From the IMG/VR virus record IMGVR_UViG_2565956714_000008, positions 1 through 17,267 of that record: a DNA stretch of 17,267 nucleotides. One strand, given 5' to 3'. This document shows positions 1-17,267 of the stretch, piece after piece; positions within the stretch are counted from its first letter, which is position 1; each line of letters begins with the position of its first letter. The translations under genes and the position numbers were made by a program. The DNA comes from a virus (taxonomy: Duplodnaviria; Heunggongvirae; Uroviricota; Caudoviricetes). Below the pieces are notes generated by a model. The model had not been told where the DNA came from and ran no database searches. It worked only from the letters and a program-made list of their open reading frames with translations.

Positions 1-378
1 ATGGACGAACAGTGGGGCTATGTCGGGGCTAAATCGCGCCAGCGCTGGCTGTTTTACGCGTATGACAGTCTCCGGAAGACGGTTGTTGCGCACGTATTCG
101 GTGAACGCACGATAGCGACGCTGGGGCGTCTTATGAGCCTGCTGTCACCCTTTGACGTGGTGATATGGATGACGGATGGCTGGCCGCTGTATGAATCCCG
201 CCTGAAGGGAAAGCTGCACGTAATCAGCAAGCGATATACGCAGCGAATTGAGCGGCATAACCTGAATCTGAGGCAGCACCTGGCACGGCTGGGACGGAAG
301 TCGCTGTCGTTCTCAAAATCGGTGGAGCTGCATGACAAAGTCATCGGGCATTATCTGAACATAAAACACTATCAATAA
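1..378 (+). CDS. insB: IS1 transposase InsB, C-terminal 125 residues (5' end outside window)
   Basis: ORF-track protein ...[72 protein letters not shown] matches the InsB C-terminus as I remember it; stop TAA at 376-378 lies just inside the terminal repeat. Confidence 0.85.
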
Positions 379-393
379 GTTGGAGTCATTACC
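1..393 (+). mobile_element. IS1 insertion sequence, 3'-terminal 393 bp (rest of element lies upstream of window start)
   Basis: 1-378 translates to the C-terminal part of IS1 InsB; 371-393 (atcaataagttggagtcattacc) is the IS1 terminal inverted repeat. Recognised from memory of IS1. Confidence 0.9.
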
Positions 394-1653
394 ATCTTTC
401 TCAACAACCTGCCGGCTCCCGGAGGATATAATTGTTGTGTCAGCTTTCCCGCCGCTTTTGATATTTTGCGTTCCGCTGTTGATATTGGTGCCTGTGGCTA
501 TGCCATAATTATTAATATTCTGTGTGCCACCATTAATTATGGTATTTGTCGCGTTTCCTGCAACATCCATAACCCCGCCATTATCTATTCGGGTCGCATC
601 AGCTTTAGCATTGGTTAAAACTGACATTGTTCCTTTATCTTTAATAATCGTCTTGTTTGCCGAACCATATGCGTTTATGTCTAAATGACCACCGTTTTCC
701 AGCAACACATTGTCTGCCACGTGATTGTGGATGGAGAATGCACCTTCACTATTCGTACCGCTCACCGTCGTACCGTTAGTGTTAGTTTTTAAAATTGCAC
801 CATCGTGCTGGGTAACATTTGTTGCCGTACCACCACTAACATCAAGCACGCCACCAGAATAAACTTCAATAACATCCGAGGTGCTGGTGTTATCAACAAT
901 TTGCGTGCCACCAGAATAGATATGCGTATTTTTTGCCGTTGACTTACTATTCAGAGACTGAGTTCCGCCTTCAATCGTCGTGTCCAGCGCACGGCTCTCA
1001 TATACTCTTTGCTCACCGCCATTTTTAATGGTTGTTGTTTCTACTGTGCTCTGTTCAACATACTGTCGACCACCATTTATGGTTGTGTTCGTTGCCAGAC
1101 TTCCTTGTACTACGTCCTGAGAGCCAGACTTATTTATCGTTGTACCATCAGCATGCCCTTGAACTTTTACTATCTGGCTACCACCATCAATGAGTATTCC
1201 ATTCGCACTCCCTCCCTCTACGCGTGAAGCACCGCCCTTAATTGTCGTTCCATTGCTGATACCCCCTTTATAAACGTCCTGATTGCCACTCTCGATTGTC
1301 GTACCTGTGGAAATACCCCCGTCATGAATTGACTGTCTGCCACCGTTAATGGTTGTATTATTAGCCTGCCCCACAAAATTGTTATGACTTCCTATATCTT
1401 GATATCCACCAGATTCAATAAGACTTCCATTAGATACCCCGCCATGAACATTCTGCTGGCCATGGTTGATAATATGAGTGTTATTTGTTGTACCTCGTTC
1501 ATCCACTTTTTGGTTGCCATCTACAGTCTCATCGTTTACCACACCAATAACATTAGTAGTGAAGGCAGCCATCCCGGGCGGGGCATATATCAAGGCAGAT
1601 ATCAATAAGGAAAGTACTGAGCGGCGACAATAATAGGGACTGGTCCTGTTCAT
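394..1653 (-). pseudogene. ypjA: Autotransporter adhesin gene truncated by IS1: signal peptide plus passenger-domain repeats only, no beta-barrel translocator
   Basis: Minus-strand ORF with probable start ATG at 1653 (GAGGA 8 nt upstream), N-terminal signal-like segment MNRTSPYYCRRSVLSLLISALIYAPPGMAAF, then many ~19-aa repeats of the form TTINGG-Q-V/GG-S-G typical of AIDA/Ag43-type passenger beta-helices. The frame runs straight into IS1 at 393/394 (the ORF-track tail ...[24 protein letters not shown] is IS1-encoded). Symbol assigned from remembered K-12 gene order (ypjA-pinH-ypjB-ypjC-ileY), not from an identity check. Confidence 0.7.
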
Positions 1654-1991
1654 AAATTTCATCCTCTGAAAAGTGAATACTGAGTAGCGTTTAAGCGACC
1701 TTAGCTTTGCTGCAACATCAGCCCACAGGCACCAGACCAGGGGATTCATCCTGAAGAGACAGCGCAAGTGTATTGTGTTCACCGCTCATCAAAGACATCA
1801 TGATGAAATGATGATATTCCGCATAAGAATGAGGCATTTTTTAAACGCAGTGCGCTGAAGTGTGGTTGGATAAAAAAGTCAATCCATTCAGGAAATACGG
1901 GCGTATTCTTTTCTTTCGACAATGAGGCCGTTGGCAAAATAAAATGATTTACATAATCGTTTCTGATGAATATCTTCTGCTCACATAAAAA

Positions 1992-2290
1992 TCACACAAT
2001 AACTTTGAGATCGCAGATTGTTTTACTTTTACAGCATTCGTCCCCCCATTGTTGGGCAAATATAGATTGGGCCAGAGCACGAAAGTTAATACCACGTTCG
2101 CACAGCTCCTCCAACAGCACGACAAGATGCCACATACTGCGCCCCAGTCGGTTCAGTTTACAGACTAGCAGTGCGTTCCCTGCCGATGATGTCCTGACCA
2201 GTTTTTTCAGTCCGGACCTCCTGCCACGGTTTTACGTTGAAGTGGTAACCCTGAGCACGCAGTTCTTCAGTCAGGCGTGGTGCACCGTAA
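1992..2290 (-). pseudogene. pinH: Serine recombinase (invertase/resolvase) relic, frameshifted and truncated
   Basis: Minus-strand translation of about 2040-2170 gives ...[38 protein letters not shown]..., resembling the conserved core of Hin/Gin/Pin-type serine recombinases (pattern WKLDRLGRS...L..L.ERGI.F.SL); the upstream part is in another frame and no intact N-terminal catalytic region is present. Symbol by locus memory only. Confidence 0.5.
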
Positions 2291-2564
2291 CGCTGTTATT
2301 GCTGGGTAAGATCAAAAAACTTTCAGGCAGCTAAGGAAAGTTGAACCAGACATTAGATGAAATATTTCAACCAATTACAGCACCAATTCAGTCACTGCCA
2401 GCCCACCAAATAAATCAAGGGGTTACATGAAAACGTAGCCCCTTTTTCTTTGGTAGTGACACTAAAATGGATGTAGTGTGAAGAATAATCCCGTTTACTC
2501 AATCAATAATACATATTGTTTCAATCTACGTTATTATCTCTTTGTAAAAATTGCCATTTATTAA

Positions 2565-3356
2565 TCATTGAAAACTGCTTTTAGAACTTGATACAACGGG
2601 ACTAGTCACAACAGGACTATTCTCAACGGGATCATCCTCAGAGGAACTATCATCAAAGTCATCATCCATAAATAAAATATCATCGAATGGTGCCACGCCC
2701 GTGATGAGTTTTATTTTATTATTACGATCAGTCAATACTCCACTTAAACCGTTTTCGCTCACAGGTTTTAATGATTTTTCATTACTCTTGTTGTAAGCAG
2801 GCGCATTAAAAATACACGGAGTATCAACATCAAACAATGACGTTCCCCAGTTCACATATTGAATATCATAGTTACTGAAGTTCTGTCCAGAAAAGAAGCA
2901 CCCCTTAAAATCCAATCCACGTAAATTATATAAACCACCCTCTTCTTTTTGGAGAGTAATGTTAATTTTGGCTATCTCCCGGACATCATCGCCATTTTTG
3001 TATTTGAATACCGTTTCAAGATGTTCTCCAGACAGCTTGACTTCAGGAAATAATTTGAAATCAAAGCCTATATTATTATGTGTCAACGTAGATGAACAAA
3101 AAATGGAAAAAGCTTGCAGTGCTGAATTATAGCTATCGATTTTATCTTGAGGCTGAGCTCTTGGTAAAAACTTATAGCAACACTCATAAAAATTAAACAG
3201 AAGCTCTGAAGACCTTGTATTTTTATCAAATAATACCCCCTTGAACTCATTCACAAACGCATCTTTTTTTTCTTGAATATCTATGGGGTGTTCCTTTGAC
3301 TCTGACAAAGATGAAATCTCATCTATTTTGTTTTCATATGAATTACGTGATTCCAT
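2565..3356 (-). CDS. Hypothetical protein, 263 aa, AT-rich, acidic Ser/Asp-rich C-terminus
   Basis: Long uninterrupted minus-strand ORF in AT-rich DNA; no recognisable domain; no clear Shine-Dalgarno before ATG 3356. Position corresponds to ypjB if my recollection of the K-12 gene order is right. Confidence 0.55.
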   Translation of the reverse strand: MESRNSYENKIDEISSLSESKEHPIDIQEKKDAFVNEFKGVLFDKNTRSSELLFNFYECCYKFLPRAQPQDKIDSYNSALQAFSIFCSSTLTHNNIGFDFKLFPEVKLSGEHLETVFKYKNGDDVREIAKINITLQKEEGGLYNLRGLDFKGCFFSGQNFSNYDIQYVNWGTSLFDVDTPCIFNAPAYNKSNEKSLKPVSENGLSGVLTDRNNKIKLITGVAPFDDILFMDDDFDDSSSEDDPVENSPVVTSPVVSSSKSSFQ

Positions 3357-3455
3357 ACAGACATTTGGCGGCGTTTCTAAAATAACACTACGCGTACTAC
3401 TTGGCTTAAGTAAACCAACATGAAAATCACTTTTTCTTATATTATCGAAAAGGTT

Positions 3456-3938
3456 CTATTCATTTCTTTTAGCGCATTCAAAAAACTGATCGGCATTATT
3501 TTTATTCGATAATTTTTTAGTTTCAGAAAACACATTTTCATTGTTTTCCAGCTTTAGTTTAATGAGAAGATTTTCCCAGACCTGCTTGCTTAAACATATT
3601 ACGTCAGGCTCACCAGAACTAACTAACTCGTGATTATTATTAAAGTGTACGTTGAATACCTTTAAGTTATTTTCACCAACTTCATATTTAATACGTTTTA
3701 ATTGTTCTCCAGCTCCCATAATGACAAAGGCGTTGCCTTCTTGATATATACATTCAGACATCATTTTTTGTAAAGTTTCAAGAGCACCGCGATACGTCTC
3801 TGATGCAGCTTCCTTACAAATTAATTTTAAAATACTATGAGCTAGTAGCTCCATGTGTTTAGAAGATTTATTTTCATTATAACTTCCACTACCCAAAACT
3901 GCGCTAGCGTTAAATCCGTTGCTTTTACTAACTAACAT
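3456..3938 (-). CDS. Hypothetical protein, 160 aa, AT-rich
   Basis: Minus-strand ORF with GAGGA 7 nt upstream of ATG 3938; same strand as and 100 bp upstream of the 263-aa ORF (likely co-transcribed). No recognisable domain. Position corresponds to ypjC in K-12 gene order. Confidence 0.55.
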   Translation of the reverse strand: MLVSKSNGFNASAVLGSGSYNENKSSKHMELLAHSILKLICKEAASETYRGALETLQKMMSECIYQEGNAFVIMGAGEQLKRIKYEVGENNLKVFNVHFNNNHELVSSGEPDVICLSKQVWENLLIKLKLENNENVFSETKKLSNKNNADQFFECAKRNE

Positions 3939-4688
3939 TGTCTATTCCTCAATTAATGTCTACATGGCTATTTTTAATGTTATTACTGTTTGTCACTATA
4001 AAAAAACGCTCATTTGAGACAATTACTGACATTAACTGCTTCACTTGCTACGCATGGAACTTTTAATTAAATTAGCACAGGAATGTTAAATTTAATAAAC
4101 AAAAGGTTATTTCGCTGTATGATAAAAAAAACCGTTATAATTTATTAGTGAAAATCGTTTTTCAAGTGTTAGAAATTTATATCTCAATAGCGTTGGTTAA
4201 TGAGCATAGCCACGCTCCTGTAACGCTCACAAAACTCATCTGCCTGCGGCGGGTGTTCTGGTCAGTAGTAGATGTTTAAGGCGTGGCAGAGACATTTCAT
4301 CCTTACTCTACGGCATTGTTCTACATACATTGGTTGTGGTACTCACTTATCATCAGTGAGCGAACAGAGAATAGTTCAGTGATTTGAGTAATTAACCTGA
4401 TTAAATGAAGGGGTATAATAAATGATAATACTCTGGCTTTATCGTTAATTACTTAATTCCACATGTAAGCAATTTGCCCGCTTGGCATAGCAGGCATTTT
4501 TTCCAGGTACTTTTGAATGAGTACTGATGGATAAATACATTGCAGTGGCGTGCCACGTACCAAAACACCAGCCCTCATTCGAAACCACCCACCGCACTTC
4601 TTCCTTGAAATGGCGTTAGTCATGAAATATAGACCGCCATCGAGTACCCCTTGTACCCTTAACTCTTCCTGATACGTAAATAATGATT

Positions 4689-4733
4689 TGGTGGCCCTTG
4701 CTGGACTTGAACCAGCGACCAAGCGATTATGAG
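4689..4733 (-). repeat. att core copy: 45-nt duplicate of the tRNA-Ile2 3' end (acceptor/T-arm to anticodon loop), marking the left boundary of the integrated element
   Basis: tggtggcccttgctggacttgaaccagcgaccaagcgattatgag matches 15430-15474 at 44 of 45 positions (single C/T difference); the sequence diverges immediately after, and the region upstream in tRNA orientation is not tRNA-like. Confidence 0.85.
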
Positions 4734-4842
4734 TTGGTTGATAACCCTTTACTTACAGATACTTAGCGATACTTTTCAATACCTTAGCATTTTTTAAAAC
4801 TACTGTATAAATACCTGTATATACCCCAAAATACTTCTTTAC

Positions 4843-4890
4843 GGTATCCTATAGGTATCCTGGAGCAGAACAAGCGATTTTCCAGGATAC
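4843..4890. promoter_or_regulatory. Putative integrase arm-type binding sites (GGTATCCT direct repeats plus inverted copy)
   Basis: ggtatcctataggtatcctgg at 4843-4863 and inverted copy tccaggatac at 4881-4890; a near-identical block ggtatcctataagtatcctgg occurs at 15367-15387 beside the other att core. Function inferred. Confidence 0.4.
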
Positions 4891-4914
4891 CAGATCGCTT
4901 GGTGGGGTGTATGA

Positions 4915-6336
4915 GTGAAATTATTCAGATTCTCTAAAGTAAAAATTGCAGAACTGCCAACGCCGGAACATGGACAGGTCGAATATGGTGATACGGAGGT
5001 TAACGGGCTGCGTGTCCGTGTAGGTTCGTCTGGTGTGAAAAGTTTCTGCATTTCCCGTAAGCGTAACGGAAAATTTATTCGTGCAACGCTGGGGCGTTTT
5101 CCTGATCTGAGCGTGGATAATGCCAGGGCTAAAGCTATGGAACTCCTTGGCGAAGTCGCCACAACGGGGATAAATCCGAACATAGCAAAGCGCACTAACA
5201 ACAAGGCCATGATAACGCTGAGTGAGGCGATTGACGCCTACGTAAAAAATCGTGGCCACCGCCTGAAACCCTCCACAGAAAAACAGTACCGCAGCATATT
5301 ACAGAATTATTCCGGTGACTGGATGGCCCATACCCTCGCCAGTATTTCCCGCGAACGGGTGGAACAACGGCATAAGGCCATCACTGATGGGGCTGTATGG
5401 TTCGGTGCTGATAAAACCACGTTACGGGCTGGGGTTGGTACAGGAAGCAAGGCACAGGCCGATTTATGGGCGCGTGCGCTACGTGCTGTGTGTCGGTTTG
5501 CGCATGATCATTACCGTGATGATGCGGGTAATACTCTTTTACCGGATCCGCCGACTCTGGTACTGAGCACCAAGCGCCAGTGGCACGGAACGGTAAGAAA
5601 AACGGAACGTATCCGCCTGCATGATTTTCCCCGCTGGTTTGCTGCTGTAGCTGCTGTGCGCGACCAGGGCGAACAGGAAAGGGATGATATAGCTGTTACG
5701 GTATGTGATGCCGTGGAAATGGCACTGTTTACCGGACTGAGGAAATCAGAAGTTTTTGGCCTTACGTGGGATCGCGTGAATATGGGCGGTCGCTTTTTCT
5801 GGATAGACACCACGAAAAACGGGGATCCGCTTGAACTGCCGATCACTGATACGTTGCGGAAAATGTTTCTTCGCAGGCTAAAAAACAAAGCTGCTGATGA
5901 TGTGCTGGTGTTTCCTGGCGTGAAGGGAGTGATTCAGGAGACACGGCACATCATAGACCGGATAAGCGCGGCTACCATTCCTGAGGCGAACGATGAAATG
6001 CTCTTCCCTGTCCCGTTTAAGTGGCACGACGCACGCCGGACGTTCGGAACGGTTGCTGAGCTGGTGGGCGTGGGTAATTACATCCTCAAGCGCCTGATGA
6101 ATCACCGCACTATGCGAAGTGCCGACGTAACGCAGGGGTATTTACATTTCGGTGCTGATGAACTGCTGGAGCCAGCATCACGGATAGAACGGGCAATTCT
6201 GGAACATGCCGGGCTGGTGGAGAGTAAAAAATCTATCGATGCGCAATTACTTTCCGCACTGGAGGGCATGAGTGATGATGAAAAACGTCGTTTACTATTT
6301 GCTATAGTACAAGAAAAGAATGACATATATGGGTGA
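4915..6336 (+). CDS. int: Tyrosine recombinase / integrase, P4-like with N-terminal arm-binding domain
   Basis: 473-aa ORF starting GTG 4915. The N-terminus (LPTPEHGQVEYGDTEVNGLRVRVGSSGVKSFCISRKRNGKFIRATLGRFPDLSVDNARAKAMELLGEV) fits the arm-binding domain pattern of P4-family integrases; C-terminal region has catalytic-domain signatures (LFTGLRKSEV, HDARRTFGT, TQGYLHF). Lies 180 bp inside the att repeat. Confidence 0.9.
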   Translation: MKLFRFSKVKIAELPTPEHGQVEYGDTEVNGLRVRVGSSGVKSFCISRKRNGKFIRATLGRFPDLSVDNARAKAMELLGEVATTGINPNIAKRTNNKAMITLSEAIDAYVKNRGHRLKPSTEKQYRSILQNYSGDWMAHTLASISRERVEQRHKAITDGAVWFGADKTTLRAGVGTGSKAQADLWARALRAVCRFAHDHYRDDAGNTLLPDPPTLVLSTKRQWHGTVRKTERIRLHDFPRWFAAVAAVRDQGEQERDDIAVTVCDAVEMALFTGLRKSEVFGLTWDRVNMGGRFFWIDTTKNGDPLELPITDTLRKMFLRRLKNKAADDVLVFPGVKGVIQETRHIIDRISAATIPEANDEMLFPVPFKWHDARRTFGTVAELVGVGNYILKRLMNHRTMRSADVTQGYLHFGADELLEPASRIERAILEHAGLVESKKSIDAQLLSALEGMSDDEKRRLLFAIVQEKNDIYG

Positions 6337-7045
6337 TAACAATATATCGGTCAAACAATATATTATTTATTCGGTTATGAATGATTTAATTACTGGTGGG
6401 CGAGACTCTTCAGTTTTAAACGTTCCTGTATCTTTATCCCCGAAAAACTCCACCATAGAGGCTATAAAACGCTTGATTGATGATATAAGAGATTATTTTT
6501 ATAAATCAAAGTATCCAACAAGAGAATTTCTTTTGTGTTATGGTTTAGAATTAAGAGAAATCGAGCAATATCCTATTGAATTAGCTATAAGAATGGATTC
6601 ATGTGGTTTTTTAATATTTGATAGTAAACTATCTTGTCAGGTTGTCGATACTTTAAATTCAGCAGTTGCATTGTACCATGTCGGAATGCGTAATCACGCA
6701 GACAAACTTACTAGGGTTGGTGTTGAGTTATTGCTTAATGACTTTTTTGAAGAAATTATATCGAACCATGAAAAAGATAAAAAAATAAAAGATGCTTTAT
6801 CCTTATCACAGAAAGAAAAAGCGCGCAAACCAAGAAATCATTATTACAATGAAGTTATGCACGTAATTAAACTAACATGGGAAAAGTACCCTAAAGCCAG
6901 TAAAACAGGTTTATTGAACGAGCTTTCTGTTTACTATCATGGGAAAGTAAGTAAAAACACTCTGGATAAATGGATTAAAGAATCAGGAGCACAACCACCA
7001 AGACCTGATAAATATTCTTCGTTTGAACTTGTTCACCCCCAATAG
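6320..7045 (+). CDS. Hypothetical protein, 241 aa, markedly AT-rich cargo gene; possible HTH near C-terminus
   Basis: ORF overlaps the integrase stop by 17 nt (ATG 6320; alternative ATG 6329). Base composition is visibly more AT-rich than the flanking integrase and regulator genes. No recognisable catalytic motif; C-terminal KASKTGLLNELSVYYHGKVSKNTLDKWIKE looks HTH-like. Confidence 0.55.
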   Translation: MTYMGDNNISVKQYIIYSVMNDLITGGRDSSVLNVPVSLSPKNSTIEAIKRLIDDIRDYFYKSKYPTREFLLCYGLELREIEQYPIELAIRMDSCGFLIFDSKLSCQVVDTLNSAVALYHVGMRNHADKLTRVGVELLLNDFFEEIISNHEKDKKIKDALSLSQKEKARKPRNHYYNEVMHVIKLTWEKYPKASKTGLLNELSVYYHGKVSKNTLDKWIKESGAQPPRPDKYSSFELVHPQ

Positions 7046-7073
7046 CTGGCTAGTGTATCTTAATAGCTGGCTA
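7041..7073. repeat. Two direct repeats aatagctggcta spaced 21 bp, upstream of the Xis/AlpA-like gene
   Basis: aatagctggcta at 7041-7052 and 7062-7073; a partial third copy (ctggctatt) near 7110. Possible regulator binding sites. Confidence 0.3.
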
Positions 7074-7150
7074 TTAAGGCTAAATAACTGGTAACCTCCC
7101 CACAGCAACTGGCTATTGGGCTAAAAACAAAATACCCATTGATTGATATT

Positions 7151-7184
7151 TATCACCGTTGTTACTTAGAAGTACACGGTGATA
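7151..7184. promoter_or_regulatory. Inverted repeat TATCACCGT-N16-ACGGTGATA overlapping the ribosome-binding region of the downstream HTH gene; candidate operator
   Basis: Perfect 9-bp arms at 7151-7159 and 7176-7184. The half-site TATCACCG resembles lambda-type operator half-sites, although the spacing differs from lambda operators. Confidence 0.4.
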
Positions 7185-7187
7185 GAT

Positions 7188-7397
7188 ATGAATTTAAAGA
7201 AATCTGATTTATCAACTGACCGCCTTACACGTGCTGAAGCTGCTGCCTACCTTGGCGTTAACAATCAAACGCTGGCGAACTGGGCCTGTACTGGCAAGGT
7301 AAAAATCCCTTTCCATAAGCTGGGGCGCAAAGTGCTGTATATGCGCACTGATCTCGATGCTTATCTTGCATCCACTCGCAGAACGCAGACGGTGTAA
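7188..7397 (+). CDS. Xis/AlpA-superfamily helix-turn-helix DNA-binding protein (excisionase-like or induction regulator)
   Basis: 69 aa from ATG 7188 (track start GTG 7179). LTRAEAAAYLGVNNQTLANWACTGKVKIPFHKLGRKVLYMRTDLDAYL fits the excisionase-family HTH pattern (L..EAA.YLGVS..TL..W...G.IP..K.GR...Y...DLDAYL). Confidence 0.75.
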   Translation: MNLKKSDLSTDRLTRAEAAAYLGVNNQTLANWACTGKVKIPFHKLGRKVLYMRTDLDAYLASTRRTQTV

Positions 7398-7744
7398 GGG
7401 GGAGTGATGGCACATAAAACAAAGGCGACCGCAGAGGGCCGCCAGTGGCATAACACTAAACTTGAGCATATCCAGAATACCAGGTTGTTGGCTGGTGGGC
7501 AATGCTATCAGTCTGGCTCGATTCGCTGCCATGCCTGCAATGAGCGTATTTTCCTAGAATACTCTTTAAGGTACTTCTCAAGGATAAACGCACATGGTGC
7601 GAATCTCTCCGGTTCATGTTCGTTTACCGCATTTTTGCGTTGTTTTTTCTTGGATGAGGATAATTTCTTTAATGATTTGTCAGTCATCGTAGATACCTGT
7701 AACCCTGTGCGCCACAGTTCACCGCACCACGGCGCTGGTGATGG

Positions 7745-7870
7745 TTACTCCTGCTCTTTGGCCTTGCGCCGCTGGCGGCGTTTGATCTCATCAAGGATTT
7801 TTCTTGGTAAGAAGCCTGCTGGTTTATTCTCTGGTAGAGAAAGTTTGTTATCGGTCTGCTTTTCAGTCAT
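7745..7870 (-). CDS. Small basic protein, 41 aa, translationally coupled to the upstream RHH gene
   Basis: ATG at 7870 lies 3 nt after the RHH stop codon (ATGtaTGA arrangement); encodes MTEKQTDNKLSLPENKPAGFLPRKILDEIKRRQRRKAKEQE. Below the ORF-track length cut-off; a weak call. Confidence 0.25.
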   Translation of the reverse strand: MTEKQTDNKLSLPENKPAGFLPRKILDEIKRRQRRKAKEQE

Positions 7871-7873
7871 ACA

Positions 7874-8065
7874 TCAGCCTTTAGGTTCAATGCCGCGTCG
7901 CTTTAGTTCGGCACGAGCTAATTCTTTAAACCAATTGCCGAGGGTTAGGCCATCGGCGGTTGCTGCCTCGTTTACTTGCTGGCGTAGTTCTTTGCTAATT
8001 CGTATCTGGAATGTCGGCGACCATCCCTCGCCGCGTGGTGATTTATCCCGCTTTAATGTTGACAT
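7874..8065 (-). CDS. Ribbon-helix-helix (Arc/CopG-like) DNA-binding protein, candidate repressor
   Basis: 63 aa; ...FQIRISKELRQQVNEAATADGLTLGNWFKELARAEL has the beta-strand/helix/helix layout of RHH proteins. Its start codon is embedded in a perfect palindromic operator (8064-8109). Confidence 0.6.
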   Translation of the reverse strand: MSTLKRDKSPRGEGWSPTFQIRISKELRQQVNEAATADGLTLGNWFKELARAELKRRGIEPKG

Positions 8066-8109
8066 GTACGTACGTAACTCCTATTATCATCAATATTACG
8101 TACGTACAT
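8064..8109. promoter_or_regulatory. Palindromic operator: two copies of the self-complementary 10-mer TACGTACGTA within perfect 14-bp inverted arms, in the divergent promoter region
   Basis: atgtacgtacgtaa (8064-8077) and ttacgtacgtacat (8096-8109) are exact reverse complements, separated by 18 bp that include the RHH gene's AGGAG ribosome-binding site. Confidence 0.55.
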
Positions 8110-8133
8110 TAACAGTAAGTGCAACAAAAAACA

Positions 8134-8168
8134 AAGCCCCGCAAGTGTCGTTACCACTCGCAGGGCTT
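8134..8168 (-). terminator. Hairpin with 12 of 14 paired bases, followed by a U-run on the minus strand only
   Basis: aagccccgcaagtg / cactcgcagggctt with loop tcgttac; A-tract 8121-8133 gives UGUUUUUUGUU after the hairpin on the minus strand. On the plus strand it would sit in the 5' UTR of the replication operon. Function uncertain. Confidence 0.3.
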
Positions 8169-8204
8169 CTAACCACCAACGATAACGAGAGTATCGAGGT
8201 AGCT

Positions 8205-8408
8205 ATGAGAAATCATACCATACACCCGCAAGGGCGGGATTCGCACAACCTGAATAAATTCGCCTGGCGTTTTATCGCCCTGAGCGCCGCAAAACCGCGT
8301 GTGATTACCATCGTGGCCACCAGCGAACAGGAAGCACGCCAGCACTCCCCGGCTGGCTGCGTGATGGTATTCGCCGCCCGTATTCGTCAGGGGGTGTGCC
8401 ATGCCTGA
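8205..8408 (+). CDS. Hypothetical protein, 67 aa, first gene of the plus-strand operon leading to the replication gene
   Basis: ATG 8205 with GAGGT 5 nt upstream; codon usage on this strand is typical of E. coli coding DNA (ctg, gcc, acc, atc, cgt, ccg), unlike the overlapping antisense ORFs; stop overlaps the next start (8401). Confidence 0.45.
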   Translation: MRNHTIHPQGRDSHNLNKFAWRFIALSAAKPRVITIVATSEQEARQHSPAGCVMVFAARIRQGVCHA

Positions 8409-8721
8409 TATGTCAAATTACCAGTACCTGATTAATCCGCATTTTAACTGTGAGCATGATATTGCTAAAAAGGTTTATTCCGCTGCGGATGGGGCGACTG
8501 ACAATATATCAATGGCCGTTGCGTCAATTGGTAGCCTGATGTGGCATGCGTCAGAAAATGAGGACTATGACGAAAAGGCCATGCGCATTGATATGGGTAA
8601 TATCGGTTTGTTACTGGCAATGCTTGGACATTTTGATATTTCGTTACGGTGCACCATTGAAAATGCCACAGATGCATTAAATGCCATAAAGAAAGCGAAT
8701 ACTGATTCAAATCGGGGATAA
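8401..8721 (+). CDS. Hypothetical protein, 106 aa
   Basis: ATG 8401 with GGGGG 6 nt upstream; overlaps the preceding stop; no recognisable domain. Confidence 0.5.
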   Translation: MPDMSNYQYLINPHFNCEHDIAKKVYSAADGATDNISMAVASIGSLMWHASENEDYDEKAMRIDMGNIGLLLAMLGHFDISLRCTIENATDALNAIKKANTDSNRG

Positions 8722-8727
8722 ATAATC

Positions 8728-9027
8728 ATGAGAACGTATTTATCTGGCTTGACTGCCAGCGGTTATGCACATCCCAAAATTATCCCCGGCGCTATTTATC
8801 TGGATAAGAACGGTAACAGAGTAACGGTAAAAGAACTGATGTTTGACCGTGTGTATTTTATTCGTGATGGCTATTCATTTCATAGTTCGCTGAACGTGGA
8901 GATCTTTATTAGCAGATTCAGGCGGGAAATCCCGCTTTCCAGAAATAACCATGTGTCACGTGTGAATGTGGATAAAAAACTACAGGAACTGAAAAACATG
9001 ATTGCCGCGTGGAGAGAGCAGAAATGA
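8728..9027 (+). CDS. Hypothetical protein, 99 aa
   Basis: ATG 8728 (GGGGA 9 nt upstream); its stop overlaps the replication-gene start (ATGA at 9024-9027), indicating translational coupling. Confidence 0.5.
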   Translation: MRTYLSGLTASGYAHPKIIPGAIYLDKNGNRVTVKELMFDRVYFIRDGYSFHSSLNVEIFISRFRREIPLSRNNHVSRVNVDKKLQELKNMIAAWREQK

Positions 9028-10841
9028 AAAAAGCGCCAAATTTAAAACACCAGTCGCGTGACAAAATGACGGAAGTCATCATTTTTGCGGGTAGTGATGC
9101 GTGGGCACATGCGAAGCAGTGGCAGGAACAGGACGGGCGACTGGCTGGCGATAACGTGCCTCCTGTCTGGCTTGGAGAGCAACAACTTGCCGAACTGGAC
9201 AACCTGCAAATCGTACCGGACGGACGCTATCGCGTGCGTCTCTATCAGGCGGGGTTATTGCGTCCGGGGCTTGTTAATACCATCGGGCAGAAACTGGCAG
9301 CGGCAGGTGTCAGGGATGCTGATTATTATCCTGAAGGAATGCACAGCCAGAAACGGGAGAACTGGCGCGAATATCTGGAACGTGAACGGGCAGAGCAGGC
9401 GGAAAAGAAAAAGGTAGTTGAACTGCCTGTAAAGAAAAAAGAGCGGGTAAAAGACGATAACGCTTCATCACTGGCGCTTAACCAGATGGGAGCAAGTCAA
9501 CGCGGCGAAGTTCTCCTGGCACATTATGGCGGTGAATTGGCGATTCATGCTGACTCTGACACTGTTCACCATTACAACGGCGTTGTATGGGAGCCAGTAC
9601 AGGATAAAGAATTACAGCGAGCTATGGCACAGATTTTCATTGATGCGGAGATCAGCTATTCGCAGAACGCCATTAAATCGGCGGTCGATACCATGAAGTT
9701 AAGTTTGCCTGTAATGGGGAATACAGCCCGTAACCTGATTGGATTCAGTAACGGGGTATTTGATACCAGAACAGGTAATTTTCGGGGGCATAACAAAAAC
9801 GACTGGTTGTTAATTGCCAGTGAATTACCTTTCAGCCCACCAGCAGAGGGGGAAACACTGGCAACACATGCGCCGAATTTCTGGAAGTGGTTACGCCGTT
9901 CGGTGGCTGAGAATGACCGCAAGGCAGATCGCGTACTGGCGGCATTATTCATGGTGCTGGCGAACCGGTACGACTGGCAGTTATTCATTGAGGTAACAGG
10001 GCCGGGGGGAAGTGGTAAAAGCGTGATGGCGGAGATTTGCACCATGCTGGCGGGTAAGGCTAATACAGTATCAGCAAGCATGAAGGCGCTGGAAGATGCA
10101 AGGGAACGTGCGTTAGTGGTTGGCTTTTCGCTGATTATCATGCCGGATATGACCCGCTACGCTGGTGATGGGGCAGGGATTAAGGCCATTACAGGCGGTG
10201 ACAAGGTGGCAATTGACCCGAAACACAAAGCCCCCTACTCAACGCGTATTCCGGCAGTAGTGCTGGCGGTTAACAATAACGCCATGTCATTCAGTGACCG
10301 CAGCGGGGGGATCTCACGTCGTCGGGTGATATTCAATTTTTCGGAAGTTGTACCGGAGAACGAACGCGATCCGATGCTGGCGGAAAAAATAGAAGGTGAG
10401 CTGGCGGTAGTGATTCGCCATCTGCTTACACGGTTTGCTGACCAGGACGAAGCCAGACGCCTGTTATATGAGCAGCAGAAATCTGAAGAAGCACTGGCGA
10501 TAAAGCGAGAGGGGGATTCGCTGGTGGACTTCTGCGGCTATCTCATGGCGTCGGTAATGTGTGATGGCCTGTTAGTGGGTAATGCTGAAATTGTGCCATT
10601 CAGCCCGCGCAGGTATCTCTATCATGCCTATCTGGCTTATATGAGGGCTCATGGGTTTGGTAAACCTGTAACACTGACGCGCTTCGGTAAAGATATGCCT
10701 GGGGCAATGGCGGAATATGGCAGGGAGTATATAAAACGGAAAACGAAGCACGGTTTACGTTCAAACGTGACACTGACGGAGGAATCAGAAGACTGGATGC
10801 CATCATGTGTATCAGTCACTAATGACGATAGCAAAAATTAA
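9024..10841 (+). CDS. Replication initiator: primase/SF3-helicase-like P-loop NTPase (Pri-Rep type)
   Basis: 605 aa from ATG 9024 (GGAGAGAG 5 nt upstream; track start GTG 9009). Walker A VTGPGGSGKSVMAEIC and a downstream hydrophobic-acidic segment (LIIMPDM) as candidate Walker B, in the C-terminal half; immediately followed by an iteron cluster as in PICI/SaPI and P4-type replication modules. The N-terminal half has no motif I can assign. Confidence 0.8.
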   Translation: MKKAPNLKHQSRDKMTEVIIFAGSDAWAHAKQWQEQDGRLAGDNVPPVWLGEQQLAELDNLQIVPDGRYRVRLYQAGLLRPGLVNTIGQKLAAAGVRDADYYPEGMHSQKRENWREYLERERAEQAEKKKVVELPVKKKERVKDDNASSLALNQMGASQRGEVLLAHYGGELAIHADSDTVHHYNGVVWEPVQDKELQRAMAQIFIDAEISYSQNAIKSAVDTMKLSLPVMGNTARNLIGFSNGVFDTRTGNFRGHNKNDWLLIASELPFSPPAEGETLATHAPNFWKWLRRSVAENDRKADRVLAALFMVLANRYDWQLFIEVTGPGGSGKSVMAEICTMLAGKANTVSASMKALEDARERALVVGFSLIIMPDMTRYAGDGAGIKAITGGDKVAIDPKHKAPYSTRIPAVVLAVNNNAMSFSDRSGGISRRRVIFNFSEVVPENERDPMLAEKIEGELAVVIRHLLTRFADQDEARRLLYEQQKSEEALAIKREGDSLVDFCGYLMASVMCDGLLVGNAEIVPFSPRRYLYHAYLAYMRAHGFGKPVTLTRFGKDMPGAMAEYGREYIKRKTKHGLRSNVTLTEESEDWMPSCVSVTNDDSKN

Positions 10842-10853
10842 ACTTATGGAATA

Positions 10854-11085
10854 ACTGTTCACCACTGTTCACCCTGTCATAAATATCTTTTATATCAGTA
10901 TATTATAGGGTGAACAGTTATTTATGAACTATTCACCAAACTATTCACTGTTCACCTTTTTGGTTGTTTATTGAGCTTCAAGGGTGAACAGTGGTGAACA
11001 GTTGGTGAATAGTTTTTGTAAAACTGTTCACCCCTTAACAGTATGAATTTAAATGGAAAATATCAAAAGGTGAACAGGTGAAGGG
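10854..11085. repeat. Iteron-type replication origin: about 11 copies of ACTGTTCACC / GGTGAACAGT in both orientations within AT-rich spacers
   Basis: tgttcacc at 10856-10863, 10866-10873, 10949-10956, 11025-11032; variant tattcacc at 10930-10937; inverted ggtgaaca at 10909-10916, 10983-10990, 10993-11000, 11069-11076; variants ggtgaata at 11004-11011 and ggtgaagg at 11078-11085. Several copies are tandem with ~10-bp period. Confidence 0.7.
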
Positions 11086-11128
11086 TTAAAATACAAAAAT
11101 TTTAATTTATTGCTCTGAGATAAAGCCT

Positions 11129-11374
11129 ATGACAGCGAAGCGCACAAAAAAAACACAATCGCACGCCCTTGATTTGACGGAACACTGGTTAAGGGGGTCG
11201 ATAAAAATCATCGACCGCAACGCCGGGGAAGGATACGCGAAAGCACATCCCGAACTGATAAGCGCATTCATGACCACGGCGGCGGCAAATTTTGCCACGC
11301 TAACAGAGCGGGAGATTGCCGAAGCGGAACAGGTAACAACCATCAACGTTAAAACCGGAGAGCAGACAGCATGA
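11129..11374 (+). CDS. Hypothetical protein, 81 aa
   Basis: ATG 11129 with only a weak ribosome-binding site; stop overlaps the SSB start (ATGA at 11371-11374). No recognisable domain. Confidence 0.45.
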   Translation: MTAKRTKKTQSHALDLTEHWLRGSIKIIDRNAGEGYAKAHPELISAFMTTAAANFATLTEREIAEAEQVTTINVKTGEQTA

Positions 11375-11793
11375 CAGCACAGATAGCGGCTTACGGACGG
11401 CTGGTGGCTGACCCGCAGTTAAAGACCACTAGCAAGGGTACACAAATGACGATGGCTAGTATGGCGGTCCCCCTTCCGTGCAGCCAGGCAGATGACGGAA
11501 CGGCGACGATGTGGTTATCCGTCCTGGCGTTTGGCAGACAGGCCGACGCACTGGCAAAACACCACAAAGGCGAACTGGTGAGCGTGGCGGGTAACATGCA
11601 GGTAAGCCAGTGGACAGGCCAGAACGGCGAAACGCGGCAGGGCTGGCAGGTTATCGCAGACAGTGTAATCAGTGCCAGAACGGCGCGACCGGGCGGCAAA
11701 AAAGGTCAACAGGGCCAGGCTACTGACGCACTGAACAGGGCAAAACAACAGTCGGGGAATGATGATCCGTACGGCGATAATATACCGTTTTAA
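11371..11793 (+). CDS. ssb: Single-stranded DNA-binding protein (SSB) with acidic C-terminal tip
   Basis: 140 aa; OB-fold region WLSVLAFGRQADALAKHHKGELVSVAGNMQVSQWTGQNGETRQGWQVIAD parallels E. coli SSB ([51 protein letters not shown]); Gly/Gln-rich linker and C-terminal DDPYGDNIPF resembling the SSB tail DDDIPF. Confidence 0.8.
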   Translation: MTAQIAAYGRLVADPQLKTTSKGTQMTMASMAVPLPCSQADDGTATMWLSVLAFGRQADALAKHHKGELVSVAGNMQVSQWTGQNGETRQGWQVIADSVISARTARPGGKKGQQGQATDALNRAKQQSGNDDPYGDNIPF

Positions 11794-11803
11794 ATTCTGC
11801 AAA

Positions 11804-11839
11804 TAAAAAAATGCCGGAAGAAAATAGATTTTCCGGCAT
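11804..11839 (-). terminator. Stable hairpin (9-bp stem ATGCCGGAA/TTCCGGCAT) between ssb and the capsid gene, forming a canonical intrinsic terminator only in the minus orientation
   Basis: Stem 11811-11819 and 11831-11839, loop 11 nt; A-run 11804-11810 gives a U-run after the hairpin on the minus strand; no U-run follows it on the plus strand. Confidence 0.35.
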
Positions 11840-12010
11840 GCTACATAAATCCCGACCAAAGGAAGTAAATACATTAACACGAATTATCAGCACTGAAGTT
11901 GTCACGGCAGATTTTATACAACATTGCACTTGGTTGCATGTATTCGCATAGCAAATATCGGTGATAGCATATATCCACAATTATTTTTAATGAATGCAAA
12001 GAGGATGCGT

Positions 12011-13051
12011 ATGGTTGATTTATATTCGCCTGCCCAGCTTGTGCAGGTGGCTAATGCTGAAGATGTGCAAAAAAAATTAAATGTGTTGTTTACCAGTTTG
12101 TTTTTCACTCGCTCGGTAATGTTTGAATCGAGAGACATTATTCTTGATACGATCGACGATCCAAATATCCCGATCGCGGCGTTTTGCTCTCCTATGGTGG
12201 GCAGTAAAGTTTCACGAGATGAGGGATACGAATCAAAAACAATTCGCCCTGGCTATATGAAACCGAAAAGCAGCATTGATCCAAATAAGTTAGCTGTGCG
12301 CCCTGCTGGTGTGTCACCTGAGCAATACAATGCTTTTGGGGCGCGTAATATTAAAGTTAAACAGGCGATTGTAAATCAGGCTAAAGCTATTCGTACACGT
12401 ATTGAATGGCTTGCTGTTCAGGCAATCACAACGGGGAAAAATATCATTGAGGGCGATGGTATTGAACGTTATGAGCTGGACTGGAATATAAAACCACAAA
12501 ATATCATCACTCAGTCTGGCGGTACTGAGTGGTCAGGTAAGGATAAAGAAACTTTTGATCCAAATGATGATATTGAGAGCTACGCAGAATTTAGTGAGGG
12601 CGTCACTAATATCATCATTATGGGCGGTAATGTATGGAAGAAATACCGTTCATTCAGAGCGATAAAAGAGGCTCTGGATACCCGTCGTGGTTCTAATTCC
12701 GAACTGGAAACGGCCCTTAAAGACCTTGGTGATTCGGTGAGTTTTAAAGGGTATATGGGCGATGTTGCGATTGTTGTTTACAGCGGGCGTTATACCGACG
12801 AGGACGGAACTGAAAAATATTTCCTTGATCCTGATTTGATGGTGCTTGGCAATACGGCTCTCCAGGGGATTGTCGCTTATGGCGGTATTCAGGATCCGGA
12901 GCTAATCCGGATGGGGCTGACTAAAGCCGAACTTGCACCGAAAAACTATATTGTGCCTGGTGATCCGGCTATTGAATATGTGCAGACACATTCAGCACCA
13001 CAGCCAATACCGGCCCGTATCAATCGTTTTGTTACCGTTCGCATTGGCTAA
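12011..13051 (+). CDS. Major capsid protein, lambda gpE family
   Basis: 346 aa from ATG 12011 (AAAGAGGA, 5-nt spacer; track start 11924 is upstream in frame). Long colinear matches to lambda gpE as I recall it: ITQSGGTEWSGKDKETFDPNDDIESY vs ITQSGGTEWSKRDKSTYDPTDDIEAY; DTRRGSNSELETALKDLG vs DTRRGSNSELETAVKDLG; GDVAIVVYSGRY vs GDVAIVVYSGQY; MVLGNT in both. Confidence 0.9.
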   Translation: MVDLYSPAQLVQVANAEDVQKKLNVLFTSLFFTRSVMFESRDIILDTIDDPNIPIAAFCSPMVGSKVSRDEGYESKTIRPGYMKPKSSIDPNKLAVRPAGVSPEQYNAFGARNIKVKQAIVNQAKAIRTRIEWLAVQAITTGKNIIEGDGIERYELDWNIKPQNIITQSGGTEWSGKDKETFDPNDDIESYAEFSEGVTNIIIMGGNVWKKYRSFRAIKEALDTRRGSNSELETALKDLGDSVSFKGYMGDVAIVVYSGRYTDEDGTEKYFLDPDLMVLGNTALQGIVAYGGIQDPELIRMGLTKAELAPKNYIVPGDPAIEYVQTHSAPQPIPARINRFVTVRIG

Positions 13052-13061
13052 GGGGGGAGCA

Positions 13062-13403
13062 ATGGCTACTCATTACACTGAACTCATGGCTGGCACTGAA
13101 GCACTGGTTACTACGCTGGGGATATTTTCAGCTAATAAAGGGGTAATTCCTGCATTTACGCCACTGATGCAGGAAGATACAACAGGTGCACTGGTGGTAT
13201 GGGATGGTACGAGTGCAGGTAAAGCTGTTTATGTTTCCGCTGTACAACTCGATACAGCGAAAAAAACACAGGCTCAGGTCTATAAGACAGGTGTCTTAAA
13301 TGTTGATGCTCTTAACTGGCCTGAGTCAGTAAAAGAACTGTCAGTAAAGGTTGCAGCGTTTGTTGGCTCAGGTATTTCTGTTCAGCCGCTGGCTCGTGTG
13401 TAA
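13062..13403 (+). CDS. Head decoration protein, lambda gpD family
   Basis: 113 aa from ATG 13062 (GGGGGGAG upstream). IPAFTPLMQEDTTGALVVWDGTSAGKAV...KTGVLNVDALNWPE...AAFVGSGISV parallels lambda gpD [28 protein letters not shown]...KSGTFRYEDVLWPE...TAFAGTAISIV. Confidence 0.85.
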   Translation: MATHYTELMAGTEALVTTLGIFSANKGVIPAFTPLMQEDTTGALVVWDGTSAGKAVYVSAVQLDTAKKTQAQVYKTGVLNVDALNWPESVKELSVKVAAFVGSGISVQPLARV

Positions 13404-13414
13404 AGGGGGATACA

Positions 13415-13798
13415 ATGCAGAATCATTACAATGACCTTAAGCCAATTGCCGAAATGATGTATCCGGATCCAGCAGTAGAGGAATTAAAGGCTATTGCTGA
13501 CAAAATGCGTTTAAGCGAGCGTCTTGTTGATATGAATCAGGTGATGGAACTTACAACCCTGAGTCGTCGTACACTGCTAAACCTTGAAGCACGTGGAGAG
13601 TTCCCCGAACGCGTGCAGGTTACGGAAGGGCGTAAGGCCTGGTATTTAAGCGAAGTGATCGACTGGATAAACAATATTCCGCGCGCTTCTGAATATTGCC
13701 GCGTACCTGTCCCAAAAAAGCCAGATGCGGCGCTATGCCTCAAGATTGATCGTGTACGCCGCAATGCACGGGATGGTCGCTATAAGCTGATTGGTTGA
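13415..13798 (+). CDS. AlpA-family HTH protein with ~40-aa N-terminal extension, immediately upstream of cos
   Basis: 127 aa, ATG 13415 with GGGGGA 5 nt upstream. MELTTLSRRTLLNLEARGEFPERVQVTEGRKAWYLSEVIDWINN fits the AlpA pattern (T.LSR.T...L...G.FP.PV.LG.R...W...EV..WI). Confidence 0.7.
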   Translation: MQNHYNDLKPIAEMMYPDPAVEELKAIADKMRLSERLVDMNQVMELTTLSRRTLLNLEARGEFPERVQVTEGRKAWYLSEVIDWINNIPRASEYCRVPVPKKPDAALCLKIDRVRRNARDGRYKLIG

Positions 13799-13822
13799 TG
13801 AAATTAGGGCCCGTTCTGGCTG

Positions 13823-14020
13823 GCGGGTCCTTTCCGGCGATCCGGTAGGCTACGGGGCGTCAGGCGCGCGGGTTTTCGCTTTTTATGAAAATTTTCCGGT
13901 TTAAGGCGTTTCCGTTCTTCTTCGCCGTAACTTTATGTTTTTATTTGAAACACCCCCTGAAAAGAAAGGAAACGACAGGTGCTGAAAACGGGCTTTTTGG
14001 CCTCTGTCGTTTCCTTTCTC
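13823..14020 (+). other. Lambda-type cos site: cosQ-like segment, cosN-equivalent 12-mer (13855-13866, divergent) and cosB with R3, I1, R2 and R1 elements
   Basis: From 13867 onward the sequence (cgcgggttttcgctttttatgaaaattttccggtttaaggcgtttccgttcttcttcg ... ctgaaaagaaaggaaacgacaggtgctgaaaacgggctttttggcctctgtcgtttcctttctc) is nearly identical to my recollection of lambda left-end bases 13-170, including R3 cgtttccgttct (13907-13918), R2 agaaaggaaacg (13963-13974) and R1 cgtttcctttct (14008-14019). Upstream gcgggtcctttccggcgatccggtaggctacg parallels the lambda right end ACGGGTCCTTTCCGGTGATCCGACAGGTTACG. The 12-mer is GGGCGTCAGGCG here versus GGGCGGCGACCT in lambda. Confidence 0.8.
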
Positions 14021-14339
14021 GTTTTTGAGCAAAACTGGCTCTATACATGCTTAGAAATGCTAGGGTTTTTGCGTAATACAGGTAGTGCAGGAGATTCACC
14101 AGGGGATTATTCATATATGCTGGTAGGCGCTATGTGTTAGTGGTGAGCGAAAAACAATCAAAACCGACACCGTAAAAATAAAAATCACAAATTATCAATT
14201 AGTTGTGCCAGTGGTGATGGCGAATGAAATTTCAAAAACTAGCCTTTTTCCGCGATGCTTTCGCCCCGTGGCAGGCCACCCCACCAGGAGGACCCGCTAC
14301 AATTACGGTATCAACCTCATCACTATGGAGGCCATGACC

Positions 14340-14624
14340 ATGACCGAGACCGAAGCGCTCGAAATAATCCGCAGTATTACCGGAATCAGCCAGGCAACAG
14401 GCAAACAGGAGGCCACGCAGCCGGACAGCGTCACCGCTGAAAATTACGCGCGTGTGGTGGCTGAGGTGATGCGCCGTGACGGTATTGAGCTTAACGGCGT
14501 GGATATGCGCAACATACGAACCAGAGTCCTTGAGTTGCTGGCATACCGTCGCCGTTCTCAACAACGGAGGGAGAGCGCGAAAAATACTTACCAGTGGAAG
14601 AAGCCGGAACGACTGCGGTGGTAA
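14340..14624 (+). CDS. Hypothetical protein, 95 aa, in the position lambda Nu1 occupies relative to cosB but unrelated to Nu1
   Basis: Best-supported start ATG 14340 (GGAGG with 8-nt spacer); in-frame alternatives at 14205 (GTG), 14217, 14325 and 14334. Arg-rich C-terminus; no recognisable domain. Confidence 0.45.
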   Translation: MTETEALEIIRSITGISQATGKQEATQPDSVTAENYARVVAEVMRRDGIELNGVDMRNIRTRVLELLAYRRRSQQRRESAKNTYQWKKPERLRW

Positions 14625-14642
14625 CTTGCTGATATTCCCGAT

Positions 14643-14890
14643 AACGCAAAATTGCGTTGGCTGGTGGGTGAGTTGCAGATCTGCAACTCGACCATGAAAC
14701 TACGGAAACTACCCGTAGTTTGGGTAGTAAGAGTAACACCCAGATTTTGGGGCTTACTCGCGATACCCAAATAAAGGGTATCGGTGGAAGAAATATCGTT
14801 TCTCATATGTGAGTACCGAGGGCGGAATTCCGCCTTCGGTTACTTATTGTGCTCATGCACAGGGAGAGGCGGGTACAAATCTCTGTACCC
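14643..14890. repeat. Cluster of six inverted repeats/palindromes in a ~250-bp non-coding stretch
   Basis: AACGCAA-aa-TTGCGTT (14643-14658); perfect 20-bp palindrome GAGTTGCAGATCTGCAACTC (14670-14689); AAACTACGG/CCGTAGTTT (14697-14721) overlapping ACTACCC/GGGTAGT (14708-14728); GATACCC/GGGTATC (14762-14782); GGCGGAATTCCGCC (14821-14834); GGGTACA/TGTACCC (14871-14890). Confidence 0.45.
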
Positions 14891-15033
14891 TGACGTCTTC
14901 CGGACTGCCAGCCCCATCGTTTTTTTACGCCCGCGAAAAATAAAAATTGTTTGTATGTGAGTATTGTAGCCAGCAAAAGCTCTTTCTTTAGTGGCTTATT
15001 GTTTCTAATAGATTTTGGGAGGTAGAAATGGGA

Positions 15034-15053
15034 GGCCCAGCGAAAGCTGGGCC
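15034..15053 (-). terminator. GC hairpin with GAAA tetraloop (GGCCCAGC-gaaa-GCTGGGCC) just downstream of the small minus-strand ORF
   Basis: 8-bp perfect stem; on the minus strand it follows the stop at 15072 and is followed by a C/U-rich tract (UCCCAUUUCU), so not a textbook U-run. Confidence 0.3.
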
Positions 15054-15071
15054 GAGCTTGTTACGCTGTCA

Positions 15072-15215
15072 TTACTTCAGCATGATAACTAAAGCTATAC
15101 ATACTAGCACTACGGCTATTGGGCATAGACCTAAATTGCCAAGTGCTGCGATTAAACCTGTAACGGCAATCACACGTGCAGACAGCAGGTCTGAGCCCTT
15201 TCTTAAAGTATCCAT
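15072..15215 (-). CDS. Small hydrophobic protein, 47 aa, with a predicted C-terminal transmembrane helix
   Basis: ATG at 15215 preceded by GGAGG with 5-nt spacer; encodes MDTLRKGSDLLSARVIAVTGLIAALGNLGLCPIAVVLVCIALVIMLK. Below the ORF-track length cut-off. It is antisense to the 100-aa plus-strand ORF 15028-15330, which also has a strong ribosome-binding site, so the call is uncertain. Confidence 0.35.
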   Translation of the reverse strand: MDTLRKGSDLLSARVIAVTGLIAALGNLGLCPIAVVLVCIALVIMLK

Positions 15216-15366
15216 TGATACCTCCGTCAGGGTTTTTGCCGGTCTCTTGGAGAGTTGGGGGCAAAAGTTCAGACCCGTAGCACTTTCTTGTTCGCAGGTG
15301 AACGGCTGCTACGACCCAACTGTTCTGTAGGCATGAGCCAATTCTTACTTGTTAATACTTCTCAGA

Positions 15367-15387
15367 GGTATCCTATAAGTATCCTGG
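15367..15387. promoter_or_regulatory. Putative integrase arm-type sites (second copy of the GGTATCCT repeat block)
   Basis: ggtatcctataagtatcctgg, 43 bp from the tRNA/att core; near-identical to 4843-4863 at the other end of the element. Confidence 0.4.
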
Positions 15388-15429
15388 TAAAGCAAGATAG
15401 TTTGGATACATCTGTAATTCATTGAAATC

Positions 15430-15505
15430 TGGTGGCCCCTGCTGGACTTGAACCAGCGACCAAGCGATTATGAGTCGCCTGCTCTAACCACTGAGCTAAA
15501 GGGCC
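15430..15505 (-). tRNA. ileY: tRNA-Ile2 (anticodon CAU, lysidine-type; anticodon-only tools would call tRNA-Met)
   Basis: Reverse complement of 15430-15505 is a 76-nt tRNA: GGCCCTTTAGCTCAGTGGTTAGAGCAGGCGACTCATAATCGCTTGGTCGCTGGTTCAAGTCCAGCAGGGGCCACCA, with 7-bp acceptor stem (one G-U pair), anticodon loop CUCAUAA and encoded CCA. It matches my memory of E. coli ileX/ileY and differs from elongator and initiator tRNA-Met. ileY chosen from the flanking gene order. Confidence 0.9.
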
Positions 15506-16064
15506 TTGAGTGTGCAATAACAATACTTATAAACCACGCAATAAACATGATGATCATATGATGTAAATAACAGATTTTTATGCGTTCCCATTCACCTTGG
15601 GTCGTGATTACACGCGACATAAAACCCGACACCGCCTCCATTCGCAAAGTCGATACTCGCAGTCAACAAGCAAATGTTAATAATTAGCACTATCTATAGT
15701 TATCATCGATTCAATGATACTTTGTAATGATTTTGTATCTAATAATATAACTTTATTACATTAGCTGAAGAGTTTTCGCATCATTATGATATCTGTTACT
15801 TTTCACTCCATAAAAATAAACTTCGTATAGCAATATATTCTTTCATAGATCTTATTCTGCTAATCATTAGTTTCGTATGAGCGATTTTTGACAGTTGCCT
15901 CTCCAGACCACATCGATAATTAATAAAACAGATTTAAGCATTATCCTTTTCCATATAAATATTGGATAAAAGTAGGACATCTGTTTGCAATTACTTTCAC
16001 AACAATTAAACATTTTTATGTTTCCGTATACATCATATTACTCTACCATTAGAGGAACTTTATT

Positions 16065-17267
16065 ATGTTTTCTATAAAACCAGGACCCAGAAATTTACCT
16101 ATCGACAACCCCACATTGTTATCATGGAACATTACTGACGGGGATCTAAATTCCAAATTAAATACATTAGAATATCTAAACTGTATAACAAATATTATTA
16201 ATTCTTGTGGAGTTTACCCTCAAGGATTAAAAGACAGAGAAATTATATCAACTTTTCACGCAGAAAAAGTTATTAATGATCTGTTAAAAAACGATTATAA
16301 AATTTCCCTTTCTCCAGATACAACTTACCGAGAGTTGAATAAAGCAGCACAGCGTAGCATTACAGCGCCAGACAGGATAGGAGAAAGAAAAACATAGGTT
16401 TATCAACGAGATACAATGATTGAAAGAGGTGATAACAGCGGTGTTTATCAGTATGGTCGTGCTGAACATTTCACCCACATTATATCTGACAAACCTTCCC
16501 CAAAAGATAAATATGTTGCATATGCTATTAACATTCCTGACTATGAGCTGGCAGCCGATGTATATAATATTAACGTGACGTCACCTTCCGGACAGCAAGA
16601 AACATTTAAAATATTAATCAATCCAGAACATCTACGGCAAACACTTGAGCGTAAATCTCTTACTGCTGTTCAGAAATCACAATGTGAAATCATCACCCCC
16701 AAAAAACCTGGCGAAGCGATTCTTCATGCTTTTAATGCCACCTACCAGCAGATCAGAGAAAATATGTCTGAATTTGCACGTTGCCATTATGGGTATATAC
16801 AAATCCCTCCAGTGACAACTTTCCGTGCCGACGGACCAGAAACTCCCGAAGAAGAAAAAGGTTACTGGTTTCACGCTTATCAACCCGAAGATCTTTGTAC
16901 CATCCACAATCCAATGGGAGATTTGCAGGATTTTATCGCATTGGTTAAAGATGCTAAAAAATTTGGTATCGATATCATTCCTGATTATACCTTTAACTTT
17001 ATGGGAATCGGGGGTAGTGGTAAAAATGACCTGGATTATCCCTCTGCTGATATACGAGCGAAGATCAGTAAAGATATAGAAAGTGGTATCCCTGGCTATT
17101 GGCAAGGTCAGGTTTTGATTCCATTTACTATAGATCCAGTAACAAAAGAACGTAAACAAATCCATCCAGAAGATATACATCTCACTGCAAAAGACTTCGA
17201 AGCAAGTAAAGATAATATTTCTAAGGATGAATGGGAAAACCTCCATGCATTAAAAGAAATCGTTTAA
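16065..17267 (+). pseudogene. ygaQ: Alpha-amylase family (GH13-like) gene interrupted by a single in-frame amber codon
   Basis: ORFs 16065-16397 and 16416-17267 are in the same frame, separated only by TAG at 16395-16397 plus six sense codons. The downstream part carries amylase-like motifs (GYIQIPPVTT..., GYWFHAYQPEDLCTIHNPMGDLQDFIALVKDAKKFGIDIIPDYTFNFMG, compare G.TA.Q.SP..., W.RYQP..Y.L.TR.G..DEF..MV..C...GV.IYVD.V.NHM). Symbol from locus memory (ygaQ is next to ileY in K-12 and annotated as a pseudogene); amylase assignment is motif-level only. The gene ends exactly at the window end. Confidence 0.5.

What the first reader, a model, noticed from the sequence alone, without database searches (positions are those of the whole stretch)
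4689..15474. About 10.7-kb tRNA-Ile2-integrated element with satellite-like gene content (integration, regulation, replication, minimal capsid module, cos) and no terminase/portal/tail/lysis genes
Seen directly: 45-nt direct repeats of the tRNA 3' end at both ends, with matching arm-type repeat blocks inside each. Between them lie an integrase, Xis/AlpA-type HTH genes, an RHH regulator with palindromic operators, a Pri-Rep-like NTPase followed by iterons, an SSB, gpE-like and gpD-like capsid genes and a cos site. The element is far too small for an autonomous lambdoid phage and lacks every packaging-motor, portal, protease, scaffold, tail and lysis gene, yet its ORFs are intact and tightly coupled. 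That is the signature of a helper-dependent phage satellite. The integrase sits at the end distal to the intact tRNA and is transcribed inward. Relative to my recollection of E. coli K-12, where ypjC and ileY are adjacent, this is an insertion.
Basis: partly seen in the sequence, partly recalled or inferred. Interest (0 to 1): 0.85.

Follow-up and report, generated by a model that had tools for sequence, protein, structure and literature searches.

The report
Lambda-dependent phage satellite (PICI) at ileY
This is a 10.7-kb phage satellite of the well-described Gram-negative PICI family (EcCICFT073 / 11capE type), inserted in the ileY tRNA gene. It carries a near-copy of the phage lambda packaging site, so it is a correct call but not a new kind of element.

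Summary
A 10,741-bp insertion is bounded by 49-nt direct repeats of the 3' end of tRNA-Ile2 (ileY). The uninterrupted junction is present in 2,882 complete E. coli genomes. The element encodes an inward-facing integrase, an excisionase-type HTH, a small RHH regulator with palindromic operators, an Icd-like protein, DUF4222, a D5/P4-type primase-helicase followed by 11 iterons, SSB, gpE-like and gpD-like capsid proteins, an AlpA-family protein and a cos site. It has no terminase, portal, protease, tail or lysis gene.

The satellite reading is supported, but the kind is known. Gene order and most proteins match the prototype Gram-negative PICI EcCICFT073. The segment from primase to cos is 94% identical in DNA to the published helper-embedded PICI 11capE. 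By SatelliteFinder's criteria it has four of the five PICI core components, lacking only terS.

Its one distinctive feature is the packaging cassette. Relatives carry their own cosB plus Rpp or a Nu1-like TerS. This element instead has lambda-type cosB (R3, R2, R1) and neither protein. Lambdoid phages with the identical cosN exist. It is therefore probably packaged directly by helper terminase, as roughly 43-kb tetramers. 11capE is a precedent for this cassette.

Verdict: new member of a known kind; modest interest.

The parts
4686..4734 (.). attL: displaced 3' fragment of tRNA-Ile2 (49-nt direct repeat, 2 C>T differences from the native sequence)
4843..4863 (+). Arm-type site GGTATCCTATAGGTATCCTGG (tandem GGTATCCT half-sites)
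   Evidence: 2 matches in the window, 0 expected by chance
4915..6336 (+). Tyrosine integrase (473 aa, GTG start), transcribed inward; Arm-DNA-bind_3 plus Phage_integrase domains
   Evidence: same start as the RefSeq annotation in KC-Dl-1
6320..7045 (+). orf241: orphan all-alpha protein in the 5' accessory position between int and the HTH gene
   Evidence: No Pfam, PHROG, PADLOC or NCBIfam hit; only 13 homologous clusters, all unnamed or called 'hypothetical protein'; model pLDDT 80, no PDB fold match
7041..7193 (.). Candidate regulatory repeats upstream of the HTH gene: AATAGCTGGCTA-type repeats at 7041-7117, and an 18-nt inverted repeat (7142-7159 / 7176-7193) reaching the start codon
   Evidence: function is inferred
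7188..7397 (+). HTH_17 / excisionase-family protein in the position of the PICI alpA gene (ORF opens at GTG 7179; ATG 7188 matches the RefSeq start)
   Evidence: TIGR01764 excise, E = 1e-9
7508..7687 (-). 59-aa leftward ORF (phrog_21027, unknown function); corresponds to a leftward hypothetical gene in EcCICFT073
7874..8065 (-). 63-aa Arc/YlcI-YnfO-like ribbon-helix-helix regulator, transcribed leftward
   Evidence: phrog_228 Arc-like repressor; NF041551
8059..8109 (+). Rightward promoter-like site TTGACA-17-TATTAT (11 of 12 matches), overlapped by two perfect palindromic sites (8064-8077, 8096-8109; core TACGTACGTA)
   Evidence: relative L002 has the same layout with a different palindrome, TGGTACGTACCA
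8205..8408 (+). Icd-like protein (67 aa), first gene of the rightward operon
   Evidence: NF033153, E = 9e-18; 88% identical to the EcCICFT073 homologue
8401..8721 (+). orf106 (phrog_15327, unknown function)
8728..9027 (+). DUF4222 protein
9024..10841 (+). Pri-Rep primase-helicase (D5_N, DUF5906, Pox_D5; P4-family primase C-terminus)
   Evidence: 49% identical to EcCICFT073 Pri
10850..11090 (.). Replication origin: 11 copies of the iteron GGTGAACAGT in both orientations, in AT-rich DNA
   Evidence: same position as the experimentally mapped EcCICFT073 ori (PMC6092414)
11129..11374 (+). orf81 (phrog_1231); 86% identical to the EcCICFT073 homologue
11371..11793 (+). Single-stranded DNA-binding protein
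12011..13051 (+). Major capsid protein homologue (gpE family, 346 aa)
   Evidence: 42% identical to lambda gpE over its full length; 55% to EcCICFT073 c1499; dN/dS 0.08-0.09
13062..13403 (+). Head decoration protein homologue (gpD family, 113 aa)
   Evidence: dN/dS 0.10
13415..13798 (+). 127-aa AlpA-family winged-HTH protein immediately upstream of cos
   Evidence: PDB 8c3t AlpA, E = 2e-10; 33% identical to EcCICFT073 AlpA; not Rpp-like
13824..14020 (+). cos site: cosQ-like block 13824-13846; cosN with predicted 12-nt end GGGCGTCAGGCG at 13855-13866; lambda-type cosB with R3 at 13907-13922, R2 at 13963-13978 and R1 at 14004-14019
   Evidence: similarity to phage ends just after R1, where Nu1 would begin
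14340..14624 (+). orf94 (phrog_1561); 69% identical to the last gene of EcCICFT073
15072..15215 (-). 47-aa hydrophobic ORF with a GGAGG ribosome-binding site, in the 3' accessory region (function unknown; membership of the element uncertain)
15367..15387 (+). Arm-type site GGTATCCTATAAGTATCCTGG
15427..15475 (.). attR: direct repeat forming the 3' part of the intact tRNA
15430..15505 (-). Intact tRNA-Ile2 (anticodon CAT; ileY), the integration target

Best explanation
The element is a Gram-negative phage-inducible chromosomal island (PICI) of the EcCICFT073 / 11capE lineage, integrated by its own tyrosine integrase into the 3' end of ileY.

Proposed life cycle; every step rests on homology with the tested elements, none on direct observation:
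1. In the resting state the small leftward RHH protein probably binds the two TACGTACGTA palindromes that overlap the rightward promoter. This keeps the operon from the Icd-like gene to the late genes silent.
2. When a lambdoid helper is induced or infects, a helper function turns on the HTH/AlpA-type activators.
3. Int, probably with the HTH_17 protein as directionality factor, excises the element by recombination between the 49-nt repeats.
4. The Pri-Rep primase-helicase fires the iteron origin just downstream of its gene, with help from the element's own SSB, and concatemers form.
5. The element's cos has a cosN found unchanged in natural lambdoid phages, and a cosB whose R3, R2 and R1 sites are almost identical to lambda's. 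The helper's own Nu1/gpA terminase should therefore recognise and cut it directly. No satellite TerS or Rpp adaptor would be needed.
6. Four units (42,964 bp) fill one full-size lambdoid head.
7. Helper tails and lysis functions complete the transfer, and Int reinserts the element at either tRNA-Ile2 gene.

The gpE-like and gpD-like proteins are conserved and under purifying selection, but their role is unknown. In EcCICFT073 their deletion changed neither transfer nor interference.
For: Exact insertion with an intact empty site elsewhere.

Synteny and protein identity with EcCICFT073. For that element, helper dependence on lambda and phi80, AlpA activation, pri-ori function, cos function and packaging as phage-sized DNA were shown experimentally (PMC6092414).

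93.7% DNA identity over window 9418-14027 with 11capE, including the same cosN and lambda-type cosB. Precise excision of 11capE after mitomycin C was shown in PMC10111431.

The four-zone layout (Integration, dynamic zone, Replication, Late) with an inward-facing int matches the published GN-PICI definition. The element has four of the five SatelliteFinder PICI core components and none of the forbidden ones.

cos is 91% identical to lambda over cosQ-cosN-cosB. The exact 26-nt cosN string occurs in 13 IMG/VR contigs. In three of them (L007, L012, L019) it is followed by Nu1 98-99% identical to lambda's, and a fourth (L018) has the same phage-type cosB but ends before Nu1. These are candidate helpers.

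Neither Rpp nor TerS is present.

The operator palindrome differs between relatives in step with the RHH cassette.

dN/dS is 0.08-0.10 for MCP and Dec.
Against: No experiment exists on this copy, and the helper in its own genome is unknown because only 17 kb are visible.

The exact terS-less cassette is rare: it was found in 1 of 5,426 complete E. coli genomes. It could therefore be a recent and possibly disadvantageous deletion.

Without Rpp or TerS the element has no recognisable way to out-compete or interfere with its helper.

The authors of 11capE could not recover particles.

The RHH repressor role and the division of labour between the two HTH proteins are inferences. The EcCICFT073-like AlpA homologue here is the late-zone 127-aa protein, not the gene next to int.
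Confidence: 0.85

Rival explanations
1. The element is a decaying, no longer mobilisable PICI. Loss of the terS (or rpp) packaging gene has left an island that can at best excise and replicate, but is not efficiently packaged.
For: The exact cassette is present in only 1 of 5,426 complete genomes, whereas the terS-bearing form accounts for most of the other 78 genomes that cover at least 80% of the query. A related PICI (L014) carries a Nu1 copy with an internal stop, and 11capE keeps only the first ~11 Nu1 codons, which indicates ongoing decay. No particles were recovered for 11capE.
Against: All 14 conserved ORFs are intact and full length against relatives. Both att repeats and both arm-type sites are present. 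cosQ, cosN and all three R sites are preserved precisely up to the point where they stop being needed. The near-identical copy in KC-Dl-1 sits at a different tRNA-Ile2 gene (ileX), so this cassette type has moved between sites. Elements carrying only the helper's cos are efficiently packaged in other systems (SaPIbov5; cited in PMC6092414).
Confidence: 0.1
2. The element is a partly capsid-forming satellite. Its gpE-like and gpD-like proteins would assemble, on the helper's portal, scaffold and protease, into a satellite-specific and possibly smaller shell. That shell would favour the 10.7-kb genome and exclude the helper, as the capsid homologue Ccm does for SaPIbov5.
For: Both proteins are full length and align end to end with lambda gpE and gpD. 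They form a lineage distinct from every phage, with at most 42% identity to any phage MCP. They are under strong purifying selection. This copy has no other recognisable interference gene. 21 of 29 reference GN-PICIs keep a capsid gene.
Against: In EcCICFT073, deleting either gene changed neither interference nor transfer, and all packaged DNA was phage-sized (PMC6092414). No size-determining scaffold, portal or protease is encoded here.
Confidence: 0.1
3. The element is a P4-like satellite of P2-type phages.
For: It has a P4-family integrase fold with Arm-DNA-bind_3, a P4-family primase C-terminal domain and an AlpA/Vis-type HTH. It is about 11 kb and integrates at a tRNA.
Against: No Psu, Sid, Delta or Epsilon homologue appeared in any scan. 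The cos site is lambda-type, not P2/P4-type. The capsid genes are of the lambda E/D type. Gene order is that of EcCICFT073.
Confidence: 0.02
4. The element is a rearranged fragment of a lambdoid prophage.
For: It has a lambda-like cos and E/D-type genes. Relatives are found inside prophages.
Against: The insertion is exact, with its own int, att sites and arm-type sites. The same ~10-11-kb unit occurs between chromosomal genes at ileX. Copies inside prophages are nested insertions that split the prophage E gene and carry their own integrase (PMC10111431). The MCP is only 42% identical to any phage MCP.
Confidence: 0.02

Closest known systems
EcCICFT073 (prototype Gram-negative PICI; Fillol-Salom et al. 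2018, ISME J, PMC6092414; 2019, Mol Cell, PMC6739421)
   Same: Size is about 11 kb. The order is the same: int, HTH, leftward YlcI/YnfO-type gene, Icd-like, small ORFs, DUF4222, Pri, iteron ori, orf81, SSB, MCP, Dec, cos, terminal orf94. Protein identities range from 36% (DUF4222) to 88%. The cosQ/cosN region lies at the same position. Transcription is unidirectional and rightward, with int facing inward.
   Different: The integrase is unrelated (23% identity) and the target differs (ycfD-phoQ versus tRNA-Ile2). EcCICFT073 has two cosN sites, a PICI-specific cosB and RppA (c1503), which retargets helper TerS. This element has one cos, lambda-type cosB and no Rpp. c1502 and PerC are absent here. 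Here the AlpA-family homologue sits in the late zone.
11capE (helper-embedded PICI of E. coli NRG857c; Tommasini, Mageeney and Williams 2023, PMC10111431)
   Same: 93.7% DNA identity across the 3' part of pri, ori, orf81, SSB, MCP, Dec, the 127-aa HTH gene and cos. The cosN (GGGCGTCAGGCG) is identical and cosB is lambda-type. No functional terS is present. The authors noted a 258-bp cos shared at 90% with the helper.
   Different: 11capE has a different integrase and integrates inside the helper prophage's capsid gene E. It retains the first ~11 codons of Nu1. It carries DUF262 and HEPN genes at its 3' end instead of orf94.
terS-bearing tRNA-Ile2 PICIs (for example in APEC E18055, locus L002)
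   Same: Same integrase, att sites and tRNA-Ile2 targeting. About 97% DNA identity over int and from the Icd-like gene to cosN.
   Different: A 693-bp cassette (their own cosB plus a 180-aa TerS that is 35% identical to Nu1) occupies the place of the window's 219 bp (lambda cosB plus about 90 bp of unrelated DNA). These would score as SatelliteFinder Type A; the window element would score as Type B.
SaPIbov5 (cos-packaged staphylococcal PICI)
   Same: It relies on a copy of the helper's cos site rather than its own TerS, and it carries a capsid-protein homologue (as described in PMC6092414).
   Different: It is unrelated in sequence and host. Its capsid homologue Ccm is known to make small capsids, and no such role is shown for the E. 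coli PICI capsid genes.
Capsid-forming PICIs (cf-PICIs)
   Same: The integration, regulation and replication modules are related, and they encode a major capsid protein.
   Different: cf-PICIs encode a full head module (portal, protease, head-tail adaptor and connector, TerS/TerL, HNH). None of these is present here.

Membership tests
Gram-negative PICI (Fillol-Salom 2018; SatelliteFinder PICI model, de Sousa 2023) | Own integrase at one end, facing inward, with a specific att site | tested here: met
Gram-negative PICI (Fillol-Salom 2018; SatelliteFinder PICI model, de Sousa 2023) | AlpA/MerR-type regulator module | tested here: met
   An HTH_17/excisionase-type gene lies next to int, and a Phage_AlpA-family protein at 13415-13798 is 33% identical to EcCICFT073 AlpA. 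Which of the two is the activator was not tested.
Gram-negative PICI (Fillol-Salom 2018; SatelliteFinder PICI model, de Sousa 2023) | Primase-replicase followed immediately by an iteron origin | tested here: met
   layout as in PMC6092414 Fig. 2
Gram-negative PICI (Fillol-Salom 2018; SatelliteFinder PICI model, de Sousa 2023) | Capsid-morphogenesis or capsid homologue gene | tested here: met
   Phage_cap_E and HDPD hits; homologous to c1499 and c1500
Gram-negative PICI (Fillol-Salom 2018; SatelliteFinder PICI model, de Sousa 2023) | Small terminase (terS) or Rpp packaging-redirection protein | tested here: not met
   No hit by Pfam, PHROG, PDB or tblastn. The component is optional in the published model: elements with four of five components are 'Type B' and make up 74% of PICIs detected.
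Gram-negative PICI (Fillol-Salom 2018; SatelliteFinder PICI model, de Sousa 2023) | Carries a helper-type cos (or pac) site | tested here: met
Gram-negative PICI (Fillol-Salom 2018; SatelliteFinder PICI model, de Sousa 2023) | Absence of tail, holin, portal and head-tail connector genes; size about 8-12 kb | tested here: met
   10,741 bp
Gram-negative PICI (Fillol-Salom 2018; SatelliteFinder PICI model, de Sousa 2023) | Helper-phage-dependent induction, packaging and high-frequency transfer | not testable with these tools
   Requires induction and transduction experiments
Gram-negative PICI (Fillol-Salom 2018; SatelliteFinder PICI model, de Sousa 2023) | att site not used by prophages | not tested
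   Only PICI-type occupants of tRNA-Ile2 were seen among the hits examined, but no systematic survey was made
P4-like satellites | psu-delta-sid operon, epsilon, and a P2-type cos | tested here: not met
   No such domains were found; the cos is lambda-type
Capsid-forming PICI | Portal, prohead protease, head-tail adaptor and connector, TerL/TerS, HNH | tested here: not met
Rpp-type cos PICI (Fillol-Salom 2019) | Rpp protein plus a PICI-specific cosB lacking lambda R elements | tested here: not met
   RppA finds RppC in the PDB, but nothing in the window resembles it. cosB contains lambda R3, R2 and R1.

The most novel reading that the evidence does not exclude
In this Rpp-less and TerS-less lineage, the conserved gpE-like and gpD-like pair may be the satellite's real weapon. 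The two proteins would assemble on helper portal, scaffold and protease into a satellite-specific shell, possibly smaller. By volume scaling, a T=4 lambda-type shell would hold about 21 kb, which is two units. That would make this a 'half capsid-forming' intermediate between classical PICIs and cf-PICIs. It would also explain why most Gram-negative PICIs keep capsid genes that showed no phenotype in EcCICFT073.
Probability: 0.1. Interest if true: 0.6.

Novelty: new member of a known kind. Interest (0 to 1): 0.25.

Why it matters
As a discovery it matters little. E. coli PICIs of this architecture have been known since 2018, thousands have been catalogued, and a near-identical replication and late module was published as 11capE.

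Its value is as a clean natural example of how modular the family is:
- The same replication and late block is joined to a tRNA-Ile2 integrase here and to a prophage-gene-targeting integrase in 11capE.
- Three alternative packaging solutions are exchanged at the same breakpoint next to cosN: Rpp with its own cosB, its own TerS with its own cosB, or plain helper cosB.
- The series from a lambda-like Nu1 with an internal stop (L014), to an 11-codon stump (11capE), to nothing (this window) suggests repeated capture of the helper's cos-Nu1 segment followed by loss of the redundant Nu1.

The element is also a convenient test bed for two open questions: what the PICI capsid and decoration genes do, and whether a satellite with no packaging-redirection protein interferes with its helper at all.

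Tried and rejected
- Rfam was run on the whole window at gathering thresholds, and on 7300-8500 at E <= 1. I was looking for the C4/isrK-type immunity RNAs reported in some PICIs. Only the tRNA was found.
- PADLOC was run on nine small or unknown proteins. There were no credible defence hits.
- I searched for Rpp or TerS. The 127-aa HTH protein matches only AlpA (8c3t) in the PDB and not RppC, although RppA finds RppC easily. tblastn of RppA, lambda Nu1, a PICI TerS and c1502 against the window gave only chance-level hits.
- orf94 has no match in the PDB.
- For orf241 I ran a homologue search (13 clusters, no names beyond 'hypothetical protein', no Pfam), an AlphaFold model (pLDDT 80, all-alpha) and a Foldseek search of the PDB (nothing below E = 0.99). 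It remains unassigned.
- A literature search for PDB code 8C3T returned only irrelevant papers.
- I considered whether the two substitutions in the left tRNA fragment are the 'tRNA damage' reported for PICIs. They are not deletions. One lies outside the tRNA and the other turns a U-G pair into U-A, so I rejected this.
- I did not try to find a helper prophage in KC-Dl-1, the one complete genome with the same cassette, because the tools list only the best place per record.
- The P4-like, cf-PICI and prophage-fragment readings were rejected on gene content, cos type and the exact boundaries.

Full report
**Observation**

ARAGORN and Rfam find one tRNA, with anticodon CAT, at 15430-15505 on the minus strand. 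RefSeq annotates the same gene as tRNA-Ile in other genomes. It is therefore the lysidine-modified tRNA-Ile2 gene ileY, and the flanks fit that locus: ypjA/B/C-type genes (AIDA, DUF5508, DUF5507) and a ygaQ-like gene.

A 49-nt direct repeat (4686-4734 and 15427-15475, 2 mismatches) brackets 10,741 bp. I joined the left flank to the right repeat to make a synthetic empty site. It covered at least 80% of the query in one place in 2,882 complete E. coli genomes, and full-length single-piece matches reached 99.8-99.9% identity. The insertion and its boundaries are therefore exact.

A 21-nt arm-type site, GGTATCCTATARGTATCCTGG, occurs once inside each end and nowhere else, against 0 expected by chance.

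**Gene content**

Pfam, PHROGs and NCBIfam, together with the RefSeq annotation of close relatives, give the following order:
- an inward-facing tyrosine integrase;
- an orphan 241-aa protein;
- an HTH_17/excisionase-type protein;
- three small leftward ORFs, the last of them a 63-aa Arc/YlcI-like RHH;
- a rightward operon: Icd-like, orf106, DUF4222, a D5/P4-type primase-helicase, orf81, SSB, a gpE-family major capsid protein, a gpD-family decoration protein, a 127-aa AlpA-family protein, a cos site and orf94.

Eleven copies of GGTGAACAGT lie immediately after the primase gene.

A promoter-like site that matches the consensus at 11 of 12 positions (8059-8087) is overlapped by two perfect palindromes. 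A relative has the same layout with a different palindrome next to a different RHH allele. This co-variation supports a repressor-operator pair.

No terminase, portal, protease, scaffold, tail or lysis function is present.

**What it is**

Megablast against 5,426 complete E. coli genomes found one near-identical copy, in KC-Dl-1, with 91% coverage at 98.6% identity. It also found many copies with 60-80% coverage, annotated with the same gene names plus, in most, a 'terminase small subunit'. The examined relatives sit at the other tRNA-Ile2 gene, ileX, between nfeF and mug, as discrete islands of about 10-11 kb.

The literature then identified the family. EcCICFT073, the prototype Gram-negative PICI, is described as encoding a putative capsid protein (c1499) and a head decoration protein (c1500) (PMC6092414). 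I fetched that island and compared proteins. The gene order is the same. Identities are 88% (Icd-like), 86% (orf81), 71% (SSB), 69% (orf94), 55% (MCP), 54% (Dec), 49% (Pri) and 36% (DUF4222). The integrase is unrelated.

Tommasini et al. (PMC10111431) describe the general four-zone GN-PICI layout with int facing inward. They report capsid genes in 21 of 29 reference PICIs and PICIs at tRNA-Ile2. They also describe the helper-embedded PICI 11capE, which lacks terS and shares its cos with its helper.

I located 11capE in NRG857c. It is 93.7% identical to window 9418-14027, with the same cosN and cosB.

SatelliteFinder defines five PICI core components: int, regulator, pri-rep, capsid and terS. 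The window element has four of them and none of the forbidden components, which corresponds to 'Type B'.

**The packaging cassette**

Alignment with lambda shows a cosQ-like block. It also shows a cosN whose predicted 12-nt end is GGGCGTCAGGCG, where lambda has GGGCGGCGACCT. The cosB has R3, R2 and R1 almost identical to lambda's. Similarity stops just after R1, where Nu1 begins in phages.

Against the terS-bearing relative L002, window 13900-14118 (219 bp) replaces 693 bp that contain a different cosB and a 180-aa TerS 35% identical to Nu1. In EcCICFT073 the same position holds a PICI-specific cosB and rppA. PMC6739421 shows that Rpp retargets helper TerS to that cosB. There are thus three packaging solutions, swapped at one breakpoint beside cosN.

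The window has neither Rpp nor TerS. Its exact cassette occurs in only one complete genome.

A scan of IMG/VR for the exact 26-nt cosN found 13 contigs:
- four are lambdoid phages with phage-type cosB; in three of them (L007, L012, L019) Nu1 98-99% identical to lambda's follows, and the fourth contig (L018) ends before Nu1. These are candidate helpers;
- seven are PICIs with their own terS;
- two are PICIs with phage-type cosB followed by a lambda-like Nu1. In L014 that Nu1 carries an internal stop. L017 runs off its contig soon after the Nu1 start.

11capE keeps only the first ~11 Nu1 codons. I infer capture of the helper's cos-Nu1 segment, followed by stepwise loss of the redundant Nu1.

**Mechanism**

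The mechanism is inferred by homology with tested elements. A helper function activates the HTH/AlpA regulators. Int excises the element. Pri-Rep replicates it from the iteron origin. Helper Nu1/gpA terminase acts directly on the lambda-type cos. Four units (42,964 bp) fill a full-size lambdoid head, as shown for EcCICFT073, whose packaged DNA was phage-sized.

The capsid and decoration homologues are only 42% identical to their nearest phage counterparts. They are nevertheless under strong purifying selection, with dN/dS of 0.08-0.10. Their role remains unknown, and their deletion had no phenotype in EcCICFT073.

**Rivals**

- A decaying, non-mobilisable island is possible, because the cassette is rare. 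It is disfavoured by intact ORFs, intact att, arm and cos sites, and the presence of the same cassette type at two different tRNA-Ile2 genes.
- A capsid-remodelling role for MCP and Dec is not excluded, and it is the most novel reading left.
- The P4-like, cf-PICI and prophage-fragment readings fail on gene content, cos type and boundaries.

**Verdict**

The element is a new member of a well-described family, not a new kind. Interest is modest, at 0.25. What interest it has lies in the natural series of packaging-cassette variants and the unresolved function of the PICI capsid genes.

Noticed in passing
window 6320-7045: orf241 lies between int and the HTH gene. PICIs are reported to carry immune systems at their 5' and 3' ends (PMC11364771). 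It is an orphan all-alpha protein with no Pfam, PHROG, PADLOC or NCBIfam hit, only 13 homologous clusters, and no PDB fold match. Its N-terminal part (window 6249-6813) differs from the allele in the near-identical KC-Dl-1 copy. It is a candidate accessory or defence gene.
   Followed up: partly
window 15072-15215 (minus strand): A 47-aa strongly hydrophobic ORF (MDTLRKGSDLLSARVIAVTGLIAALGNLGLCPIAVVLVCIALVIMLK) has a GGAGG ribosome-binding site 5 nt upstream. It lies in the otherwise unannotated 800 bp between orf94 and attR. It could be a small membrane protein or a type I toxin-like peptide. It has no family hit.
   Followed up: no
window 7779-8137 versus L001 8116-8394: The segment holding the N-terminal part of the RHH gene, the rightward promoter and the palindromic operators is replaced by unrelated sequence in the otherwise 99.5% identical KC-Dl-1 copy. 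The relative L002 has a different palindrome (TGGTACGTACCA) in the same layout. This looks like exchangeable 'immunity' cassettes.
   Followed up: partly
L014 (IMG/VR 2778261447_000006) about 3691-4224; L021 13278-13472: Related PICIs show intermediate stages of Nu1 loss. L014 has a lambda-like Nu1 (72% identical to lambda's) with an internal stop codon, and its C-terminal half diverges from lambda's. 11capE has a 64-aa ORF that begins with the first ~11 Nu1 codons fused to unrelated sequence.
   Followed up: partly
window 14023-14105: The ~90 bp that follow cosB R1 are unrelated to phage or PICI sequence. They are 83-88% similar to an intergenic stretch upstream of PAAR and S-type pyocin genes in an unrelated E. 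coli island (H125, locus L020).
   Followed up: partly
window 4686-4734: The left tRNA fragment differs from the native sequence by two C>T changes. One lies 1 nt beyond the CCA end. The other changes acceptor-stem G67 to A, turning the U6-G67 pair into U-A. This is not the deletion-type 'tRNA damage' reported for some PICIs.
   Followed up: partly
window 7041-7193: AATAGCTGGCTA-type direct repeats (7041-7117) and an 18-nt inverted repeat (7142-7159 / 7176-7193) reach the start of the HTH_17 gene. This is a candidate site for helper-dependent activation or autoregulation.
   Followed up: no
window 13415-13798 versus 7188-7397: The protein most similar to EcCICFT073 AlpA (33% identity, E = 1e-8) is the 127-aa late-zone protein just upstream of cos. 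The HTH gene next to int is excisionase-type (HTH_17) and shows no BLAST similarity to EcCICFT073 AlpA. The regulatory wiring may therefore differ from the prototype.
   Followed up: no
L021 13536-15252 (11capE, NRG857c): 11capE carries DUF262 and HEPN-domain genes on the opposite strand at its 3' end, in place of orf94. This is probably a defence cassette in the 3' accessory position.
   Followed up: no
window 8133-8169: A 15-bp GC-rich hairpin lies in the leader between the rightward promoter and the Icd-like start codon. Its fold z-score is -2.1, and it is scored as terminator-like on the minus strand. It matches no Rfam family.
   Followed up: partly

Follow-up and report, generated by a model that had tools for sequence, protein, structure and literature searches.

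The ends of an island inserted at a tRNA gene of Escherichia coli carry two closely matching blocks of short repeats, which raises the question of what reads them: the integrase of the island, another protein of the element, a protein of the host, or nothing at all. The window analysed here, a stretch of viral DNA of 17,267 nucleotides, corresponds to the ileY region of E. coli, with a left flank that matches the ypjA/ypjC side. Comparisons were made with 156 related loci (numbered with the prefix L below) taken from one-genome-per-species, viral and metagenome collections, in which the identity of the integrase (Int) ranges from 38 to 100%.

Integration site and gene content of the island

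The island spans 10.7 kb and is bounded by a 49-nt direct repeat, identified by a repeat search of the window at 4686–4734 and 15427–15475 with two mismatches between the copies (96% identity). A single tRNA, with the anticodon CAT, was found by ARAGORN at 15430–15505 on the minus strand. The program calls it tRNA-Met; the sequence corresponds to tRNA-Ile2, in agreement with RefSeq, in which the homologous gene, beside ypjA/ypjC, is annotated as tRNA-Ile. This gene, at the locus ileY, is intact and constitutes the attB target. It holds the repeat copy at 15427–15475 (minus strand), with a probable core at 15457–15475, and the copy at 4686–4734 (minus strand) is a displaced 3' half of tRNA-Ile2 that forms the int-proximal junction. 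The last 19 nt of the displaced repeat (4716–4734, minus strand), CGACCAAGCGATTATGAGT, are the probable core or crossover segment. Within L001 and L002 the two copies of the tRNA half differ in the T-stem and are identical only over CGACCAAGCGATTATGAGT; given this difference in L001, the crossover is confined to at most these 19 nt, in the anticodon stem-loop. The original prediction was of a 45-nt core flanked by matching arms, of which the flanking arms stand and the extent of the core does not, the repeat being 49 nt long and the crossover 19 nt or less at its anticodon end. Insertion at the tRNA-Ile2 anticodon was found in 155 of the 156 loci, the exception being L153, in which another tRNA is used.

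The tRNA-Ile2 3' half that is supplied by the element carries paired T-stem substitutions in L001 (26294–26369), in L002 (27721–27791) and at the distal end of L003. The T-stem of the element copy reads GTTGGGT...CCAACG and that of the displaced host copy GCTGGAC...CCAGCG, which gives lysogens a tRNA whose variant T-stem is compensated.

The int gene (4915–6336, plus strand) encodes a tyrosine integrase of 473 aa with matches to PF13356 and PF00589. It adjoins the displaced tRNA fragment, at the far end from the intact tRNA, and reads away from the att repeat, which is unusual. A small helix-turn-helix protein of 72 aa that is Xis-like (7179–7397, plus strand), matched to PHROG excisionase families, is a candidate recombination directionality factor (RDF) and was found in every relative checked. 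Further genes of the island encode a D5-type primase-helicase (9009–10841), an SSB, a major capsid protein E, a head decoration protein and an AlpA-like protein of 127 aa. This set of integrase, Xis-like, primase and capsid genes identifies the island as a phage-satellite-like element.

A near-identity search of a phage collection gave no match over the full length of the island; the matches were confined to a segment of the primase and a cos-like segment of 205 bp. The 205-bp segment (13823–14027) shows 92–95% identity to unannotated DNA of lambdoid and Stx1 phages, the matching segment of phage 2H10 immediately precedes the gene of the small terminase subunit, and a 26-nt inverted repeat is contained within it (13963–14019). 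It probably represents a cos or packaging site taken over from the helper phages. Right after the primase-helicase gene, positions 10840–11077 are dense in direct and inverted CTGTTCACC repeats (families D3, D7 and D14; inverted pairs I1, I2, I4, I9 and I14), an array that resembles a replication origin of the iteron type. E. coli strains combine this integrase and near arm with different cargo, namely capsid E and the decoration protein in the window and, in L001 and L159, a fusion of a ClpP-like protease and a capsid protein. The element is present at ileX as well as ileY. The island is a mosaic around a conserved integration module.

Repeat blocks on both sides of the core

The two 21-mers that had been predicted to match, GGTATCCTATAGGTATCCTGG at 4843–4863 and GGTATCCTATAAGTATCCTGG at 15367–15387, were located at exactly these positions, both on the plus strand. 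A search of the whole window with up to three mismatches returned these two sequences only, and none of 200 dinucleotide-preserving shuffles gave a match. In the repeat search the block common to both ends reaches 34 nt at 85% identity (4830–4863 and 15354–15387, family D6). The heptamer GGTATCC occurs six times in the window against 1.45 expected, with four of the six copies within the two arms. Each 21-mer consists of a pair of 9-bp units spaced by 11 bp, or one helical turn, and the two pairs flank the core in the same orientation; for the unit, the numbering G1 G2 T3 A4 T5 C6 C7 T8 A9 (consensus GGTATCCTA) is used throughout.

Five candidate arm-type sites were defined on the basis of this unit. 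On the int-proximal side, P'1 (GGTATCCTA, 4843–4851, plus strand) is identified by sequence and covariation and P'2 (GGTATCCTG, 4854–4862, plus strand) lies 11 bp from it. A third unit, P'3, was found by motif search in the inverted orientation 20 bp past the proximal doublet (4883–4891, minus strand), where CAGGATACC on the plus strand corresponds to GGTATCCTG on the minus strand. An inverted copy had been predicted at 4881–4890; it exists, as CCAGGATACC at 4882–4891, one base away from those coordinates. On the distal side, P1 (GGTATCCTA, 15367–15375, plus strand) is identified by motif search and by the geometry of the distal arm, and P2 (AGTATCCTG, 15378–15386, plus strand) lies 11 bp from P1. 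Relative to the anticodon, the doublets of the window begin 99 nt before on the distal side and 118 nt after on the int-proximal side.

Members of the integrase family occur widely in Enterobacterales, and 129 relatives from many genera, again with 38–100% Int identity, had enough upstream sequence to test for the doublet. A doublet with an 11-bp period lies upstream of int in all of them (129/129). When the best tandem repeat upstream of int was sought without bias, most loci gave the 11-bp doublet or a 10-bp ATAC-type repeat; in the window's own clade a 12-bp-period CTGTATAAA repeat was picked, and the doublet is also there by pattern search. When the doublet pattern was searched over 1.26 Mb of the relatives' loci, matches fell almost exclusively in arms. 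The proximal doublet of relatives starts 117–118 nt after GATTATGA, and the distal doublet starts 99–103 nt before GATTATGA in each of the 22 elements with a readable distal arm. The doublet is kept in all 129 relatives while the flanks drop to 35–85% identity.

The int-proximal arm was found in 87 complete E. coli genomes and the distal arm of the window in only 29. The distal arms of L001 (at ileX) and L002 (at ileY) are unrelated to it and keep GGTATCCTATAGGTATCCTAG at the same distance as in the window, with ACGGTATCCTATAGGTATCCTAG about 45 nt from the repeat. In relatives the distal doublet is followed, on the minus strand, by a hairpin with a T-run, which the element supplies as terminator of the tRNA gene; in the window this hairpin is degenerate. 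The inverted unit of P'3 type is absent from some relatives (L006), and where present it follows the class of the other units, being GGGATACC in L060, L122 and L153 of the C8 class. L153 (9750–10000, 60% identity), with its different tRNA and the core ...CGACCAATTGATTAAGAGT, keeps a GGTATCCCC doublet and an inverted GGGATAC unit; in this element the arm specificity appears to have been kept and the core target changed.

Core and int are separated by 180 nt, in which ATAC(C/T) short repeats had also been predicted. These are present and more ordered than described, forming two triplets on the plus strand with an exact 10-bp spacing: triplet A at 4759, 4769 and 4779 (4759–4783) and triplet B at 4811, 4821 and 4831 (4811–4835), the latter immediately 5' of the doublet. 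The six copies within 105 nt compare with 0.26 expected, and 0 of 20,000 shuffles reach six. Triplet A, which recurs in relatives as a phased TTACCT/ATACTT/ATAATT pattern, comprises candidate sites for an excisionase or a DNA-bending protein, and in the clade of about 60% identity phased AT(T/G)ACC units replace ATAC(C/T) at the same positions. On the distal side a single ATACT unit (15355–15359, plus strand) lies 12 nt 5' of the doublet, and most relatives have two ATAC-type units (ATACCTNCTTATACTC) before the distal doublet. A reading of the ATAC(C/T) repeats as weak arm sites in inverted orientation was rejected, given that in this reading they would carry TT where the units of the close family (Int identity of 54% or more) have CC at positions 6–7. 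Because C6C7 is invariant in the close family, the repeats represent a separate, 10-bp-phased motif class. The attL of KplE1 contains five sites for the excisionase TorI in two blocks on the same arm (PMC2951348); the two ATAC(C/T) blocks recall this arrangement, and excisionase binding or DNA bending is therefore favoured.

Three further features were identified in the int-proximal arm. The sequence TTTCAATACCTTA (4774–4786, plus strand) resembles an IHF site, with 12 of 13 matches to WATCARNNNNTTR, and the pattern is kept as TTTCA(A/G)T...TTA in nearly all relatives. A possible promoter element of int, CTGTATAAATA with a −10-like TATAAA (4803–4813, plus strand), is near-invariant in relatives of at least 67% identity; simple scans of both arms for sigma-70 promoters and terminators found nothing. 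Just upstream of the int start, P'3 is enclosed by an inverted repeat (4871–4901, plus strand) of CAAGCGAT (4871–4878) and ATCGCTTG (4894–4901), both arms of which copy the core half-site ACCAAGCGAT. Over 37 distinct sequences 97% of the cells of this repeat are paired, including seven G·U-type and three compensatory cells, and in L060 and L122 the copy of the core half-site extends to 16 nt (GCGACCAAGCGATTAT). The inverted repeat may serve as an operator of the core type for Int, or it may form a hairpin in the leader of int.

Covariation of the units with the integrase

The N-terminus of the integrase matches PF13356 (Arm-DNA-bind_3) over residues 9–94 (E = 2.5e-13, 50.4 bits against a cut-off of 27), in agreement with the N-terminal arm-binding domain that had been proposed for it, and the catalytic domain PF00589 spans residues 266–403. 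The DUF4102 N-domain, the tyrosine recombinase catalytic domain and insertion at a tRNA together place it with integrases of the IntSXT/P4 type, the IntSXT subgroup of tyrosine recombinases having been defined in PMC8138268. In that paper, with reference to Szwagierczak 2009, the DUF4102 arm-binding fold is described as similar to the arm-binding domains of lambda and Tn916 with the addition of one strand and helix; the lambda-type and DUF4102 domains belong to the same Pfam clan, CL0081 (PMC8138268). A sequence search of the PDB with the integrase gave weak matches only, to 3JU0 and 3JTZ (E = 0.02–0.5); the protein is not close to any characterised integrase. An AlphaFold2 model of the full integrase built from a 16-sequence alignment reached a mean pLDDT of 48, and its secondary structure alone was used. 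In this low-confidence model residues 21, 37 and 49, which track the site as described below, fall in the predicted strands 21–25, 31–37 and 40–50. Given the quality of the model, the placement of residues 21, 37 and 49 on a DNA-facing sheet is tentative.

The sequence of the unit varies among relatives. Most elements have GGTATCCTA, and the other classes are GGTATCCCC, GGTATCCCA, AATATCCTA, AATATCCCC, GGCACCCCC and GGTAGCCTA. The classes of the two arms agree in 21 of the 21 elements with both arms readable, the matched pairs being CCTA/CCTA (18), CCCC/CCCC (two; L006 and L072) and CCCA/CCCA (one; L122). All four or five units of an element change together, and they do so within the same host groups. 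The right flank of L006, of the CCCC class, is 84–85% identical to those of the CCTA-class elements L003, L004, L036 and L114, 64–78% identical to the other seven arms of that class and only 62% identical to that of L072 of its own class, and the left flank of L122 is 82% identical to that of L028. Variant doublets therefore sit within CCTA-like flanks, and the change is local to the units.

To relate the units to the protein, 107 distinct integrases were compared over 460 aligned positions, with changes counted on a tree of the catalytic domain. Base 8 is separated by residue 21 as the sole position, with Gln at T and Arg at C (Lys in one alignment-ambiguous sequence) and at least seven changes. 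The sole residue that separates base 9 is residue 37, with Gly at A or G and Thr at C over at least four changes. For bases 1–2 the sole separating residues are 30 and 49; GG and AG go with Lys or Arg at residue 49, AA and CA with Tyr, over at least four to five changes. In the integrase of the window, the residues that track the site are Gln21, Gly37 and Lys49. The integrases of L060 (CCCA, Arg21) and L013 (CCTA, Gln21) are 98% identical over residues 100–460 and 76% over residues 15–55, and the C-terminal part of L006 (CCCC) is 88% identical to a CCTA-class integrase. The relation between residue and base does not hold for L156 and L158, whose integrases are 38% identical; L156 has three and L158 two tandem units of 11-bp period, with a motif that differs from the arm unit.

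In the excised circle an uninterrupted module of about 450 bp takes in the P arm, the core, the P' arm and the start of int (its first 50 codons), and part of the covariation could therefore reflect co-transfer by recombination rather than selection. That linkage in a co-transferred attP–int module could account for the covariation solely is weakened by the CCTA-like flanks around the variant doublets.

The two blocks are very probably the arm-type sites of the island's own heterobivalent tyrosine integrase. At the level of sequence, the arm-binding domain, the fixed geometry, the conservation and the covariation of the units, both between arms and with the Int N-domain, are all as the original assignment of the repeats to P and P' integrase arms would predict. 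It is highly unlikely that the doublets are instead sites for an RDF, either the 72-aa Xis-like or the 127-aa AlpA-like protein. Head-to-tail repeats with a spacing of about one helical turn are the usual target of excisionases, and the element encodes two candidate proteins; however, the doublets are present in both arms at fixed distances and the sole residues that track the site are located in the N-domain of Int. L013, with GGTATCCTA units, and L061, with GGTATCCCA units, differ at base 8 in every unit, yet their Xis-like proteins match at all 60 aligned residues (of about 72); the protein was rejected as the reader of the doublet because it is unchanged across this switch from T8 to C8. 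The AlpA-like protein was found in just two of the 14 relatives checked and was rejected because it is missing from most relatives.

The int-proximal block might also be purely an operator for the transcription or translation of int, with a distal copy that has no role in recombination. Since int is read away from the core through the arm, the arrangement is comparable to that of KplE1 (CPS-53) at argW, where the P' arm sites of IntS lie near the −10 box and overlap the intS promoter, and IntS and TorI repress intS (PMC2951348). The conserved −10-like CTGTATAAATA 30 nt upstream of the doublet, and the inverted repeat between the doublet and the int start codon, point in the same direction. However, in the integrated island the distal doublet is 10 kb from int, after the last gene and with no gene downstream, and it is as conserved and as well positioned (99–103 nt) as the proximal doublet, with which it covaries. 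A purely regulatory role is therefore very unlikely, and regulation is more likely an additional than an alternative function of the int-proximal block. It is extremely improbable that the blocks bind a host protein or are a non-functional remnant of an arm that was duplicated long ago. Duplication can give rise to short repeats near att sites and nothing more specific favours these readings, whereas the blocks are conserved across at least 12 genera with flanks down to 35–70% identity, and within the same host groups their concerted changes go with single residues of Int.

Proposed attP, comparison with known systems and significance

From the observed repeats, their geometry and conservation and the covariation with the N-domain, we infer binding, bridging, bending and autoregulation as follows. 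In the excised circle attP would extend from about 15345 to 4903, with the tRNA-Ile2 anticodon stem-loop between them as the core. On the model of lambda, P2/HP1, L5 and KplE1, the N-terminal β-sheet domain of Int (about residues 9–94) would bind the units and its C-terminal domains the core, so that Int could bridge arm and core to form an intasome. Bending of the intervening DNA would come from the IHF-like site (4774–4786) and the 10-bp-phased ATAC(C/T) repeats, and the latter may be sites of the Xis-like protein. Given that int is transcribed away from the core through the arm, Int bound at P'1–P'3 probably also represses its own gene, a step that is speculative because scanning found no consensus promoter.

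The attP of phage lambda contains the arm-type sites P1, P2 and P'1–P'3, which are bound by the N-terminal domain of Int. The attP proposed here resembles it in its probably heterobivalent integrase, in a short motif that is distinct from the core and repeated on both sides of it, in a length of about 250 bp, and in a candidate IHF site between the core and one arm. The two differ in that the N-domain here is of the DUF4102/PF13356 type, with an extra strand and helix (PMC8138268), the units are arranged as tandem pairs 11 bp apart with one inverted unit, the anticodon stem-loop of a tRNA serves as the core, and int is read away from attP through the arm, whereas that of lambda is read toward attP. 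In KplE1 the int promoter region lies inside an att arm, as may be the case here, where two ATAC(C/T) triplets and the doublet lie between core and int. However, integrase and target tRNA differ from those of KplE1, and int is here beside the displaced tRNA fragment.

Among integrases of the IntSXT subgroup, to which that of P4 belongs (PMC8138268), P4 shares with the island a DUF4102 arm-binding and a catalytic domain, insertion in a tRNA, and an int gene beside attP. The two differ in their target, tRNA-Ile2 here and leuX in P4, and in the motif of the site. The attP of P4 is also reported to carry repeated sequences to either side of its core (Pierson and Kahn 1987). The arm-binding domains of the HPI and HAI7 integrases (3JTZ and 3JU0; Szwagierczak 2009, cited in PMC8138268) are the only known solved structures of the type. 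They belong to the same Pfam family as the N-domain of the island integrase, with a weak sequence match. To our knowledge 3JTZ and 3JU0 were solved without DNA and hence offer no contacts between residues and bases to set against Gln21, Gly37 and Lys49, and we know of no solved protein–DNA complex for a DUF4102 arm-binding domain.

A second element in tandem, on the left side of the same tRNA, was seen at many loci (L008 at 9708, L061 at 2142, L096 at 9711 and L135 at 2145). The distal doublet of the tandem neighbour is usually of another class (AATATCC, GCACCCCC) or of another motif family, which in L034, L044 and L053 is TGCTGCCA or TGTCGCCA, at about −124 nt from the anticodon. It appears to be common for tRNA-Ile2 to be occupied in tandem by elements that differ in arm specificity. 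Where tandem neighbours of the same family were examined they differ in class in four of five cases, a number too small for significance.

Arm-type sites are a textbook feature of lambda-like integrases, and their presence here is therefore expected. The comparison adds a precise map, open to testing, for an integrase family that is widespread among enterobacterial phage satellites and uncharacterised. The map covers how far attP extends, five candidate Int sites and candidate sites for IHF and an excisionase, together with a putative one-residue-to-one-base correspondence for the DUF4102 arm-binding domain, drawn from covariation. If confirmed, arm sites would become predictable from the integrase sequence in genome annotation, and arm specificity could be re-engineered to give orthogonal integration tools that share one attB. 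Tentatively, and with more doubt than confidence, the correspondence may be read as an evolvable address code (residue 21 to base 8, residue 37 to base 9 and residue 49 to bases 1–2) that has been switched repeatedly among competitors for tRNA-Ile2 and gives each a private intasome. Were such a code true, elements in tandem at one tRNA would escape excision or deletion by each other's integrase.

What the first reader, a model, noticed from the sequence alone, without database searches (positions are those of the whole stretch)
6320..7045. AT-rich cargo gene wedged between the integrase and the Xis/AlpA-like gene
This 241-aa ORF is visibly more AT-rich than its neighbours and overlaps the integrase stop, so it is likely co-transcribed with int. 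It has no recognisable enzymatic motif but a probable C-terminal HTH. Satellites and prophages commonly carry accessory or anti-phage genes at such int-proximal positions; alternatively it could be a regulator that senses the helper.
Basis: inference. Interest (0 to 1): 0.5.

Follow-up and report, generated by a model that had tools for sequence, protein, structure and literature searches.

The report
Integrase-coupled DNA-binding gene of a phage satellite
The AT-rich gene after the integrase is probably not cargo: it belongs to an unnamed protein family present in every related enterobacterial phage satellite examined, and it most likely binds four evenly spaced DNA sites in front of the satellite's master switch gene alpA.

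Summary
An ORF at 6320/6329..7045 (+) has 32.6% GC, against 51% for int, and overlaps the int stop codon. The likely start is ATG 6329 (238 aa).

The "cargo / anti-phage" reading is not supported. Every related island examined (E. coli, Salmonella, Yersinia, Morganella, Citrobacter, Klebsiella and others) has a homologue in the same slot: after int, before the AlpA-like gene. Its start overlaps or abuts the int stop.

The family has no Pfam, NCBIfam, PADLOC or phage match. It has three parts:
- a hypervariable N-terminal ~100 aa;
- a conserved helical hairpin;

Directly after the stop codon lie four ~10-bp sites (TAGCTGGCTA-like) at exactly 21-bp spacing (7043-7115). The positions 0/21/42/63 are conserved across divergent islands. 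The site sequence tracks the protein's C-terminal type (Mantel r = 0.75), not Int or the AlpA HTH.

Best reading: a two-module DNA-binding regulator, translationally coupled to int, that gates alpA. Its swappable N-terminal module is a candidate helper-phage sensor. The sign of regulation is unresolved. The closest described analogue is iolg of Vibrio PICMI satellites.

The parts
4689..4735 (.). Left att repeat. It is a 46-nt copy (one mismatch) of the 3' part of tRNA-Ile2(CAT) and marks the left boundary of the island.
   Evidence: A direct repeat with 15430-15475 (36 nt of it exact, 4699-4734 = 15440-15475). Island-free E. coli genomes match the window only up to 4734.
4843..4891 (.). GGTATCC(TGG) repeats upstream of int: two direct (4843, 4854) and one inverted (4885). 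A further copy lies at 15367-15387 at the other island end. These are candidate Int arm-type sites of attP and differ from the array motif.
   Evidence: Four of the six GGTATCC/GGATACC occurrences in the window lie in the two att-proximal arms. Function is inferred.
4915..6336 (+). Tyrosine integrase (473 aa).
   Evidence: Pfam Arm-DNA-bind_3 (2.5e-13) and Phage_integrase (1.1e-12). RefSeq calls it 'tyrosine-type recombinase/integrase'.
6329..7045 (+). Gene X, the subject of the finding: 238 aa (alternative start 6320, 241 aa). It is an int-overlapping gene of an unnamed enterobacterial satellite family.
   Evidence: There are 85 representative clusters at 50% identity. All are annotated 'hypothetical' and none has a Pfam domain.
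6329..6631 (+). Hypervariable N-terminal module (aa 1-~101), helical, 31% GC. Candidate input or sensor module.
   Evidence: About 30-35% identity between alleles whose C-termini are 92-100% identical. N and C types are found in all six combinations. Most phmmer hits align only from about aa 100 onward.
6632..6820 (+). Conserved helical hairpin (aa 102-165) with motif LNSA..L...G..N.A..L and a roughly 45-residue helix. Probable oligomerisation or stalk element.
   Evidence: AF2 gives pLDDT 92-98 for this segment. G119 and A124 are invariant or nearly so. The oligomerisation role is inferred.
6821..7042 (+). C-terminal winged-helix-like domain (aa 166-238). Conserved motif: KPRN.YY.EVM.VI.LTWEKYP.ASKTGL...L..HY.GKVS.N.L..WIK.SG..PP.P.KY..F.LV.PQ.
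7043..7115 (+). Array of four ~10-bp sites at exact 21-bp spacing: TAGCTGGCTA (7043), TAGCTGGCTA (7064), TAACTGGTAA (7085), CAACTGGCTA (7106). The first site contains the X stop codon. Predicted binding sites of the X winged-helix domain.
   Evidence: the cluster is unique in the window; positions 0/21/42/63 recur across the 13 type-A loci, all four detected in two and two or three in the rest. They lie at 3/23/43/63 in four of the 7 type-B loci (the other three are shifted by 3-6 nt), with a different motif, A(A/T)CCAGAT; the motif tracks the X C-terminal type. Binding itself is inferred, not shown.
7146..7189 (+). Inverted repeat or RNA hairpin: ATATTTATCACCGT (7146-7159) and ACGGTGATAGATAT (7176-7189). 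It would sequester the alpA Shine-Dalgarno (GGTGAT) and the first bases of the AUG.
   Evidence: MFE -21.9 kcal/mol for the 61-nt leader. Across 13 loci, 79.6% of cells are paired against 31-53% for slid controls. Covariation score is 0.23 against 0.115 or less, with 0 of 500 shuffles reaching it. G·U wobbles are tolerated.
7188..7397 (+). alpA-like gene (HTH_17, 69 aa; the ORF list starts it at GTG 7179). It occupies the slot of the PICI master activator/excisionase AlpA.
   Evidence: Pfam HTH_17 1.4e-11. RefSeq start equivalent to 7188. The role of AlpA is taken from PMC6092414, PMC11773190 and PMC10803314.
15430..15505 (-). tRNA-Ile2 (anticodon CAT; ARAGORN labels it tRNA-Met). Its 3' part, 15430-15475, is the right att repeat.
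   Evidence: RefSeq annotates the equivalent gene as tRNA-Ile.

Best explanation
Proposed function. Gene X is a core regulatory component of the satellite's integration/induction module, not cargo. It encodes a modular DNA-binding protein. Its translation is coupled to that of the integrase, because its start codon lies inside or at the int stop codon.

Proposed mechanism. The conserved C-terminal winged-helix domain, held on a long helical stalk, recognises four ~10-bp sites spaced exactly two helical turns apart. The sites start at its own stop codon and end about 70 bp upstream of alpA. By occupying this array, X sets the expression of alpA, the gene whose product triggers excision and the satellite's lytic programme.

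Proposed modularity. The N-terminal ~100 residues are an interchangeable input module, most plausibly the surface that receives a helper-phage cue or another partner. The C-terminal domain plus array form an interchangeable 'immunity-type' specificity pair.

Sign of regulation. I favour repression or gating of alpA in the integrated state, by analogy with repressors co-transcribed with int (the P2 C-int and 186 cI-int operons, from my own knowledge) and with SaPI Stl. Activation is nearly as likely.

Shown here:
- gene, composition and overlap with int;
- conserved synteny;
- domain architecture and fold class;
- the phased array and its conservation;
- co-variation of array motif with C-terminal type.

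Inferred:
- DNA binding;
- the effect on alpA;
- the sensing role of the N-terminus;
- the sign of regulation.
For: 1. Conserved synteny. int -> X -> HTH_17/alpA is present in all related loci with sequence available: L001-L005 in E. coli, 25 IMG/VR loci, and Yersinia, Morganella, Citrobacter, Pluralibacter and Klebsiella loci.

2. Coupling to int. The int stop and X start overlap or abut by 0-41 nt in 20 of 21 loci, and ATGA is the junction in 9.

3. Homologous alleles. 85 E. coli genomes share the int 3' end and alpA; 22 of them carry this allele at 80% coverage or more, and the listed remainder carry other X alleles in the same slot, in a span of 1597-1788 bp and never empty. The four alternative alleles translated are distant homologues sharing the C-terminal motif.

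5. The array. Four sites lie at 7043, 7064, 7085 and 7106 with exact 21-bp spacing. Positions 0/21/42/63 from the stop recur across the 13 type-A loci, although the site sequences differ and flip orientation: all four are detected in two loci and two or three in the rest. Type-B alleles have A(A/T)CCAGAT sites at 3/23/43/63 in four of the 7 loci; the other three are shifted by 3-6 nt.

6. The motif follows the X C-terminus, not Int or AlpA.
- The Int arm-binding domain is 95-100% identical across alleles that have different motifs.
- L005 shares the AlpA HTH of L002 but has a different X C-terminus and different repeats.
- L039 has the AlpA HTH of L013 (type A) but a type-B X and a type-B array.
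- L025 and L027 have different AlpA HTHs but a type-A X and TAGCCAGCTA sites.
- Mantel test of array similarity: r = 0.75 against X C-terminal identity (p = 2e-4), 0.23 against the AlpA HTH, 0.34 against the X N-terminus. Partial correlations are 0.77, 0.35 and 0.20.

7. Domain shuffling. Three N-types and two C-types occur in all six combinations. L002 and L004 share a 92% identical C-terminus and the same array, but their N-termini are 34% identical.

8. Literature.
- alpA is the phage-induced master switch of Gram-negative PICIs, and whether these elements have a master repressor is described as unclear (PMC6092414).
- An int-overlapping gene between int and alpA is required for excision of PICMI115 (PMC10803314).
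Against: - No direct evidence of DNA binding or of any effect on alpA.
- The C-terminal coding region and the array are physically adjacent. Co-inheritance by linkage could produce much of the correlation, and the AlpA HTH control lies 60-100 bp further from the array.
- No convincing sigma-70 promoter was found by the scan in the X-alpA spacer. The position of the array relative to PalpA is therefore uncertain and the sign of regulation cannot be read off.
- In PICMI115, deleting iolg abolished excision rather than derepressing it (PMC10803314). This argues against a simple repressor if the two genes are functional equivalents.
- As I read PMC6092414, EcCICFT073 seems to have alpA directly after int, and its alpA promoter is activated by AlpA alone. 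X would then not be universally needed in PICIs.
Confidence: 0.5

Rival explanations
1. X is a recombination accessory factor, the functional equivalent of PICMI IOLG. It is made in fixed ratio with Int and acts with Int and AlpA in the excision (or integration) complex. On this view the phased array is an architectural DNA-bending or loading site, not a transcriptional operator.
For: - Same position and same int-stop overlap as iolg, with ATGA the most frequent junction (PMC10803314).
- In PICMI115, the iolg deletion abolishes excision (PMC10803314).
- Direct repeats phased at two helical turns are typical of excisionase and RDF binding sites (my own knowledge of lambda Xis X1/X2 and P2 Cox boxes).
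Against: - The array is about 2.2 kb from the att repeats (4689-4735 / 15430-15475), on the far side of int. No further cluster of the motif lies in the attP arms; the nearest copy is a single 1-mismatch site at 14967.
- Int is 93-97% identical across alleles whose X proteins are only about 30% identical. This is hard to reconcile with a co-evolving Int partner.
- No homology to PICMI IOLG has been shown.
Confidence: 0.2
2. X is accessory cargo. It would be an anti-phage or superinfection-exclusion protein placed in an int-proximal hotspot, with its diversity driven by an arms race with phages.
For: - Strong AT-richness and extreme N-terminal diversity.
- Rare in E. coli: this allele is in 24 of 5426 complete genomes.
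- Satellites are reported to carry defence hotspots (PMC10803314, citing Rousset 2022 and Fillol-Salom 2022).
- Four of 42 family members give weak PADLOC 'mad1' hits, best E = 4e-4.
Against: - The slot is never empty and always holds the same family. A hotspot would hold unrelated systems.
- The window protein has no PADLOC hit.
- No enzymatic or effector domain is present; the only recognisable domain is a winged helix.
- The gene carries a cognate phased DNA array that co-varies with it.
- AT-richness is family-wide, so it is not a mark of recent capture.
Confidence: 0.08
3. The four-site array is bound by something other than X, such as AlpA autoregulation, a helper-phage protein or a host nucleoid protein. 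X would then work through protein-protein contacts only, and the motif/C-terminus association would be a linkage artefact.
For: - AlpA is a positive autoregulator and must bind near its own promoter (PMC6092414, PMC11773190).
- The recombination cassette that differs between alleles also includes the first ~25 codons of alpA, with part of its HTH.
Against: - The array type is uncoupled from the AlpA HTH type in several loci: L005 against L002, L039 against L013, and L025/L027 against the window.
- The partial Mantel for AlpA is 0.35, against 0.77 for the X C-terminus.
- The core CCAG/CTGG is retained in all array types, in parallel with the invariant T-W...P...W core of the X domain.
Confidence: 0.12

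Closest known systems
iolg (integrase-overlapping gene) of Vibrio PICMI satellites (Barcia-Cruz et al. 2024, PMC10803314)
   Same: - It lies between int and alpA on the same strand.
[quoted passage not shown]
- It has no known domain.
- It is split into many divergent families.
- It sits in a phage satellite whose switch is AlpA.
   Different: - No sequence relationship was tested, because the PICMI sequences are not held here.
- The hosts are Enterobacterales rather than Vibrionaceae.
- No DNA-binding domain or cognate site array is reported for iolg in the passages I read.
- The iolg phenotype (needed for excision) is experimental, whereas nothing has been tested for X.
Stl / Rpr master repressors of SaPIs and other Gram-positive PICIs (as summarised in PMC6092414)
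   Same: - It is encoded next to int, at the boundary with the excision/replication operon.
- It is a DNA-binding protein with an HTH.
- It is extremely divergent between islands.
- It is modular, with one DNA-binding part and one part that (for Stl) binds a helper-phage protein.
- It would fill the 'missing regulator' role in Gram-negative PICIs.
   Different: - Domain order is reversed; from my own knowledge, the Stl HTH is N-terminal.
- X is co-directional with alpA and int, not divergently transcribed.
- There is no sequence or specific fold similarity.
- Repression and derepression by a phage protein are untested for X.
Immunity repressor-int operons with a Cox/Apl-type excisionase-regulator in P2/186-like phages (my own knowledge, not tested here)
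   Same: - The same three players: integrase, a DNA-binding regulator co-expressed with it, and a small winged-helix excisionase/regulator.
- Repeated, phased operator sites.
- Regulator-operator pairs that are exchanged as cassettes between relatives.
   Different: - Gene order and orientation differ: C/cI is upstream of int and divergent from cox/apl.
- There is no homology.
- X carries an additional hypervariable module.
Generic winged-helix DNA-binding domains (ArgR/AhrC N-domain, PadR, MarR/SarX, MecI, Fur/PerR)
   Different: No Pfam or PDB sequence-profile match. The wing is formed by the extreme C-terminal F-x-L-V strand. The domain is attached to a ~45-residue helix.

Membership tests
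iolg-type gene of phage satellites (PICMI definition, PMC10803314) | Located between int and alpA, on the same strand. | tested here: met
   int 4915-6336, X 6329-7045, alpA 7188-7397, all on the + strand. The same order is seen in all related loci.
iolg-type gene of phage satellites (PICMI definition, PMC10803314) | Start codon overlaps the int stop (1, 4 or 13 nt in PICMIs, ATGA most frequent). | tested here: met
   The overlap here is 8 nt (ATGGGTGA). In 20 of 21 relatives it is 0-41 nt, with ATGA in 9.
iolg-type gene of phage satellites (PICMI definition, PMC10803314) | Required for helper-induced excision. | not testable with these tools
   Needs a non-polar knockout and an excision PCR or qPCR.
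iolg-type gene of phage satellites (PICMI definition, PMC10803314) | Sequence homology to one of the 13 PICMI iolg/icg families. | not tested
All named members of the X family are Enterobacterales.
Stl/Rpr-type PICI master repressor | DNA-binding HTH domain. | tested here: met
   Winged-helix fold at the C-terminus. Met at fold level only.
Stl/Rpr-type PICI master repressor | Divergently transcribed from the excision/replication operon, with operators in the shared intergenic region. | tested here: not met
   X is co-directional with alpA. A site array does lie in the X-alpA spacer.
Stl/Rpr-type PICI master repressor | Represses the island; relieved by binding a helper-phage protein. | not testable with these tools
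   Needs reporter, knockout and interaction experiments.
Anti-phage defence system in a satellite hotspot | Match to a known defence protein model. | tested here: not met
   PADLOC gives no family for the window protein. Only sporadic weak hits appear among 42 relatives.
Anti-phage defence system in a satellite hotspot | The slot holds unrelated, interchangeable systems, or is empty, among related elements. | tested here: not met
   The slot always holds one gene of the same family.
Recombination directionality factor (Xis/AlpA/Cox type) | Small (~60-100 aa) winged-helix protein. | tested here: not met
   X is 238 aa with two extra modules. The HTH_17 gene at 7188-7397 fits that description instead.
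Recombination directionality factor (Xis/AlpA/Cox type) | Binding sites lie within an attP arm next to the core. | tested here: not met
   The array at 7043-7115 is about 2.2 kb from the att repeats. There is no cluster of the motif near att.
Gram-negative PICI-type phage satellite (host element) | int, alpA and primase in one direction; size about 10-15 kb; a tRNA or other dedicated att site; no tail or lysis genes. | tested here: met
   The island spans 4736-15475 (~10.7 kb) between 46-nt repeats of tRNA-Ile2. It carries int, HTH_17, DUF4222, D5-type primase, SSB, capsid E, decoration D and a terminase small subunit as annotated in the identical RefSeq island. No portal, protease or TerL was seen, so I do not file it as a capsid-forming PICI.

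The most novel reading that the evidence does not exclude
X could be the missing helper-phage-responsive regulator of a large group of Gram-negative PICIs, a functional analogue of SaPI Stl built from unrelated parts. A hypervariable N-terminal module would bind a helper-phage protein. An exchangeable winged-helix/operator pair would give each island its own 'immunity type'. Together they would decide when alpA fires. The conserved anti-Shine-Dalgarno hairpin in the alpA leader would add a second, translational lock against read-through from the int-X transcript.
Probability: 0.25. Interest if true: 0.8.

Novelty: new variant of a known kind. Interest (0 to 1): 0.58.

Why it matters
How a helper phage switches on alpA in Gram-negative PICIs is an open question. 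[quoted passage not shown] PMC10803314 ends by asking how the helper activates the early regulon and how AlpA, Int 'and probably IOLG' cooperate.

This analysis gives that anonymous int-overlapping gene a concrete, testable anatomy in enterobacterial satellites:
- a winged-helix domain;
- a predicted four-site operator directly upstream of alpA;
- natural domain-swap alleles that separate DNA specificity from the N-terminal module.

Gel shifts, reporter fusions and chimeras could settle the question quickly. If it holds, X alleles would predict which satellites respond to which helpers and which satellites can coexist in one cell. If it fails, the gene is still a conserved, unannotated core component that satellite-finding tools could use as a marker.

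Tried and rejected
Searches that gave nothing useful:
- Pfam, NCBIfam, PHROGs and PADLOC on the protein gave no significant family.
- The same Pfam and PADLOC scans on 42 relatives gave only scattered single hits: HTH_32, Exc, MerR_1, mad1.
- A profile search against PDB sequences gave nothing below E = 0.07.
- Foldseek against BFVD viral structures gave nothing.
- The AlphaFold-DB library was not available.
- tblastn against 50,697 phage records gave no match.
- Scanning genome contigs with the family alignment failed. There was no conserved stretch with A3 and no confirmed hit with A1.

Readings considered and rejected:
- The array as Int arm-type sites. The Int arm-binding domain is 95-100% identical across alleles that have different arrays. 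A different repeat (GGTATCC) sits in the att arms.
- The array as AlpA sites. The array type is uncoupled from the AlpA HTH type.
- A housekeeping gene fragment. No such similarity exists, and the family is found only next to satellite integrases.

Not resolved:
- Locating the alpA promoter. The consensus scan found nothing on the + strand in the spacer. My manual candidate is TTGGGC, 16 nt, ATTGAT; its -10 is better in relatives (CATAAT, TATCAT). It is weak, so the sign of regulation stays open.
- EcCIMP1_002, the gene between int and alpA in a studied E. coli PICI, is described as only about 10% of the size of UvrB (PMC11773190). It is probably not an X homologue.
Full report
**1. The observation**

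The window contains an ORF at 6320..7045 on the + strand, 241 aa from the first ATG. RefSeq, in an identical copy of the island in E. coli 06-00048, and the gene callers behind the protein database both start it at the next ATG, 6329 (238 aa, 'hypothetical protein' WP_021536612.1). Homologues align from that methionine.

The integrase ORF ends at 6336. The two genes therefore overlap by 8 nt (ATGGGTGA), or by 17 nt from 6320.

| Gene | GC | GC3 |
|---|---|---|
| X | 32.6% | 24.7% |
| int | 51.1% | 49.6% |
| alpA-like gene | 47.0% | 46.6% |
| primase | 50.8% | 51.9% |

Pfam, NCBIfam, PHROGs and PADLOC give no family.

**2. The element that carries the gene**

- The flanks are a 46-nt direct repeat (one mismatch), 4689-4735 and 15430-15475. 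It is the 3' part of a tRNA with anticodon CAT at 15430-15505. RefSeq annotates the equivalent gene as tRNA-Ile.
- Sequence 1-4734 is ordinary E. coli chromosome (ypjA autotransporter, ypjCB/DUF5507-DUF5508, a recombinase). It is found without the island in thousands of genomes. The island is therefore about 4736-15475, roughly 10.7 kb.
- Its genes all run in one direction: int, X, an HTH_17 AlpA/Xis-like gene, an Icd-like gene, DUF4222, a D5-type primase, SSB, a lambda-E-type major capsid protein, a lambda-D-type decoration protein, a second AlpA-family ORF and a small terminase.
- This is the organisation of Gram-negative phage-inducible chromosomal islands (PMC6092414, PMC10111431). I saw no portal, protease or large terminase, so I do not call it a capsid-forming PICI.

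**3. The gene is not a variable cargo slot**

This allele is rare. It occurs in 24 of 5426 complete E. coli genomes, always once and always chromosomal.

When I searched with the int 3' end through alpA, 85 genomes matched. Of these, 22 carry this allele at 80% coverage or more. The rest match only the two flanks, yet the span between the flanks is almost the same, 1597-1788 bp.

In the four such loci I fetched, the slot holds another ORF of 206-266 aa. It is also annotated hypothetical and also overlaps the int stop. These ORFs are distant homologues of X. They share a C-terminal motif (T-W-x-K-Y-P ... W-[IL]-K ... P..P.K ... L-V) while the N-terminal part is unalignable.

- An exhaustive phmmer search of 1.84 billion representative proteins found only 85 clusters, all 186-273 aa apart from a handful of fragments (65-149 aa). 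Most match from about residue 100 to the C-terminus.
- A profile search returned members from Salmonella, Yersinia, Morganella, Proteus, Pluralibacter, Citrobacter, Phytobacter, Raoultella and Klebsiella. All are 'hypothetical' with no Pfam domain.
- None was found in 50,697 phage genomes.

**4. Synteny is invariant**

- In 25 IMG/VR contigs and 10 further loci from six genera, X always follows an integrase of the same clade (60-100% identical). It always precedes an HTH_17/AlpA-like gene 117-168 nt downstream.
- In 20 of 21 loci with the int end available, the X start overlaps or abuts the int stop by 0-41 nt, and ATGA is the junction in nine. The exception, L026, is a truncated pseudogene.
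- AT-richness is also a family trait. X has 32-40% GC against 41-57% for the adjacent int in all 24 loci, and the N-terminal part is the lowest.
- Low GC here therefore does not indicate a recent, idiosyncratic acquisition.

**5. Architecture of the protein**

AF2 with a 13-sequence alignment gives an all-helical model with pLDDT 80. A model of residues 102-238 with 22 sequences reaches pLDDT 91.3. That model shows:
- a helix;
- a roughly 45-residue helix;
- a compact three-helix unit closed by a short beta contact from the extreme C-terminal F-E-L-V.

The N-terminal ~100 residues evolve almost freely. In the close relatives, three N-types and two C-types occur in all six combinations. L002 and L004 have C-termini 92% identical but N-termini only 34% identical. 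Recombination thus treats the two halves as separate modules.

**6. A phased DNA array follows the gene**

The X stop codon TAG is the first three bases of TAGCTGGCTA (7043). The same decamer recurs at 7064, TAACTGGTAA at 7085 and CAACTGGCTA at 7106, so the spacing is exactly 21 bp.

Over the whole window the degenerate pattern is no more frequent than chance (6 matches found, 5.95 expected). However, four of the six lie in this 73-bp stretch in perfect phase.

The same geometry recurs across the 13 'type-A' loci. Sites fall at 0, 21, 42 and 63 nt from the stop codon even where their sequence and orientation differ (TAGCCAGCTA, TAACCGGCTA, TTACTGGTTA). At the one-mismatch threshold, all four are detected in two loci and two or three in the others. 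The seven 'type-B' loci carry A(A/T)CCAGAT sites; four have them at 3, 23, 43 and 63 and three are shifted by 3-6 nt, and the last two sites form an inverted pair. More distant alleles have TAGCCTGGCTA or TAACCGGCTA pairs. A CCAG/CTGG core is common to most array types (types A and B and some distant alleles).

**7. What the array tracks**

- Int cannot explain the array. Its N-terminal arm-binding domain is 95-100% identical across alleles with unrelated arrays. A different repeat, GGTATCC(TGG), marks the att-proximal arms.
- AlpA is a weaker candidate than X.
  - L005 shares the AlpA HTH of L002 but has a different X C-terminus and a different array.
  - L039 has the AlpA HTH of the type-A locus L013 but a type-B X and a type-B array.
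  - L025 and L027 have other AlpA HTHs but a type-A X and type-A sites.
- Over 24 distinct loci, array k-mer similarity correlates as follows:

| Array similarity against | Mantel Spearman r | Partial correlation |
|---|---|---|
| X C-terminal identity | 0.75 (p = 2e-4) | 0.77 |
| AlpA HTH identity | 0.23 | 0.35 |
| X N-terminal identity | 0.34 | 0.20 |

- Caveat: the C-terminal codons abut the array, so linkage contributes to this signal. The AlpA HTH, 60-100 bp on the other side, is only an approximate control.

**8. Mechanism proposed**

X is a DNA-binding protein made together with Int. Through its winged helix it occupies the four phased sites just upstream of alpA and so gates the gene that triggers excision and the satellite programme. 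The AlpA role is taken from PMC6092414, PMC11773190 and PMC10803314. The exchangeable C-domain/array pair would act like an immunity specificity. The freely varying N-module would be the input, plausibly a helper-phage protein.

Which way X acts is unresolved.
- For repression: regulators co-expressed with int in P2/186-type phages, and Stl of SaPIs, are repressors. Diversification of operator specificity is typical of immunity systems.
- For activation or a recombination role: the array ends next to a weak promoter-like element (TTGGGC, 16 nt, ATTGAT; CATAAT or TATCAT in relatives). This is my manual reading, and the consensus scan found no promoter. It would put the sites near -40, -61, -82 and -103. 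In addition, the only studied int-overlapping gene, iolg of PICMI115, is required for excision (PMC10803314).

My estimates:

| Reading | Probability |
|---|---|
| Site-specific regulator of alpA | ~0.5 |
| Recombination cofactor | ~0.2 |
| Non-DNA-binding role, array bound by another factor | ~0.12 |
| Defence or cargo | ~0.08 |

**9. Comparison with what is known**

The closest described thing is iolg. It has the same place, the same overlap with int and the same lack of annotation, in satellites governed by AlpA. Its authors list 13 unrelated families of unknown function and ask how IOLG acts (PMC10803314). I could not test homology.

Functionally, the nearest model is the Stl/Rpr repressor of Gram-positive PICIs. 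However, the divergent-transcription feature is not met, and the domain order is reversed.

In the papers I searched I found no description of this enterobacterial family, of its winged-helix domain or of the array. I therefore rate it a new variant of a known kind: an int-coupled accessory gene of satellites, now with a specific predicted activity.

**10. A related feature**

Immediately before alpA lies a 14-bp inverted repeat, 7146-7159 and 7176-7189. As RNA it would bury the Shine-Dalgarno GGUGAU and the AUG (MFE -21.9 kcal/mol).

Across 13 divergent loci:
- 79.6% of cells pair, against 31-53% when one arm is slid;
- five pairs show double changes, for example UAUCACC/GGUGAUA becoming CCUCACC/GGUGAGG;
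- G·U wobbles are tolerated.

This favours an RNA structure over a protein operator. It could keep read-through transcripts from int-X translationally silent for alpA. This is an inference and needs 5'-end mapping.

**11. Verdict**

The sequence observation is right. The 'cargo / anti-phage' interpretation is not supported. The 'regulator' alternative is the best-supported reading, now with a concrete predicted binding site. Nothing here is experimental. The DNA-binding claim rests on fold class, site geometry and co-variation.

Noticed in passing
window 7146-7189: A conserved 14-bp stem (ATATTTATCACCGT / ACGGTGATAGATAT) would sequester the alpA Shine-Dalgarno and start codon. Thirteen related loci show compensatory and wobble changes. 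The arms also happen to resemble lambda operator half-sites (TATCACCG; my own recollection). It may act as a translational lock against read-through from int-X.
   Followed up: partly
window 13415-13798 (+): A second AlpA-family ORF (127 aa, Pfam Phage_AlpA PF05930, E = 1.4e-8) sits in the late region, after the capsid and decoration genes. RefSeq calls it hypothetical. The island thus has two AlpA/Xis-type proteins, as reported for EcCIMP1 (PMC11773190).
   Followed up: no
window 4689-4735 and 15430-15475; locus L001: The same island, 100% identical over int-X-alpA, sits at two different chromosomal tRNA-Ile2(CAT) loci. In the window it is next to ypjA/ypjCB. In E. coli 06-00048 it is between nfeF and the tRNA-Ile/mug locus, and there an IS21 element interrupts its terminase gene.
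   Followed up: partly
window 4843-4891 and 15367-15387: GGTATCC(TGG) repeats (two direct, one inverted, plus a copy at the far end of the island) lie in the two arms that would form attP. They are likely Int arm-type sites. Four of the six occurrences in the window are here.
   Followed up: partly
window 2565-3938 (-): Two AT-rich (32-35% GC) genes just outside the island match DUF5508 (E = 1.8e-186) and DUF5507 (E = 4.2e-110). RefSeq calls them YpjCB family. They are chromosomal neighbours, not part of the satellite.
   Followed up: no
locus L026 2859-3532: In one IMG/VR contig the X gene is truncated. The ORF is 141 aa, about 250 nt separate it from the int stop, and the N-terminal part is out of frame. 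The four-site array is retained. This looks like a natural X pseudogene and could show what loss of X does.
   Followed up: no
window 7404-8408 (+): A 334-aa GTG ORF spans the region in which RefSeq annotates only small genes: two short hypotheticals on the minus strand and an Icd-like gene. The long ORF is probably spurious.
   Followed up: no
alignment A1 (P0002-P0011): The recombination breakpoint between N- and C-modules falls at the conserved linker EKA(S/R)KPRN (about aa 160-168). Window X and P0003 are 100% identical after it and about 30-35% identical before it.
   Followed up: partly

What the first reader, a model, noticed from the sequence alone, without database searches (positions are those of the whole stretch)
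7508..8168. RHH regulator embedded in perfect palindromic operators and divergent from the replication operon: candidate master repressor
A 63-aa ribbon-helix-helix protein has its start codon inside a 14-bp arm of a perfect inverted repeat built from the self-complementary 10-mer TACGTACGTA, with a second arm 18 bp away. The site lies in the promoter region shared with the divergently transcribed operon (8205 onward) that leads into the replication gene. Two further small basic ORFs (7745-7870 and 7508-7687, both starting ATGACTGA) follow the RHH gene on the minus strand, and a hairpin at 8134-8168 sits between the operators and the plus-strand operon. The layout suggests autoregulation and repression of replication functions until helper induction.
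Basis: partly seen in the sequence, partly recalled or inferred. Interest (0 to 1): 0.55.

Follow-up and report, generated by a model that had tools for sequence, protein, structure and literature searches.

The report
Phage-satellite repressor switch with antisense RNA
In an E. coli phage-satellite island, the gene for a tiny DNA-binding protein sits on two matching palindromic sites that bracket the promoter of the island's replication genes, next to an unannotated SymR-like antisense RNA; together they look like the 'off switch' that has not been identified in Gram-negative phage-inducible islands.

Summary
A 63-aa ribbon-helix-helix (RHH, Arc-like) gene (7874-8065, minus) starts inside one arm of a perfect 14-nt inverted repeat (8064-8077 / 8096-8109). 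The two GTACGTAC boxes bracket the -10 of a near-consensus rightward promoter (TTGACA 8059-8064, 17 nt, TATTAT 8082-8087). This promoter drives the Icd-like/DUF4222/primase operon.

The layout recurs in about 57 loci of Enterobacterales and in a Pasteurella satellite. Six different DNA-reading residue triplets in the RHH beta-strand go with six different box sequences.

It is the 3' stem-loop and terminator of a ~79-nt minus-strand antisense RNA (8204 to ~8126). This RNA is related to E. coli SymR and to the R1162 countertranscript, and it covers the ribosome-binding site of the Icd-like gene.

The two small downstream ORFs are not conserved partners, so this is not a toxin-antitoxin pair.

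The prototype Gram-negative PICI, EcCICFT073, has the same architecture with a different regulator (YlcI/YnfO) and different repeats.

Best reading: an exchangeable repressor-operator cassette plus an antisense RNA keeps the replication operon silent. Whether the RHH protein is what the helper phage targets is untested. Published genetics point to AlpA instead.

The parts
7874..8065 (-). 63-aa ribbon-helix-helix (Arc-like) regulator gene. The predicted DNA-reading residues are T18, Q20 and R22 in the strand SPTFQIRI.
   Evidence: ORF. AF2 gives an extended segment followed by helices 25-37 and 42-56. The top Foldseek PDB hits are all RHH proteins, with Arc first. The best PDB sequence match is Arc. 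Close homologues carry PF05534.
8064..8077 (.). Proximal operator arm (core GTACGTAC, 8066-8073). It overlaps the RHH start codon and lies in the spacer of the rightward promoter.
   Evidence: The box directly abuts the ATG in most relatives.
8096..8109 (.). Distal operator arm (core GTACGTAC, 8100-8107). It lies at about +1 to +13 of the rightward promoter and overlaps the -10/+1 of the RHH promoter.
   Evidence: This is the more conserved of the two boxes across loci.
8059..8087 (+). P_early: sigma-70 promoter TTGACA (8059-8064), 17 nt, TATTAT (8082-8087), with the inferred start near 8093-8095. It drives the Icd-like/primase operon. The -35 hexamer is the complement of RHH codons 1-3.
   Evidence: 11 of 12 consensus matches. 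TTGACA is intact in 51 of 57 loci, the Ser2 codon is TCA in 51 of 57, and a -10 with A2/T6 is present in 43.
8106..8114 (-). P_RHH: extended -10 TGTTAATGT, with the inferred start near 8099.
   Evidence: TGnTAnnnT lies 47-50 nt upstream of the RHH ATG in 37 of 57 loci. This is a motif-level prediction only.
8126..8204 (-). Cis-antisense RNA of about 79 nt, SymR/R1162-countertranscript type. SL1 (8204-8171) has an anti-Shine-Dalgarno loop, followed by the invariant linker UGGUUAG. SL2 (8169-8133) is followed by a U-tract. The RNA is complementary to the 5' UTR and SD of the Icd-like gene.
   Evidence: Fold. Alignment to K-12 symR. Two-hairpin fold in 50 of 50 loci, always more stable on this strand. 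Covariation. The covariance model scores the window at 73.5 bits and finds K-12 SymR at E = 2e-4.
8212..8220 (-). Promoter of the antisense RNA: extended -10 TGGTATGAT, embedded in codons 3-5 of the Icd-like gene.
   Evidence: It aligns with the experimentally validated symR -10 TAGAAT (PMC1891008). A TAnnnT hexamer is present at this position in 48 of 50 loci.
8205..8408 (+). Icd-like first gene of the early operon (SD GAGG at 8196-8199).
   Evidence: NCBIfam NF033153, E = 9e-18. RefSeq annotation.
8401..10841 (+). Rest of the early operon: a 106-aa ORF, a DUF4222 protein and a primase. Start and stop codons overlap between successive genes.
7745..7870 (-). orf41, 3 nt downstream of the RHH stop. 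Its last ~15 codons are the conserved tail of YlcI/YnfO regulators in sister islands, so it is probably a product of the cassette swap.
7508..7687 (-). orf59, a small basic protein conserved in Escherichia satellites (core ERFAPCAF.LEK). It is accessory and not linked to the RHH gene outside Escherichia.
   Evidence: PHROG 21027, E = 5e-30. Homologues down to 64% identity keep the ORF. It is absent next to RHH genes in other genera.
7424..7443 (-). Terminator-like hairpin with a T-run that closes the minus-strand unit RHH-orf41-orf59.
7179..7397 (+). Excisionase-type HTH_17 gene at the position that AlpA occupies in EcCICFT073. No strong plus-strand terminator separates it from the cassette.

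Best explanation
The window carries an EcCICFT073-type phage-inducible chromosomal island. The segment 7790-8220 is its early-gene switch, made of two parts.

(1) An exchangeable repressor-operator cassette. Dimers of the 63-aa RHH protein bind two palindromic GTACGTAC boxes whose centres are 34 bp apart. One box fills the spacer of the strong rightward promoter P_early. The other covers its start site and also the -10/+1 of the leftward RHH promoter. Binding therefore shuts off the Icd-like/DUF4222/primase operon and autoregulates the RHH gene.

(2) A ~79-nt SymR-family antisense RNA. It is transcribed leftward from a promoter inside the first codons of the Icd-like gene and ends at the 8133-8169 hairpin. 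It pairs with the 5' UTR and Shine-Dalgarno of any escaping early mRNA and blocks translation of the Icd-like leader gene. Because the operon genes overlap, this probably also reduces expression of the downstream primase.

Shown here: the sequence features, their conservation, RNA covariation, protein-box covariation and the RHH fold.

Inferred: DNA binding, repression, the transcription start sites, expression of the RNA, and the link to helper induction. Induction most likely works through read-through or activation from the upstream AlpA/excisionase-type gene rather than through direct inactivation of the RHH protein.
For: - Inverted repeat and boxes.
- Promoter geometry. It is conserved in 51 of 57 loci, with a fixed TCA Ser codon.
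- RHH fold. Close homologues reach the PF05534 threshold.
- Specificity covariation, residue triplet to box:
  - TQR to GTACGTAC (about 50 loci)
  - ISR to GTATGGACC
  - PHR to GTGTACACC
  - MNR to GTATAGACC
  - QQR to GGTAATTACC/GGTATATACC in Pasteurella Pmp8
  - AQR to GGTGTGTACC/GGTACGCAC
- Same geometry with unrelated regulators and repeats: L074 and EcCICFT073.
- The divergent operons lead to primases in many genera.
- Antisense RNA:
  - Strand-specific fold.
  - Covariation: SL2 90.5% paired with 10 of 14 pairs compensatory; SL1; the model-fitted alignment 92.7% paired with 22 of 23 compensatory.
  - Its promoter aligns with the validated symR -10.
  - A model built only from satellite loci finds K-12 SymR at exactly its annotated coordinates.
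  - Sub-threshold Rfam hits to SymR and R1162.
Against: - There is no experimental datum for this locus.
- The window protein itself is below every curated RHH family threshold.
- About ten TQR loci have a degenerate proximal box. L046 and L055 combine a TQR protein with a GGTCCATAC-type proximal box.
- The SD-to-ATG spacing of the RHH gene is long, at 12 nt.
- The RHH promoter is a motif call only, and it is absent in 20 of 57 loci.
- In EcCICFT073, over-expression of AlpA alone triggers excision and runaway replication (PMC6092414). The repressor layer is therefore either overridden or not dominant.
- The window's upstream HTH gene is not an AlpA (PF05930) orthologue.
Confidence: 0.65

Rival explanations
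1. The RHH protein is the antitoxin of a type II toxin-antitoxin pair (it is annotated 'HicB family antitoxin' in relatives). The small basic ORFs downstream would be the toxin, and the palindromes would be the usual autoregulatory operator of a TA operon.
For: Relatives are named HicB antitoxin and carry PF05534. There are weak hits to HicB, RelB and MazE-type RHH antitoxins. A satellite survey lists 'HicB' as a TA module (PMC13612085).
Against: - The protein is only the 63-aa RHH domain and has no HicB N-terminal domain.
- No HicA or other conserved gene follows or precedes it. The downstream genes differ in every genus, and orf41 and orf59 are absent outside Escherichia.
- orf41 and orf59 match no toxin family.
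- The operators sit on the promoter of the opposite-strand replication operon.
Confidence: 0.05
2. The inverted repeat acts as an RNA hairpin rather than a protein-binding site. It would be a 5'-UTR structure that hides the RHH start codon, or an attenuator.
For: The arms can pair as RNA (-16.1 kcal/mol). Variant loci keep the inverted-repeat relation, in one case through a U.G pair (L032). Read-through transcripts from the antisense-RNA promoter would contain both arms.
Against: - Each box is itself a palindrome (GGTAC|GTACC). A hairpin does not need this, but a dimeric protein does.
- The distal box is kept where the proximal one has decayed, and this breaks the hairpin in about ten loci.
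- The boxes change together with the beta-strand residues.
- Transcripts from either predicted promoter would contain only one arm.
- In EcCICFT073 the equivalent elements are direct repeats, not inverted ones.
Confidence: 0.08
3. The module is a plasmid-style copy-number controller, not a quiescence or immunity switch. RHH protein and antisense RNA would act as gene-dosage sensors that limit primase synthesis once the island is replicating. The on/off decision would be made by AlpA or an excisionase-type activator responding to the helper.
For: - A small RHH repressor combined with a countertranscript is the known design of pMV158 (CopG plus RNA II; PMC2724298 for CopG, the rest from general knowledge).
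- The RNA is related to the R1162 copy-control RNA.
- The same module is found on IncR and other plasmids and on a 16-kb episomal satellite.
- AlpA alone induces EcCICFT073.
Against: - It does not exclude the main explanation, because the same parts would also silence a single integrated copy.
- The RHH gene is divergent and autoregulated, not co-transcribed with the replication gene as copG is.
- The module also drives non-replication genes, such as SymE-like toxins.
Confidence: 0.2
4. The palindromes are a chance low-complexity (GTAC)n run, and the small ORF is not a functional gene.
For: The repeat is built from a 4-nt unit. With one mismatch allowed, 10 of 200 shuffles reach two matches to the 10-mer.
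Against: - None of 300 simulations produced a 14-nt perfect inverted repeat.
- The boxes, their spacing and the gene are conserved across more than 50 species-level loci at 48-79% protein identity, with an invariant SPTFQIRI strand.
Confidence: 0.01

Closest known systems
Arc and Mnt repressors of phage P22 immI (RHH repressors at overlapping divergent promoters, together with the sar antisense RNA)
   Same: A small RHH protein. Arc is the best sequence and fold match in the PDB. The operators lie on divergent, overlapping promoters, and a short antisense RNA lies in the same control region (the P22 details come from general knowledge).
   Different: There is no significant sequence identity (E = 0.11). 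Here there are two separate 8-10-bp palindromic boxes 34 bp apart instead of one 21-bp operator. The controlled genes are a satellite replication operon, not an antirepressor.
SymR antisense RNA of E. coli (Rfam RF01809)
   Same: [quoted passage not shown]
- Its promoter is embedded in the first codons of the target.
- The -10 elements align, and both RNAs have the two-hairpin shape with a GUGRUUAG linker.
- A model built from the satellite loci finds SymR at its exact coordinates.
   Different: - Hits are below Rfam's gathering score (30 bits against 61 in relatives; no SymR hit in the window itself).
- The target here is an Icd-like/primase operon rather than symE.
- The sense promoter is controlled by RHH boxes rather than LexA.
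- Here the RNA ends in a U-tract terminator.
R1162/RSF1010 countertranscript (Rfam RF00043) and other plasmid copy-control pairs (pMV158 CopG plus RNA II)
   Same: Sub-threshold Rfam match across the whole model, including the AACCACCAA linker and the SD/AUGGCU start (L053 45.9 bits; window 16.7 bits). The logic is the same: a small repressor plus a countertranscript acting on a replication gene.
   Different: The match is below the gathering score (55). The repressor gene here is divergent and sits on the operators. The host element is an integrated phage satellite. The Rfam model is written in mRNA sense.
Stl/Rpr master repressors of Gram-positive PICIs (SaPIs)
   Same: A regulator gene transcribed divergently from the excision/replication operon of a phage-inducible island (PMC6092414).
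   Different: Stl/Rpr proteins are much larger, are not known to be RHH proteins (general knowledge), and are inactivated by helper proteins. This protein is a 63-aa RHH with no evident partner-binding domain. No antisense RNA is known in SaPI control.
YlcI/YnfO-family cassettes in EcCICFT073 and other E. coli PICIs and cf-PICIs
   Same: They occupy the same position and orientation, with two repeats bracketing the -10 of the early promoter and the same antisense RNA next to them. There is a weak profile link (NF041551, E = 4e-4).
   Different: BLAST finds no similarity. The repeat sequences differ (GGTGAAATACAC; GTGGGCCACACC). The fold of YlcI/YnfO was not tested.

Membership tests
Ribbon-helix-helix (Arc/MetJ/CopG) transcription factors | Beta-strand followed by two helices, in about 45-60 residues | tested here: met
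   AF2 gives an extended segment at 17-24, then helices 25-37 and 42-56, with pLDDT 79-90 over the domain. All the top Foldseek PDB hits are RHH proteins, and Arc gives TM 0.85 normalised to the target.
Ribbon-helix-helix (Arc/MetJ/CopG) transcription factors | Sequence match to a curated RHH family at its threshold | tested here: inconclusive
   The window protein is below every cut-off: HicB 17.6 against 21, Arc 12.2 against 20.4, YlcI_YnfO_N 20.3 against 30. Homologues at 53-79% identity do reach PF05534.
Ribbon-helix-helix (Arc/MetJ/CopG) transcription factors | Symmetric or repeated operator at a promoter, with specificity set by the beta-strand side chains | tested here: met
   Two palindromic boxes lie on the promoters. 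Six residue triplets pair with six box variants.
Ribbon-helix-helix (Arc/MetJ/CopG) transcription factors | Sequence-specific DNA binding as a dimer or tetramer | not testable with these tools
   This needs EMSA or footprinting.
HicB-type antitoxin (type II TA) | An adjacent cognate toxin gene (HicA), conserved as a pair | tested here: not met
   There is no conserved neighbour on either side in 71 loci, and orf41 and orf59 are absent outside Escherichia.
HicB-type antitoxin (type II TA) | An N-terminal HicB (partial RNase H-like) toxin-neutralising domain | tested here: not met
   The protein is 63 aa, and only the C-terminal RHH part matches (residues 18-46 against profile positions 19-47).
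SymR / R1162-type cis-antisense RNA | [quoted passage not shown] | tested here: met
   The alignment to symR puts TATGAT (8217-8212) on the validated -10 and the +1 at 8204. TAnnnT is conserved in 48 of 50 loci. This rests on sequence only.
SymR / R1162-type cis-antisense RNA | Score at or above the Rfam gathering threshold | tested here: not met
   The window has no SymR hit at E<=10, and scores 16.7 bits against 55 for R1162. Relatives score 30.2 against 61 (SymR) and 45.9 against 55 (R1162).
SymR / R1162-type cis-antisense RNA | Shared secondary structure and detectable homology with SymR | tested here: met
   The two-hairpin fold is supported by covariation. Model R1, which contains no symR sequence, hits K-12 symR at 1336-1410 with 28.6 bits, E = 2e-4 in 366 kb.
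SymR / R1162-type cis-antisense RNA | The RNA is expressed and represses translation of its target | not testable with these tools
   This needs Northern blots or RNA-seq, and -10 mutants.
PICI master repressor (Stl/Rpr type) | A regulator divergent from the excision/replication operon of a phage-inducible island | tested here: met
PICI master repressor (Stl/Rpr type) | Homology to Stl/Rpr proteins | tested here: not met
   Family searches give only RHH-type hits, and the protein is 63 aa.
PICI master repressor (Stl/Rpr type) | Repression is lifted by a helper-phage protein | not testable with these tools
   In EcCICFT073 the known inducing step is AlpA expression.
Gram-negative PICI (EcCICFT073 type), the host element | int, a small HTH regulator, a primase with adjacent iteron ori and a capsid-redirection/packaging module, with no lysis or tail genes, integrated at a specific site | tested here: met
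   The RefSeq annotation of an identical island shows the same late-gene set as EcCICFT073. Iterons lie at 10844-11090. A tRNA lies at 15433-15505. The HTH gene is of the excisionase type, not PF05930 AlpA.

The most novel reading that the evidence does not exclude
Gram-negative PICIs, including the prototype EcCICFT073, do after all encode a repressor-based immunity switch. It would consist of interchangeable small-regulator/operator cassettes (Arc-like RHH, or YlcI/YnfO) whose boxes bracket the -10 of the early promoter, coupled to a SymR-family antisense RNA. Cassette type would set which islands cross-repress each other. Helper induction would work by AlpA-driven transcription running through and silencing the cassette, or by helper factors that inactivate the small repressor.
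Probability: 0.3. Interest if true: 0.75.

Novelty: new variant of a known kind. Interest (0 to 1): 0.6.

Why it matters
[quoted passage not shown] It calls the difference from Gram-positive islands 'a mystery' (PMC6092414). Later satellite surveys list the small HicB-like and YlcI/YnfO genes only as accessory or toxin-antitoxin genes (PMC13612085).

The analysis here shows that these genes sit on cognate repeats at the early promoter. It also shows that an unannotated SymR-like RNA lies beside them in dozens of species and in EcCICFT073 itself.

That yields a concrete two-layer model for how these islands stay silent. It can be tested with a few reporter constructs and gel shifts. It also suggests exchangeable specificity cassettes that could be used for engineered PICI 'drones'.

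Tried and rejected
- **Known RNA families.** I looked for a P1 c4 / P4 CI-type RNA, because the operon starts with an Icd-like gene. Rfam gave nothing for these families in the window at E<=1 or in the region at E<=10.
- **Toxin-antitoxin reading.** Rejected, because there is no conserved partner gene.
- **Face-to-face promoter model.** I first suspected that the RHH gene had no promoter of its own and was read only through the hairpin. A conserved extended -10 directly upstream of the distal box makes a dedicated promoter more likely. Read-through remains possible where the U-tract is missing.
- **First hairpin finder.** It used fixed window lengths and mis-called many loci. I replaced it with an anchor-based extraction.
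- **Single alignment of all the RNAs.** MAFFT put the two SL2 length classes out of register. I therefore built the model from one class and let Infernal align the rest.
- **IncQ leader.** I could not retrieve a canonical one. The RSF1010 accession is not held, the IncQ1 hybrid I fetched lacks the leader, and a BLAST of the RNA region against plasmids was uninformative.
- **orf59 in phage records.** No match.
- **Direct comparison with other regulators.** BLAST found no similarity between the RHH and CFT073 YlcI/YnfO, and only an insignificant 15-residue match between the HTH_17 protein and AlpA.
Full report
**What the element is.** The window is E. coli DNA. Positions ~4900-15430 are a small integrated island, next to a tRNA at 15433-15505. 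Its gene order is:
- int (4915-6336)
- a 241-aa ORF
- an excisionase-type HTH_17 gene (7179-7397)
- three small minus-strand ORFs
- a plus-strand operon: Icd-like (8205-8408), a 106-aa ORF, DUF4222, primase (to 10841)
- iterons (10844-11090)
- SSB
- genes annotated 'major capsid', 'head decoration' and terminase small subunit

The same late-gene set and order occur in EcCICFT073, the prototype Gram-negative phage-inducible chromosomal island. The finding therefore sits in the regulatory region of an EcCICFT073-type satellite.

**Checking the observation.**
- The inverted repeat is exact: 8064-8077 and 8096-8109, 14 nt, 18 nt apart.
- TACGTACGTA and its core GTACGTAC occur only there in 17 kb.
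- No 14-nt perfect inverted repeat with a short gap arose in 300 simulated windows.

**The protein.**
- Family searches give only sub-threshold hits, but every one is to an RHH family: HicB C-terminal domain, Arc, YlcI/YnfO_N, MobA, RelB.
- A small family of 63-aa homologues exists in Enterobacterales, and several of them carry PF05534.
- AF2 predicts an extended segment followed by two helices.
- All the top Foldseek hits in the PDB are RHH proteins, with Arc first.
- A profile of the family aligns end to end with Arc, placing T18, Q20 and R22 on Arc's base-contacting Q9, N11 and R13.

**What the boxes sit on.** A consensus scan finds one strong promoter in the region, on the plus strand: TTGACA (8059-8064), 17 nt, TATTAT (8082-8087), matching 11 of 12 positions.
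- The proximal box fills the spacer of this promoter.
- The distal box lies just after the -10, at about +1 to +13.
- The -35 hexamer is the complement of RHH codons Met-Ser-Thr.

I fetched 71 loci that encode relatives and analysed 57 of them; the other 15 are chromosomal paralogues without boxes.
- TTGACA is intact in 51.
- Serine-2 uses TCA in 51, a synonymous-codon constraint that indicates selection at the DNA level.
- A -10 with A2/T6 follows at 16-18 nt in 43.
- TGnTAnnnT, an extended -10 for the RHH gene, lies 47-50 nt upstream of the ATG in 37, with its last bases inside the distal box.

The boxes thus overlap both divergent promoters. This supports repression of the operon and autoregulation at the level of architecture.

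**Protein-operator covariation.** Loci with the strand SPTFQIRI have GTACGTAC boxes with centres 34 bp apart. Variants go with different boxes at the same positions:

| Beta-strand | Locus | Boxes |
|---|---|---|
| SPIFSVRL | L005 | GTATGGACC / GGTCCATAC |
| SPPFHMRI | L032, L033 | GTGTACACC / GGTGTGCAC |
| APMFNVRI | L044 | GTATAGACC / GGTCTATAC |
| SPQYQMRL | Pasteurella 'phage' Pmp8, a 15-kb satellite | GGTAATTACC / GGTATATACC |
| APAFQIRI | L079 and Klebsiella records | GGTGTGTACC / GGTACGCAC |

There are exceptions. About ten TQR loci keep only the distal box. L046 and L055 have a foreign proximal box.

In sister E. coli islands a ~345-bp segment (window ~7790-8134) is replaced by a cassette encoding a YlcI/YnfO protein with its own repeats (GGTGAAATACAC). 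One of these repeats lies in the spacer and one lies after the -10 of TTGAAG-17-TAAATT. EcCICFT073 has a third version: GTGGGCCACACC twice, bracketing the -10 of TTGACG-18-TATAGT. Three cassettes that BLAST cannot relate to one another share one geometry. That is strong indirect evidence for a repressor-operator relation.

**The hairpin is an antisense RNA gene.**
- The 8133-8169 hairpin folds far better on the minus strand, through G.U pairs (-26.8 kcal/mol, z = -4.7), and is followed there by a U-tract.
- Alignment of the intergenic regions shows a conserved block on the RHH strand: TAnnnT, 7 nt, AGCCAT (the complement of the divergent gene's start), a small stem-loop with CUCC in its loop, an invariant UGGUUAG, and then the large hairpin.
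- The block aligns with E. coli K-12 symR, including the symR -10 (TAGAAT). Mutation of that -10 abolishes SymR (PMC1891008). By this alignment the window RNA starts at 8204 and is about 79 nt long.
- In 50 of 50 loci with the anchor (two of the anchors are doubtful), the segment folds into the same two hairpins. It is more stable on the RHH strand by a mean of 10.4 kcal/mol.
- Covariation is strong. In SL2, 10 of 14 pairs show compensatory changes and 90.5% of cells are paired, against about 40-47% when partners are slid. In SL1, 7 of 13 pairs are compensatory. The model-fitted alignment gives 22 of 23, but that alignment leans towards the model.
- Rfam gives only sub-threshold matches to SymR and, on the other strand, to the R1162 countertranscript. 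The R1162 model is written in mRNA sense, which explains the strand.
- A covariance model built from 11 satellite loci finds the following:

| Target | Coordinates | Score |
|---|---|---|
| K-12 SymR | its annotated coordinates | 28.6 bits, E = 2e-4 |
| Pasteurella Pmp8 | 4859-4928 | 38 bits |
| YlcI-type island (L074) | 3148-3218 | 75 bits |
| EcCICFT073 | 8781-8852 | 71.9 bits |
| IncR plasmid (L077) | 3335-3404 | 77 bits |
| Window | 8133-8204, minus strand | 73.5 bits |

The RNA is complementary to the Shine-Dalgarno of the Icd-like gene. In most loci it also covers the start codon.

**The small ORFs.** Neither orf41 nor orf59 follows the RHH gene in other genera, and the downstream genes are variable cargo. 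This rejects the toxin-antitoxin reading.
- orf41 shares only its C-terminal ~15 residues with the YlcI/YnfO tail. The left breakpoint of the cassette swap falls inside it.
- orf59 is a genuine small protein family confined to Escherichia. The ORF is maintained down to 64% identity.

**Generality.** The divergent operon leads to a primase in Serratia, Erwinia, Xenorhabdus, Morganella, Pantoea, Pasteurella and a 16-kb episomal Klebsiella satellite. In a few loci the same module drives a SymE-like toxin or other genes. RHH homologues also occur on 115 plasmid records.

**Mechanism, and what is only inferred.**
- Shown: the features, their conservation, the covariation and the fold.
- Inferred: RHH dimers on the two boxes occlude the strong early promoter and the RHH promoter. 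The antisense RNA blocks translation of the Icd-like leader gene on escaping transcripts. Because the operon genes overlap, primase synthesis probably falls too.
- Induction: published work shows that AlpA activates EcCICFT073, and that its over-expression alone causes excision and runaway replication. The upstream HTH gene is on the plus strand, with no strong terminator before the cassette. Activator-driven read-through that both bypasses and interferes with the cassette is therefore a plausible induction route. This is speculation.
- Copy-number control after induction is an equally compatible role.

**Novelty.** RHH repressors on palindromic operators and SymR/R1162-type antisense RNAs are both known kinds. 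Their pairing as an exchangeable early-gene switch in Gram-negative phage satellites was not found in the literature I could search. That literature states that a repressor in these islands is unclear and treats the small genes as accessory. I rate it a new variant of a known kind, of moderate to high interest to people who work on satellites.

Noticed in passing
window 10844-11090: Eleven copies of an 11-nt iteron (GGTGAACAGTT / AACTGTTCACC), in both orientations, lie directly after the primase gene. This is the likely replication origin of the island.
   Followed up: partly
window 7745-7870 and ~7790 / ~8134: The island differs from sister islands by a ~345-bp cassette swap. The left breakpoint lies inside orf41, whose last ~15 codons (..EIKRRQRRKAKEQE) equal the C-terminal tail of YlcI/YnfO regulators. 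Some orf59 homologues also end in ..AKEQE, which suggests a recombination hot spot.
   Followed up: partly
L081 (NC_004431.1, EcCICFT073) 8243-8852: The prototype PICI has a minus-strand YlcI/YnfO gene, two GTGGGCCACACC repeats bracketing the -10 of its early promoter, and the same antisense RNA (71.9 bits). The small genes carry late-added locus tags, so they were probably absent from the annotation used in the 2018 study.
   Followed up: yes
L047, L048, L053 (about 125-440 nt upstream of the RHH gene, opposite strand): In these loci the same RHH/operator/antisense-RNA module drives a SymE-like toxin gene instead of a replication operon. This links the module directly to the symE-symR system.
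   Followed up: partly
L058-L072 (Erwinia and Pantoea chromosomes): A diverged RHH paralogue (strand SAAFQLRI) has no GTACGTAC boxes. It is preceded only by an SL2-like hairpin and lies near OmrA/OmrB sRNA genes and an RND-efflux lipoprotein gene. It may be a domesticated remnant of the module.
   Followed up: no
Rfam RF00043 match, window 8134-8206 (+) and L053 2855-2928 (-): The consensus of the R1162 'antisense RNA' model ends in a Shine-Dalgarno plus AUGGCUac, which is the start of IncQ repA. The model is therefore in mRNA sense and hits the strand opposite to the actual countertranscript.
   Followed up: partly
L076 (NZ_CP069874.1, 15,995-bp circular 'plasmid' of K. pneumoniae): Its gene content (int, AlpA, KilAC antirepressor, RHH, Icd-like, DUF927 primase) shows that it is an episomal phage satellite deposited as a plasmid. 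It carries the same RHH plus antisense-RNA module.
   Followed up: partly
window 7404-8408 (+): A 334-aa open frame runs on the plus strand through all three minus-strand genes and ends as the Icd-like gene. It is not annotated in RefSeq and is probably a by-product of the opposite-strand coding.
   Followed up: no
window 13963-14019 and 14815-14840: There is a 26-nt-arm hairpin after the capsid-module genes, and an 18-nt palindrome ACCGAGGGCGGAATTCCGCCTTCGGT near the terminase-small-subunit region. Their function was not examined; terminator or packaging site are candidates.
   Followed up: no

Follow-up and report, generated by a model that had tools for sequence, protein, structure and literature searches.

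The island and its gene content

The DNA analyzed here, referred to as the window, is a stretch of 17,267 nucleotides (positions 1 to 17,267 of the IMG/VR record IMGVR_UViG_2565956714_000008). An island of 10.8 kb (4686-15475) lies within it, bounded by 49-bp direct repeats that are 96% identical. The left repeat, attL, occupies positions 4686-4734, and the right one, attR (15427-15475), covers the 3' end of a tRNA gene (CAT anticodon; 15430-15505, minus strand), the integration target of the island. The genes are ordered as follows: an integrase (int, 4915-6336), a cargo ORF, an HTH_17 gene, an Icd-like gene, a DUF4222 gene, a gene for a D5_N/DUF5906/Pox_D5 protein, the repeats that are the subject of this study, an 81-aa ORF, a single-strand DNA-binding protein (SSB) gene, a capsid homologue of the lambda gpE type, a head-decoration homologue of the gpD type, and an AlpA-family gene. 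Phage_cap_E and HDPD were the only structural families found, and no phage tail or lysis genes were detected among the island ORFs.

Judging by its sequence, this island is a phage satellite of E. coli, namely an EcCICFT073-type phage-inducible chromosomal island (PICI). Its size, its integrase and its own att site agree with this type, in which islands measure 10-15 kb. EcCICFT073, the prototype of the E. coli and Gram-negative PICIs, shares with it the order int, alpA-type regulator, Icd-like gene, DUF4222 gene, pri-rep, ori, small ORF, ssb, capsid and head-decoration genes. The small ORF of EcCICFT073 (gene order of locus L005) is hypothetical and stands in the same place as the 81-aa gene of the window (11129-11374, plus strand), a conserved gene of unknown function (phrog_1231) that begins directly 3' of the repeats. 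The ssb gene follows at 11371-11793 on the plus strand (Pfam SSB, E=4e-16; TIGR00621). The two islands differ in their integration sites, as EcCICFT073 is located between roxA and phoQ and the window island in the tRNA gene.

Among 5426 complete E. coli genomes, 648 (~12%) carry the repeat region with an identity of about 80% or higher. The best match, in E. coli KC-Dl-1, belongs to the same island beside the tRNA-Ile gene next to mug; this tRNA gene differs from the one in the window, and the island thus inserts at two tRNA loci or more. A related PICI whose repeat region is 95.8% identical was deposited as a circular 'plasmid' of 10,790 bp in a finished E. coli assembly (NZ_CP148328.1, locus L088). 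This circle is probably an excised or replicating form of the satellite. The record establishes that an episomal form exists; stable replication does not follow from it, and the circle may be the excised form. Its replication module is as in the window, but it carries a prohead protease/capsid fusion and other cargo.

An initiator-helicase gene upstream of the repeats

The gene that precedes the repeats (9009-10841, plus strand) encodes a protein similar to Pri-Rep and to the alpha protein of phage P4, with matches to Pfam D5_N, DUF5906 and Pox_D5. The ORF opens at a GTG at 9009, and its RefSeq relatives begin at the ATG at 9024, giving proteins of 610 and 605 aa, respectively. Over residues 150-600, which comprise the helicase and the C-terminal domain, identity to P4 alpha is 50.7%. 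The match of the helicase region to the SaPI-type primase-helicase 7OLA was weak (E=3.6e-10). Compared with the EcCICFT073 Pri-Rep, identity is 49% for the whole protein, 37% for the C-terminal domain and 29% for the short segment discussed below as the putative wing.

The C-terminal domain (aa 502-598, encoded by 10512-10802, plus strand) was matched by phmmer to PDB 1KA8, the origin-binding domain of P4 alpha, with E=2.5e-24, and is predicted to be a winged-helix origin-binding domain. P4 alpha binds its origin repeats through its C-terminal winged helix and then unwinds and primes the DNA (PMC4234260, PMC2777425). The SF3 helicase and the C-terminal domain of the window protein are homologous to those of P4 alpha. 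The N-terminus is different. In P4 alpha it consists of a zinc-finger and TOPRIM primase domain, and an alignment showed that residues 1-150 of the window protein are not equivalent to it. These residues matched no Pfam or NCBIfam model, their only match being a PHROG of unknown function, and the same module also occurs fused to RepA/AAA_25-type helicases. We read the N-terminus as a short, degenerate TOPRIM-like fold or remnant that lacks the zinc finger and the conserved acidic residues of P4 alpha. Priming would then be left to the host, probably to DnaG.

An array of 12 iterons between the initiator gene and the next gene

The stop codon of the initiator gene (10841) and the start of the 81-aa gene (11129) are separated by a non-coding intergenic region (10842-11128) in which a single ORF of 20 aa is the longest and no other reaches 20 aa. 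Its A+T content is 68%, as against 53% for the island, which bears out the preliminary description of AT-rich DNA directly 3' of a Pri-Rep-like gene. Across the 17,267 bp of the window there are 11 exact copies of the octamer TGTTCACC, eight of them within 10856-11076. When the 10-mer ACTGTTCACC was searched with at most one mismatch, 10 sites were found in 10854-11078; two weaker copies, ACTATTCACT at 10940-10949 and GGTGAAGGGT at 11077-11086, bring the total to 12. The sites lie on both strands, and tandem sites are spaced by 10-11 bp, or by 7-8 bp where they overlap. The preliminary description had reported about 11 copies of an 8-10-bp motif in both orientations with a tandem spacing of ~10 bp, which is confirmed.

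The motif was also counted in background sequence. Dinucleotide-preserving shuffles of the window gave an expectation of 0.56 copies of TGTTCACC, none of 200 shuffles reached 11 copies, and 76 kb of the E. coli CFT073 chromosome contained four. Exact and one-mismatch scans found no second cluster elsewhere in the island, only single copies. No Rfam family matched the region, and a full-text literature search with the octamer TGTTCACC alone returned only primer lists.

The 12 sites are arranged in two modules that face each other head to head. Module A (10854-10956, plus strand) has sites at 10854-10863 (+), 10864-10873 (+), 10909-10918 (-), 10928-10937 (+, ACTATTCACC), 10940-10949 (+, degenerate) and 10947-10956 (+). 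Module B (10983-11086, minus strand) has sites at 10983-10992 (-), 10993-11002 (-), 11004-11013 (-, GGTGAATAGT), 11023-11032 (+), 11069-11078 (-) and 11077-11086 (-, degenerate). Each follows the same plan: three tandem GGTGAACAGT-type sites at a spacing of 10-11 bp, about 13 bp, one inverted TGTTCACCC, an A+T-rich spacer of 35-36 bp, and two tandem sites. The spacers, of 35 bp in module A (10874-10908, 80% A+T) and 36 bp in module B (11033-11068, 78% A+T), are candidate unwinding elements; the inner spacers are 77-80% A+T. Between the modules, a centre of 26 bp (10957-10982), recognized from the inverted repeats I1 and I2, forms the axis of symmetry. A very stable single-stranded hairpin was predicted over the array centre (z=-7.4); it is explained by the head-to-head arrangement of the modules, and a separate function is not needed to account for it.

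Could the repeats be something other than initiator-binding sites? EcCICFT073-type PICIs carry cos sites (PMC6092414) and the region is A+T-rich, which might suggest a site of packaging (cos/pac) or of recombination, or else a cluster that arose by chance in DNA of low complexity. We consider any of these exceedingly improbable. No lambda cosN-like sequence was found anywhere in the window, the att sites of the island sit at 4686 and 15427, and the count was never reached by the shuffles. Conservation also argues against chance, as no columns are better conserved between genera than those of the iteron cores: in a comparison of ten TGTTCACC elements from seven genera, 70 of 95 iteron columns were invariant, as against 36 of 146 columns outside the iterons (Fisher p=7e-14).

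The repeats could also be operators, through which Pri-Rep or another regulator controls transcription of the ssb-capsid block, or terminates or autoregulates pri-rep, with no role as an origin. The array does lie between two co-directional gene blocks. In iteron plasmids, initiator-bound iterons often repress nearby promoters too. Against this, neither a sigma-70-like promoter nor an intrinsic terminator was predicted in 10600-11400, and 12 sites in a conserved, A+T-spaced, two-module layout that is common to the proven origins of P4 and EcCICFT073 far exceed what an operator needs. A purely regulatory array is therefore very unlikely.

The modules resemble the P4 origin

The annotation of the P4 genome (NC_001609) places 'ori type 1 repeats' in ori (9310-9413) and in crr (4291-4590), and their sequence is TGTTCACC; the P4 iteron is thus identical to that of the window. 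The P4 ori also has the same module plan, with three tandem sites, one inverted site, a 35-bp A+T spacer as long as that of module A, and two tandem sites. The three elements, namely the reverse complement of 10845-10965, the segment 10975-11095 and the P4 ori, align colinearly. Relative to the P4 ori as numbered, module A is inverted and module B is in the same orientation.

The two systems also differ. In P4, ori and crr are ~4.7 kb apart; the window has one compound locus, its modules 26 bp apart. P4 carries sid, delta and psu, and the island carries the PICI set of lambda-type capsid and decoration homologues and ssb. No counterpart of the Cnr copy-number regulator, which P4 encodes upstream of alpha, was detected, as BLASTP of P4 ORF106 to either ORF upstream of the initiator gene gave no alignment.

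The P4 comparison raises the only serious rival to the origin. The crr of P4 is a cis-acting helper region and not an initiation site. It lies directly 3' of alpha, in exactly the position that the array occupies relative to the initiator gene in the window, and its units match the right two-thirds of the window module. The position of the array 3' of the gene does not, on its own, prove that initiation takes place there, and the array could be nothing but a crr-like enhancer in cis that binds the initiator and loops to, or loads it at, a distinct initiation site in another part of the island. We nevertheless regard this as unlikely. Both modules of the window are of the full P4 ori type and include the arm of three tandem sites, which is missing from crr. 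No second cluster that could serve as the initiation site is present in the island, the motif being found otherwise as three single, unconserved copies. In addition, relatives examined with 3-kb flanks (below) have a single array, and the pri gene of EcCICFT073 together with its 3' region sufficed for plasmid replication (PMC6092414).

Relatives conserve the array, and iteron class tracks a short protein segment

One genome per species was scanned for relatives, which gave 80 Enterobacterales loci (L008-L087), of which 79 had enough downstream sequence. Within 450 bp beyond the 3' end of the initiator gene, these 79 loci contain a median of eight cognate sites and a minimum of four, with at least six sites in 67 of them; control segments treated by the same procedure had a median of one site and never as many as six. 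The spacing >-10->-43-<-21->-11->-8-> ... <-10-<-21->-44-<-8-< recurs both with the ~600-aa and with the ~830-aa form of the protein. Each locus has a single array, and no second P4-like ori was detected within the 3-kb flanks. The split arrangement of ori and crr in P4 therefore looks like the exception. The ~830-aa form is present in many copies in Xenorhabdus and Photorhabdus genomes, with up to five loci in X. ehlersii.

Five iteron classes can be distinguished among the relatives, namely TGTTCACC, TGTCTACC, TCTCCACC, TGTCCGCC and TGTCCACC, all with the same site layout. When the C-terminal domains were aligned, the differences between classes were concentrated after a conserved EYGxEY. 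The segment that follows reads xKRK--TKxGxRSNVTL in class TGTTCACC, KRKQCTRGPDKGRTISNVLL in class TGTCTACC, IRKKS-TKGNMRSNIRL in class TCTCCACC and KKAESKKKATRGRIQSNITL in class TGTCCGCC. In the window protein, it corresponds to aa 575-592 (IKRKTKHGLRSNVTLTEE; encoded by 10731-10784, plus strand). Its identity is 75% within classes versus 37% between them, compared with 85% versus 78% for the rest of the domain.

Two proteins illustrate this pattern. That of E. ruysiae (L011), whose iteron is TGTCTACC, is identical to the window protein at 91% of positions in the helicase and 84% in the C-terminal domain, and at 29% in the segment. P4 alpha has the same iteron as the window; its identities are 51%, 44% and 59%, respectively. 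From these comparisons, iteron class appears to track this short C-terminal segment, although the covariation is imperfect, as the identity of the same-class proteins of Xenorhabdus and Photorhabdus to the window protein is only 41% there.

The segment may correspond to the wing of the winged helix. In this fold, a beta-hairpin wing follows just after the recognition helix and, in RFX, touches the DNA (PMC2777425). The assignment of aa 575-592 as a putative wing follows from this general topology; when the C-terminal domain was modelled with AlphaFold from its sequence alone, the pLDDT was 38.8, too low for use.

A probable replication origin of the P4 type

Position, composition, homology and the comparative data all fit an iteron origin that binds its initiator beside the initiator's own gene. 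We conclude that 10842-11128 is very likely the vegetative replication origin of the ~10.8-kb EcCICFT073-type PICI, built from two head-to-head modules of the P4 ori type. As for its kind, the element is almost certainly a PICI origin made from P4-type iterons, and not a new kind of biological system.

Experimental work on EcCICFT073 provides the closest precedent. Fillol-Salom et al. (2018) placed the PICI origin immediately 3' of pri-rep, with two sets of iterons flanking A+T-rich DNA (PMC6092414). A temperature-sensitive plasmid carrying the EcCICFT073 pri-ori is kept alive at 44 C, and the delta-ori and delta-pri versions do not keep it (PMC6092414). The EcCICFT073 ori has the same two-module head-to-head layout 3' of pri-rep as the window; its iteron is TGTCTACC and not TGTTCACC. 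The same origin plan is found in the cf-PICI-like vB_KppS-Ant, with the iteron GTTCACC. The paper that founded the PICI family took the replication modules of PICIs and P4 to have evolved independently (PMC6092414). The comparisons made here indicate a homology between them that extends to the iteron itself and to the layout of the modules.

More distant systems share the general arrangement. In SaPIs, the origin lies immediately 3' of rep and consists of iteron sets flanking A+T-rich DNA (PMC6092414). Their iterons and DNA-binding domain bear no relation to those of the window. A functional primase, either separate or fused, is usual in SaPIs. Iteron theta plasmids of the pSC101, R6K, RK2 and P1 type have direct iterons of 17-22 bp, and their Rep_3-type winged-helix initiators recruit the host DnaB with the help of DnaA. 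They have in common with the window an A+T-rich region for unwinding and, next to the gene of the initiator, repeated sites for its binding. In the window, however, the sites measure 8-10 bp and lie on both strands, the initiator is an SF3 helicase in its own right, and no DnaA box was found in 10842-11128. The preliminary description had called the locus the classic arrangement of an iteron replicon next to its own initiator gene. The iteron origin beside its gene is supported by homology, position and the relatives; the analogy with plasmid replicons is loose, because the sites are short, lie in both orientations and would be bound by a helicase-initiator.

The observed anatomy, homologies, conservation and iteron-protein covariation suggest a scheme for how the origin might work, in which initiator binding, the site of melting, the point of initiation and priming are predicted from sequence. 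The first step would be excision of the island, brought about by a helper phage. The P4 alpha-like SF3 helicase-initiator, made from the gene just upstream, would bind the 12 phased iterons by its C-terminal winged-helix domain. The high local concentration of initiator would allow the helicase to assemble and the A+T-rich spacers of 35-36 bp to be opened. The island SSB, encoded two genes downstream, could then coat the single strands, and the host replisome would enter and copy the circle, so that the excised circle would be amplified before packaging. By analogy with EcCICFT073, the helper is presumably a lambdoid phage. P4-like satellites depend on P2-like helpers.

Because this PICI and P4-like satellites share the initiator-iteron specificity TGTTCACC, cross-talk between them can be envisaged. 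As a tentative proposal, which we hold to be possible and no better than doubtful, a P4-like element residing in the same cell might, through its alpha protein, fire or titrate the origin of the island, or the reverse might happen, and the iteron classes could be escape variants that insulate satellites from each other. If this were true, differences in a wing segment of ~18 residues, among initiators that are otherwise 80-90% identical, would insulate co-resident satellites. The map presented here resolves, site by site, the origin of a satellite family that ~12% of complete E. coli genomes carry. Its natural iteron classes, each paired with a short variable segment, lend themselves to tests of how the specificity of winged-helix initiators changes, and the classes might be of use in mutually compatible satellite-based vectors.

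Isolated motif copies and other features of the island

Three exact copies of TGTTCACC lie outside the array. The one at 7030-7037 (plus strand), at the end of the cargo ORF (6320-7045), had been placed at 7031-7040 in the preliminary description. That copy is real but shows no sign of function and is probably fortuitous; two further lone copies, at 1776-1783 and 9563-9570, had been missed. No extra lone copies were found in the distant relatives with the same iteron (L003 and L008-L018), and all three copies in the window are probably due to chance. The copies at 7030 and 9563 were considered as a second ori-like or regulatory site, and this was rejected since they are single and missing from these relatives.

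Other observations concern the remaining genes. The cargo ORF encodes 241 aa, has a G+C content of ~33% and lies directly 3' of the integrase gene, in the typical accessory or defence slot of satellites; no match to it was found in Pfam, NCBIfam, PHROGs or PADLOC. Between it and the HTH_17 gene (7179-7397), which is in the alpA position, several copies of the AATAGCTGGCTA / CAACTGGCTATT type occur at 7041-7120 and may be operator sites of a regulatory switch of the island. Besides the HTH_17 protein close to the integrase, the island encodes a second regulator, of the Phage_AlpA family, at 13415-13798, 3' of the head-decoration gene.

The mechanically called ORF at 7404-8408 (334 aa) has an Icd-like domain in its last ~50 residues only. 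RefSeq relatives have here a short Icd-like gene and, on the opposite strand, a YlcI/YnfO gene (7874-8065, minus strand), and the 334-aa ORF is thus probably not real. Finally, the part of the ssb gene that encodes the C-terminus contains a 21-nt direct repeat (11618-11638 and 11674-11694) with 81% identity.

What the first reader, a model, noticed from the sequence alone, without database searches (positions are those of the whole stretch)
11371..11793. Satellite-encoded SSB with a canonical acidic tail
The island carries its own SSB homologue with OB-fold and a C-terminal ...DDPYGDNIPF tip, the part of SSB that recruits host replication and repair proteins. Within a compact satellite it could support island replication or compete with helper or host SSB-interacting proteins.
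Basis: partly seen in the sequence, partly recalled or inferred. Interest (0 to 1): 0.45.

Follow-up and report, generated by a model that had tools for sequence, protein, structure and literature searches.

The report
Phage satellite's own SSB gene
The gene is a real, intact single-stranded-DNA-binding protein sitting just after the replication origin of a 10.7-kb phage-satellite island of the well-studied EcCICFT073 type; databases already annotate it this way in about a third of E. coli genomes, so it is ordinary, although nobody seems to have tested what it does.

Summary
ORF 11371-11793 (+) encodes 140 aa ending DDPYGDNIPF. It passes the curated cut-offs of Pfam SSB and TIGR00621. With a 62-sequence alignment it models as an OB domain (residues 1-100, pLDDT 93-97) followed by a low-confidence tail, and every top PDB fold match is a bacterial SSB. 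Three of the four EcSSB DNA-stacking aromatics are kept.

The tip is near-canonical rather than canonical. IPF, Asp at -5 and an aromatic at -7 are kept, but it has only 3 acidic residues. 111 of 120 close homologue clusters end in [ILVM]PF. dN/dS is 0.05-0.27.

The surrounding island lies between 46-nt att repeats at 4689-4734 and 15430-15475, at a tRNA with anticodon CAT. It is syntenic with the experimentally validated satellite EcCICFT073, which carries a 71%-identical SSB at the same place: primase, iteron origin, small ORF, SSB.

RefSeq already names an identical protein "single-stranded DNA-binding protein". Homologous DNA is in 1821 of 5426 complete E. coli genomes. Mageeney et al. 2023 list SSB as a PICI replication gene.

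The most likely role is an auxiliary SSB for island replication, with the IPF tip contacting host replisome proteins. This is inferred, not shown. I found no functional test in the papers searched. Low novelty.

The parts
11371..11793 (+). ssb coding sequence (140 aa plus stop)
   Evidence: ORF list and sequence. Pfam SSB 59.3 bits and TIGR00621 61.2 bits, both above their cut-offs. 100% identical at protein level to the RefSeq-annotated SSB WP_000126656.1 in E. coli KC-Dl-1.
11371..11670 (+). OB-fold DNA-binding domain (residues 1-100)
   Evidence: AlphaFold2 with a 62-sequence alignment gives pLDDT 93-97 and the order beta1-beta3, helix 55-62, beta4-beta5. The 50 Foldseek PDB matches listed (all prob 1.00) are bacterial SSBs, best 5xgt/5yyu with TM 0.80-0.83 normalised to the target. 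W48, F54 and W81 align with EcSSB W54, F60 and W88; EcSSB W40 aligns with Q39.
11671..11760 (+). short basic linker (residues 101-130), beginning with the family-conserved motif SARTxRP (101-107)
   Evidence: Block mean pLDDT is 57-66. The linker has 6 K/R and 1 D/E, pI 11.7, against the 56-aa nearly uncharged linker of EcSSB. The motif is 68% identical among 34-60% identity relatives, where the OB average is 42% and the rest of the linker 12%.
11761..11790 (+). C-terminal tip DDPYGDNIPF (residues 131-140)
   Evidence: Read directly from the sequence. 111 of 120 close homologue clusters end in [ILVM]PF. Asp136 and Phe140 are each kept in about 90% of the 62 aligned distant relatives, but that set was pre-selected on its C-terminal residues.
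11357..11362 (+). Shine-Dalgarno GGAGAG, 8 nt upstream of the ssb ATG
   Evidence: Read directly from the sequence.
11129..11374 (+). 81-aa ORF of unknown function, translationally coupled to ssb through an ATGA overlap
   Evidence: PHROG 1231, E 1.8e-47, unknown function. No Pfam, NCBIfam, PADLOC or PDB match. An 86%-identical ORF with the same 4-nt overlap precedes the ssb of EcCICFT073.
10842..11128 (.). probable replication origin: AT-rich spacer (32% GC) with 11 copies of the iteron GGTGAACAGT, 6 in one orientation and 5 in the other
   Evidence: Repeats and GC content. The position directly 3' of pri matches the mapped and tested origin of EcCICFT073 (PMC6092414).
9009..10841 (+). primase-helicase (Pri/Rep) with D5_N, DUF5906 and Pox_D5 domains
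   Evidence: Pfam, PHROG 864 'DNA primase' E 5.6e-191, and 49% identity to the EcCICFT073 primase.
11811..11839 (.). hairpin 18 nt after the ssb stop (11-bp stem, 7-nt loop), marking the boundary between the replication and capsid modules
   Evidence: -15.7 kcal/mol, z -3.8 on the + strand. There is an A-run before it and no U-run after it on +; on the - strand it is followed by U7AU3. Related islands have classical + strand terminators at the same place.
4689..4734 (.). attL: partial copy of the tRNA 3' half
   Evidence: 46-nt direct repeat with 15430-15475, one mismatch, 36 nt exact.
15430..15505 (-). tRNA with anticodon CAT (called Met by ARAGORN; PGAP annotates the tRNA at this position in related genomes as tRNA-Ile). 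Its 3' half, 15430-15475, is attR.
   Evidence: ARAGORN and Rfam; annotation in related genomes; repeat.

Best explanation
The gene encodes a genuine bacterial-type SSB: an OB-fold DNA-binding domain, a short low-confidence (presumably disordered) linker, and a C-terminal IPF tip. It is the last gene of the replication module of an EcCICFT073-type phage-inducible chromosomal island (PICI).

Proposed mechanism:
- When a helper phage induces the island, transcription of the unidirectional alpA operon yields the D5-type primase-helicase, the 81-aa protein and, by translational coupling, the SSB.
- The primase-helicase opens the iteron origin that lies immediately upstream of the gene pair.
- The island's SSB coats the unwound strands.
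- Through its terminal Ile-Pro-Phe, the SSB contacts the host proteins that normally dock on the host SSB tail. These include the chi subunit of the Pol III clamp loader and PriA.
- The runaway-replicating island therefore does not depend on the limited host SSB pool, which the helper phage is also drawing on.

Shown here: family membership, fold, conservation of the tip, purifying selection, position next to the origin, and co-inheritance with primase-helicases.

Inferred: ssDNA binding, oligomeric state, partner binding, and the auxiliary (non-essential) contribution to island replication.
For: Identity:
- Pfam and NCBIfam scores are above the curated cut-offs.
- The model is confident for the OB domain and the 50 listed fold matches are bacterial SSBs.
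- W48, F54 and W81 match EcSSB W54, F60 and W88.
- F54 and G74 are invariant, and W48 is kept in at least 90% of 62 relatives of 33-95% identity.

Functional constraint:
- dN/dS is 0.05-0.27.
- 111 of 120 close homologue clusters end in [ILVM]PF, while the linker varies in length and sequence.
- More distant relatives mostly end in the fully canonical PFDD[DE]IPF.

Replication context:
- The gene lies 243 nt downstream of an AT-rich, 11-iteron origin that follows the primase-helicase.
- The same order (primase, origin gap, small ORF, SSB) is found in EcCICFT073.
- It is also found in an ileY-site island whose capsid module is of a different type, a ClpP-protease/capsid fusion.
- In Shigella, Edwardsiella, Scandinavium, Citrobacter and Klebsiella, a homologue of this primase lies just upstream of the ssb homologue.
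- In Leclercia the SSB follows a different primase-helicase (Zn-ribbon, Toprim, DUF927).
- The SSB therefore travels with the replication module, not with the capsid module.

Literature:
- PMC10111431 places SSB with Primase and DUF5906 in the PICI replication category, co-localised with mapped origins.
- AlpA over-expression causes uncontrolled EcCICFT073 replication, which gives a plausible demand for extra SSB (PMC6092414).

Established knowledge (not tested here): the last residues of EcSSB, above all Pro176 and Phe177, dock into chi, PriA, RecQ, ExoI and others. Satellite P4's alpha protein replicates DNA in vitro with only SSB, Pol III holoenzyme and gyrase. F-type plasmid SSBs complement E. 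coli ssb mutants.
Against: - No experiment on this protein or its EcCICFT073 orthologue was found in the papers searched.
- As described in PMC6092414, a construct with only pri/rep and ori supported plasmid maintenance in DH5alpha. Only int, alpA and pri are listed as essential for transfer. The island SSB is therefore at most auxiliary.
- The tip is less acidic than the host's (3 Asp against 4, with Asn at -4), which could weaken or alter partner binding.
- EcSSB W40 has no aromatic counterpart.
- The linker is short and basic, unlike the host's, so behaviour on DNA may differ.
Confidence: 0.6

Rival explanations
1. Interference or decoy role. The island SSB, with a host-like IPF tip on a divergent body, competes with host SSB on helper-phage or host DNA, or soaks up SSB-tail-binding proteins. 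This would bias replication and repair resources toward the island and against the helper.
For: The IPF tip is conserved. The linker is divergent, short and basic, and there is a lineage-specific SARTxRP motif. PICIs are known to interfere with their helpers (PMC6092414, PMC6739421). The published pBAD interference screen of EcCICFT073 genes started at c1499, the capsid gene. The plasmid and primer tables hold no c1495-c1498 or ssb constructs, so the ssb appears never to have been tested.
Against: RppA alone accounts for the lambda/phi80 interference of EcCICFT073: deleting it restored plaque titres nearly to island-free levels. RppA expression did not affect phage replication. The gene sits in the replication module, not in the interference or accessory region. 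No sequence feature points specifically to inhibition.
Confidence: 0.12
2. Protection or counter-defence role. The SSB shields island ssDNA intermediates from host nucleases, or masks or mimics the SSB signals that some anti-phage systems monitor. This would help the island and its helper establish themselves in new hosts.
For: About a third of E. coli genomes carry a homologue, with up to 6 copies per genome, so the gene is maintained across many lineages. Background knowledge, not tested here: plasmid leading-region SSBs act early after entry, and certain defence systems respond to phage SSBs.
Against: There is no match to any PADLOC defence model for the SSB or its partner ORF. The gene is not in the variable accessory zones. 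PICI DNA enters as double-stranded cos-packaged DNA, not as a single strand. Nothing in the data links it to a defence system.
Confidence: 0.08
3. Evolutionary passenger. The SSB was inherited with a primase-ori cassette from an ancestral phage or plasmid replicon, is functionally redundant with host SSB, and contributes nothing measurable.
For: pri-ori alone replicates in a host with only chromosomal SSB, and only int, alpA and pri are reported essential. Some genome copies are truncated: 78% or lower coverage in many O157 and O55 genomes, and there are partial protein clusters.
Against: Purifying selection is strong (dN/dS 0.05-0.27). The extreme C-terminal tip is conserved across 34-98% identity relatives. 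The gene is retained while neighbouring modules are swapped. A neutral passenger in a 10.7-kb element should decay.
Confidence: 0.15

Closest known systems
SSB of EcCICFT073 (WP_000126698.1, E. coli CFT073), the prototype Gram-negative PICI
   Same: 71% identical over the full length and ends DDPYGDDIPF. It holds the same position: after the primase and origin gap, preceded by an 86%-identical small ORF with the same ATGA overlap, and upstream of lambda-E-like capsid and D-like decoration genes.
   Different: The CFT073 linker is 4 aa shorter. In CFT073 a PerC-family gene and a small ORF lie between ssb and the capsid gene, and RppA is present. The window's island has neither PerC nor an Rpp homologue. 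The integration site also differs (between roxA and phoQ, against a tRNA with anticodon CAT).
E. coli chromosomal SSB (P0AGE0; PDB 1eqq, 1eyg)
   Same: Same family and OB fold. W54, F60 and W88 equivalents are present. The architecture is OB, then a flexible linker, then a tip ending IPF with an aromatic at -7 and Asp at -5.
   Different: Only 25% identity. The window protein is 140 aa against 178 aa. The L23 loop is shorter and has no W40 equivalent, and His55 is Leu. The linker is 30 aa and basic, against 56 aa that are Gly/Gln/Pro-rich and uncharged. The tip has 3 acidic residues, not 4.
Short bacterial SSBs with solved structures (Thermotoga maritima 1z9f; S. aureus SsbA/SsbB 5xgt/5yyu; B. 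subtilis SsbA/SsbB 6bhw/3vdy)
   Same: These are the best sequence and fold matches in the PDB: phmmer E 3.4e-10 to 1e-5, Foldseek TM about 0.8, 25-28% identity, with a compact OB domain.
   Different: They are chromosomal or competence proteins of distant phyla. None is from a satellite. SsbB-type proteins lack the IPF tip (background knowledge).
Plasmid-borne SSBs of conjugative plasmids (F Ssb/Ssf type)
   Same: A mobile element supplies an extra SSB with a host-compatible tail. The F type is known to complement E. coli ssb mutants (background knowledge).
   Different: Not detectably close. tblastn of the window protein against 72,556 plasmids found only 52 records. The close ones are small non-conjugative replicons with primase and integrase that look like excised satellites. 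There are no conjugation genes in the island.
Satellite phage P4
   Same: An integrative satellite with a tRNA-targeting integrase and a D5/P4-alpha-family primase-helicase that acts on an iteron origin. Replication needs SSB and host Pol III (background knowledge; PMC6092414 discussion).
   Different: P4 encodes no SSB of its own and relies on the host's. This PICI family carries one.

Membership tests
Bacterial SSB family (Pfam PF00436 / NCBIfam TIGR00621) | Profile-HMM score above the curated family threshold | tested here: met
   PF00436 scores 59.3 bits against a cut-off of 26. TIGR00621 scores 61.2 bits against 53.95.
Bacterial SSB family (Pfam PF00436 / NCBIfam TIGR00621) | N-terminal OB fold (five-stranded barrel with a helix between beta3 and beta4) | tested here: met
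   The AF2 model has pLDDT 93-97 for residues 1-100, with strands E3-11, E16-19, E25-36 and E44-54, helix H55-62, and strands E69-82 and E88-100. The 50 listed Foldseek PDB matches are bacterial SSBs, all with probability 1.00. This is a prediction, not a solved structure.
Bacterial SSB family (Pfam PF00436 / NCBIfam TIGR00621) | Aromatic residues that stack on ssDNA (EcSSB W40, W54, F60, W88) | tested here: met
   Three of four are present: W48, F54 and W81. F54 is invariant and W48 is kept in at least 90% of relatives. The W40 position aligns with Q39, in a shortened loop where the alignment is uncertain.
Bacterial SSB family (Pfam PF00436 / NCBIfam TIGR00621) | Flexible linker followed by an acidic/hydrophobic C-terminal tip ending in (I/L)PF | tested here: met
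   Residues 101-140 have block mean pLDDT 57-66. The tip is DDPYGDNIPF. 111 of 120 close homologue clusters end in [ILVM]PF. The tip is less acidic than the EcSSB tip.
Bacterial SSB family (Pfam PF00436 / NCBIfam TIGR00621) | Binds ssDNA as a homotetramer (or dimer of two-OB chains) | not testable with these tools
   Needs EMSA or fluorescence titration and SEC-MALS or native MS.
Bacterial SSB family (Pfam PF00436 / NCBIfam TIGR00621) | The tip binds host genome-maintenance proteins (chi, PriA, RecQ, ExoI and others) | not testable with these tools
   Inferred only from the conserved IPF. Needs peptide-binding assays.
EcCICFT073-type Gram-negative PICI (phage satellite) | Small (10-20 kb) integrated element with its own integrase and flanking att repeats | tested here: met
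   The element is 10.74 kb. A 46-nt repeat lies at 4689-4734 and 15430-15475, at the tRNA 3' end. The integrase has Arm-DNA-bind_3 and Phage_integrase domains. The island boundaries coincide with the ends of the megablast matches in other strains.
EcCICFT073-type Gram-negative PICI (phage satellite) | Unidirectional int - alpA - pri(rep) - ori organisation, with iterons flanking an AT-rich stretch directly 3' of pri | tested here: met
   Gene order is shown. There are 11 GGTGAACAGT iterons in both orientations at 10842-11128, at 32% GC. The definition comes from PMC6092414. Synteny with EcCICFT073 is shown.
EcCICFT073-type Gram-negative PICI (phage satellite) | Packaging hijack function (Rpp protein or terS, plus a cos/pac site) | tested here: not met
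   There is no homologue of RppA in the window. The CFT073 RppA was verified against PDB 6hlk RppC. No terS was seen among the ORFs scanned. A cos site was not searched for. A 127-aa AlpA-family protein occupies the post-decoration position. This lowers the certainty that the island uses the Rpp mechanism, not that it is a PICI-type element.
EcCICFT073-type Gram-negative PICI (phage satellite) | Helper-phage-dependent induction, replication and high-frequency transfer | not testable with these tools
   This is experimental. It has been shown for EcCICFT073 (PMC6092414) but not for this island.
Conjugative-plasmid leading-region SSB | Located on a conjugative element next to transfer or leading-region genes (psiB, ardA and the like) | tested here: not met
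   The island holds no conjugation genes. Of the 52 plasmid hits, 44 are non-mobilizable and the close ones are satellite-like.
Coliphage-encoded SSB | A close homologue in sequenced phages of Enterobacteria | tested here: not met
   tblastn against 50,697 phage records found 121 hits, all below 60% identity. The listed ones are 26-30% identical and are mostly Staphylococcus or Streptococcus phages. Escherichia does not appear among the ten organism names listed for the 121 hits.

The most novel reading that the evidence does not exclude
The island SSB is not merely a spare copy but a specialised adaptor. Its lineage-specific features would couple it to the island's own primase-helicase. These features are the short basic linker, the conserved SARTxRP motif at the OB/linker junction, and translational coupling to an unknown 81-aa partner. 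Its host-like IPF tip would meanwhile capture host Pol III or restart proteins. The result would be to channel the host replisome preferentially to the satellite origin, and away from the helper, during co-replication.
Probability: 0.1. Interest if true: 0.5.

Novelty: already known. Interest (0 to 1): 0.2.

Why it matters
As it stands this is a correct but routine annotation. An identical protein is already named SSB in RefSeq. The orthologue sits in the model satellite EcCICFT073. SSB has already been listed as a PICI replication-module family.

One small gap is worth noting. No experiment on a PICI-encoded SSB turned up in the papers I searched, and the published EcCICFT073 interference screen seems to have started downstream of it. 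About a third of complete E. coli genomes carry such a gene, some in several copies. A simple deletion or tail-truncation test in EcCICFT073 would show whether satellites need their own SSB to out-replicate their helpers, and whether a second IPF-tailed SSB perturbs host replication and repair.

Tried and rejected
- **Single-sequence structure prediction.** It gave an unusable model (pLDDT 44.9). It was replaced by a run on a 62-sequence alignment.
- **Alignment A1 for structure prediction.** I rebuilt it as A2.
- **The search for related loci with the alignment.** It failed because no stretch was conserved enough. The single-protein scan returned only 9 loci, so the cross-species context rests on few genomes.
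- **Is the 81-aa upstream ORF Rpp?** I considered this and rejected it. The ORF has no PDB hit. RppA is the 144-aa protein further downstream in CFT073 and has no homologue in this window.
- **Did the 2019 pBAD screen already exonerate the SSB from interference?** I first thought so and then rejected it. The plasmid and primer tables begin at c1499 and contain no c1495-c1498.
- **Defence-system membership.** There are no PADLOC hits for the SSB or its neighbour.
- **Rfam scan.** Only the tRNA was found; no C4/isrK-type immunity RNA reached the gathering score.
- **Promoter scan of 10700-12200.** No sigma-70-like site was found. The scanner missed the post-ssb hairpin, which I folded separately.
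- **Minus-strand gene next to the hairpin.** The small minus-strand gene annotated downstream of ssb in strain 98219 has no counterpart in the window.
Full report
**1. The observation**

ATG is at 11371 and the TAA stop at 11791-11793, giving 140 aa that end ...QQSGNDDPYGDNIPF. A GGAGAG Shine-Dalgarno sequence lies 8 nt upstream. The ATG overlaps the TGA of an upstream 81-aa ORF as ATGA.

It is not a chance ORF:
- Pfam SSB (PF00436) scores 59.3 bits against a gathering score of 26 (E 4.3e-16, residues 5-99).
- NCBIfam TIGR00621 'ssb' scores 61.2 bits against 53.95.
- PHROG 44 'single strand DNA binding protein' gives E 1.4e-39.

**2. The protein**

phmmer against the PDB finds only SSBs at significant E-values. 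The best is Thermotoga maritima 1z9f (3.4e-10), and E. coli SSB 1eqq scores 1e-4.

A single-sequence AlphaFold run was useless (pLDDT 44.9). With a 62-sequence alignment of relatives (A2, 33-95% identity) the model reaches mean pLDDT 86. Residues 1-100 score 93-97 and show the SSB topology: beta1-beta3, helix 55-62, beta4-beta5. Residues 101-140 score 57-66, as expected for a flexible tail. Foldseek against the PDB returns bacterial SSBs in all 50 listed rows. The best are S. aureus SsbA/SsbB and B. subtilis SsbA, with TM about 0.8 normalised to the target.

I checked my typed E. coli SSB sequence and it is identical to PDB 1eqq chain A. Against it the protein is 25% identical:
- W48, F54 and W81 align with the DNA-stacking residues W54, F60 and W88.
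- W40 aligns with Q39 in a shortened loop.
- His55 is Leu.

In the family alignment F54 and G74 are invariant, and W48 is kept in at least 90% of sequences.

**3. The tail**

EcSSB ends MDFDDDIPF; this protein ends DDPYGDNIPF. The terminal Ile-Pro-Phe, Asp at -5 and an aromatic at -7 are shared. Asp at -4 is Asn and Asp at -6 is Gly, so the tip carries 3 acidic residues rather than 4.

- Among the 120 closest homologue clusters (74-98% identity), 111 end in [ILVM]PF. The commonest tips are DDPYGDNIPF (49), DDPYGDGIPF (18), and DDPYEDEIPF and DDPYGDDIPF (8 each).
- Among 50%-identity cluster representatives of at least 120 aa, 67 of 113 have an acidic-plus-aromatic or hydrophobic end. Many carry the fully canonical PFDD[DE]IPF. 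Many of the rest look like fragments or frameshifted calls.
- In distant relatives the last five residues are 63% identical to the query, against 12% for the linker and 42% for the OB domain. That subset was pre-selected on its C-terminal residues, so the unbiased counts above are the better evidence.

The linker is unlike the host's. It has 30 residues, 6 of them Lys or Arg, with pI 11.7. The EcSSB linker has 56 nearly uncharged residues. The linker begins with a motif, S-A-R-T-x-R-P, that is better conserved across the lineage than the OB domain itself.

Nei-Gojobori dN/dS over codons 1-107, computed against eight homologues from E. coli, Klebsiella, Leclercia, Citrobacter, Edwardsiella and Scandinavium, is 0.05-0.27 for the seven pairs where dS could be estimated. 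The gene is under purifying selection.

**4. The surroundings**

The window covers the ypjA-ileY-ygaQ region of an E. coli chromosome. A tRNA with anticodon CAT lies at 15430-15505 on the minus strand. PGAP calls the tRNA at this position in related genomes tRNA-Ile. Its 3' 46 nt (15430-15475) are repeated at 4689-4734 with one mismatch. The repeats delimit a 10.74-kb island whose ends coincide with the ends of the megablast matches in other strains.

All island genes of interest run rightward:
- integrase (Arm-DNA-bind_3 plus Phage_integrase)
- a 241-aa ORF
- AlpA-type HTH
- an Icd-like ORF
- a 106-aa ORF
- DUF4222
- a 610-aa primase-helicase (D5_N, DUF5906, Pox_D5; PHROG 864 'DNA primase' E 5.6e-191)
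- a 287-nt spacer
- the 81-aa ORF
- the SSB
- a lambda-gpE-like major capsid protein
- a lambda-gpD-like decoration protein
- a second AlpA-family protein
- a conserved 94-aa ORF

These assignments rest.

The spacer at 10842-11128 is 32% GC and holds 11 copies of GGTGAACAGT, six in one orientation and five in the other. This is the architecture described and functionally tested for the origin of EcCICFT073, which lies directly 3' of pri (PMC6092414).

**5. Identity of the island**

Fetching the EcCICFT073 region of CFT073 shows the same order: integrase, HTH, YlcI, Icd-like, small ORFs, DUF4222, primase, a 288-nt gap, an 85-aa ORF, 'single-stranded DNA-binding protein' WP_000126698.1, PerC, a small ORF, major capsid, head decoration, a hypothetical protein, RppA.

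- The CFT073 SSB is 71% identical and ends DDPYGDDIPF.
- Its upstream ORF is 86% identical and overlaps ssb by the same ATGA.

EcCICFT073 is the experimentally established Gram-negative PICI, induced and transferred by lambda and phi80 (PMC6092414, PMC6739421). The window's island is therefore a member of that satellite family by synteny and homology. Its own mobilisation is untested.

**6. Which module the SSB belongs to**

- At the same ileY site, strain 98219 carries an island with a 96%-identical SSB and a 99%-identical primase. Its late module is quite different: a ClpP-protease/capsid fusion plus DUF1441.
- In Shigella, Edwardsiella, Scandinavium, Citrobacter and a circular 22.9-kb Klebsiella 'plasmid', a homologue of this primase lies just upstream of the ssb homologue.
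- In Leclercia the SSB follows a different primase-helicase (Zn-ribbon, Toprim, DUF927), in an element with AntA, Ash and a tape-measure gene.

The SSB thus co-travels with primase-helicases, not with capsid genes.

Related islands have textbook intrinsic terminators immediately after ssb (L005, L011, L009). The window has an 11-bp hairpin at 11811-11839 (-15.7 kcal/mol, z -3.8). It lacks a downstream U-run on the plus strand, while on the minus strand it is followed by U7AU3. Either way, ssb closes the replication block.

**7. Distribution and prior knowledge**

- blastn finds ssb homologues in 1821 of 5426 complete E. coli genomes, at 2372 places and up to 6 per genome. All but one of the 30 listed hits are annotated 'single-stranded DNA-binding protein'; the exception is a 13%-coverage fragment with no annotation.
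- The window's primase allele is found in 1172 genomes.
- The protein of strain KC-Dl-1 (WP_000126656.1) is 100% identical to the window's.
- The protein database holds 756 clusters at E<=1e-5, named SSB by NCBI and UniRef in Escherichia, Shigella, Salmonella and Citrobacter.
- No sequenced coliphage carries a close relative. The listed phage hits are 26-30% identical and are mostly Staphylococcus or Streptococcus phages.
- F-type plasmid SSBs are not detected; only 52 plasmid records hit.
- Mageeney et al. 2023 explicitly place 'Primase, SSB and DUF5906' in the replication category of Gram-negative PICIs, co-localised with mapped origins (PMC10111431; preprint).

I found no paper that tests a PICI SSB.

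The 2019 interference screen says it cloned the genes after the ori. Its plasmid and primer tables start at c1499 (capsid) and contain no c1495-c1498 or 'ssb'. The SSB was apparently not tested for interference. I correct my own first reading on this point.

**8. Mechanism**

The best-supported reading (confidence about 0.6) is an auxiliary replication SSB. On induction, the AlpA-driven operon makes the primase-helicase, the 81-aa protein and, by translational coupling, the SSB. The helicase opens the adjacent iteron origin. The SSB coats the displaced strands, and its IPF tip docks host SSB-partner proteins so that host Pol III completes synthesis.

What supports this:
- The steps 'is an SSB', 'sits in the replication module' and 'tip and body are under selection' are shown here.
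- The steps 'binds ssDNA', 'forms tetramers', 'binds chi, PriA and others' and 'raises island replication' are inferred. The inference draws on established knowledge of EcSSB tail interactions, of P4 alpha-dependent replication (which needs only SSB, Pol III and gyrase), and of F-plasmid SSBs that complement ssb mutants.

It is probably not essential. As described, pri plus ori alone maintained a plasmid in DH5alpha, and only int, alpA and pri are listed as essential for transfer.

Rivals:
- Tail-decoy or interference role (0.12). It remains open because it was never tested. It is disfavoured because RppA accounts for the interference and does not affect phage replication.
- Protection or counter-defence role (0.08). 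There is no PADLOC signal.
- Redundant passenger (0.15). It is disfavoured by dN/dS, by tip conservation, and by retention through module swaps.

**9. Verdict**

The feature is already annotated and already noted in the satellite literature. Novelty is 'already known' and interest is low (0.2). The residual value is that a very common, apparently untested gene of a model satellite could be characterised with simple genetics.

Noticed in passing
window 13415-13798 (+), and absence elsewhere in 4689-15429: The island has no homologue of RppA/RppC, the protein that redirects helper TerS to the PICI cos site in EcCICFT073. A 127-aa second AlpA-family HTH protein (PDB 8c3t, E 1.6e-10; PHROG 2790) sits directly after the decoration gene. 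How this island is packaged is therefore unclear.
   Followed up: partly
window 11811-11839: A strong hairpin (11 bp, -15.7 kcal/mol, z -3.8) lies 18 nt after ssb. It is oriented like a terminator for the minus strand: an A-run comes before it on the plus strand, and U7AU3 follows it on the minus strand. Yet no convincing minus-strand gene lies to its right. Sister islands have ordinary plus-strand terminators at this spot.
   Followed up: partly
window 11671-11691 (residues 101-107, SARTARP): The motif S-A-R-T-x-R-P at the OB/linker junction is more conserved across 34-60% identity relatives (68%) than the OB domain itself (42%). R106 and P107 are kept in roughly 90%. The motif is absent from E. 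coli SSB, and its function is unknown.
   Followed up: partly
window 11129-11374; loci L003, L004, L009, L012, L013: The ssb start (ATGACA) overlaps the stop of an upstream ORF as ATGA in many elements. The upstream ORFs fall into unrelated families: 81-85 aa PHROG 1231 in E. coli, and other sequences of 71-132 aa elsewhere. Translational coupling seems conserved while the partner is not.
   Followed up: partly
L004 (K. pneumoniae CP033626.1, 22.9 kb) and Enterobacter 10.6-16.8 kb 'plasmids' (H84-H89): The Klebsiella circular record, deposited as a non-mobilizable plasmid, carries the same SSB together with a primase-helicase, Icd-like, DUF4222, PerC and an integrase. It looks like an excised or episomal satellite rather than a true plasmid. 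Small Enterobacter plasmid records also carry a truncated match to this SSB, but I did not inspect their gene content.
   Followed up: no
L005 (E. coli 98219) against window 11794-13403: At the same ileY site, and with near-identical int, primase and ssb, another strain has a ClpP-protease/major-capsid fusion and DUF1441 in place of the lambda E/D-like capsid and decoration genes. This is a clean example of late-module swapping between PICIs.
   Followed up: partly
window 1-4600: Left of the island lie an IS1-type transposase fragment (1-378), the 3' part of the ypjA/ehaD autotransporter gene (313-1782, minus strand) and two AT-rich minus-strand ORFs (2565-3356, 3456-3938). In a related strain the matching region is annotated as a DUF5507 pseudogene. 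The window's ORFs were not examined further.
   Followed up: no
PMC6739421 supplementary plasmid and primer tables: The text says all genes after the EcCICFT073 ori were screened for lambda interference. The constructs listed begin at c1499, so the small ORF, ssb, PerC and c1498 appear to have been left out.
   Followed up: yes

Follow-up and report, generated by a model that had tools for sequence, protein, structure and literature searches.

A capsid and decoration gene pair in a classical Gram-negative PICI belongs to a satellite-restricted lineage under purifying selection

A capsid gene occurs in 21 of the 29 reference Gram-negative PICIs (PMC10111431), and the E. coli island EcCICFT073 encodes both a capsid protein, c1499, and a decoration protein, c1500 (Fillol-Salom et al. 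2018, PMC6092414). The sequence of c1499 is identical to PDB chain 3BQW_A. Deletion of either gene leaves both lambda interference and island transfer unaffected (PMC6092414), the DNA packaged when wild-type EcCICFT073 meets lambda is all phage-sized (PMC6092414, PMC6739421) and, when the post-ori genes are expressed singly from a plasmid, only c1503 (RppA) lowers lambda plaquing (PMC6739421). PmCI172, which also encodes a capsid homologue, makes small capsids (PMC6092414). More generally, PICIs have been proposed to capture late genes and then to lose them (PMC10111431). On what the capsid and decoration genes of PICIs do, literature searches brought up only the 2018 knock-outs and a 2023 statement of dispensability.

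In P4, which has no capsid protein of its own, the satellite supplies Psu, a capsid-stabilising decoration protein that is added to shells built from the capsid protein of its P2 helper. SaPIbov5, a cos satellite of Staphylococcus aureus, encodes Ccm, a homologue of the helper capsid protein, and carries a helper-type cos but no portal, protease or large terminase; Ccm redirects assembly to small capsids and blocks the helper (as cited in 10.1101/2022.09.08.507074). The cf-PICIs, for example EcCIEDL933, add to a PICI backbone of int, alpA and rep a full set of capsid, protease, portal, head-tail connectors, HNH and both the small and the large terminase, and form their own small capsids (10.1101/2022.09.08.507074).

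The window analysed here, a viral-collection stretch of 17,267 nucleotides, holds an island whose satellite nature, already recognised in a preliminary description, is borne out by its architecture (Table 1). Two 49-nt direct repeats (4686-4734 and 15427-15475, 96% identical, spacing 10,741 bp), the right one within a tRNA gene, enclose an integrase beside attL, an alpA-type regulator, a primase/replicase and a cos. This length falls within the 10-20 kb range of classical Gram-negative PICIs, the gene order is unidirectional as in that type, with all assigned genes on the + strand, and the post-ori packaging module is syntenic with that of EcCICFT073, with which it has a cosQ/cosN segment in common. 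Thus, the pair of head genes considered below almost certainly represents the late-zone capsid and decoration genes of a classical Gram-negative PICI of the EcCICFT073/11capE family, a 10.74-kb island residing in a tRNA gene and parasitising lambda-type cos phages.

Table 1. Features assigned to the island in the 17,267-nt window
Feature	Position	Strand	Evidence
attL, 49-nt copy of the tRNA gene 3' half	4686-4734		repeat family D1
Tyrosine integrase	4915-6336	+	PHROG 1 integrase 9.3e-40; annotated integrase in relatives
AlpA-position helix-turn-helix regulator	7179-7397	+	Pfam HTH_17 1.4e-11; PHROG 66 excisionase/regulator
DUF4222 protein	8728-9027	+	PF13973 7e-17; position directly upstream of replicase kept among these islands
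Primase/helicase (pri-rep)	9009-10841	+	D5_N, DUF5906, Pox_D5 domains; PHROG 864 DNA primase 5.6e-191
Single-strand DNA-binding protein	11371-11793	+	PF00436 4.3e-16
Predicted gpE-family major capsid protein (346 aa), satellite-restricted lineage	12011-13051	+	Pfam, PHROG, BLASTP, PDB matches
Predicted gpD/SHP-family head decoration protein (113 aa)	13062-13403	+	Pfam, PHROG, BLASTP, PDB matches
AlpA-like helix-turn-helix protein (127 aa), between decoration gene and cos	13415-13798	+	PF05930 1.4e-08; PHROG 2790 1.8e-48; PDB 8C3T AlpA 1.6e-10
Lambda-type cos site (cosQ/cosN/cosB, R3-I1-R2-R1), variant cohesive end GGGCGTCAGGCG	13824-14027	+	lambda cos identity
Last island ORF, 94 aa, conserved	14340-14624	+	PHROG 1561 6e-49; 69% identical to EcCICFT073 last ORF
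attR inside intact tRNA gene, anticodon CAT, tRNA-Ile by annotation of relatives	15427-15505	-	ARAGORN; repeat D1; RefSeq

The first gene of the pair is predicted to encode a lambda gpE-family major capsid protein, with shell formation as its putative role. Its product passes the curated threshold of Pfam Phage_cap_E (PF03864, HK97 fold) at full length, scoring 140.6 bits where the cutoff is 22.9 (E=7.8e-41) and spanning positions 5-327 of the 329-position profile. It also hits PHROG 29 'major head protein' (1.9e-88) and aligns end to end with lambda gpE (BLASTP, 43% identity over 348 columns, E=3e-87). Judged by sequence alone, it also lies close to solved capsid-protein structures (3BQW, E=1.6e-121; lambda gpE 7VI9, E=1.9e-77). 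The second gene, whose ATG at 13062 is also the annotated start in relatives, encodes a probable gpD/SHP-family decoration protein, which is predicted to bind as a trimer at three-fold sites once the shell has expanded. It passes the membership threshold of Pfam HDPD (PF02924; 1.9e-15, 57.4 bits, cutoff 29.1), matches PHROG 49 'head decoration' at 2.1e-26 and, in the PDB, phage 21 SHP (1TD0) and gpD (7VII), and shares 40% identity with lambda gpD across a 78-aa alignment (E=2e-17) that leaves out the N-terminal third of the island protein. The preliminary description had proposed long colinear homology to gpE and gpD at 12011-13403, and this stands, outer coordinates included, with colinearity running across the full length in the sequence comparison. 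It was equally right about the clear divergence from lambda (43% identity for E, 40% for D) and about the order: the island has E then D, whereas in lambda D (5747-6079) precedes E (6135-7160). The families are thus those of lambda gpE/gpD and phage 21 SHP, but the island pair is reversed and detached from Nu1-A-W-B-C-Nu3.

No other head gene accompanies the pair in the window. Searches by tblastn with Nu1, A, W, B, C, FI and FII of lambda, the PICI small terminase, RppA and the S49 protease returned no match at E<0.01, and the remaining island ORFs yielded no further head genes in Pfam and PHROG scans, which agrees with the earlier statement that portal, protease, scaffold and terminase are absent from this copy. 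Pseudogene remnants of Nu1, A, B and C were considered and rejected, as tblastn detected none. The island therefore differs from the cf-PICIs, whose portal, protease, connectors and small and large terminase are all missing from it by tblastn and HMM scans; nor does the cf-PICI head set occur, small terminase apart, inside the islands of the 88 close relatives that carry the pair. It is not an HE-PICI, since its site is a tRNA gene flanked by non-phage DNA, and not a P4-like satellite, since the Pfam and PHROG matches of its ORFs include no Sid, Psu or delta families. Unlike Psu, to which it bears no sequence relation, its decoration protein comes together with a capsid protein.

The packaging site points to the helper. 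Over 206 bp, the island cos is 91% identical to the lambda cos junction, with intact R sites in the multiple alignment, and 58 of the 88 close relatives lie within lambda-like head operons and are co-oriented with them; because of both, we infer that the helpers are lambda-type. The variant cosN GGGCGTCAGGCG is also seen in lambdoid contigs, there with nu1 next. Among relatives the cassette has been swapped cleanly (window 13902-14118 against 10312-11002 of locus L002). Some PICI members encode an Rpp that redirects the helper small terminase, and we found none here: the 94-aa ORF matches no PDB Rpp structure, and the window carries a lambda-type cosB in place of an RppA homologue. The 127-aa helix-turn-helix ORF keeps its position in 88 of the 93 loci scanned, as it does in islands of Serratia, Cedecea and Salmonella. 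It was also rejected as an Rpp candidate, as its sequence matches only an AlpA (8C3T) in the PDB, not any Rpp structure there, and it is unlike c1501 of EcCICFT073. In a promoter and terminator scan of 10800-15400, promoter-like sites were fewer than in shuffled sequence, and none lay upstream of the capsid gene.

The closest described islands share this arrangement. EcCICFT073 is of the same island type (int, alpA-type regulator, pri, cos, lambda-type helper) and has the same E-then-D pair after the replication module and before cos, at 55% (E) and 54% (D) identity, followed by a last ORF at 69%. It differs in its attachment site and allele lineage, in having a non-lambda cosB with RppA (PMC6739421) where the window has a lambda cosB without Rpp or small terminase, and in the ORF after D, which is the AlpA-like protein here and a 137-aa, weakly scaffold-like protein, c1501, there. 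Matches of c1501 to the C-terminus of PHROG 53 (1e-8) and to that of an island S49 protein (BLASTP E=0.001) weakly suggest that it could be a Nu3-like scaffold, although it does not match lambda Nu3. Closer still is Eco567.11capE, a helper-embedded PICI of E. coli NRG857c (PMC10111431), with a capsid protein 98% and a decoration protein 96% identical and the module pri-hyp-SSB-E-D-HTH in common. In contrast to the window's island in its chromosomal tRNA gene, however, 11capE sits in the capsid gene E of its helper prophage and uses another integrase; in fact, the window's integrase is shared by only two of the 93 scanned viral-collection loci. The profile comparison suggested at the outset thus ends in a family match with lambda gpE/gpD and with described E. 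coli PICI capsid proteins. As in SaPIbov5, the island encodes a homologue of the helper major capsid protein, here 43% identical to lambda-type E, the lambda-type helpers themselves being inferred. Ccm, however, is unrelated in sequence to the island E and has no decoration partner, and the small capsids and helper blocking described for it (as cited in 10.1101/2022.09.08.507074) are both effects for which the EcCICFT073 pair tested negative.

The preliminary description had held that the pair fits no known satellite strategy. This claim does not survive, since classical Gram-negative PICIs have this arrangement as their standard 'late zone', and the list of strategies behind the claim omitted SaPIbov5 Ccm, a satellite capsid-protein homologue that redirects capsid size (cited in 10.1101/2022.09.08.507074). 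The claim to novelty for the pair therefore fails, as the genes were already described in E. coli islands of the same type. What is new here is the satellite-restricted E-then-D lineage across Enterobacterales, the purifying selection on it and the pattern of head genes that accompany it.

This lineage is widespread. The pair was found in 395 of 5,426 complete E. coli genomes (~7%) and in 88 of the 93 viral-collection loci covered by our scan, in which the synteny pri-ssb-E-D-HTH-cos-(TerS)-94aa was invariant wherever the genes were detected. It reaches down to 52% identity in seven or more genera, always with E before D, an order kept in islands of Serratia, Edwardsiella, Lelliottia, Cedecea, Salmonella and E. 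coli. All ten satellite capsid proteins verified by context cluster apart from four phage ones, the satellite-restricted lineage is 40-47% identical to lambda E, and among 50,697 records no phage protein was more than 42.4% (E) or ~40% (D) identical to the island proteins. As for further head genes in relatives, which the preliminary description had raised as a sign of decay, the outcome is divided: portal and large terminase never stand alongside the pair in the islands examined, and close relatives also lack a protease, but a small terminase is common, with 54 of the 93 scanned loci carrying one, and in two of 12 more distant islands (11 distant relatives and EcCICFT073) the gene after D encodes an S49 protease. 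Islands inserted in a helper portal or protease gene carry no copy of portal or protease, and we therefore rejected the back-up of an interrupted helper gene as a general reason for carrying the pair. A single island E allele (99% identical) is found both with helpers that match lambda at 100% in E, B and C and with helpers in which these proteins reach only 53-67% identity to the lambda ones (loci L037 and L104). Locus L112, from sample ERZ28600228, has an apparent hybrid of lambda E and island E. A further island, GF4, uses the same attachment site and has a backbone 98.5% identical to the window's island over their common parts, but carries a protease-capsid fusion and a DUF1441 small terminase in place of E, D and cos. 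Between these two islands, capsid gene type co-varies with packaging (terminase) type. Defence cargo is also seen beside the module in the family, namely HEPN/DUF262 in 11capE and a TIR protein in Cedecea.

The pair is under purifying selection at least as strong as that on the E and D genes of the helpers. Its dN/dS values are 0.069 for E and 0.116 for D, comparable with 0.05 for the island primase and 0.08 for SSB, and they are lower than those of the helpers' own genes at the same loci (E 0.12, D 0.19). Every full-length copy has an intact ORF (E 86/88, D 86/87), the remainder being shorter matches.

To explain these observations, our best guess as a whole, which we put slightly short of an even balance, is that the pair provides an assembly-competent shell and cement set that works on the helper's lambda-type assembly line and is redundant in the laboratory. 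Following induction triggered by the helper, the unidirectional island operon would express an HK97-fold shell subunit able to assemble, together with a matched trimeric cement protein. Both would join the helper's lambda-type head assembly, with portal gpB, protease/scaffold gpC/Nu3 and terminase supplied by the helper, and the product would be full-size heads, filled from the lambda-type cos of the island with concatemers of about four island copies (43 kb). We advance this mechanism, in which the pair feeds helper head assembly to fill full-size heads with such concatemers, only tentatively. The island would thereby contribute just the two head proteins of highest copy number and would add to the shell supply or offer an alternative one. 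This contribution would be redundant with wild-type lambda in the laboratory and beneficial when the shell protein of the helper is in short supply, interrupted or mismatched.

The only known role of a decoration protein is to cement expanded, DNA-filled shells. The island carries a D that has co-diverged with its E, which therefore argues that island E reaches real capsids. Because the same E allele goes with such dissimilar helpers, specific contacts with a helper scaffold or portal are less obvious. Against the mechanism stand the lack of a promoter signal upstream of the pair and the published deletions, which concern a 55%-identical allele; since removal of c1499 or c1500 had no effect (PMC6092414), no phenotype supports any role for these genes.

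An alternative is that the island capsid protein, alone or with helper gpE, drives small (T=4-like) capsids for a single 10.7-kb genome, and 10,741 bp with an own cos is indeed a typical size for small-capsid satellites. Lambda gpD is required only for nearly full heads. A matched D would then suggest densely filled shells of any size, not small ones specifically. The preliminary description had argued for small capsids from the island's size, but a lambda head can accommodate four copies (4 x 10.74 kb = 43 kb) and EcCICFT073 DNA is phage-sized (PMC6092414). There are precedents in PmCI172 (PMC6092414) and SaPIbov5 Ccm (cited in 10.1101/2022.09.08.507074), and strong purifying selection means that the pair does something. 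However, all DNA packaged with EcCICFT073 and lambda is phage-sized, and c1499/c1500 deletions neither relieve interference nor cut transfer (PMC6092414, PMC6739421), and we consider size redirection unlikely overall. Small capsids are possible for the window's lineage, which is 55% identical to EcCICFT073, or with other helpers, but the pair is not demonstrated to be a size-redirection device. Nor do we think it likely that the satellite-restricted E and D, with an S49 protease/scaffold in some islands, build island-specific shells on helper portals, whether small and T=4-like with particular helpers or full-size. If they did, the EcCICFT073 experiments could have missed such shells, masked by the helper's E and D, and this 'shell-only' capsid-forming strategy would be intermediate between classical PICIs and cf-PICIs.

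Non-structural roles, such as serving as a decoy or trigger for host defences that sense capsids, or regulating the helper's late functions, seem distinctly unlikely to us. A structural phenotype was not found (PMC6092414) and the defence cargo of the family adjoins the module, but conservation of a full-length 346-aa HK97 fold with a matched decoration protein exceeds the needs of a decoy epitope, and the co-variation of capsid type with terminase type also speaks against it. We find it very unlikely that the assembly of helper capsids is poisoned by subunits of island E, island D or both: c1499 and c1500 mutants still interfere (PMC6092414), RppA was the only post-ori product that lowered lambda plaquing when expressed alone (PMC6739421), and in the many relatives that reside inside a helper prophage, poisoned capsids would block the island's own spread. 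This holds even though classical PICIs do interfere with their helpers (PMC6092414) and 40-43% identity to helper shell proteins would permit mixed, defective assemblies. Finally, that the pair is a functionless leftover of a captured helper head module, or of a degraded cf-PICI or prophage, is hardly credible: the missing head genes of the window's island, the S49 protease or small terminase of some relatives, the capture and loss of late genes proposed for PICIs (PMC10111431) and the silent deletions (PMC6092414) would fit, but the island is otherwise complete (att repeats, int, pri, cos), no phage donor exceeds 42% identity, the pair persists in those 395 E. coli genomes and, as E then D throughout, across seven genera or more with identity falling to 52%, its intact ORFs and dN/dS of 0.07 and 0.12 reveal tighter constraint than on the helpers' E and D, and the depth of the lineage does not suggest that this signal is an artefact of recent clonal spread.

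As a discovery, the pair itself carries little weight, given that publications on capsid and decoration genes in E. coli PICIs date back to 2018, with one crystal structure and with knock-outs that had no phenotype. Its interest lies in its retention, in ~7% of complete E. coli genomes as well as across Enterobacterales, with selection on it as strong as that acting on genuine phage capsid genes. The question of whether satellites contribute to the shell is relevant to the engineering of PICI-based delivery particles. If true, the presence of a satellite shell protein in transducing particles would sharpen the view of how lambda-like phages are exploited by PICIs.

The capsid protein matches Pfam Phage_cap_E over the entire profile (7.8e-41) and PHROG 29 (1.9e-88), and lambda gpE aligns with it end to end at 43% identity. 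Profile matches of the decoration protein are Pfam HDPD (1.9e-15) and PHROG 49 (2.1e-26); it is 40% identical to gpD across 78 residues, and phage 21 SHP and gpD are its top PDB matches. In lambda D precedes E, whereas in the island E comes first, with a 10-nt gap. Searching the window by tblastn with lambda Nu1, A, W, B, C, FI and FII revealed no other head gene, nor was there any match to island small terminase, RppA or island S49 protease queries. Thus, the lambda-like E-then-D pair without other head genes, as first proposed, is confirmed, and its coordinates needed a single correction: the start codon of the decoration gene is the ATG at 13062.

The window contains E. coli chromosome and a 10,741-bp island bounded by a 49-nt direct repeat; on the right, the repeat forms the 3' half of an intact tRNA gene. 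Every assigned gene of the island lies on the plus strand. The stretch of the island least conserved relative to the closest relative is 7400-8400, where relatives annotate YlcI/YnfO and Icd-like genes. The flanks (1-4680 and 15510-17267) have a low G+C content (0.33-0.40) and resemble other DNA of horizontal origin; the right one is the counterpart of what the annotation of a relative calls a glycosyl hydrolase pseudogene.

Features of the island and of its left flank
Feature	Coordinates	Strand
Transposase-like fragment	1-378	
489-aa ORF rich in repeats	313-1782	-
Low-GC ORF	2565-3356	
Low-GC ORF	3456-3938	
Direct repeat, left copy	4686-4734	
Integrase	4915-6336	+
HTH regulator, alpA position	7179-7397	+
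334-aa ORF, GTG start, looks spurious	7404-8408	
Antisense small ORF, match to Arc-like repressor PHROG	7874-8065	-
Antisense small ORF, match to PHROG 4106	8169-8402	-
DUF4222 protein	8728-9027	+
D5-type primase/helicase	9009-10841	+
Small ORF	11129-11374	+
SSB	11371-11793	+
Capsid gene (E)	12011-13051	+
Decoration gene (D)	13062-13403	+
AlpA-like 127-aa ORF	13415-13798	+
cos site	13824-14027	+
Conserved 94-aa ORF	14340-14624	+
Direct repeat, right copy	15427-15475	

The best structural match of the capsid protein, PDB 3BQW ('putative capsid protein of prophage', 1.6e-121), has the same sequence as the capsid gene product of EcCICFT073, a published PICI of strain CFT073. EcCICFT073 and the window share the order capsid, decoration, small ORF, cos and last ORF (capsid 55%, decoration 54%, last ORF 69% identity), but EcCICFT073 carries Rpp between cos and its 93-aa last ORF. 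Closer still is 11capE, a published helper-embedded island of strain NRG857c (capsid 98%, decoration 96%). From this synteny and near-identity, we identify the window island, by sequence comparison, as a classical Gram-negative PICI and an element already known. The pair itself, put forward as possibly novel, had been published in both islands (as c1499/c1500 in EcCICFT073); at a coverage of at least 80%, it occurs in 395 of 5,426 complete E. coli genomes.

What appears to be new in our analysis is that the pair forms a satellite-restricted lineage. Across 50,697 phage records, identity to the window proteins reaches at most 42.4% for capsid and about 40% for decoration proteins. In a large protein database, capsid homologues span 99% to 52% identity without a break (E. 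coli, Cedecea, Scandinavium, Serratia, Edwardsiella, Salmonella and Lelliottia), and the next step down is the phage gpE group, at no more than 44%. All ten members checked for context lie in islands, downstream of a replicase and in E-then-D order. Their capsid proteins (40-47% identical to lambda E) group separately from those of four genuine phages.

The pair is also constrained. Across viral-collection loci with capsid proteins 97-99% identical, the capsid ORF is intact in 86/88 and the decoration ORF in 86/87, the rest being shorter matches. Their dN/dS values (E, 0.069; D, 0.116) are comparable to those of the island primase (0.05) and SSB (0.08) and lower than those of the corresponding helper E (0.12) and D (0.19) at the same loci. 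Judged by these patterns, island E and D are functional genes rather than relics. The 127-aa HTH protein between D and cos is likewise under purifying selection (dN/dS 0.06); its place is conserved in islands from Serratia, Cedecea and Salmonella, and it could be regulatory or cos-related.

Among close relatives (93 viral-collection loci, 88 with the pair), the order pri-ssb-E-D-HTH-(small terminase)-(94-aa ORF) is constant wherever genes were detected. A Nu1-like small terminase occurs at 54 of the 93, and no portal, protease or large terminase was found within the islands of the 88. Lambda-like head operons host 58 of these 88 near-identical module copies (L029-L104, IMG/VR; also L007, L110 and L113), inserted in gene E or in portal/protease genes; their helper proteins match those of lambda at 95-100% identity (53-67% in two loci). 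More distant islands include two with an S49 protease/scaffold gene directly 3' of D (L009 10409-11752; L109 10418-11659) and three with a Nu1 homologue. In the EcCICFT073 lineage, a 137-141-aa ORF follows D (L005 2083-2496; L107 10411-10836); it is weakly scaffold-like, with a faint match to head maturation proteases in their C-terminal, scaffold portion (PHROG 53, ~1e-8).

The island of E. coli strain GF4 (L111) shares the tRNA attachment site of the window island, a backbone 98.5% identical across shared parts and the last ORF (PHROG 1561). In it, the place of E, D, HTH and cos is taken (9034-12180) by a 637-aa fusion of prohead protease and capsid together with a DUF1441 small terminase; capsid and packaging types therefore change together.

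A Salmonella relative (L106) lies within a cluster of contractile-tail genes, and defence-like cargo adjoins the module in NRG857c (HEPN/DUF262) and Cedecea (TIR protein). On a single metagenome scaffold (L112, ENA sample ERZ28600228), a hybrid capsid gene (2801-3829) is essentially lambda E up to codon ~227 (99% nt identity) and the island gene thereafter (98%). The crossover lies within CTGGATACCCGTCGTGG, the only 17-nt exact match common to both genes; lambda-type portal, protease and D precede it, and the island's D and HTH follow. Either natural recombination or a chimeric assembly could account for it.

Over 206 bp, the window's cos region shares 91% identity with that of lambda and conserves R3, I1, R2 and R1, but the 12-nt cohesive end (13859-13870, GGGCGTCAGGCG) differs from lambda's GGGCGGCGACCT at 5 positions. 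The GGGCGTCAGGCG end occurs in 17 viral contigs, some lambdoid with nu1 next; phage PhiR46_1 has another variant, GGGCGGAAGGCG. On otherwise homologous islands, cos is a swappable cassette (window 13824-14118; L002 10312-11002; L005 2500-2670) in four forms: lambda cosB alone (window, KC-Dl-1); a different cosB with a 180-aa small terminase 37% identical to Nu1 (F1053 type); non-lambda cosB with RppA (EcCICFT073); and lambda cosB with a Nu1 72% identical to lambda's (e.g. L012, L049). Since the window island has neither small terminase nor Rpp, the terminase of a lambda-type helper would be expected to recognise its cos directly. At 43 kb, four island copies would amount to about 89% of the lambda genome, which is inside lambda's packaging range and in line with the concatemer packaging reported for EcCICFT073.

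What does the pair do? A constrained, matched shell-plus-cement pair, lambda-type helpers, capsid/terminase covariation, and scaffold or protease occasionally but portal and large terminase never, lead us to propose, tentatively, that the island supplies head proteins to its helper. It would feed the helper assembly line with the two highest-copy head proteins, yielding full-size heads, a supply that would be redundant when a lambda helper is healthy.

Redirection to small capsids, as the preliminary description proposed, now seems unlikely. Its list of satellite strategies had left out SaPIbov5 Ccm, a capsid homologue that does redirect size (according to a citation in 10.1101/2022.09.08.507074). 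Fillol-Salom et al. 2018 (PMC6092414), who assigned c1499 of EcCICFT073 as putative capsid and c1500 as head decoration protein, detected packaged DNA of phage size only, which 'rul[ed] out' redirection of capsid size and largely supersedes this interpretation; Dokland's review also pairs this capsid homologue with capsids of normal size (PMC6893505). Deleting c1499 or c1500 singly left EcCICFT073 transfer by resident prophages the same (PMC6092414), and the capsid gene, present in 21/29 reference GN-PICIs, is not needed for transfer (PMC10111431); we found no later literature assigning PICI capsid or decoration genes a function. A non-structural role is less probable again than size redirection. 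Poisoning of helper assembly by the island proteins is slightly more doubtful still: the single deletions also left lambda interference as before (PMC6092414), and inhibition of lambda by post-ori genes expressed singly was limited to c1503, which is RppA (Fillol-Salom et al. 2019, PMC6739421). Decay, with both genes under constraint, is scarcely credible.

Follow-up and report, generated by a model that had tools for sequence, protein, structure and literature searches.

The stretch of DNA analyzed here (the window, 17,267 nucleotides) contains a satellite of Escherichia coli phages, a Gram-negative PICI that is 10.8 kb long, belongs to the EcCICFT073 family and is integrated in a tRNA-Ile2 gene. 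It is an ordinary variant of an already known system. Two small genes bracket its cos site, one coding for a protein of the AlpA family (hereafter AlpA2) and the other for a 94-residue protein (p94). Taken with the published genetics of a p94 orthologue, the anatomy, homologies and synteny statistics that we observed make it moderately probable that, in this PICI with its helper-type cos, AlpA2 regulates the late module and p94 is a leftover accessory gene, the two being unrelated to each other.

The Island and Its Gene Order

Gram-negative PICIs are defined by a size of 10–20 kb, a unidirectional gene order and att repeats at a site that prophages do not use. The gene map of the window shows the features of this class (Table 1): int, regulator, primase-ori and late zone follow each other in one direction, and the whole is flanked by 36-bp att repeats in tRNA-Ile2, spaced 10.8 kb apart. 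The island is colinear with EcCICFT073. An earlier note, made from the sequence alone, had proposed a satellite island with a lambda-type cos between two small genes; the gene map, the att repeats and the cos elements confirm the island, and both open reading frames and a complete cos are present at the proposed positions. In RefSeq, both small CDSs are also annotated in a 99.9% identical island. Homologs of the major capsid protein (MCP) and gpD are all that the island possesses of the head set, and it lacks terminase genes. An Rfam search of the window returned the tRNA as its sole match.

Table 1. Features of the island in the window (coordinates are positions in the window).
Feature	Position	Strand	Evidence or remark
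attL, 36-bp direct repeat (tRNA-Ile2, 3' part)	4699..4734		Exact repeat of 15440-15475
Tyrosine integrase	4915..6336	+	Pfam Arm-DNA-bind_3 + Phage_integrase
HTH_17/excisionase-family protein, in the slot of canonical alpA in other PICIs	7179..7397	+	Pfam HTH_17, E 1.4e-11; NCBIfam TIGR01764 excisionase domain
Primase/helicase	9009..10841	+	D5_N, DUF5906, Pox_D5
Origin-like iterons GGTGAACAG, at least 10 copies	10850..11080		Placement 3' of pri fits the PICI ori of PMC6092414
Candidate activator-dependent capsid-operon promoter	11924..11970	+	Three TTGCAY hexamers, 10 bp apart (11924-11949), and extended -10-like GTGATAGCAT (11961-11970); function putative
Major capsid protein homolog, lambda gpE family	12011..13051	+	Pfam Phage_cap_E, E 7.8e-41
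Head decoration protein homolog, lambda gpD family	13062..13403	+	Pfam HDPD, E 1.9e-15
AlpA2, 127-aa AlpA-family winged-HTH protein, last gene of the capsid operon	13415..13798	+	Pfam Phage_AlpA
Complete lambda-type cos (cosQ, cosN, cosB with R3, R2, R1), without Nu1	13823..14027	+	Identity to phage/prophage cos
cosQ, GGGTCCT	13825..13831		
12-nt cohesive end GGGCGTCAGGCG	13855..13866		
cosB element R3	13907..13922		
cosB element R2	13962..13978		
cosB element R1	14004..14019		
Conserved p94 leader, common to terS-bearing islands	14120..14339	+	F1053 alignment resumes here, past the F1053 terS stop codon
p94, 94-aa Arg-rich helical protein (phrog_1561), terminal island gene	14340..14624	+	PHROG profile match
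tRNA-Ile2 (CAU anticodon), including attR 15440-15475	15430..15505	-	36-bp repeat with attL

A cos Site Shared with the Helper

The R3, R2 and R1 elements of the island are exact matches to those of lambda-type phage cosB. From cosQ through cosN and cosB, the site is ~97% identical to that of a lambda-like prophage (L010), which displays the same unusual 12-nt cohesive end, differing from that of lambda at 5 of 12 positions, and continues with Nu1, gpA and the portal gene; the homology between the two ends ~10 bp short of the Nu1 start. The cos of phage PhiR46_1/YDC107_1 is 95% identical. The island has this single cos and neither terS nor rpp, and the 320 nt that separate the end of R1 from the p94 start codon are filled by terS in sister islands. 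This arrangement suggests that the Nu1 and gpA of the helper itself would recognize, bind and cut the island cos directly. Since the island cosB is the helper's own, no adaptor redirecting the terminase would be needed. From the helper-type cos and the prophage with the identical cohesive end, induction and high-frequency transfer of the island by a helper phage are predicted. A PICI without terS that has ~260 bp of cos in common with its helper has been described in 11capE (PMC10111431).

AlpA2, a Putative Regulator of the Late Module

AlpA2 is preceded by a strong Shine-Dalgarno sequence, AAGGGGGA, 6 nt 5' of its ATG. Its residues 36–85 constitute a Pfam Phage_AlpA domain (PF05930; E 1.4e-8, 34.9 bits, cut-off 21), to which ~35 N-terminal residues and a tail of ~40 C-terminal residues, both conserved, are added; the AlpA-type protein with an N-terminal extension that the earlier note had recognized is therefore real, with ~35 extra residues for the ~40 given there. 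Remote homology and structure prediction, which that note had proposed as a check on both proteins, placed AlpA2 in the AlpA family, with the AlpA-family protein 8c3t as its closest solved relative (PDB sequence search, E 1.6e-10); its structure model (AF2, pLDDT 58) was too poor for a structure search, and p94 yielded no fold match (see below). The matching PHROG, 2790, bears the label 'excisionase and transcriptional regulator', and over a stretch of ~65 residues AlpA2 shares ~38% identity with the canonical AlpA found in capE-type islands. The family comprises 99 clusters at 90% identity, and its core is under purifying selection (pN 0.02–0.05, pS saturated). Comparisons of AlpA2 and p94 with RppA (BLASTP or hhalign, the latter giving the AlpA2 profile a probability of 0.1%) and with all PDB chains, RppC included, recovered no relation of either protein to RppA or RppC. 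A candidate relationship to Nu1 was rejected, as the hhalign match (E 0.037) covers the HTH register only and is not significant. The same holds for a function as a Q-like antiterminator: the AlpA of Pseudomonas aeruginosa has a different architecture, with the HTH at the C-terminus (~residues 128–142), and was not retrieved by the PDB sequence search with AlpA2. The two proteins share their name by coincidence.

The order gpD-like gene, AlpA2, cosQ is invariant in ~90 loci, and this constant adjacency could mean that AlpA2 acts on the cosQ side of cos. Across genera, the AlpA2-cosQ spacer is unconserved, that of Cedecea holding a terminator; an AlpA2-binding site beside cosQ was dropped as a candidate on account of this variation. 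About two-thirds of the AlpA2 loci sit inside gene E of the helper. AlpA2 versions 94–100% identical are found in islands with differing integrases and att sites (tRNA-Ile2 versus the capsid gene E), and two AlpA2 alleles pair with every cosB/TerS type, that is, they reassort freely. The gene closes the late operon at its 3' end, ~8.5 kb from int; the int-proximal slot is taken by the HTH_17/excisionase-family gene.

The hexamers TTGCAY x3 overlap the -35 region of the candidate capsid-operon promoter. Their footprint is kept in islands of E. coli, Kosakonia, Kluyvera, Superficieibacter and Cedecea despite diverged flanks; there is one such element per AlpA2-type island, and it is missing from c1501-type islands and cf-PICIs. 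AlpA2 is the last cistron of the satellite capsid operon (MCP, gpD-like protein, AlpA2), and we infer that its most likely function is to regulate the late module as a sequence-specific DNA-binding protein, with TTGCAY x3 as the best candidate for its operator. The element accompanies the whole capsid module, so its co-occurrence with AlpA2 is not independent evidence. TTGC-N6-TTGC is also the pattern of the lambda CII box, so the element could be bound by a protein of the helper. Late control by an AlpA-family protein appears the better of the two ideas of the earlier note, because AlpA2 ends that operon and is accompanied by a conserved candidate operator upstream of it. The AlpA of EcCICFT073, which switches on its own promoter, offers a precedent for a regulator (PMC6092414).

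p94, the Terminal Gene

The p94 start codon has GGAGG 8 nt upstream. The earlier note had described a 95-aa Arg-rich protein: the composition holds (Arg at 14 of 94 positions, ~15%), and the length is 94 aa. It matches PHROG 1561 (E 1.8e-49, positions 1–92 of 93), a family without annotated function, and shares 69% identity with c1505 of EcCICFT073 and 71% with the last gene of EcCIEDL933. Throughout the family, in PICIs and capsid-forming PICIs (cf-PICIs) alike, p94 is the terminal gene. The family has 988 clusters at 90% identity, occurs in more than 1000 E. coli genomes and is under purifying selection (dN/dS 0.2–0.5). Searches of Pfam, NCBIfam and PADLOC yielded nothing for it, nor was an HTH found; an exhaustive HMMER search of 1.84 billion representatives recovered 37 matches, all from the same narrow family. 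Its structure model is a helical hairpin (pLDDT 75) without a match at E <0.5 in PDB or BFVD. Among 50,697 deposited phage genomes, neither AlpA2 nor p94 is encoded, save for one weak partial match.

The assignment of p94 to the Nu1 position, directly after cosB, does not stand, given the 320-nt gap and the location of p94 behind terS, rppA or terL in relatives. The Nu1 family is recognized by Pfam Phage_Nu1, an N-terminal wHTH with a C-terminal gpA-binding region, and coding straight after cosB. The true Nu1 homologs of sister islands match Phage_Nu1 with E-values of 1e-22 to 4e-84; p94 has no such match and starts well past R1, and was rejected as a Nu1.

In relatives, p94 follows TerS (by 15 nt or with an overlap) or RppA, or overlaps the TerL stop codon, in 33 of the 80 loci sampled. 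In a set of 52 non-redundant AlpA2-type loci, 20 of the 22 with an island TerS carry it, as do 2 of the 28 with a lambda-type cosB, both of the window type. It has decayed to a pseudogene in one locus (L064) and is intact at loci with a decayed Rpp or TerS. The synteny supports a looser link of p94 to packaging genes. It normally trails the gene by which an island specifies its own packaging (terS, rppA or terL), and which in the window island would have been replaced by the helper-type cosB, with p94 left behind. Probably p94 assists packaging proteins that the island encodes without being essential, and it would have no necessary role at the island cos.

Published genetics bear on its orthologue. 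Expressed alone from pBAD18, c1505 caused no drop in lambda plaques, i.e., no interference with lambda. It also falls within the c1504-07::cat deletion of the island that published transfer assays took as their wild type. That deletion took out cos2 too, the loss of which raises transfer, so a mild defect from loss of c1505 could be masked. The earlier note had named a deletion of either gene without effect on island transfer or helper interference as refuting its proposal; for p94, an orthologue without effect on lambda that is deleted from the transfer wild type amounts to such a refutation. In the packaging module of EcCIEDL933, mutation of the hypothetical gene '1792' cuts transfer severely; should '1792' prove to be the orthologue of p94, the latter would matter more than the word 'dispensable' implies.

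Alternative Roles for the Two Genes

The steering of helper terminase to the island cos, which the earlier note had envisaged, would require AlpA2 and/or p94 to bind the helper TerS/TerL or cos DNA and thereby bias the terminase to the island and away from the genome of the helper, as do Rpp of EcCICFT073 and Ppi of the SaPIs. Both genes do flank cos, with AlpA2 directly 5' of cosQ in all loci; its winged HTH falls in the same broad class as the DNA-binding domains of Nu1 and Rpp (the non-significant hhalign match given above), and p94 is syntenic with terminase genes. However, with a cosB that is the helper's, new specificity is unneeded. Moreover, AlpA2 lacks sequence or profile similarity to RppA and RppC, its alleles vary independently of the cosB/TerS type and its spacer to cosQ is unconserved, while c1505 alone leaves lambda uninhibited and is missing from the transfer-proficient EcCICFT073 derivative, and 26 islands have the same lambda-type cosB without p94. 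We therefore regard redirection as very improbable, and the evidence argues against either gene product being a terminase-specificity factor.

AlpA2 might instead be a recombination directionality factor (RDF, excisionase), acting on the island or, via cross-talk, on the helper prophage, rather than a transcription regulator. The PHROG label and the AlpA/Xis family fit this, a putative excisionase encoded by a PICI is reported to promote excision of the helper and not its own (PMC11773190), and two-thirds of the loci lie in helper gene E, where excision timing matters. Against this, the island already has an excisionase-family HTH_17 protein beside int, near-identical AlpA2 versions accompany different integrases and att sites, which is unusual for an RDF, and the gene is at the distal end of the late operon far from int; an RDF function thus appears quite unlikely. 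As for p94, it could be a genuine packaging or establishment cofactor, important in nature and functional here rather than vestigial, for instance aiding terminase assembly on island DNA or protecting or circularizing cos-ended DNA. Its purifying selection and wide distribution, its translational coupling to terS or terL, its integrity even where Rpp or TerS decayed and its possible equivalence with gene '1792' favor such a role, but laboratory transfer of EcCICFT073 proceeds without the orthologue, most islands with a helper-type cos lack p94, it is a pseudogene in one locus and it has no recognizable fold or family. On balance we hold this to be somewhat unlikely, and retain the reading of AlpA2 as a late-module regulator and p94 as a leftover accessory gene.

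Implications

With the island placed in a known PICI family, a new hijacking factor is no longer needed, and the finding is mostly an ordinary one. Islands that are nearly identical exchange packaging cassettes at cosN, featuring the helper cosB alone, the helper cosB with Nu1, or their own cosB with their own TerS and p94; these swaps constitute a natural series for the cost of each strategy to the helper. p94 is among the most widespread uncharacterized genes of PICIs and cf-PICIs and is consistently tied to island terminase genes, and the late-zone AlpA paralogue with the TTGCAY element provides a testable handle on the switching of satellite capsid genes. A bolder proposal, which we consider unlikely, is that AlpA2 acting through TTGCAY x3 is a dedicated late activator of the capsid and decoration genes in a subset of enterobacterial PICIs and p94 a universal small packaging cofactor, together forming an undescribed regulatory and accessory layer of PICI packaging. 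If so, p94 would let TerS, Rpp and the cf-PICI TerS/TerL work with helper components, and the published deletion screens would have missed this layer because they used one island and two helpers.

Comparison with Known Systems

EcCICFT073 and the window island have in common the order int, regulator, Icd-like, DUF4222, primase, ori, SSB, MCP, gpD-like, small gene, cos, ..., p94/c1505, att, as well as lambda-like cosQ and cosN; their integrases and att sites differ. EcCICFT073 has a non-phage cosB with RppA re-targeting the helper TerS, and a second, inverted cos, whereas the window has the helper cosB; the slot 5' of cos holds c1501 in the former and the unrelated AlpA2 in the latter. Rpp is present in EcCICFT073 because the island cosB differs from the phage cosB; an island cosB unlike the helper's, calling for a TerS-Rpp heterodimer, is not what the window has. 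Rpp proteins are delineated by homology to RppA/B/C, a length of 144–153 aa, an N-terminal wHTH (residues 1–64) and a C-terminal coiled-coil dimerizer, and this homology was found neither for AlpA2 (PDB, hhalign) nor for p94 (no HTH, no match). Redirection of head size by the MCP and gpD homologs of E. coli islands has not been seen: EcCICFT073 is packaged in heads of phage size, and deletion of c1499 or c1500 is without phenotype (PMC6092414).

As far as it is described in PMC6092414, the cos-type SaPI SaPIbov5 resembles the window in having a helper cos, no need for terS and, in Ccm, a homolog of the major capsid protein of the helper, although there is no sequence relationship between the two. 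The canonical AlpA of PICIs, the AlpA of CP4-57 and P4 Vis belong to the same Pfam family (PF05930) as AlpA2; AlpA2 has 127 aa against 62–73 aa in canonical AlpA and sits at the late-operon end rather than beside int, a position that does not fit the int-adjacent induction activator or excisionase role of the family, and the two coexist in many islands. The Q-like AlpA of P. aeruginosa, with about eight helices, an N-terminal ring entering the RNA exit channel and a C-terminal HTH, is unlike AlpA2. In the capsid-forming PICI EcCIEDL933, as in the window, a p94 homolog ends the island, there after terL, whose stop codon it overlaps in many loci; the cf-PICIs encode a full HK97-type head with HNH-TerS-TerL and make their own small capsids, whereas the window has MCP and gpD homologs and no terminase. 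11capE and its relatives, the kind to which most AlpA2-bearing loci belong, inserted in a lambda-like gene E, are like the window in lacking terS, in carrying a piece of helper cos at this position and in having the same MCP, gpD-like, AlpA2, cos block. The window island differs from them in its tRNA-Ile2 site, its integrase, an HTH_17 protein in place of canonical AlpA and the retention of p94.

Island Architecture and Gene Content

The window carries an island of 10.8 kb with a 36-bp direct repeat at its ends and ordinary E. coli chromosome on either side (ypjA at one flank, an alpha-amylase pseudogene at the other). All island genes share a rightward orientation, and their order is that of the Gram-negative phage-inducible chromosomal islands (PICIs), being colinear with the prototype EcCICFT073 found in the CFT073 genome. 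We found a twin in E. coli KC-Dl-1 (L001), 99.9% identical over the compared region; this copy sits in ileX next to mug, and the window island in the other tRNA-Ile2 copy. The 241-aa ORF, with a GC content of ~32%, returned no match in Pfam, PHROGs, NCBIfam or PADLOC; it occupies the int-proximal slot described as variable among PICIs (10.1101/2025.02.11.637232). Directly after the primase gene, GGTGAACAG(T/G)T is iterated 10 times or more, with units in both orientations; this array is probably the replication origin of the island.

Features of the island and its cos region
Feature	Positions	Orientation	Remarks
Island	4699-15475		10.8 kb
Direct repeat, left copy	4699-4734		36 bp
Tyrosine integrase		rightward	first island gene
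241-aa ORF	6320-7045	rightward	overlaps integrase stop codon
HTH_17/excisionase-family protein		rightward	int-proximal, after the 241-aa ORF
Icd-like region, then DUF4222 protein		rightward	between HTH_17 protein and primase
D5-type primase		rightward	GGTGAACAG iterons directly 3'
Iteron array	10850-11080	both	
Small protein, then SSB		rightward	between iterons and capsid gene
TTGCAY hexamers (three)	11924-11949		
Whole TTGCAY element	11924-11970		candidate promoter/operator
Major capsid protein	12011-13051	rightward	lambda gpE family
Decoration protein	13062-13403	rightward	gpD family
AlpA2	13415-13798	rightward	127 aa; upstream of cos
cos elements	13825-14019		cosQ to R1
Cohesive end	13855-13866		GGGCGTCAGGCG
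p94	14340-14624	rightward	94 aa; downstream of cos
TAACYNGYTGATATT	14622-14636		one copy in window; overlaps p94 stop codon
Direct repeat, right copy	15440-15475		inside tRNA with CAU anticodon (RefSeq name tRNA-Ile)

The earlier note had singled out the two small genes bracketing cos as candidate packaging-redirection or late-control factors. Both are real genes under purifying selection. AlpA2 has a strong ribosome-binding site and a Pfam Phage_AlpA match at residues 36-85, preceded by the extra N-terminal segment (~35 residues) that the note had described and accompanied by a conserved C-terminal tail. For p94, the best start is the ATG with GGAGG 8 nt 5' of it, and the match to PHROG 1561 runs end to end. 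Both families are conserved, uncharacterised and satellite-specific, with neither being encoded in 50,697 deposited phage genomes, bar one weak partial match. The cos site also lies between them as proposed; it has cosQ, a cohesive end of 12 nt and all three lambda cosB R boxes, with R2 and R1 making the expected inverted repeat.

The cos Site and the Cassettes to Its Right

Over 13823-14027, identity to deposited lambdoid phages reaches 95%. In these phages Nu1 and gpA come next, and the homology stops ~10 bp past R1, just short of the ribosome-binding site of Nu1. The cohesive end differs from that of lambda (GGGCGGCGACCT) at 5 of 12 positions, and PhiR46_1 has a third variant, GGGCGGAAGGCG. 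The exact 12-mer of the window is found at L010 (1259-1288), a lambda-like prophage that has genes for Nu1, gpA and portal and whose cos is ~97% identical to that of the window from cosQ to R1. Judged by sequence, the window cos is of the helper's own type, and we strongly infer that the helper terminase could package the island without any adaptor.

Among ~90 AlpA2-bearing loci sampled from viral and genome collections, the order gpD-like gene, AlpA2, 24-50 bp, cosQ-cosN is invariant, and it is also kept in Kosakonia, Kluyvera, Superficieibacter and Cedecea. Rightward of cosN, gene content becomes mosaic. Counting 52 non-redundant loci with enough flank, we found that 22 have a cosB of another type and, after it, a Nu1-family TerS (Pfam Phage_Nu1) encoded by the island, with p94 next in 20 of these. 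Another 20 have a full or partial lambda-type cosB without terS or p94, seven combine lambda-type cosB with a lambda-like Nu1 and no p94, and one (from Cedecea) has neither cosB type recognisable, and neither terS nor p94. Only the window and its KC-Dl-1 twin (2/52) pair lambda-type cosB with p94. Aligned to an island of the type of F1053, a sister with its own terS, the window loses identity inside the cohesive end and regains it ~220 bp upstream of p94, past the terS stop codon of the F1053-type island. On the simplest reading, a helper-type cosB would have replaced the cosB-terS cassette in the window lineage, leaving p94 behind. Thirty-five of the 52 loci (among L057-L101) sit in a lambda-like capsid gene E, the C-terminal part of which resumes 1.3-3 kb past cos; these are therefore the helper-embedded PICIs of PMC10111431.

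Cassettes are swapped at or inside the cohesive end between near-identical islands (seen from the window and loci L002, L010, L061 and L065), these being lambda-type cosB alone, the same with Nu1, or an own cosB with an own Nu1-family TerS and p94. Hence, cosN looks like a recombination junction.

p94, the Terminal Gene

Clustering of the p94 family gives 988 clusters at 90% identity but only 37 representatives at 50%. In a further sample of 80 loci, collected with p94 as query, it is always the last gene before the island end. It comes after the island TerS, often with a 15-nt gap; a 62-aa short form in Superficieibacter overlaps the terS stop codon, and in the EcCICFT073-like arrangement RppA and an inverted cos2 precede p94. 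At 33 of these 80 loci (L102-L180), p94 comes after HNH, TerS and a TerL of 553 aa, overlapping the terL stop codon. This is the architecture of capsid-forming PICIs (cf-PICIs), which we also verified in annotated genomes and in the prototype EcCIEDL933 (orthologue 71% identical; p94-family last genes at L181 15737-16021 and L183 18479-18760). Remnants occur too: L064 has a truncated p94 pseudogene with an in-frame stop and cosB fused to p94 (4920-5225), and remnants of an HTH TerS/Rpp-like gene or of the rppA 3' end lie upstream of intact p94 at L112 (4880-4990) and L164 (4560-4690). Since p94 is the terminal gene after the island TerS, RppA or TerL in relatives, its placement in the Nu1 position does not hold, and we rejected it as a Nu1 substitute.

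AF2 models p94 with three helices; residues 29-83 make up a helical hairpin predicted with confidence, and the tail is basic and disordered. Searches of PDB and BFVD with the model gave no significant match, nor did Pfam, NCBIfam or PADLOC match the protein. The TAACYNGYTGATATT element recurs after the p94 orthologues of CFT073 (3 repeats, L018 33652-33820) and EDL933 (7 repeats, L183 18758-19151), and may represent arm sites of the integrase or a duplicated 3' end of the p94 gene.

The orthologue in EcCICFT073 is c1505 (69% identity), and we mapped published primers onto CFT073 to place it relative to the constructs. The insert of pJP2220 is exactly c1505, and among the cloned genes only c1503 (rppA) cut lambda plaques (PMC6739421); c1505 is missing from the c1504-07::cat island, the "wild type" of the published Rpp transfer experiments. 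Thus, c1505 alone does not interfere with lambda and is not required for EcCICFT073 transfer, for p94 an outcome of a kind that the note itself had named as refuting its idea. We tentatively regard p94 as a dispensable accessory to the packaging proteins that islands encode. A caveat on its dispensability is that mutating "hypothetical gene 1792" of the EcCIEDL933 packaging module severely lowers transfer; this gene may be the p94 orthologue or a 60-aa ORF between HNH and terS.

AlpA2 and a Candidate Operator Upstream of the Capsid Gene

Members of the AlpA2 family form 99 clusters at 90% identity; they occur only in Enterobacteriaceae and, with few exceptions, have 127 aa. No similarity was detected to RppA (hhalign) or RppC (PDB search), and the match to Nu1 is a non-significant one in HTH register only. 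The two common alleles, the window type and one 95% identical to it, are each found with every cosB/TerS type. Co-variation with the target would be expected of a specificity partner, so that this distribution counts against AlpA2 as an Rpp-like specificity factor, a role that we rejected; AlpA2 co-varies instead with the capsid module. In EcCICFT073 its slot is taken by c1501, unrelated in sequence, which travels with the other gpD allele. The AlpA2-cosQ spacer lacks conservation across genera, has a terminator in Cedecea and gives no sign of a binding site. Terminase steering to the island cos, as envisaged earlier, is thus unsupported, with AlpA2 lacking Rpp similarity and the cos being the helper's own; neither gene proved to belong to the packaging-redirection factors, and late control by AlpA2 is possible. 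The note's observation is thus upheld, and its interpretation in part only.

As an AlpA-family protein, AlpA2 could be the island's excisionase, but this is less likely, since an excisionase-family gene already adjoins int and the same AlpA2 is present in islands with different integrases. The Pseudomonas "AlpA" antiterminator was dropped as a precedent on account of its different architecture. The start regions of the gpD-like gene (13050-13084) and AlpA2 (13403-13437) are 74% identical over 35 nt, a stretch that takes in the SD sequence and codons 1-8 (MATHYTEL versus MQNHYNDL).

Cross-genus alignment upstream of the capsid gene revealed a footprint of three TTGCAY hexamers, 10 bp apart, with a conserved extended -10-like GTGATAGCAT ~12 bp past them. 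The element lies 40-85 bp 5' of the MCP start codon, is conserved in five genera and occurs once in every AlpA2-type island examined; it was absent from the c1501-type islands, cf-PICIs and phage segments examined. Its geometry fits a candidate activator-dependent promoter. The lambda CII box has the pattern TTGC-N6-TTGC, which the TTGCAY spacing equals, and the element is linked to the entire capsid module rather than to AlpA2 alone; hence, a helper protein may be its binder. On the other hand, the AlpA of EcCICFT073 switches on its own promoter (PMC6092414), making auto-activation of the capsid operon a reasonable model by analogy, in which AlpA2, the last cistron, would bind the TTGCAY element. 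As for the satellite capsid genes in E. coli, deletion of c1499 or c1500 gave no phenotype (PMC6092414).

Relationship to Known Satellites

We place the system in the known Gram-negative PICI family and see nothing categorically new in it. Of remaining interest are the AlpA paralogue of the late zone, with its candidate operator before satellite capsid genes, the cassette exchange at cosN, and, in classical PICIs and cf-PICIs alike, the tight tie of p94 to terminase genes that the island encodes. In packaging, the window island with its helper-type cosB is the opposite of EcCICFT073, which retains cosQ and cosN next to a foreign cosB, so that Rpp is needed to re-target the helper TerS (PMC6739421). 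Its strategy, a copy of the helper cos without terS or rpp, is the same as that of 11capE, a described PICI lacking terS and carrying ~260 bp of helper cos (PMC10111431). In principle, it is also that of cos-type SaPIs such as SaPIbov5, which likewise has a capsid-protein homologue (PMC6092414).

Follow-up and report, generated by a model that had tools for sequence, protein, structure and literature searches.

A terminase-less lambda-type cos site, probably used for packaging, in an EcCICFT073-family satellite of Escherichia coli

Background

EcCICFT073, a PICI of Escherichia coli, carries a cos site (cos1) that has been validated experimentally (PMC6092414, PMC6739421), and it is packaged in phage-sized heads (PMC6092414). 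Its Rpp protein binds the helper TerS, and the heterocomplex reads the island cosB and ignores the phage cosB (PMC6739421); a single R3-PICI element has been proposed for this cosB (PMC9026076). The original work set the EcCICFT073 cos sites against those of lambda and phi80, reported no phage cosB in either, and posed as an open question why PICIs should have two cos sites (PMC6739421). A different arrangement is known from 11capE, a helper-embedded satellite of E. coli NRG857c without terS, in which a 258-bp sequence is 90% identical to the cos region of the presumed helper prophage 50icd; the authors presumed that packaging occurs through this sequence, and 50icd virions were not detected (PMC10111431). 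A copy of the helper cos without terminase genes is also carried by SaPIbov5 (helper phi12), which has a capsid-protein homolog as well, and by P4 (helper P2) (PMC6092414, PMC8569155). The cos sites of lambda, N15 and Gifsy-1 have the order cosQ-cosN-I2-R3-I1-R2-R1 and a 12-nt cohesive end in common (PMC4669245, PMC9026076), and cosQ, the left half of cosN and the cosN flanks are conserved among natural cos sites (PMC4669245).

The 17,267-nt stretch of viral DNA analysed here, referred to as the window, contains a complete cos site of lambda type, likewise designated cos1, in an island of the EcCICFT073 family.

Results and discussion

Organization of the island

The island hosting cos1 was 10,741 bp in size and belonged to the EcCICFT073 family of PICIs, which are phage satellites of E. 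coli. Its main features were as follows.

4686-4734: attL, left copy of a 49-nt direct repeat, island border
4915-6336, + strand: tyrosine integrase (Pfam Arm-DNA-bind_3 and Phage_integrase)
9009-10841, + strand: D5-type primase/replicase
10844-11035: ACTGTTCACC iterons, directly after the primase gene
12011-13051, + strand: lambda gpE-like major capsid protein
13062-13403, + strand: gpD-like head decoration protein
13415-13798, + strand: 127-aa AlpA-family HTH protein, directly 5' of cos1
13823-14027, + strand: cos1
14134-14297, - strand: cos2 (see below)
14340-14624, + strand: 94-aa protein of phrog_1561
15427-15475: attR, right copy of the repeat, in the 3' part of a tRNA gene

The two att repeats were 96% identical and 10,741 bp apart, and the tRNA gene (15430-15505, - strand, CAT anticodon) is annotated as tRNA-Ile in sister genomes. 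Further genes encoded an HTH_17 regulator, an Icd-like protein, a DUF4222 protein and an SSB. The integrase stood at one end, the island was small, with its own primase and iterons, and lysis and tail genes were absent. The ACTGTTCACC iterons are probably the replication origin. TerS, TerL, portal, protease and connectors of its own, as in a cf-PICI, were not found in the island, in which only the gpE-like and gpD-like proteins were present. As judged from integrase, att repeats, primase with iterons and synteny with EcCICFT073, the element is a PICI-type satellite. An Rfam scan of 13300-14700 gave no RNA family, and a scan for promoters and terminators gave nothing beyond the shuffled expectation.

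EcCICFT073, located within the CFT073 genome for this comparison (Fillol-Salom 2018, 2019), shared the order primase, SSB, gpE-like protein, gpD-like protein, small gene, cos1, inverted cos2 and 93-aa gene. Identities were 49% for the primases, 55% for the gpE-like protein and c1499, 54% for the gpD-like protein and c1500, and 69% for the 94-aa protein and the 93-aa protein encoded downstream of cos2 in EcCICFT073. The position of cos1 in the window, between the gene after the decoration protein gene and the slot for the "specificity gene", was that of EcCICFT073 cos1. The 127-aa AlpA-family protein was kept at the same place in all sister islands (81% to 100% identity).

Anatomy of cos1

A blastn search of 50,697 phage records with window positions 13780-14060 aligned 13824-14027 with lambda-type cos regions, that of lambda/DE3 at 90.7% identity over 205 bp (E 2e-73); among named phages, YDC107_1 and PhiR46_1 ranked highest at 95.1%. 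The site was then resolved by multiple alignment and by comparing each position with 49 unique cos sequences of phages, in which lambda bp x corresponds to window position 13854+x. It corresponded to lambda bp -32 to +174 and comprised the following elements.

13825-13831, + strand: cosQ heptamer GGGTCCT, 23 bp ahead of the top-strand nick position, as in lambda
13855-13866, + strand: cosN cohesive-end 12-mer GGGCGTCAGGCG, the lambda counterpart being GGGCGGCGACCT
13872-13904, + strand: I2 spacer, lambda bp 18-50, changed at bp 27 only
13904-13919, + strand: R3 TerS-binding element, lambda bp 50-65 (coordinates from PMC9026076), identical to lambda
13920-13962: I1, with the IHF site and intrinsic bend, changed at lambda bp 71, 73, 80, 93, 97 and 102
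13963-13978, - strand (inverted): R2, identical to lambda
14004-14019, + strand: R1, identical to lambda
14028-14133: spacer between cos1 and cos2

Homology to lambda began 2 bp ahead of cosQ and stopped 8 bp past R1, which is 17 bp short of the position of the Nu1 ATG. Upstream of cosN, 27 of 31 bp matched the lambda right end. From bp 13 to bp 166 nine substitutions were observed (bp 27, 71, 73, 80, 93, 97, 102, 134 and 137), all of them outside R1, R2 and R3, and six of the nine were alleles common in phage cosB sequences. The alignment was free of indels until bp 166, so that the distance from cosN to R3 was unchanged. Within I2, bp 30-35, found critical by mutagenesis (PMC4856287), were intact. 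An inverted-repeat scan independently recovered the R3/R2 and R2/R1 pairs. The best match to the IHF consensus in I1 had one mismatch in lambda and two in cos1, owing to the change at bp 80, which was private to the island.

The 12-mer differed from GGGCGGCGACCT at bp 6, 8, 9, 10 and 12, whereas bp 1-5 were identical. Its context was ACG/GGGCGTCAGGCG/CGCG, with CG at both nick positions as in lambda, and nicks are predicted at 13854/13855 on the top strand and at 13866/13867 on the bottom strand. An initial annotation of this DNA had already described a cosB close to that of lambda with all R elements, about 30 bp upstream resembling the lambda right end, a 12-mer with five differences from lambda, and a likeness to lambda that ended after R1. 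Each of these points was borne out by the alignment with phage cos regions, as was the lambda cos sequence on which that description had relied.

Absence of terminase and rpp genes

The whole window was searched by tblastn with lambda Nu1, lambda gpA, the TerS of sister islands, a DUF1441 TerS and RppA, and nothing credible was found; the lowest E-value, 0.016, belonged to a 30-aa stretch of RppA that fell within the primase gene. The initial annotation had also stated that Nu1 and A were missing, and this holds. In phmmer searches against the PDB, the island ORFs gave no match to RppC (6HLK), while CFT073 RppA, used as a positive control, matched 6HLK at 5e-31. When the sister-island TerS and the DUF1441 protein were themselves compared with the PDB, no useful match emerged. 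The absence of terminase genes after cos1 is as expected of a satellite.

The AlpA-like 127-aa protein was considered as a candidate Rpp and rejected, since its sole match was to an AlpA-family structure (8C3T); nor did it resemble the 137-aa protein that occupies this place in CFT073.

The window thus has a helper-type cos including the TerS-binding region and no terminase genes, which is the logic of SaPIbov5 and P4, although these are likened to it by description, their sequences, hosts or helpers being unrelated. Unlike the sites of lambda, N15 and Gifsy-1, cos1 had no Nu1 and A genes after it. EcCICFT073 and the window both had a conserved cosQ, conserved cosN flanks and a conserved I2, and neither had terminase genes. 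However, EcCICFT073 departed from lambda exactly at R3 in the alignment, and it has a non-phage cosB with rppA after cos1, a canonical cosN and a cos2 of PhiR12 type, whereas the window has a lambda cosB without rpp, a variant cosN and a cos2 of mEp460 type. With a cosB that belongs to the phage itself, this island would not need Rpp or an island-encoded TerS. Two predictions of the initial annotation, recognition by a TerS of lambda specificity and a packaging signal on an island without a motor, are supported, the former by R elements and a cosN-R3 spacing that are those of lambda itself, the latter by a PICI-type element in which neither terminase nor Rpp genes were found.

Comparison with 11capE

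The cos of the window is not unprecedented, for 11capE has a cos of the same lineage with an identical cosN allele. The two elements were 93.7% identical over 9418-14027, the match stopping exactly at the end of cos1, and they shared the AlpA-like gene, the 12-mer GGGCGTCAGGCG, a lambda-type cosB and the lack of a functional terS. In 11capE, however, R3 and R2 each had a single change, whereas the R elements of the window were identical to those of lambda, and about 25 codons of Nu1 were retained, against none in the window. 11capE is integrated in the helper capsid gene E by means of a different integrase, and it has no cos2, carrying HEPN/DUF262 cargo instead. The prophage 50icd, on the same chromosome, had the canonical GGGCGGCGACCT; satellite and presumed helper therefore differ in their cohesive ends.

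The cohesive-end allele

An exact-match scan of IMG/VR for GGGCGTCAGGCG with its flanks returned 13 contigs, nine of them islands and three of them lambda-like prophages (L006, L012 and L018). In these prophages the site was followed by Nu1 and gpA sharing 98% to 99% and 99% to 100% identity, respectively, with those of lambda, and no substitution tracked the cosN allele when 37 gpA sequences (full-length, lambda-type) and 67 Nu1 sequences were compared. Since the same 12-mer occurs beside lambda-like terminases that carry no allele-linked substitution, the variant seems to need no special terminase. The distinct cohesive end proposed in the initial annotation thus stands as far as the allele differs from that of lambda, but a terminase particular to it appears unnecessary. 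TerL of lambda has been found insensitive to changes at bp 7-12 and cuts cosN of lambda and cosN of N15 equally, and natural variants cluster in the same interval, at bp 9 and 12 in N15 and at bp 8, 9 and 11 in Gifsy-1 (PMC4669245). Four of the five changes of GGGCGTCAGGCG fell within bp 7-12, and only that at bp 6 lay outside the published pattern, including the N15 and Gifsy-1 variants. The altered 12-mer is therefore likely to be a natural cosN allele that TerL of lambda type tolerates.

By megablast, the exact cosN variant was not found among named phages. The best distant match (95.2%) carried a third allele, GGGCGGAAGGCG; phage YDC107_1 had this allele, and complete genomes contained it in prophages whose terminase and head genes were intact. 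The variant was also absent from the GTDB species representatives. Among the matches listed from IMG/VR, islands made up nine of 13 variant sites versus nine of 118 sites with the canonical 12-mer (p about 1e-6 by Fisher test, for islands that are related to one another and do not represent independent events). This distribution suggests an enrichment of the variant sticky end in satellites, a feature that we regard as new, as we do the difference in cohesive end between 11capE and 50icd.

Sister islands and distribution

The same sequence was present in the complete genome of KC-Dl-1 (99.9% identity) and in a metagenome contig (99.84%), and these independent copies show that it is not an assembly artefact. 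Near-identical islands with cos1 (98.6% to 99.9%) were located at two tRNA-Ile loci in unrelated strains, at ypjA here and at mug/rpoD in KC-Dl-1, which implies recent mobility after the cos had been acquired. The exact variant occurred in one of 5,426 complete E. coli genomes, and the R1-spacer junction was found in one metagenome contig and in none of the IMG/VR records or GTDB representatives.

Sister islands sharing the AlpA-like gene upstream of cos were grouped into three types.

Type A: non-lambda cosB, followed by a 180-aa TerS after cos1; 78 of 5,426 complete E. coli genomes
Type B: lambda cosB, no gene after cos1; the window, KC-Dl-1 and one metagenome contig
Type C: lambda cosB, followed by a hybrid or truncated Nu1 after cos1; L008 and 11capE

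The type A TerS resembled Nu1 in its C-terminal half only (Pfam Phage_Nu1, residues 63-147). PICIs that encode TerS, following the logic of the pac-SaPIs, have the small terminase beside their own recognition site; no such terminase was found in the window. Type A islands and the window were alike up to position 13895, within I2, and again from 14117 onward, where the sequence was common to the TerS-encoding sister islands. The exchanged unit is thus a cassette to the right of cosN. Outside the window, the part of the spacer at 14028-14116 was seen in KC-Dl-1 and the metagenome contig alone; when its source was sought, the matches were weak (about 81%) and scattered, lying near IS elements and DUF1441 genes. 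At three loci (L008, L034 and L015), islands adjoined defective lambda-like prophages or were recombined with them at cos. In most sister islands a gene for TerS or an Rpp-type protein is retained after cos1, an observation that was counted against a working cos1.

A second, inverted cos

About 100 bp downstream of cos1, a second cos, which the initial annotation had not mentioned, lay on the opposite strand. It was located through comparison with a sister island of DUF1441 type (L019), being too unlike lambda to be caught by a regular-expression scan for cos.

14295-14289, - strand: cosQ-like GGGTCCT
14266-14255, - strand: cohesive-end 12-mer GGGCGAAAGCAT

Read on its own strand, cos2 consisted of GGGTCCT, 22 nt, and CCACG/GGGCGAAAGCAT/CGCGGAAAAAGGCTAG. 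It shared 85.4% identity over 163 bp (E 7e-44) with the region between the lysis and terminase genes of mEp460/phi458-type phages, in which the small terminase is a DUF1441 protein and the large terminase is of GpA type, and the homology stopped about 55 bp ahead of the phage TerS start codon. From 126 mEp460-type cos sites collected, 76 of them in phage context, 12-mers ending in GCAT were observed in all 11 inverted island copies and in one of the 76 phages; GGGCGAAAGCAT itself was confined to the window, KC-Dl-1 and the metagenome contig.

The cos2 of EcCICFT073 was likewise a bare phage cos, inverted and directly upstream of the 93-aa gene. It shared 93.3% identity over 179 bp, including about 135 bp of the cosB side, with the cos of PhiR12-type phages, in which the match ended 49 bp upstream of Nu1. 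In the window, cos1 and cos2 were thus convergent, about 100 bp apart, without terminase genes and of two phage specificities; a second terminase-less, inverted cos of another phage type is a new detail.

Possible mode of packaging and alternative explanations

By its composition, cos1 is probably the working packaging site of the island and a direct mimic of the cos of a helper of lambda specificity. A lambda-like helper would induce the island, which would replicate by means of its own primase and origin, and the helper's own terminase would treat the island concatemers like phage DNA. Nu1 dimers, together with IHF, would assemble on R3, R2 and R1, and gpA, held at an unchanged distance, would nick on either side of GGGCGTCAGGCG; translocation would then proceed rightwards until the DNA was cut at a further cos1, recognized by way of cosQ. 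One copy of the island corresponds to 22% of the lambda length and four copies to 43.0 kb, or 89%, so that lambda-sized heads would take about four copies, or else small capsids would be needed. The island probably gained the segment when it recombined with a helper prophage within the conserved cosQ-cosN-I2 core; this event would have brought in cosB and part of Nu1, and the lineage of the window was likely trimmed later to exactly cosQ through R1. That the limits of homology, 2 bp before cosQ and 8 bp after R1, coincide with functional limits favours function, as do the intact R elements and the near-identical islands at two tRNA-Ile loci. The rarity of the variant and the changes at bp 6 and bp 80 call for caution.

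Two rival readings take cos1 to be left over from a prophage. In one, an ancestral island with its own cosB and TerS lost its specificity gene when it recombined at cos with a lambda-like prophage resident in its host; cos1 would be a scar, the lambda cosB a passenger, and transfer either crippled or dependent on cos2 and helpers of mEp460 type. Such recombination does occur, as L008 and L034 are island-prophage chimeras joined at cos, and 11capE with its remnant of Nu1 could represent an intermediate stage; the variant is also rare, 78 other genomes hold the TerS-encoding version at the same place, and cos2 is intact. A scar would nevertheless hardly be expected to keep the R elements, I2 and cosQ all intact, when 11capE has already changed in R3 and R2, nor to be trimmed to precisely a functional boundary and to be found at two att loci with 98.6% to 99.9% identity, and we consider this reading unlikely. 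In the other, cos1 would be the last relic of a decayed lambda prophage and have nothing to do with the island. Lambda-like cos remnants are indeed common (4,050 of 5,426 E. coli genomes gave a match), but only 205 bp are lambda-like here, placed between island genes within an att-bounded element, at the cos1 position of EcCICFT073 and 11capE, and travelling with the island between loci; synteny effectively refutes this reading, to which we give almost no credence.

A decoy function is a further alternative, in which multicopy cosB would titrate the TerS and terminase of the helper, replacing interference by Rpp, and transfer would be secondary. Interference is a hallmark of PICIs (PMC6739421), and this island has kept a phage-perfect cosB while it lacks Rpp, the known interference factor of its family. 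A decoy, however, would need neither cosQ nor a cleavable cosN with conserved flanks, and binding and packaging are not mutually exclusive; titration as the main role of cos1 therefore seems improbable. Packaging from cos1 by a helper of lambda specificity is the reading that we prefer.

Implications

Three states of the region to the right of cosN were observed, namely Rpp together with an island-specific R3, a chimeric TerS together with an island-specific cosB, and a bare phage cosB. A possible, if rather doubtful, generalization is that this cassette can be swapped for specificity, that two bare cos sites serve two terminases, and that cohesive ends are private at both. If so, cos1 of the lambda Nu1 type and cos2 of the mEp460 DUF1441 type would let two unrelated terminases package the same island, and dual specificity would answer the published question about the paired cos sites of some PICIs. 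With private ends, the helper TerL would still cut, but the island termini would not anneal to helper ends, which would block dead-end helper-satellite chimeras or mismatched termini. The enrichment of the allele in satellites, with the difference in allele between 11capE and its presumed helper, offers a natural system in which to ask whether cohesive ends isolate satellite DNA.

The best-studied E. coli satellites redirect the lambda terminase by Rpp, and the island described here would represent mimicry within the same family. Under mimicry, mutation of the helper TerS would provide no escape unless the helper cosB changed as well. The new elements here are the anatomy of the site at the level of subsites, the retention of a phage cosB set against the Rpp paradigm in one family, the convergent cos2 with its different phage type, and cohesive-end alleles that appear enriched in satellites. 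The 205-bp cos1 also offers a minimal cos variant that can be taken as it stands into transduction or cosmid work.

Second cos site and its relatives

Besides cos1, the following cos-like site was present in the island:

14134–14297, - strand: cos2, an inverted cos-like site matching the cos of mEp460/phi458-type phages

The match shared 85% identity over 163 bp, and the phages possessing this type of cos use a DUF1441 TerS and a GpA-type TerL. The 12-mer of cos2, GGGCGAAAGCAT, was distinct from that of cos1; the two sites were convergent, approximately 100 bp apart, and cos2 was without a terminase gene. Close relatives of the spacer of about 90 bp separating them (nt 14028–14116) were found only in KC-Dl-1, a complete genome containing a near-identical island, and in one metagenome contig; scattered weak matches (approximately 81%) occurred in other E. 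coli genomes, either beside IS66/PAAR genes or at DUF1441 gene ends.

The cos2 of the reference PICI EcCICFT073 (locus L141, nt 26100–26345, - strand) shared 93.3% identity over 179 bp with the cos of PhiR12-type phages, including approximately 135 bp of the cosB side. The original papers (PMC6092414, PMC6739421) compared both cos sites with those of lambda/phi80 and reported a phage cosB in neither.

Small-terminase-like protein of sister islands

In most sister islands, cos1 is directly followed by the gene for a small-terminase-like protein of 180 aa (nt 14913–15452 in locus L001; also in L009, L015, L041, and others), with the inverted cos2 on its other side. Since only the C-terminal half (residues 63–147) matched Pfam Phage_Nu1, the sequence suggests that this protein is a chimeric TerS, combining a new DNA-binding domain with a lambda-type TerL-binding half.

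Cohesive ends and island-prophage junctions

In E. coli NRG857c (L268 nt 8034–8330 and L269 nt 6900–7200 examined), the published satellite 11capE (PMC10111431) has the cosN GGGCGTCAGGCG, versus the canonical cosN GGGCGGCGACCT of 50icd, its presumed helper prophage in the same chromosome; therefore, the cohesive ends of the satellite and its presumed helper differ at 5 of 12 positions. Defective lambda-like prophage segments, with a hybrid Nu1, a truncated E, FI, FII, Z, U, and V, were joined to or adjoined island cos regions in three IMG/VR contigs (L008, L034, and L015), layouts that are consistent with helper-embedded islands and island-prophage recombination at cos.

Other island features and integration sites

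Two further features were located upstream of cos1:

10844–11035: iteron ACTGTTCACC, four or five copies, directly after the primase gene
13415–13798, + strand: 127-aa AlpA/excisionase-family HTH protein, directly upstream of cosQ

The iterons are probably the replication origin of the island. All sister islands conserve the AlpA-family gene in this position, directly before cosQ. In EcCICFT073 this slot was occupied by an unrelated 137-aa protein, for which a Pfam search gave no match.

The island (nt 4686–15475) shared 98.6% identity overall, and 99.9% across the cos region, with that of E. coli KC-Dl-1 (L002). The two occupy different tRNA-Ile(CAU) loci, the former adjoining ypjA and an alpha-amylase pseudogene and the latter nfeF and mug/rpoD. 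The region at nt 2500–4500, the counterpart of which in related genomes comprises a DUF5507 pseudogene and a recombinase fragment, is an older, decayed insertion next to the att site. The GC content of this region, left of the island, was low (32–36%).
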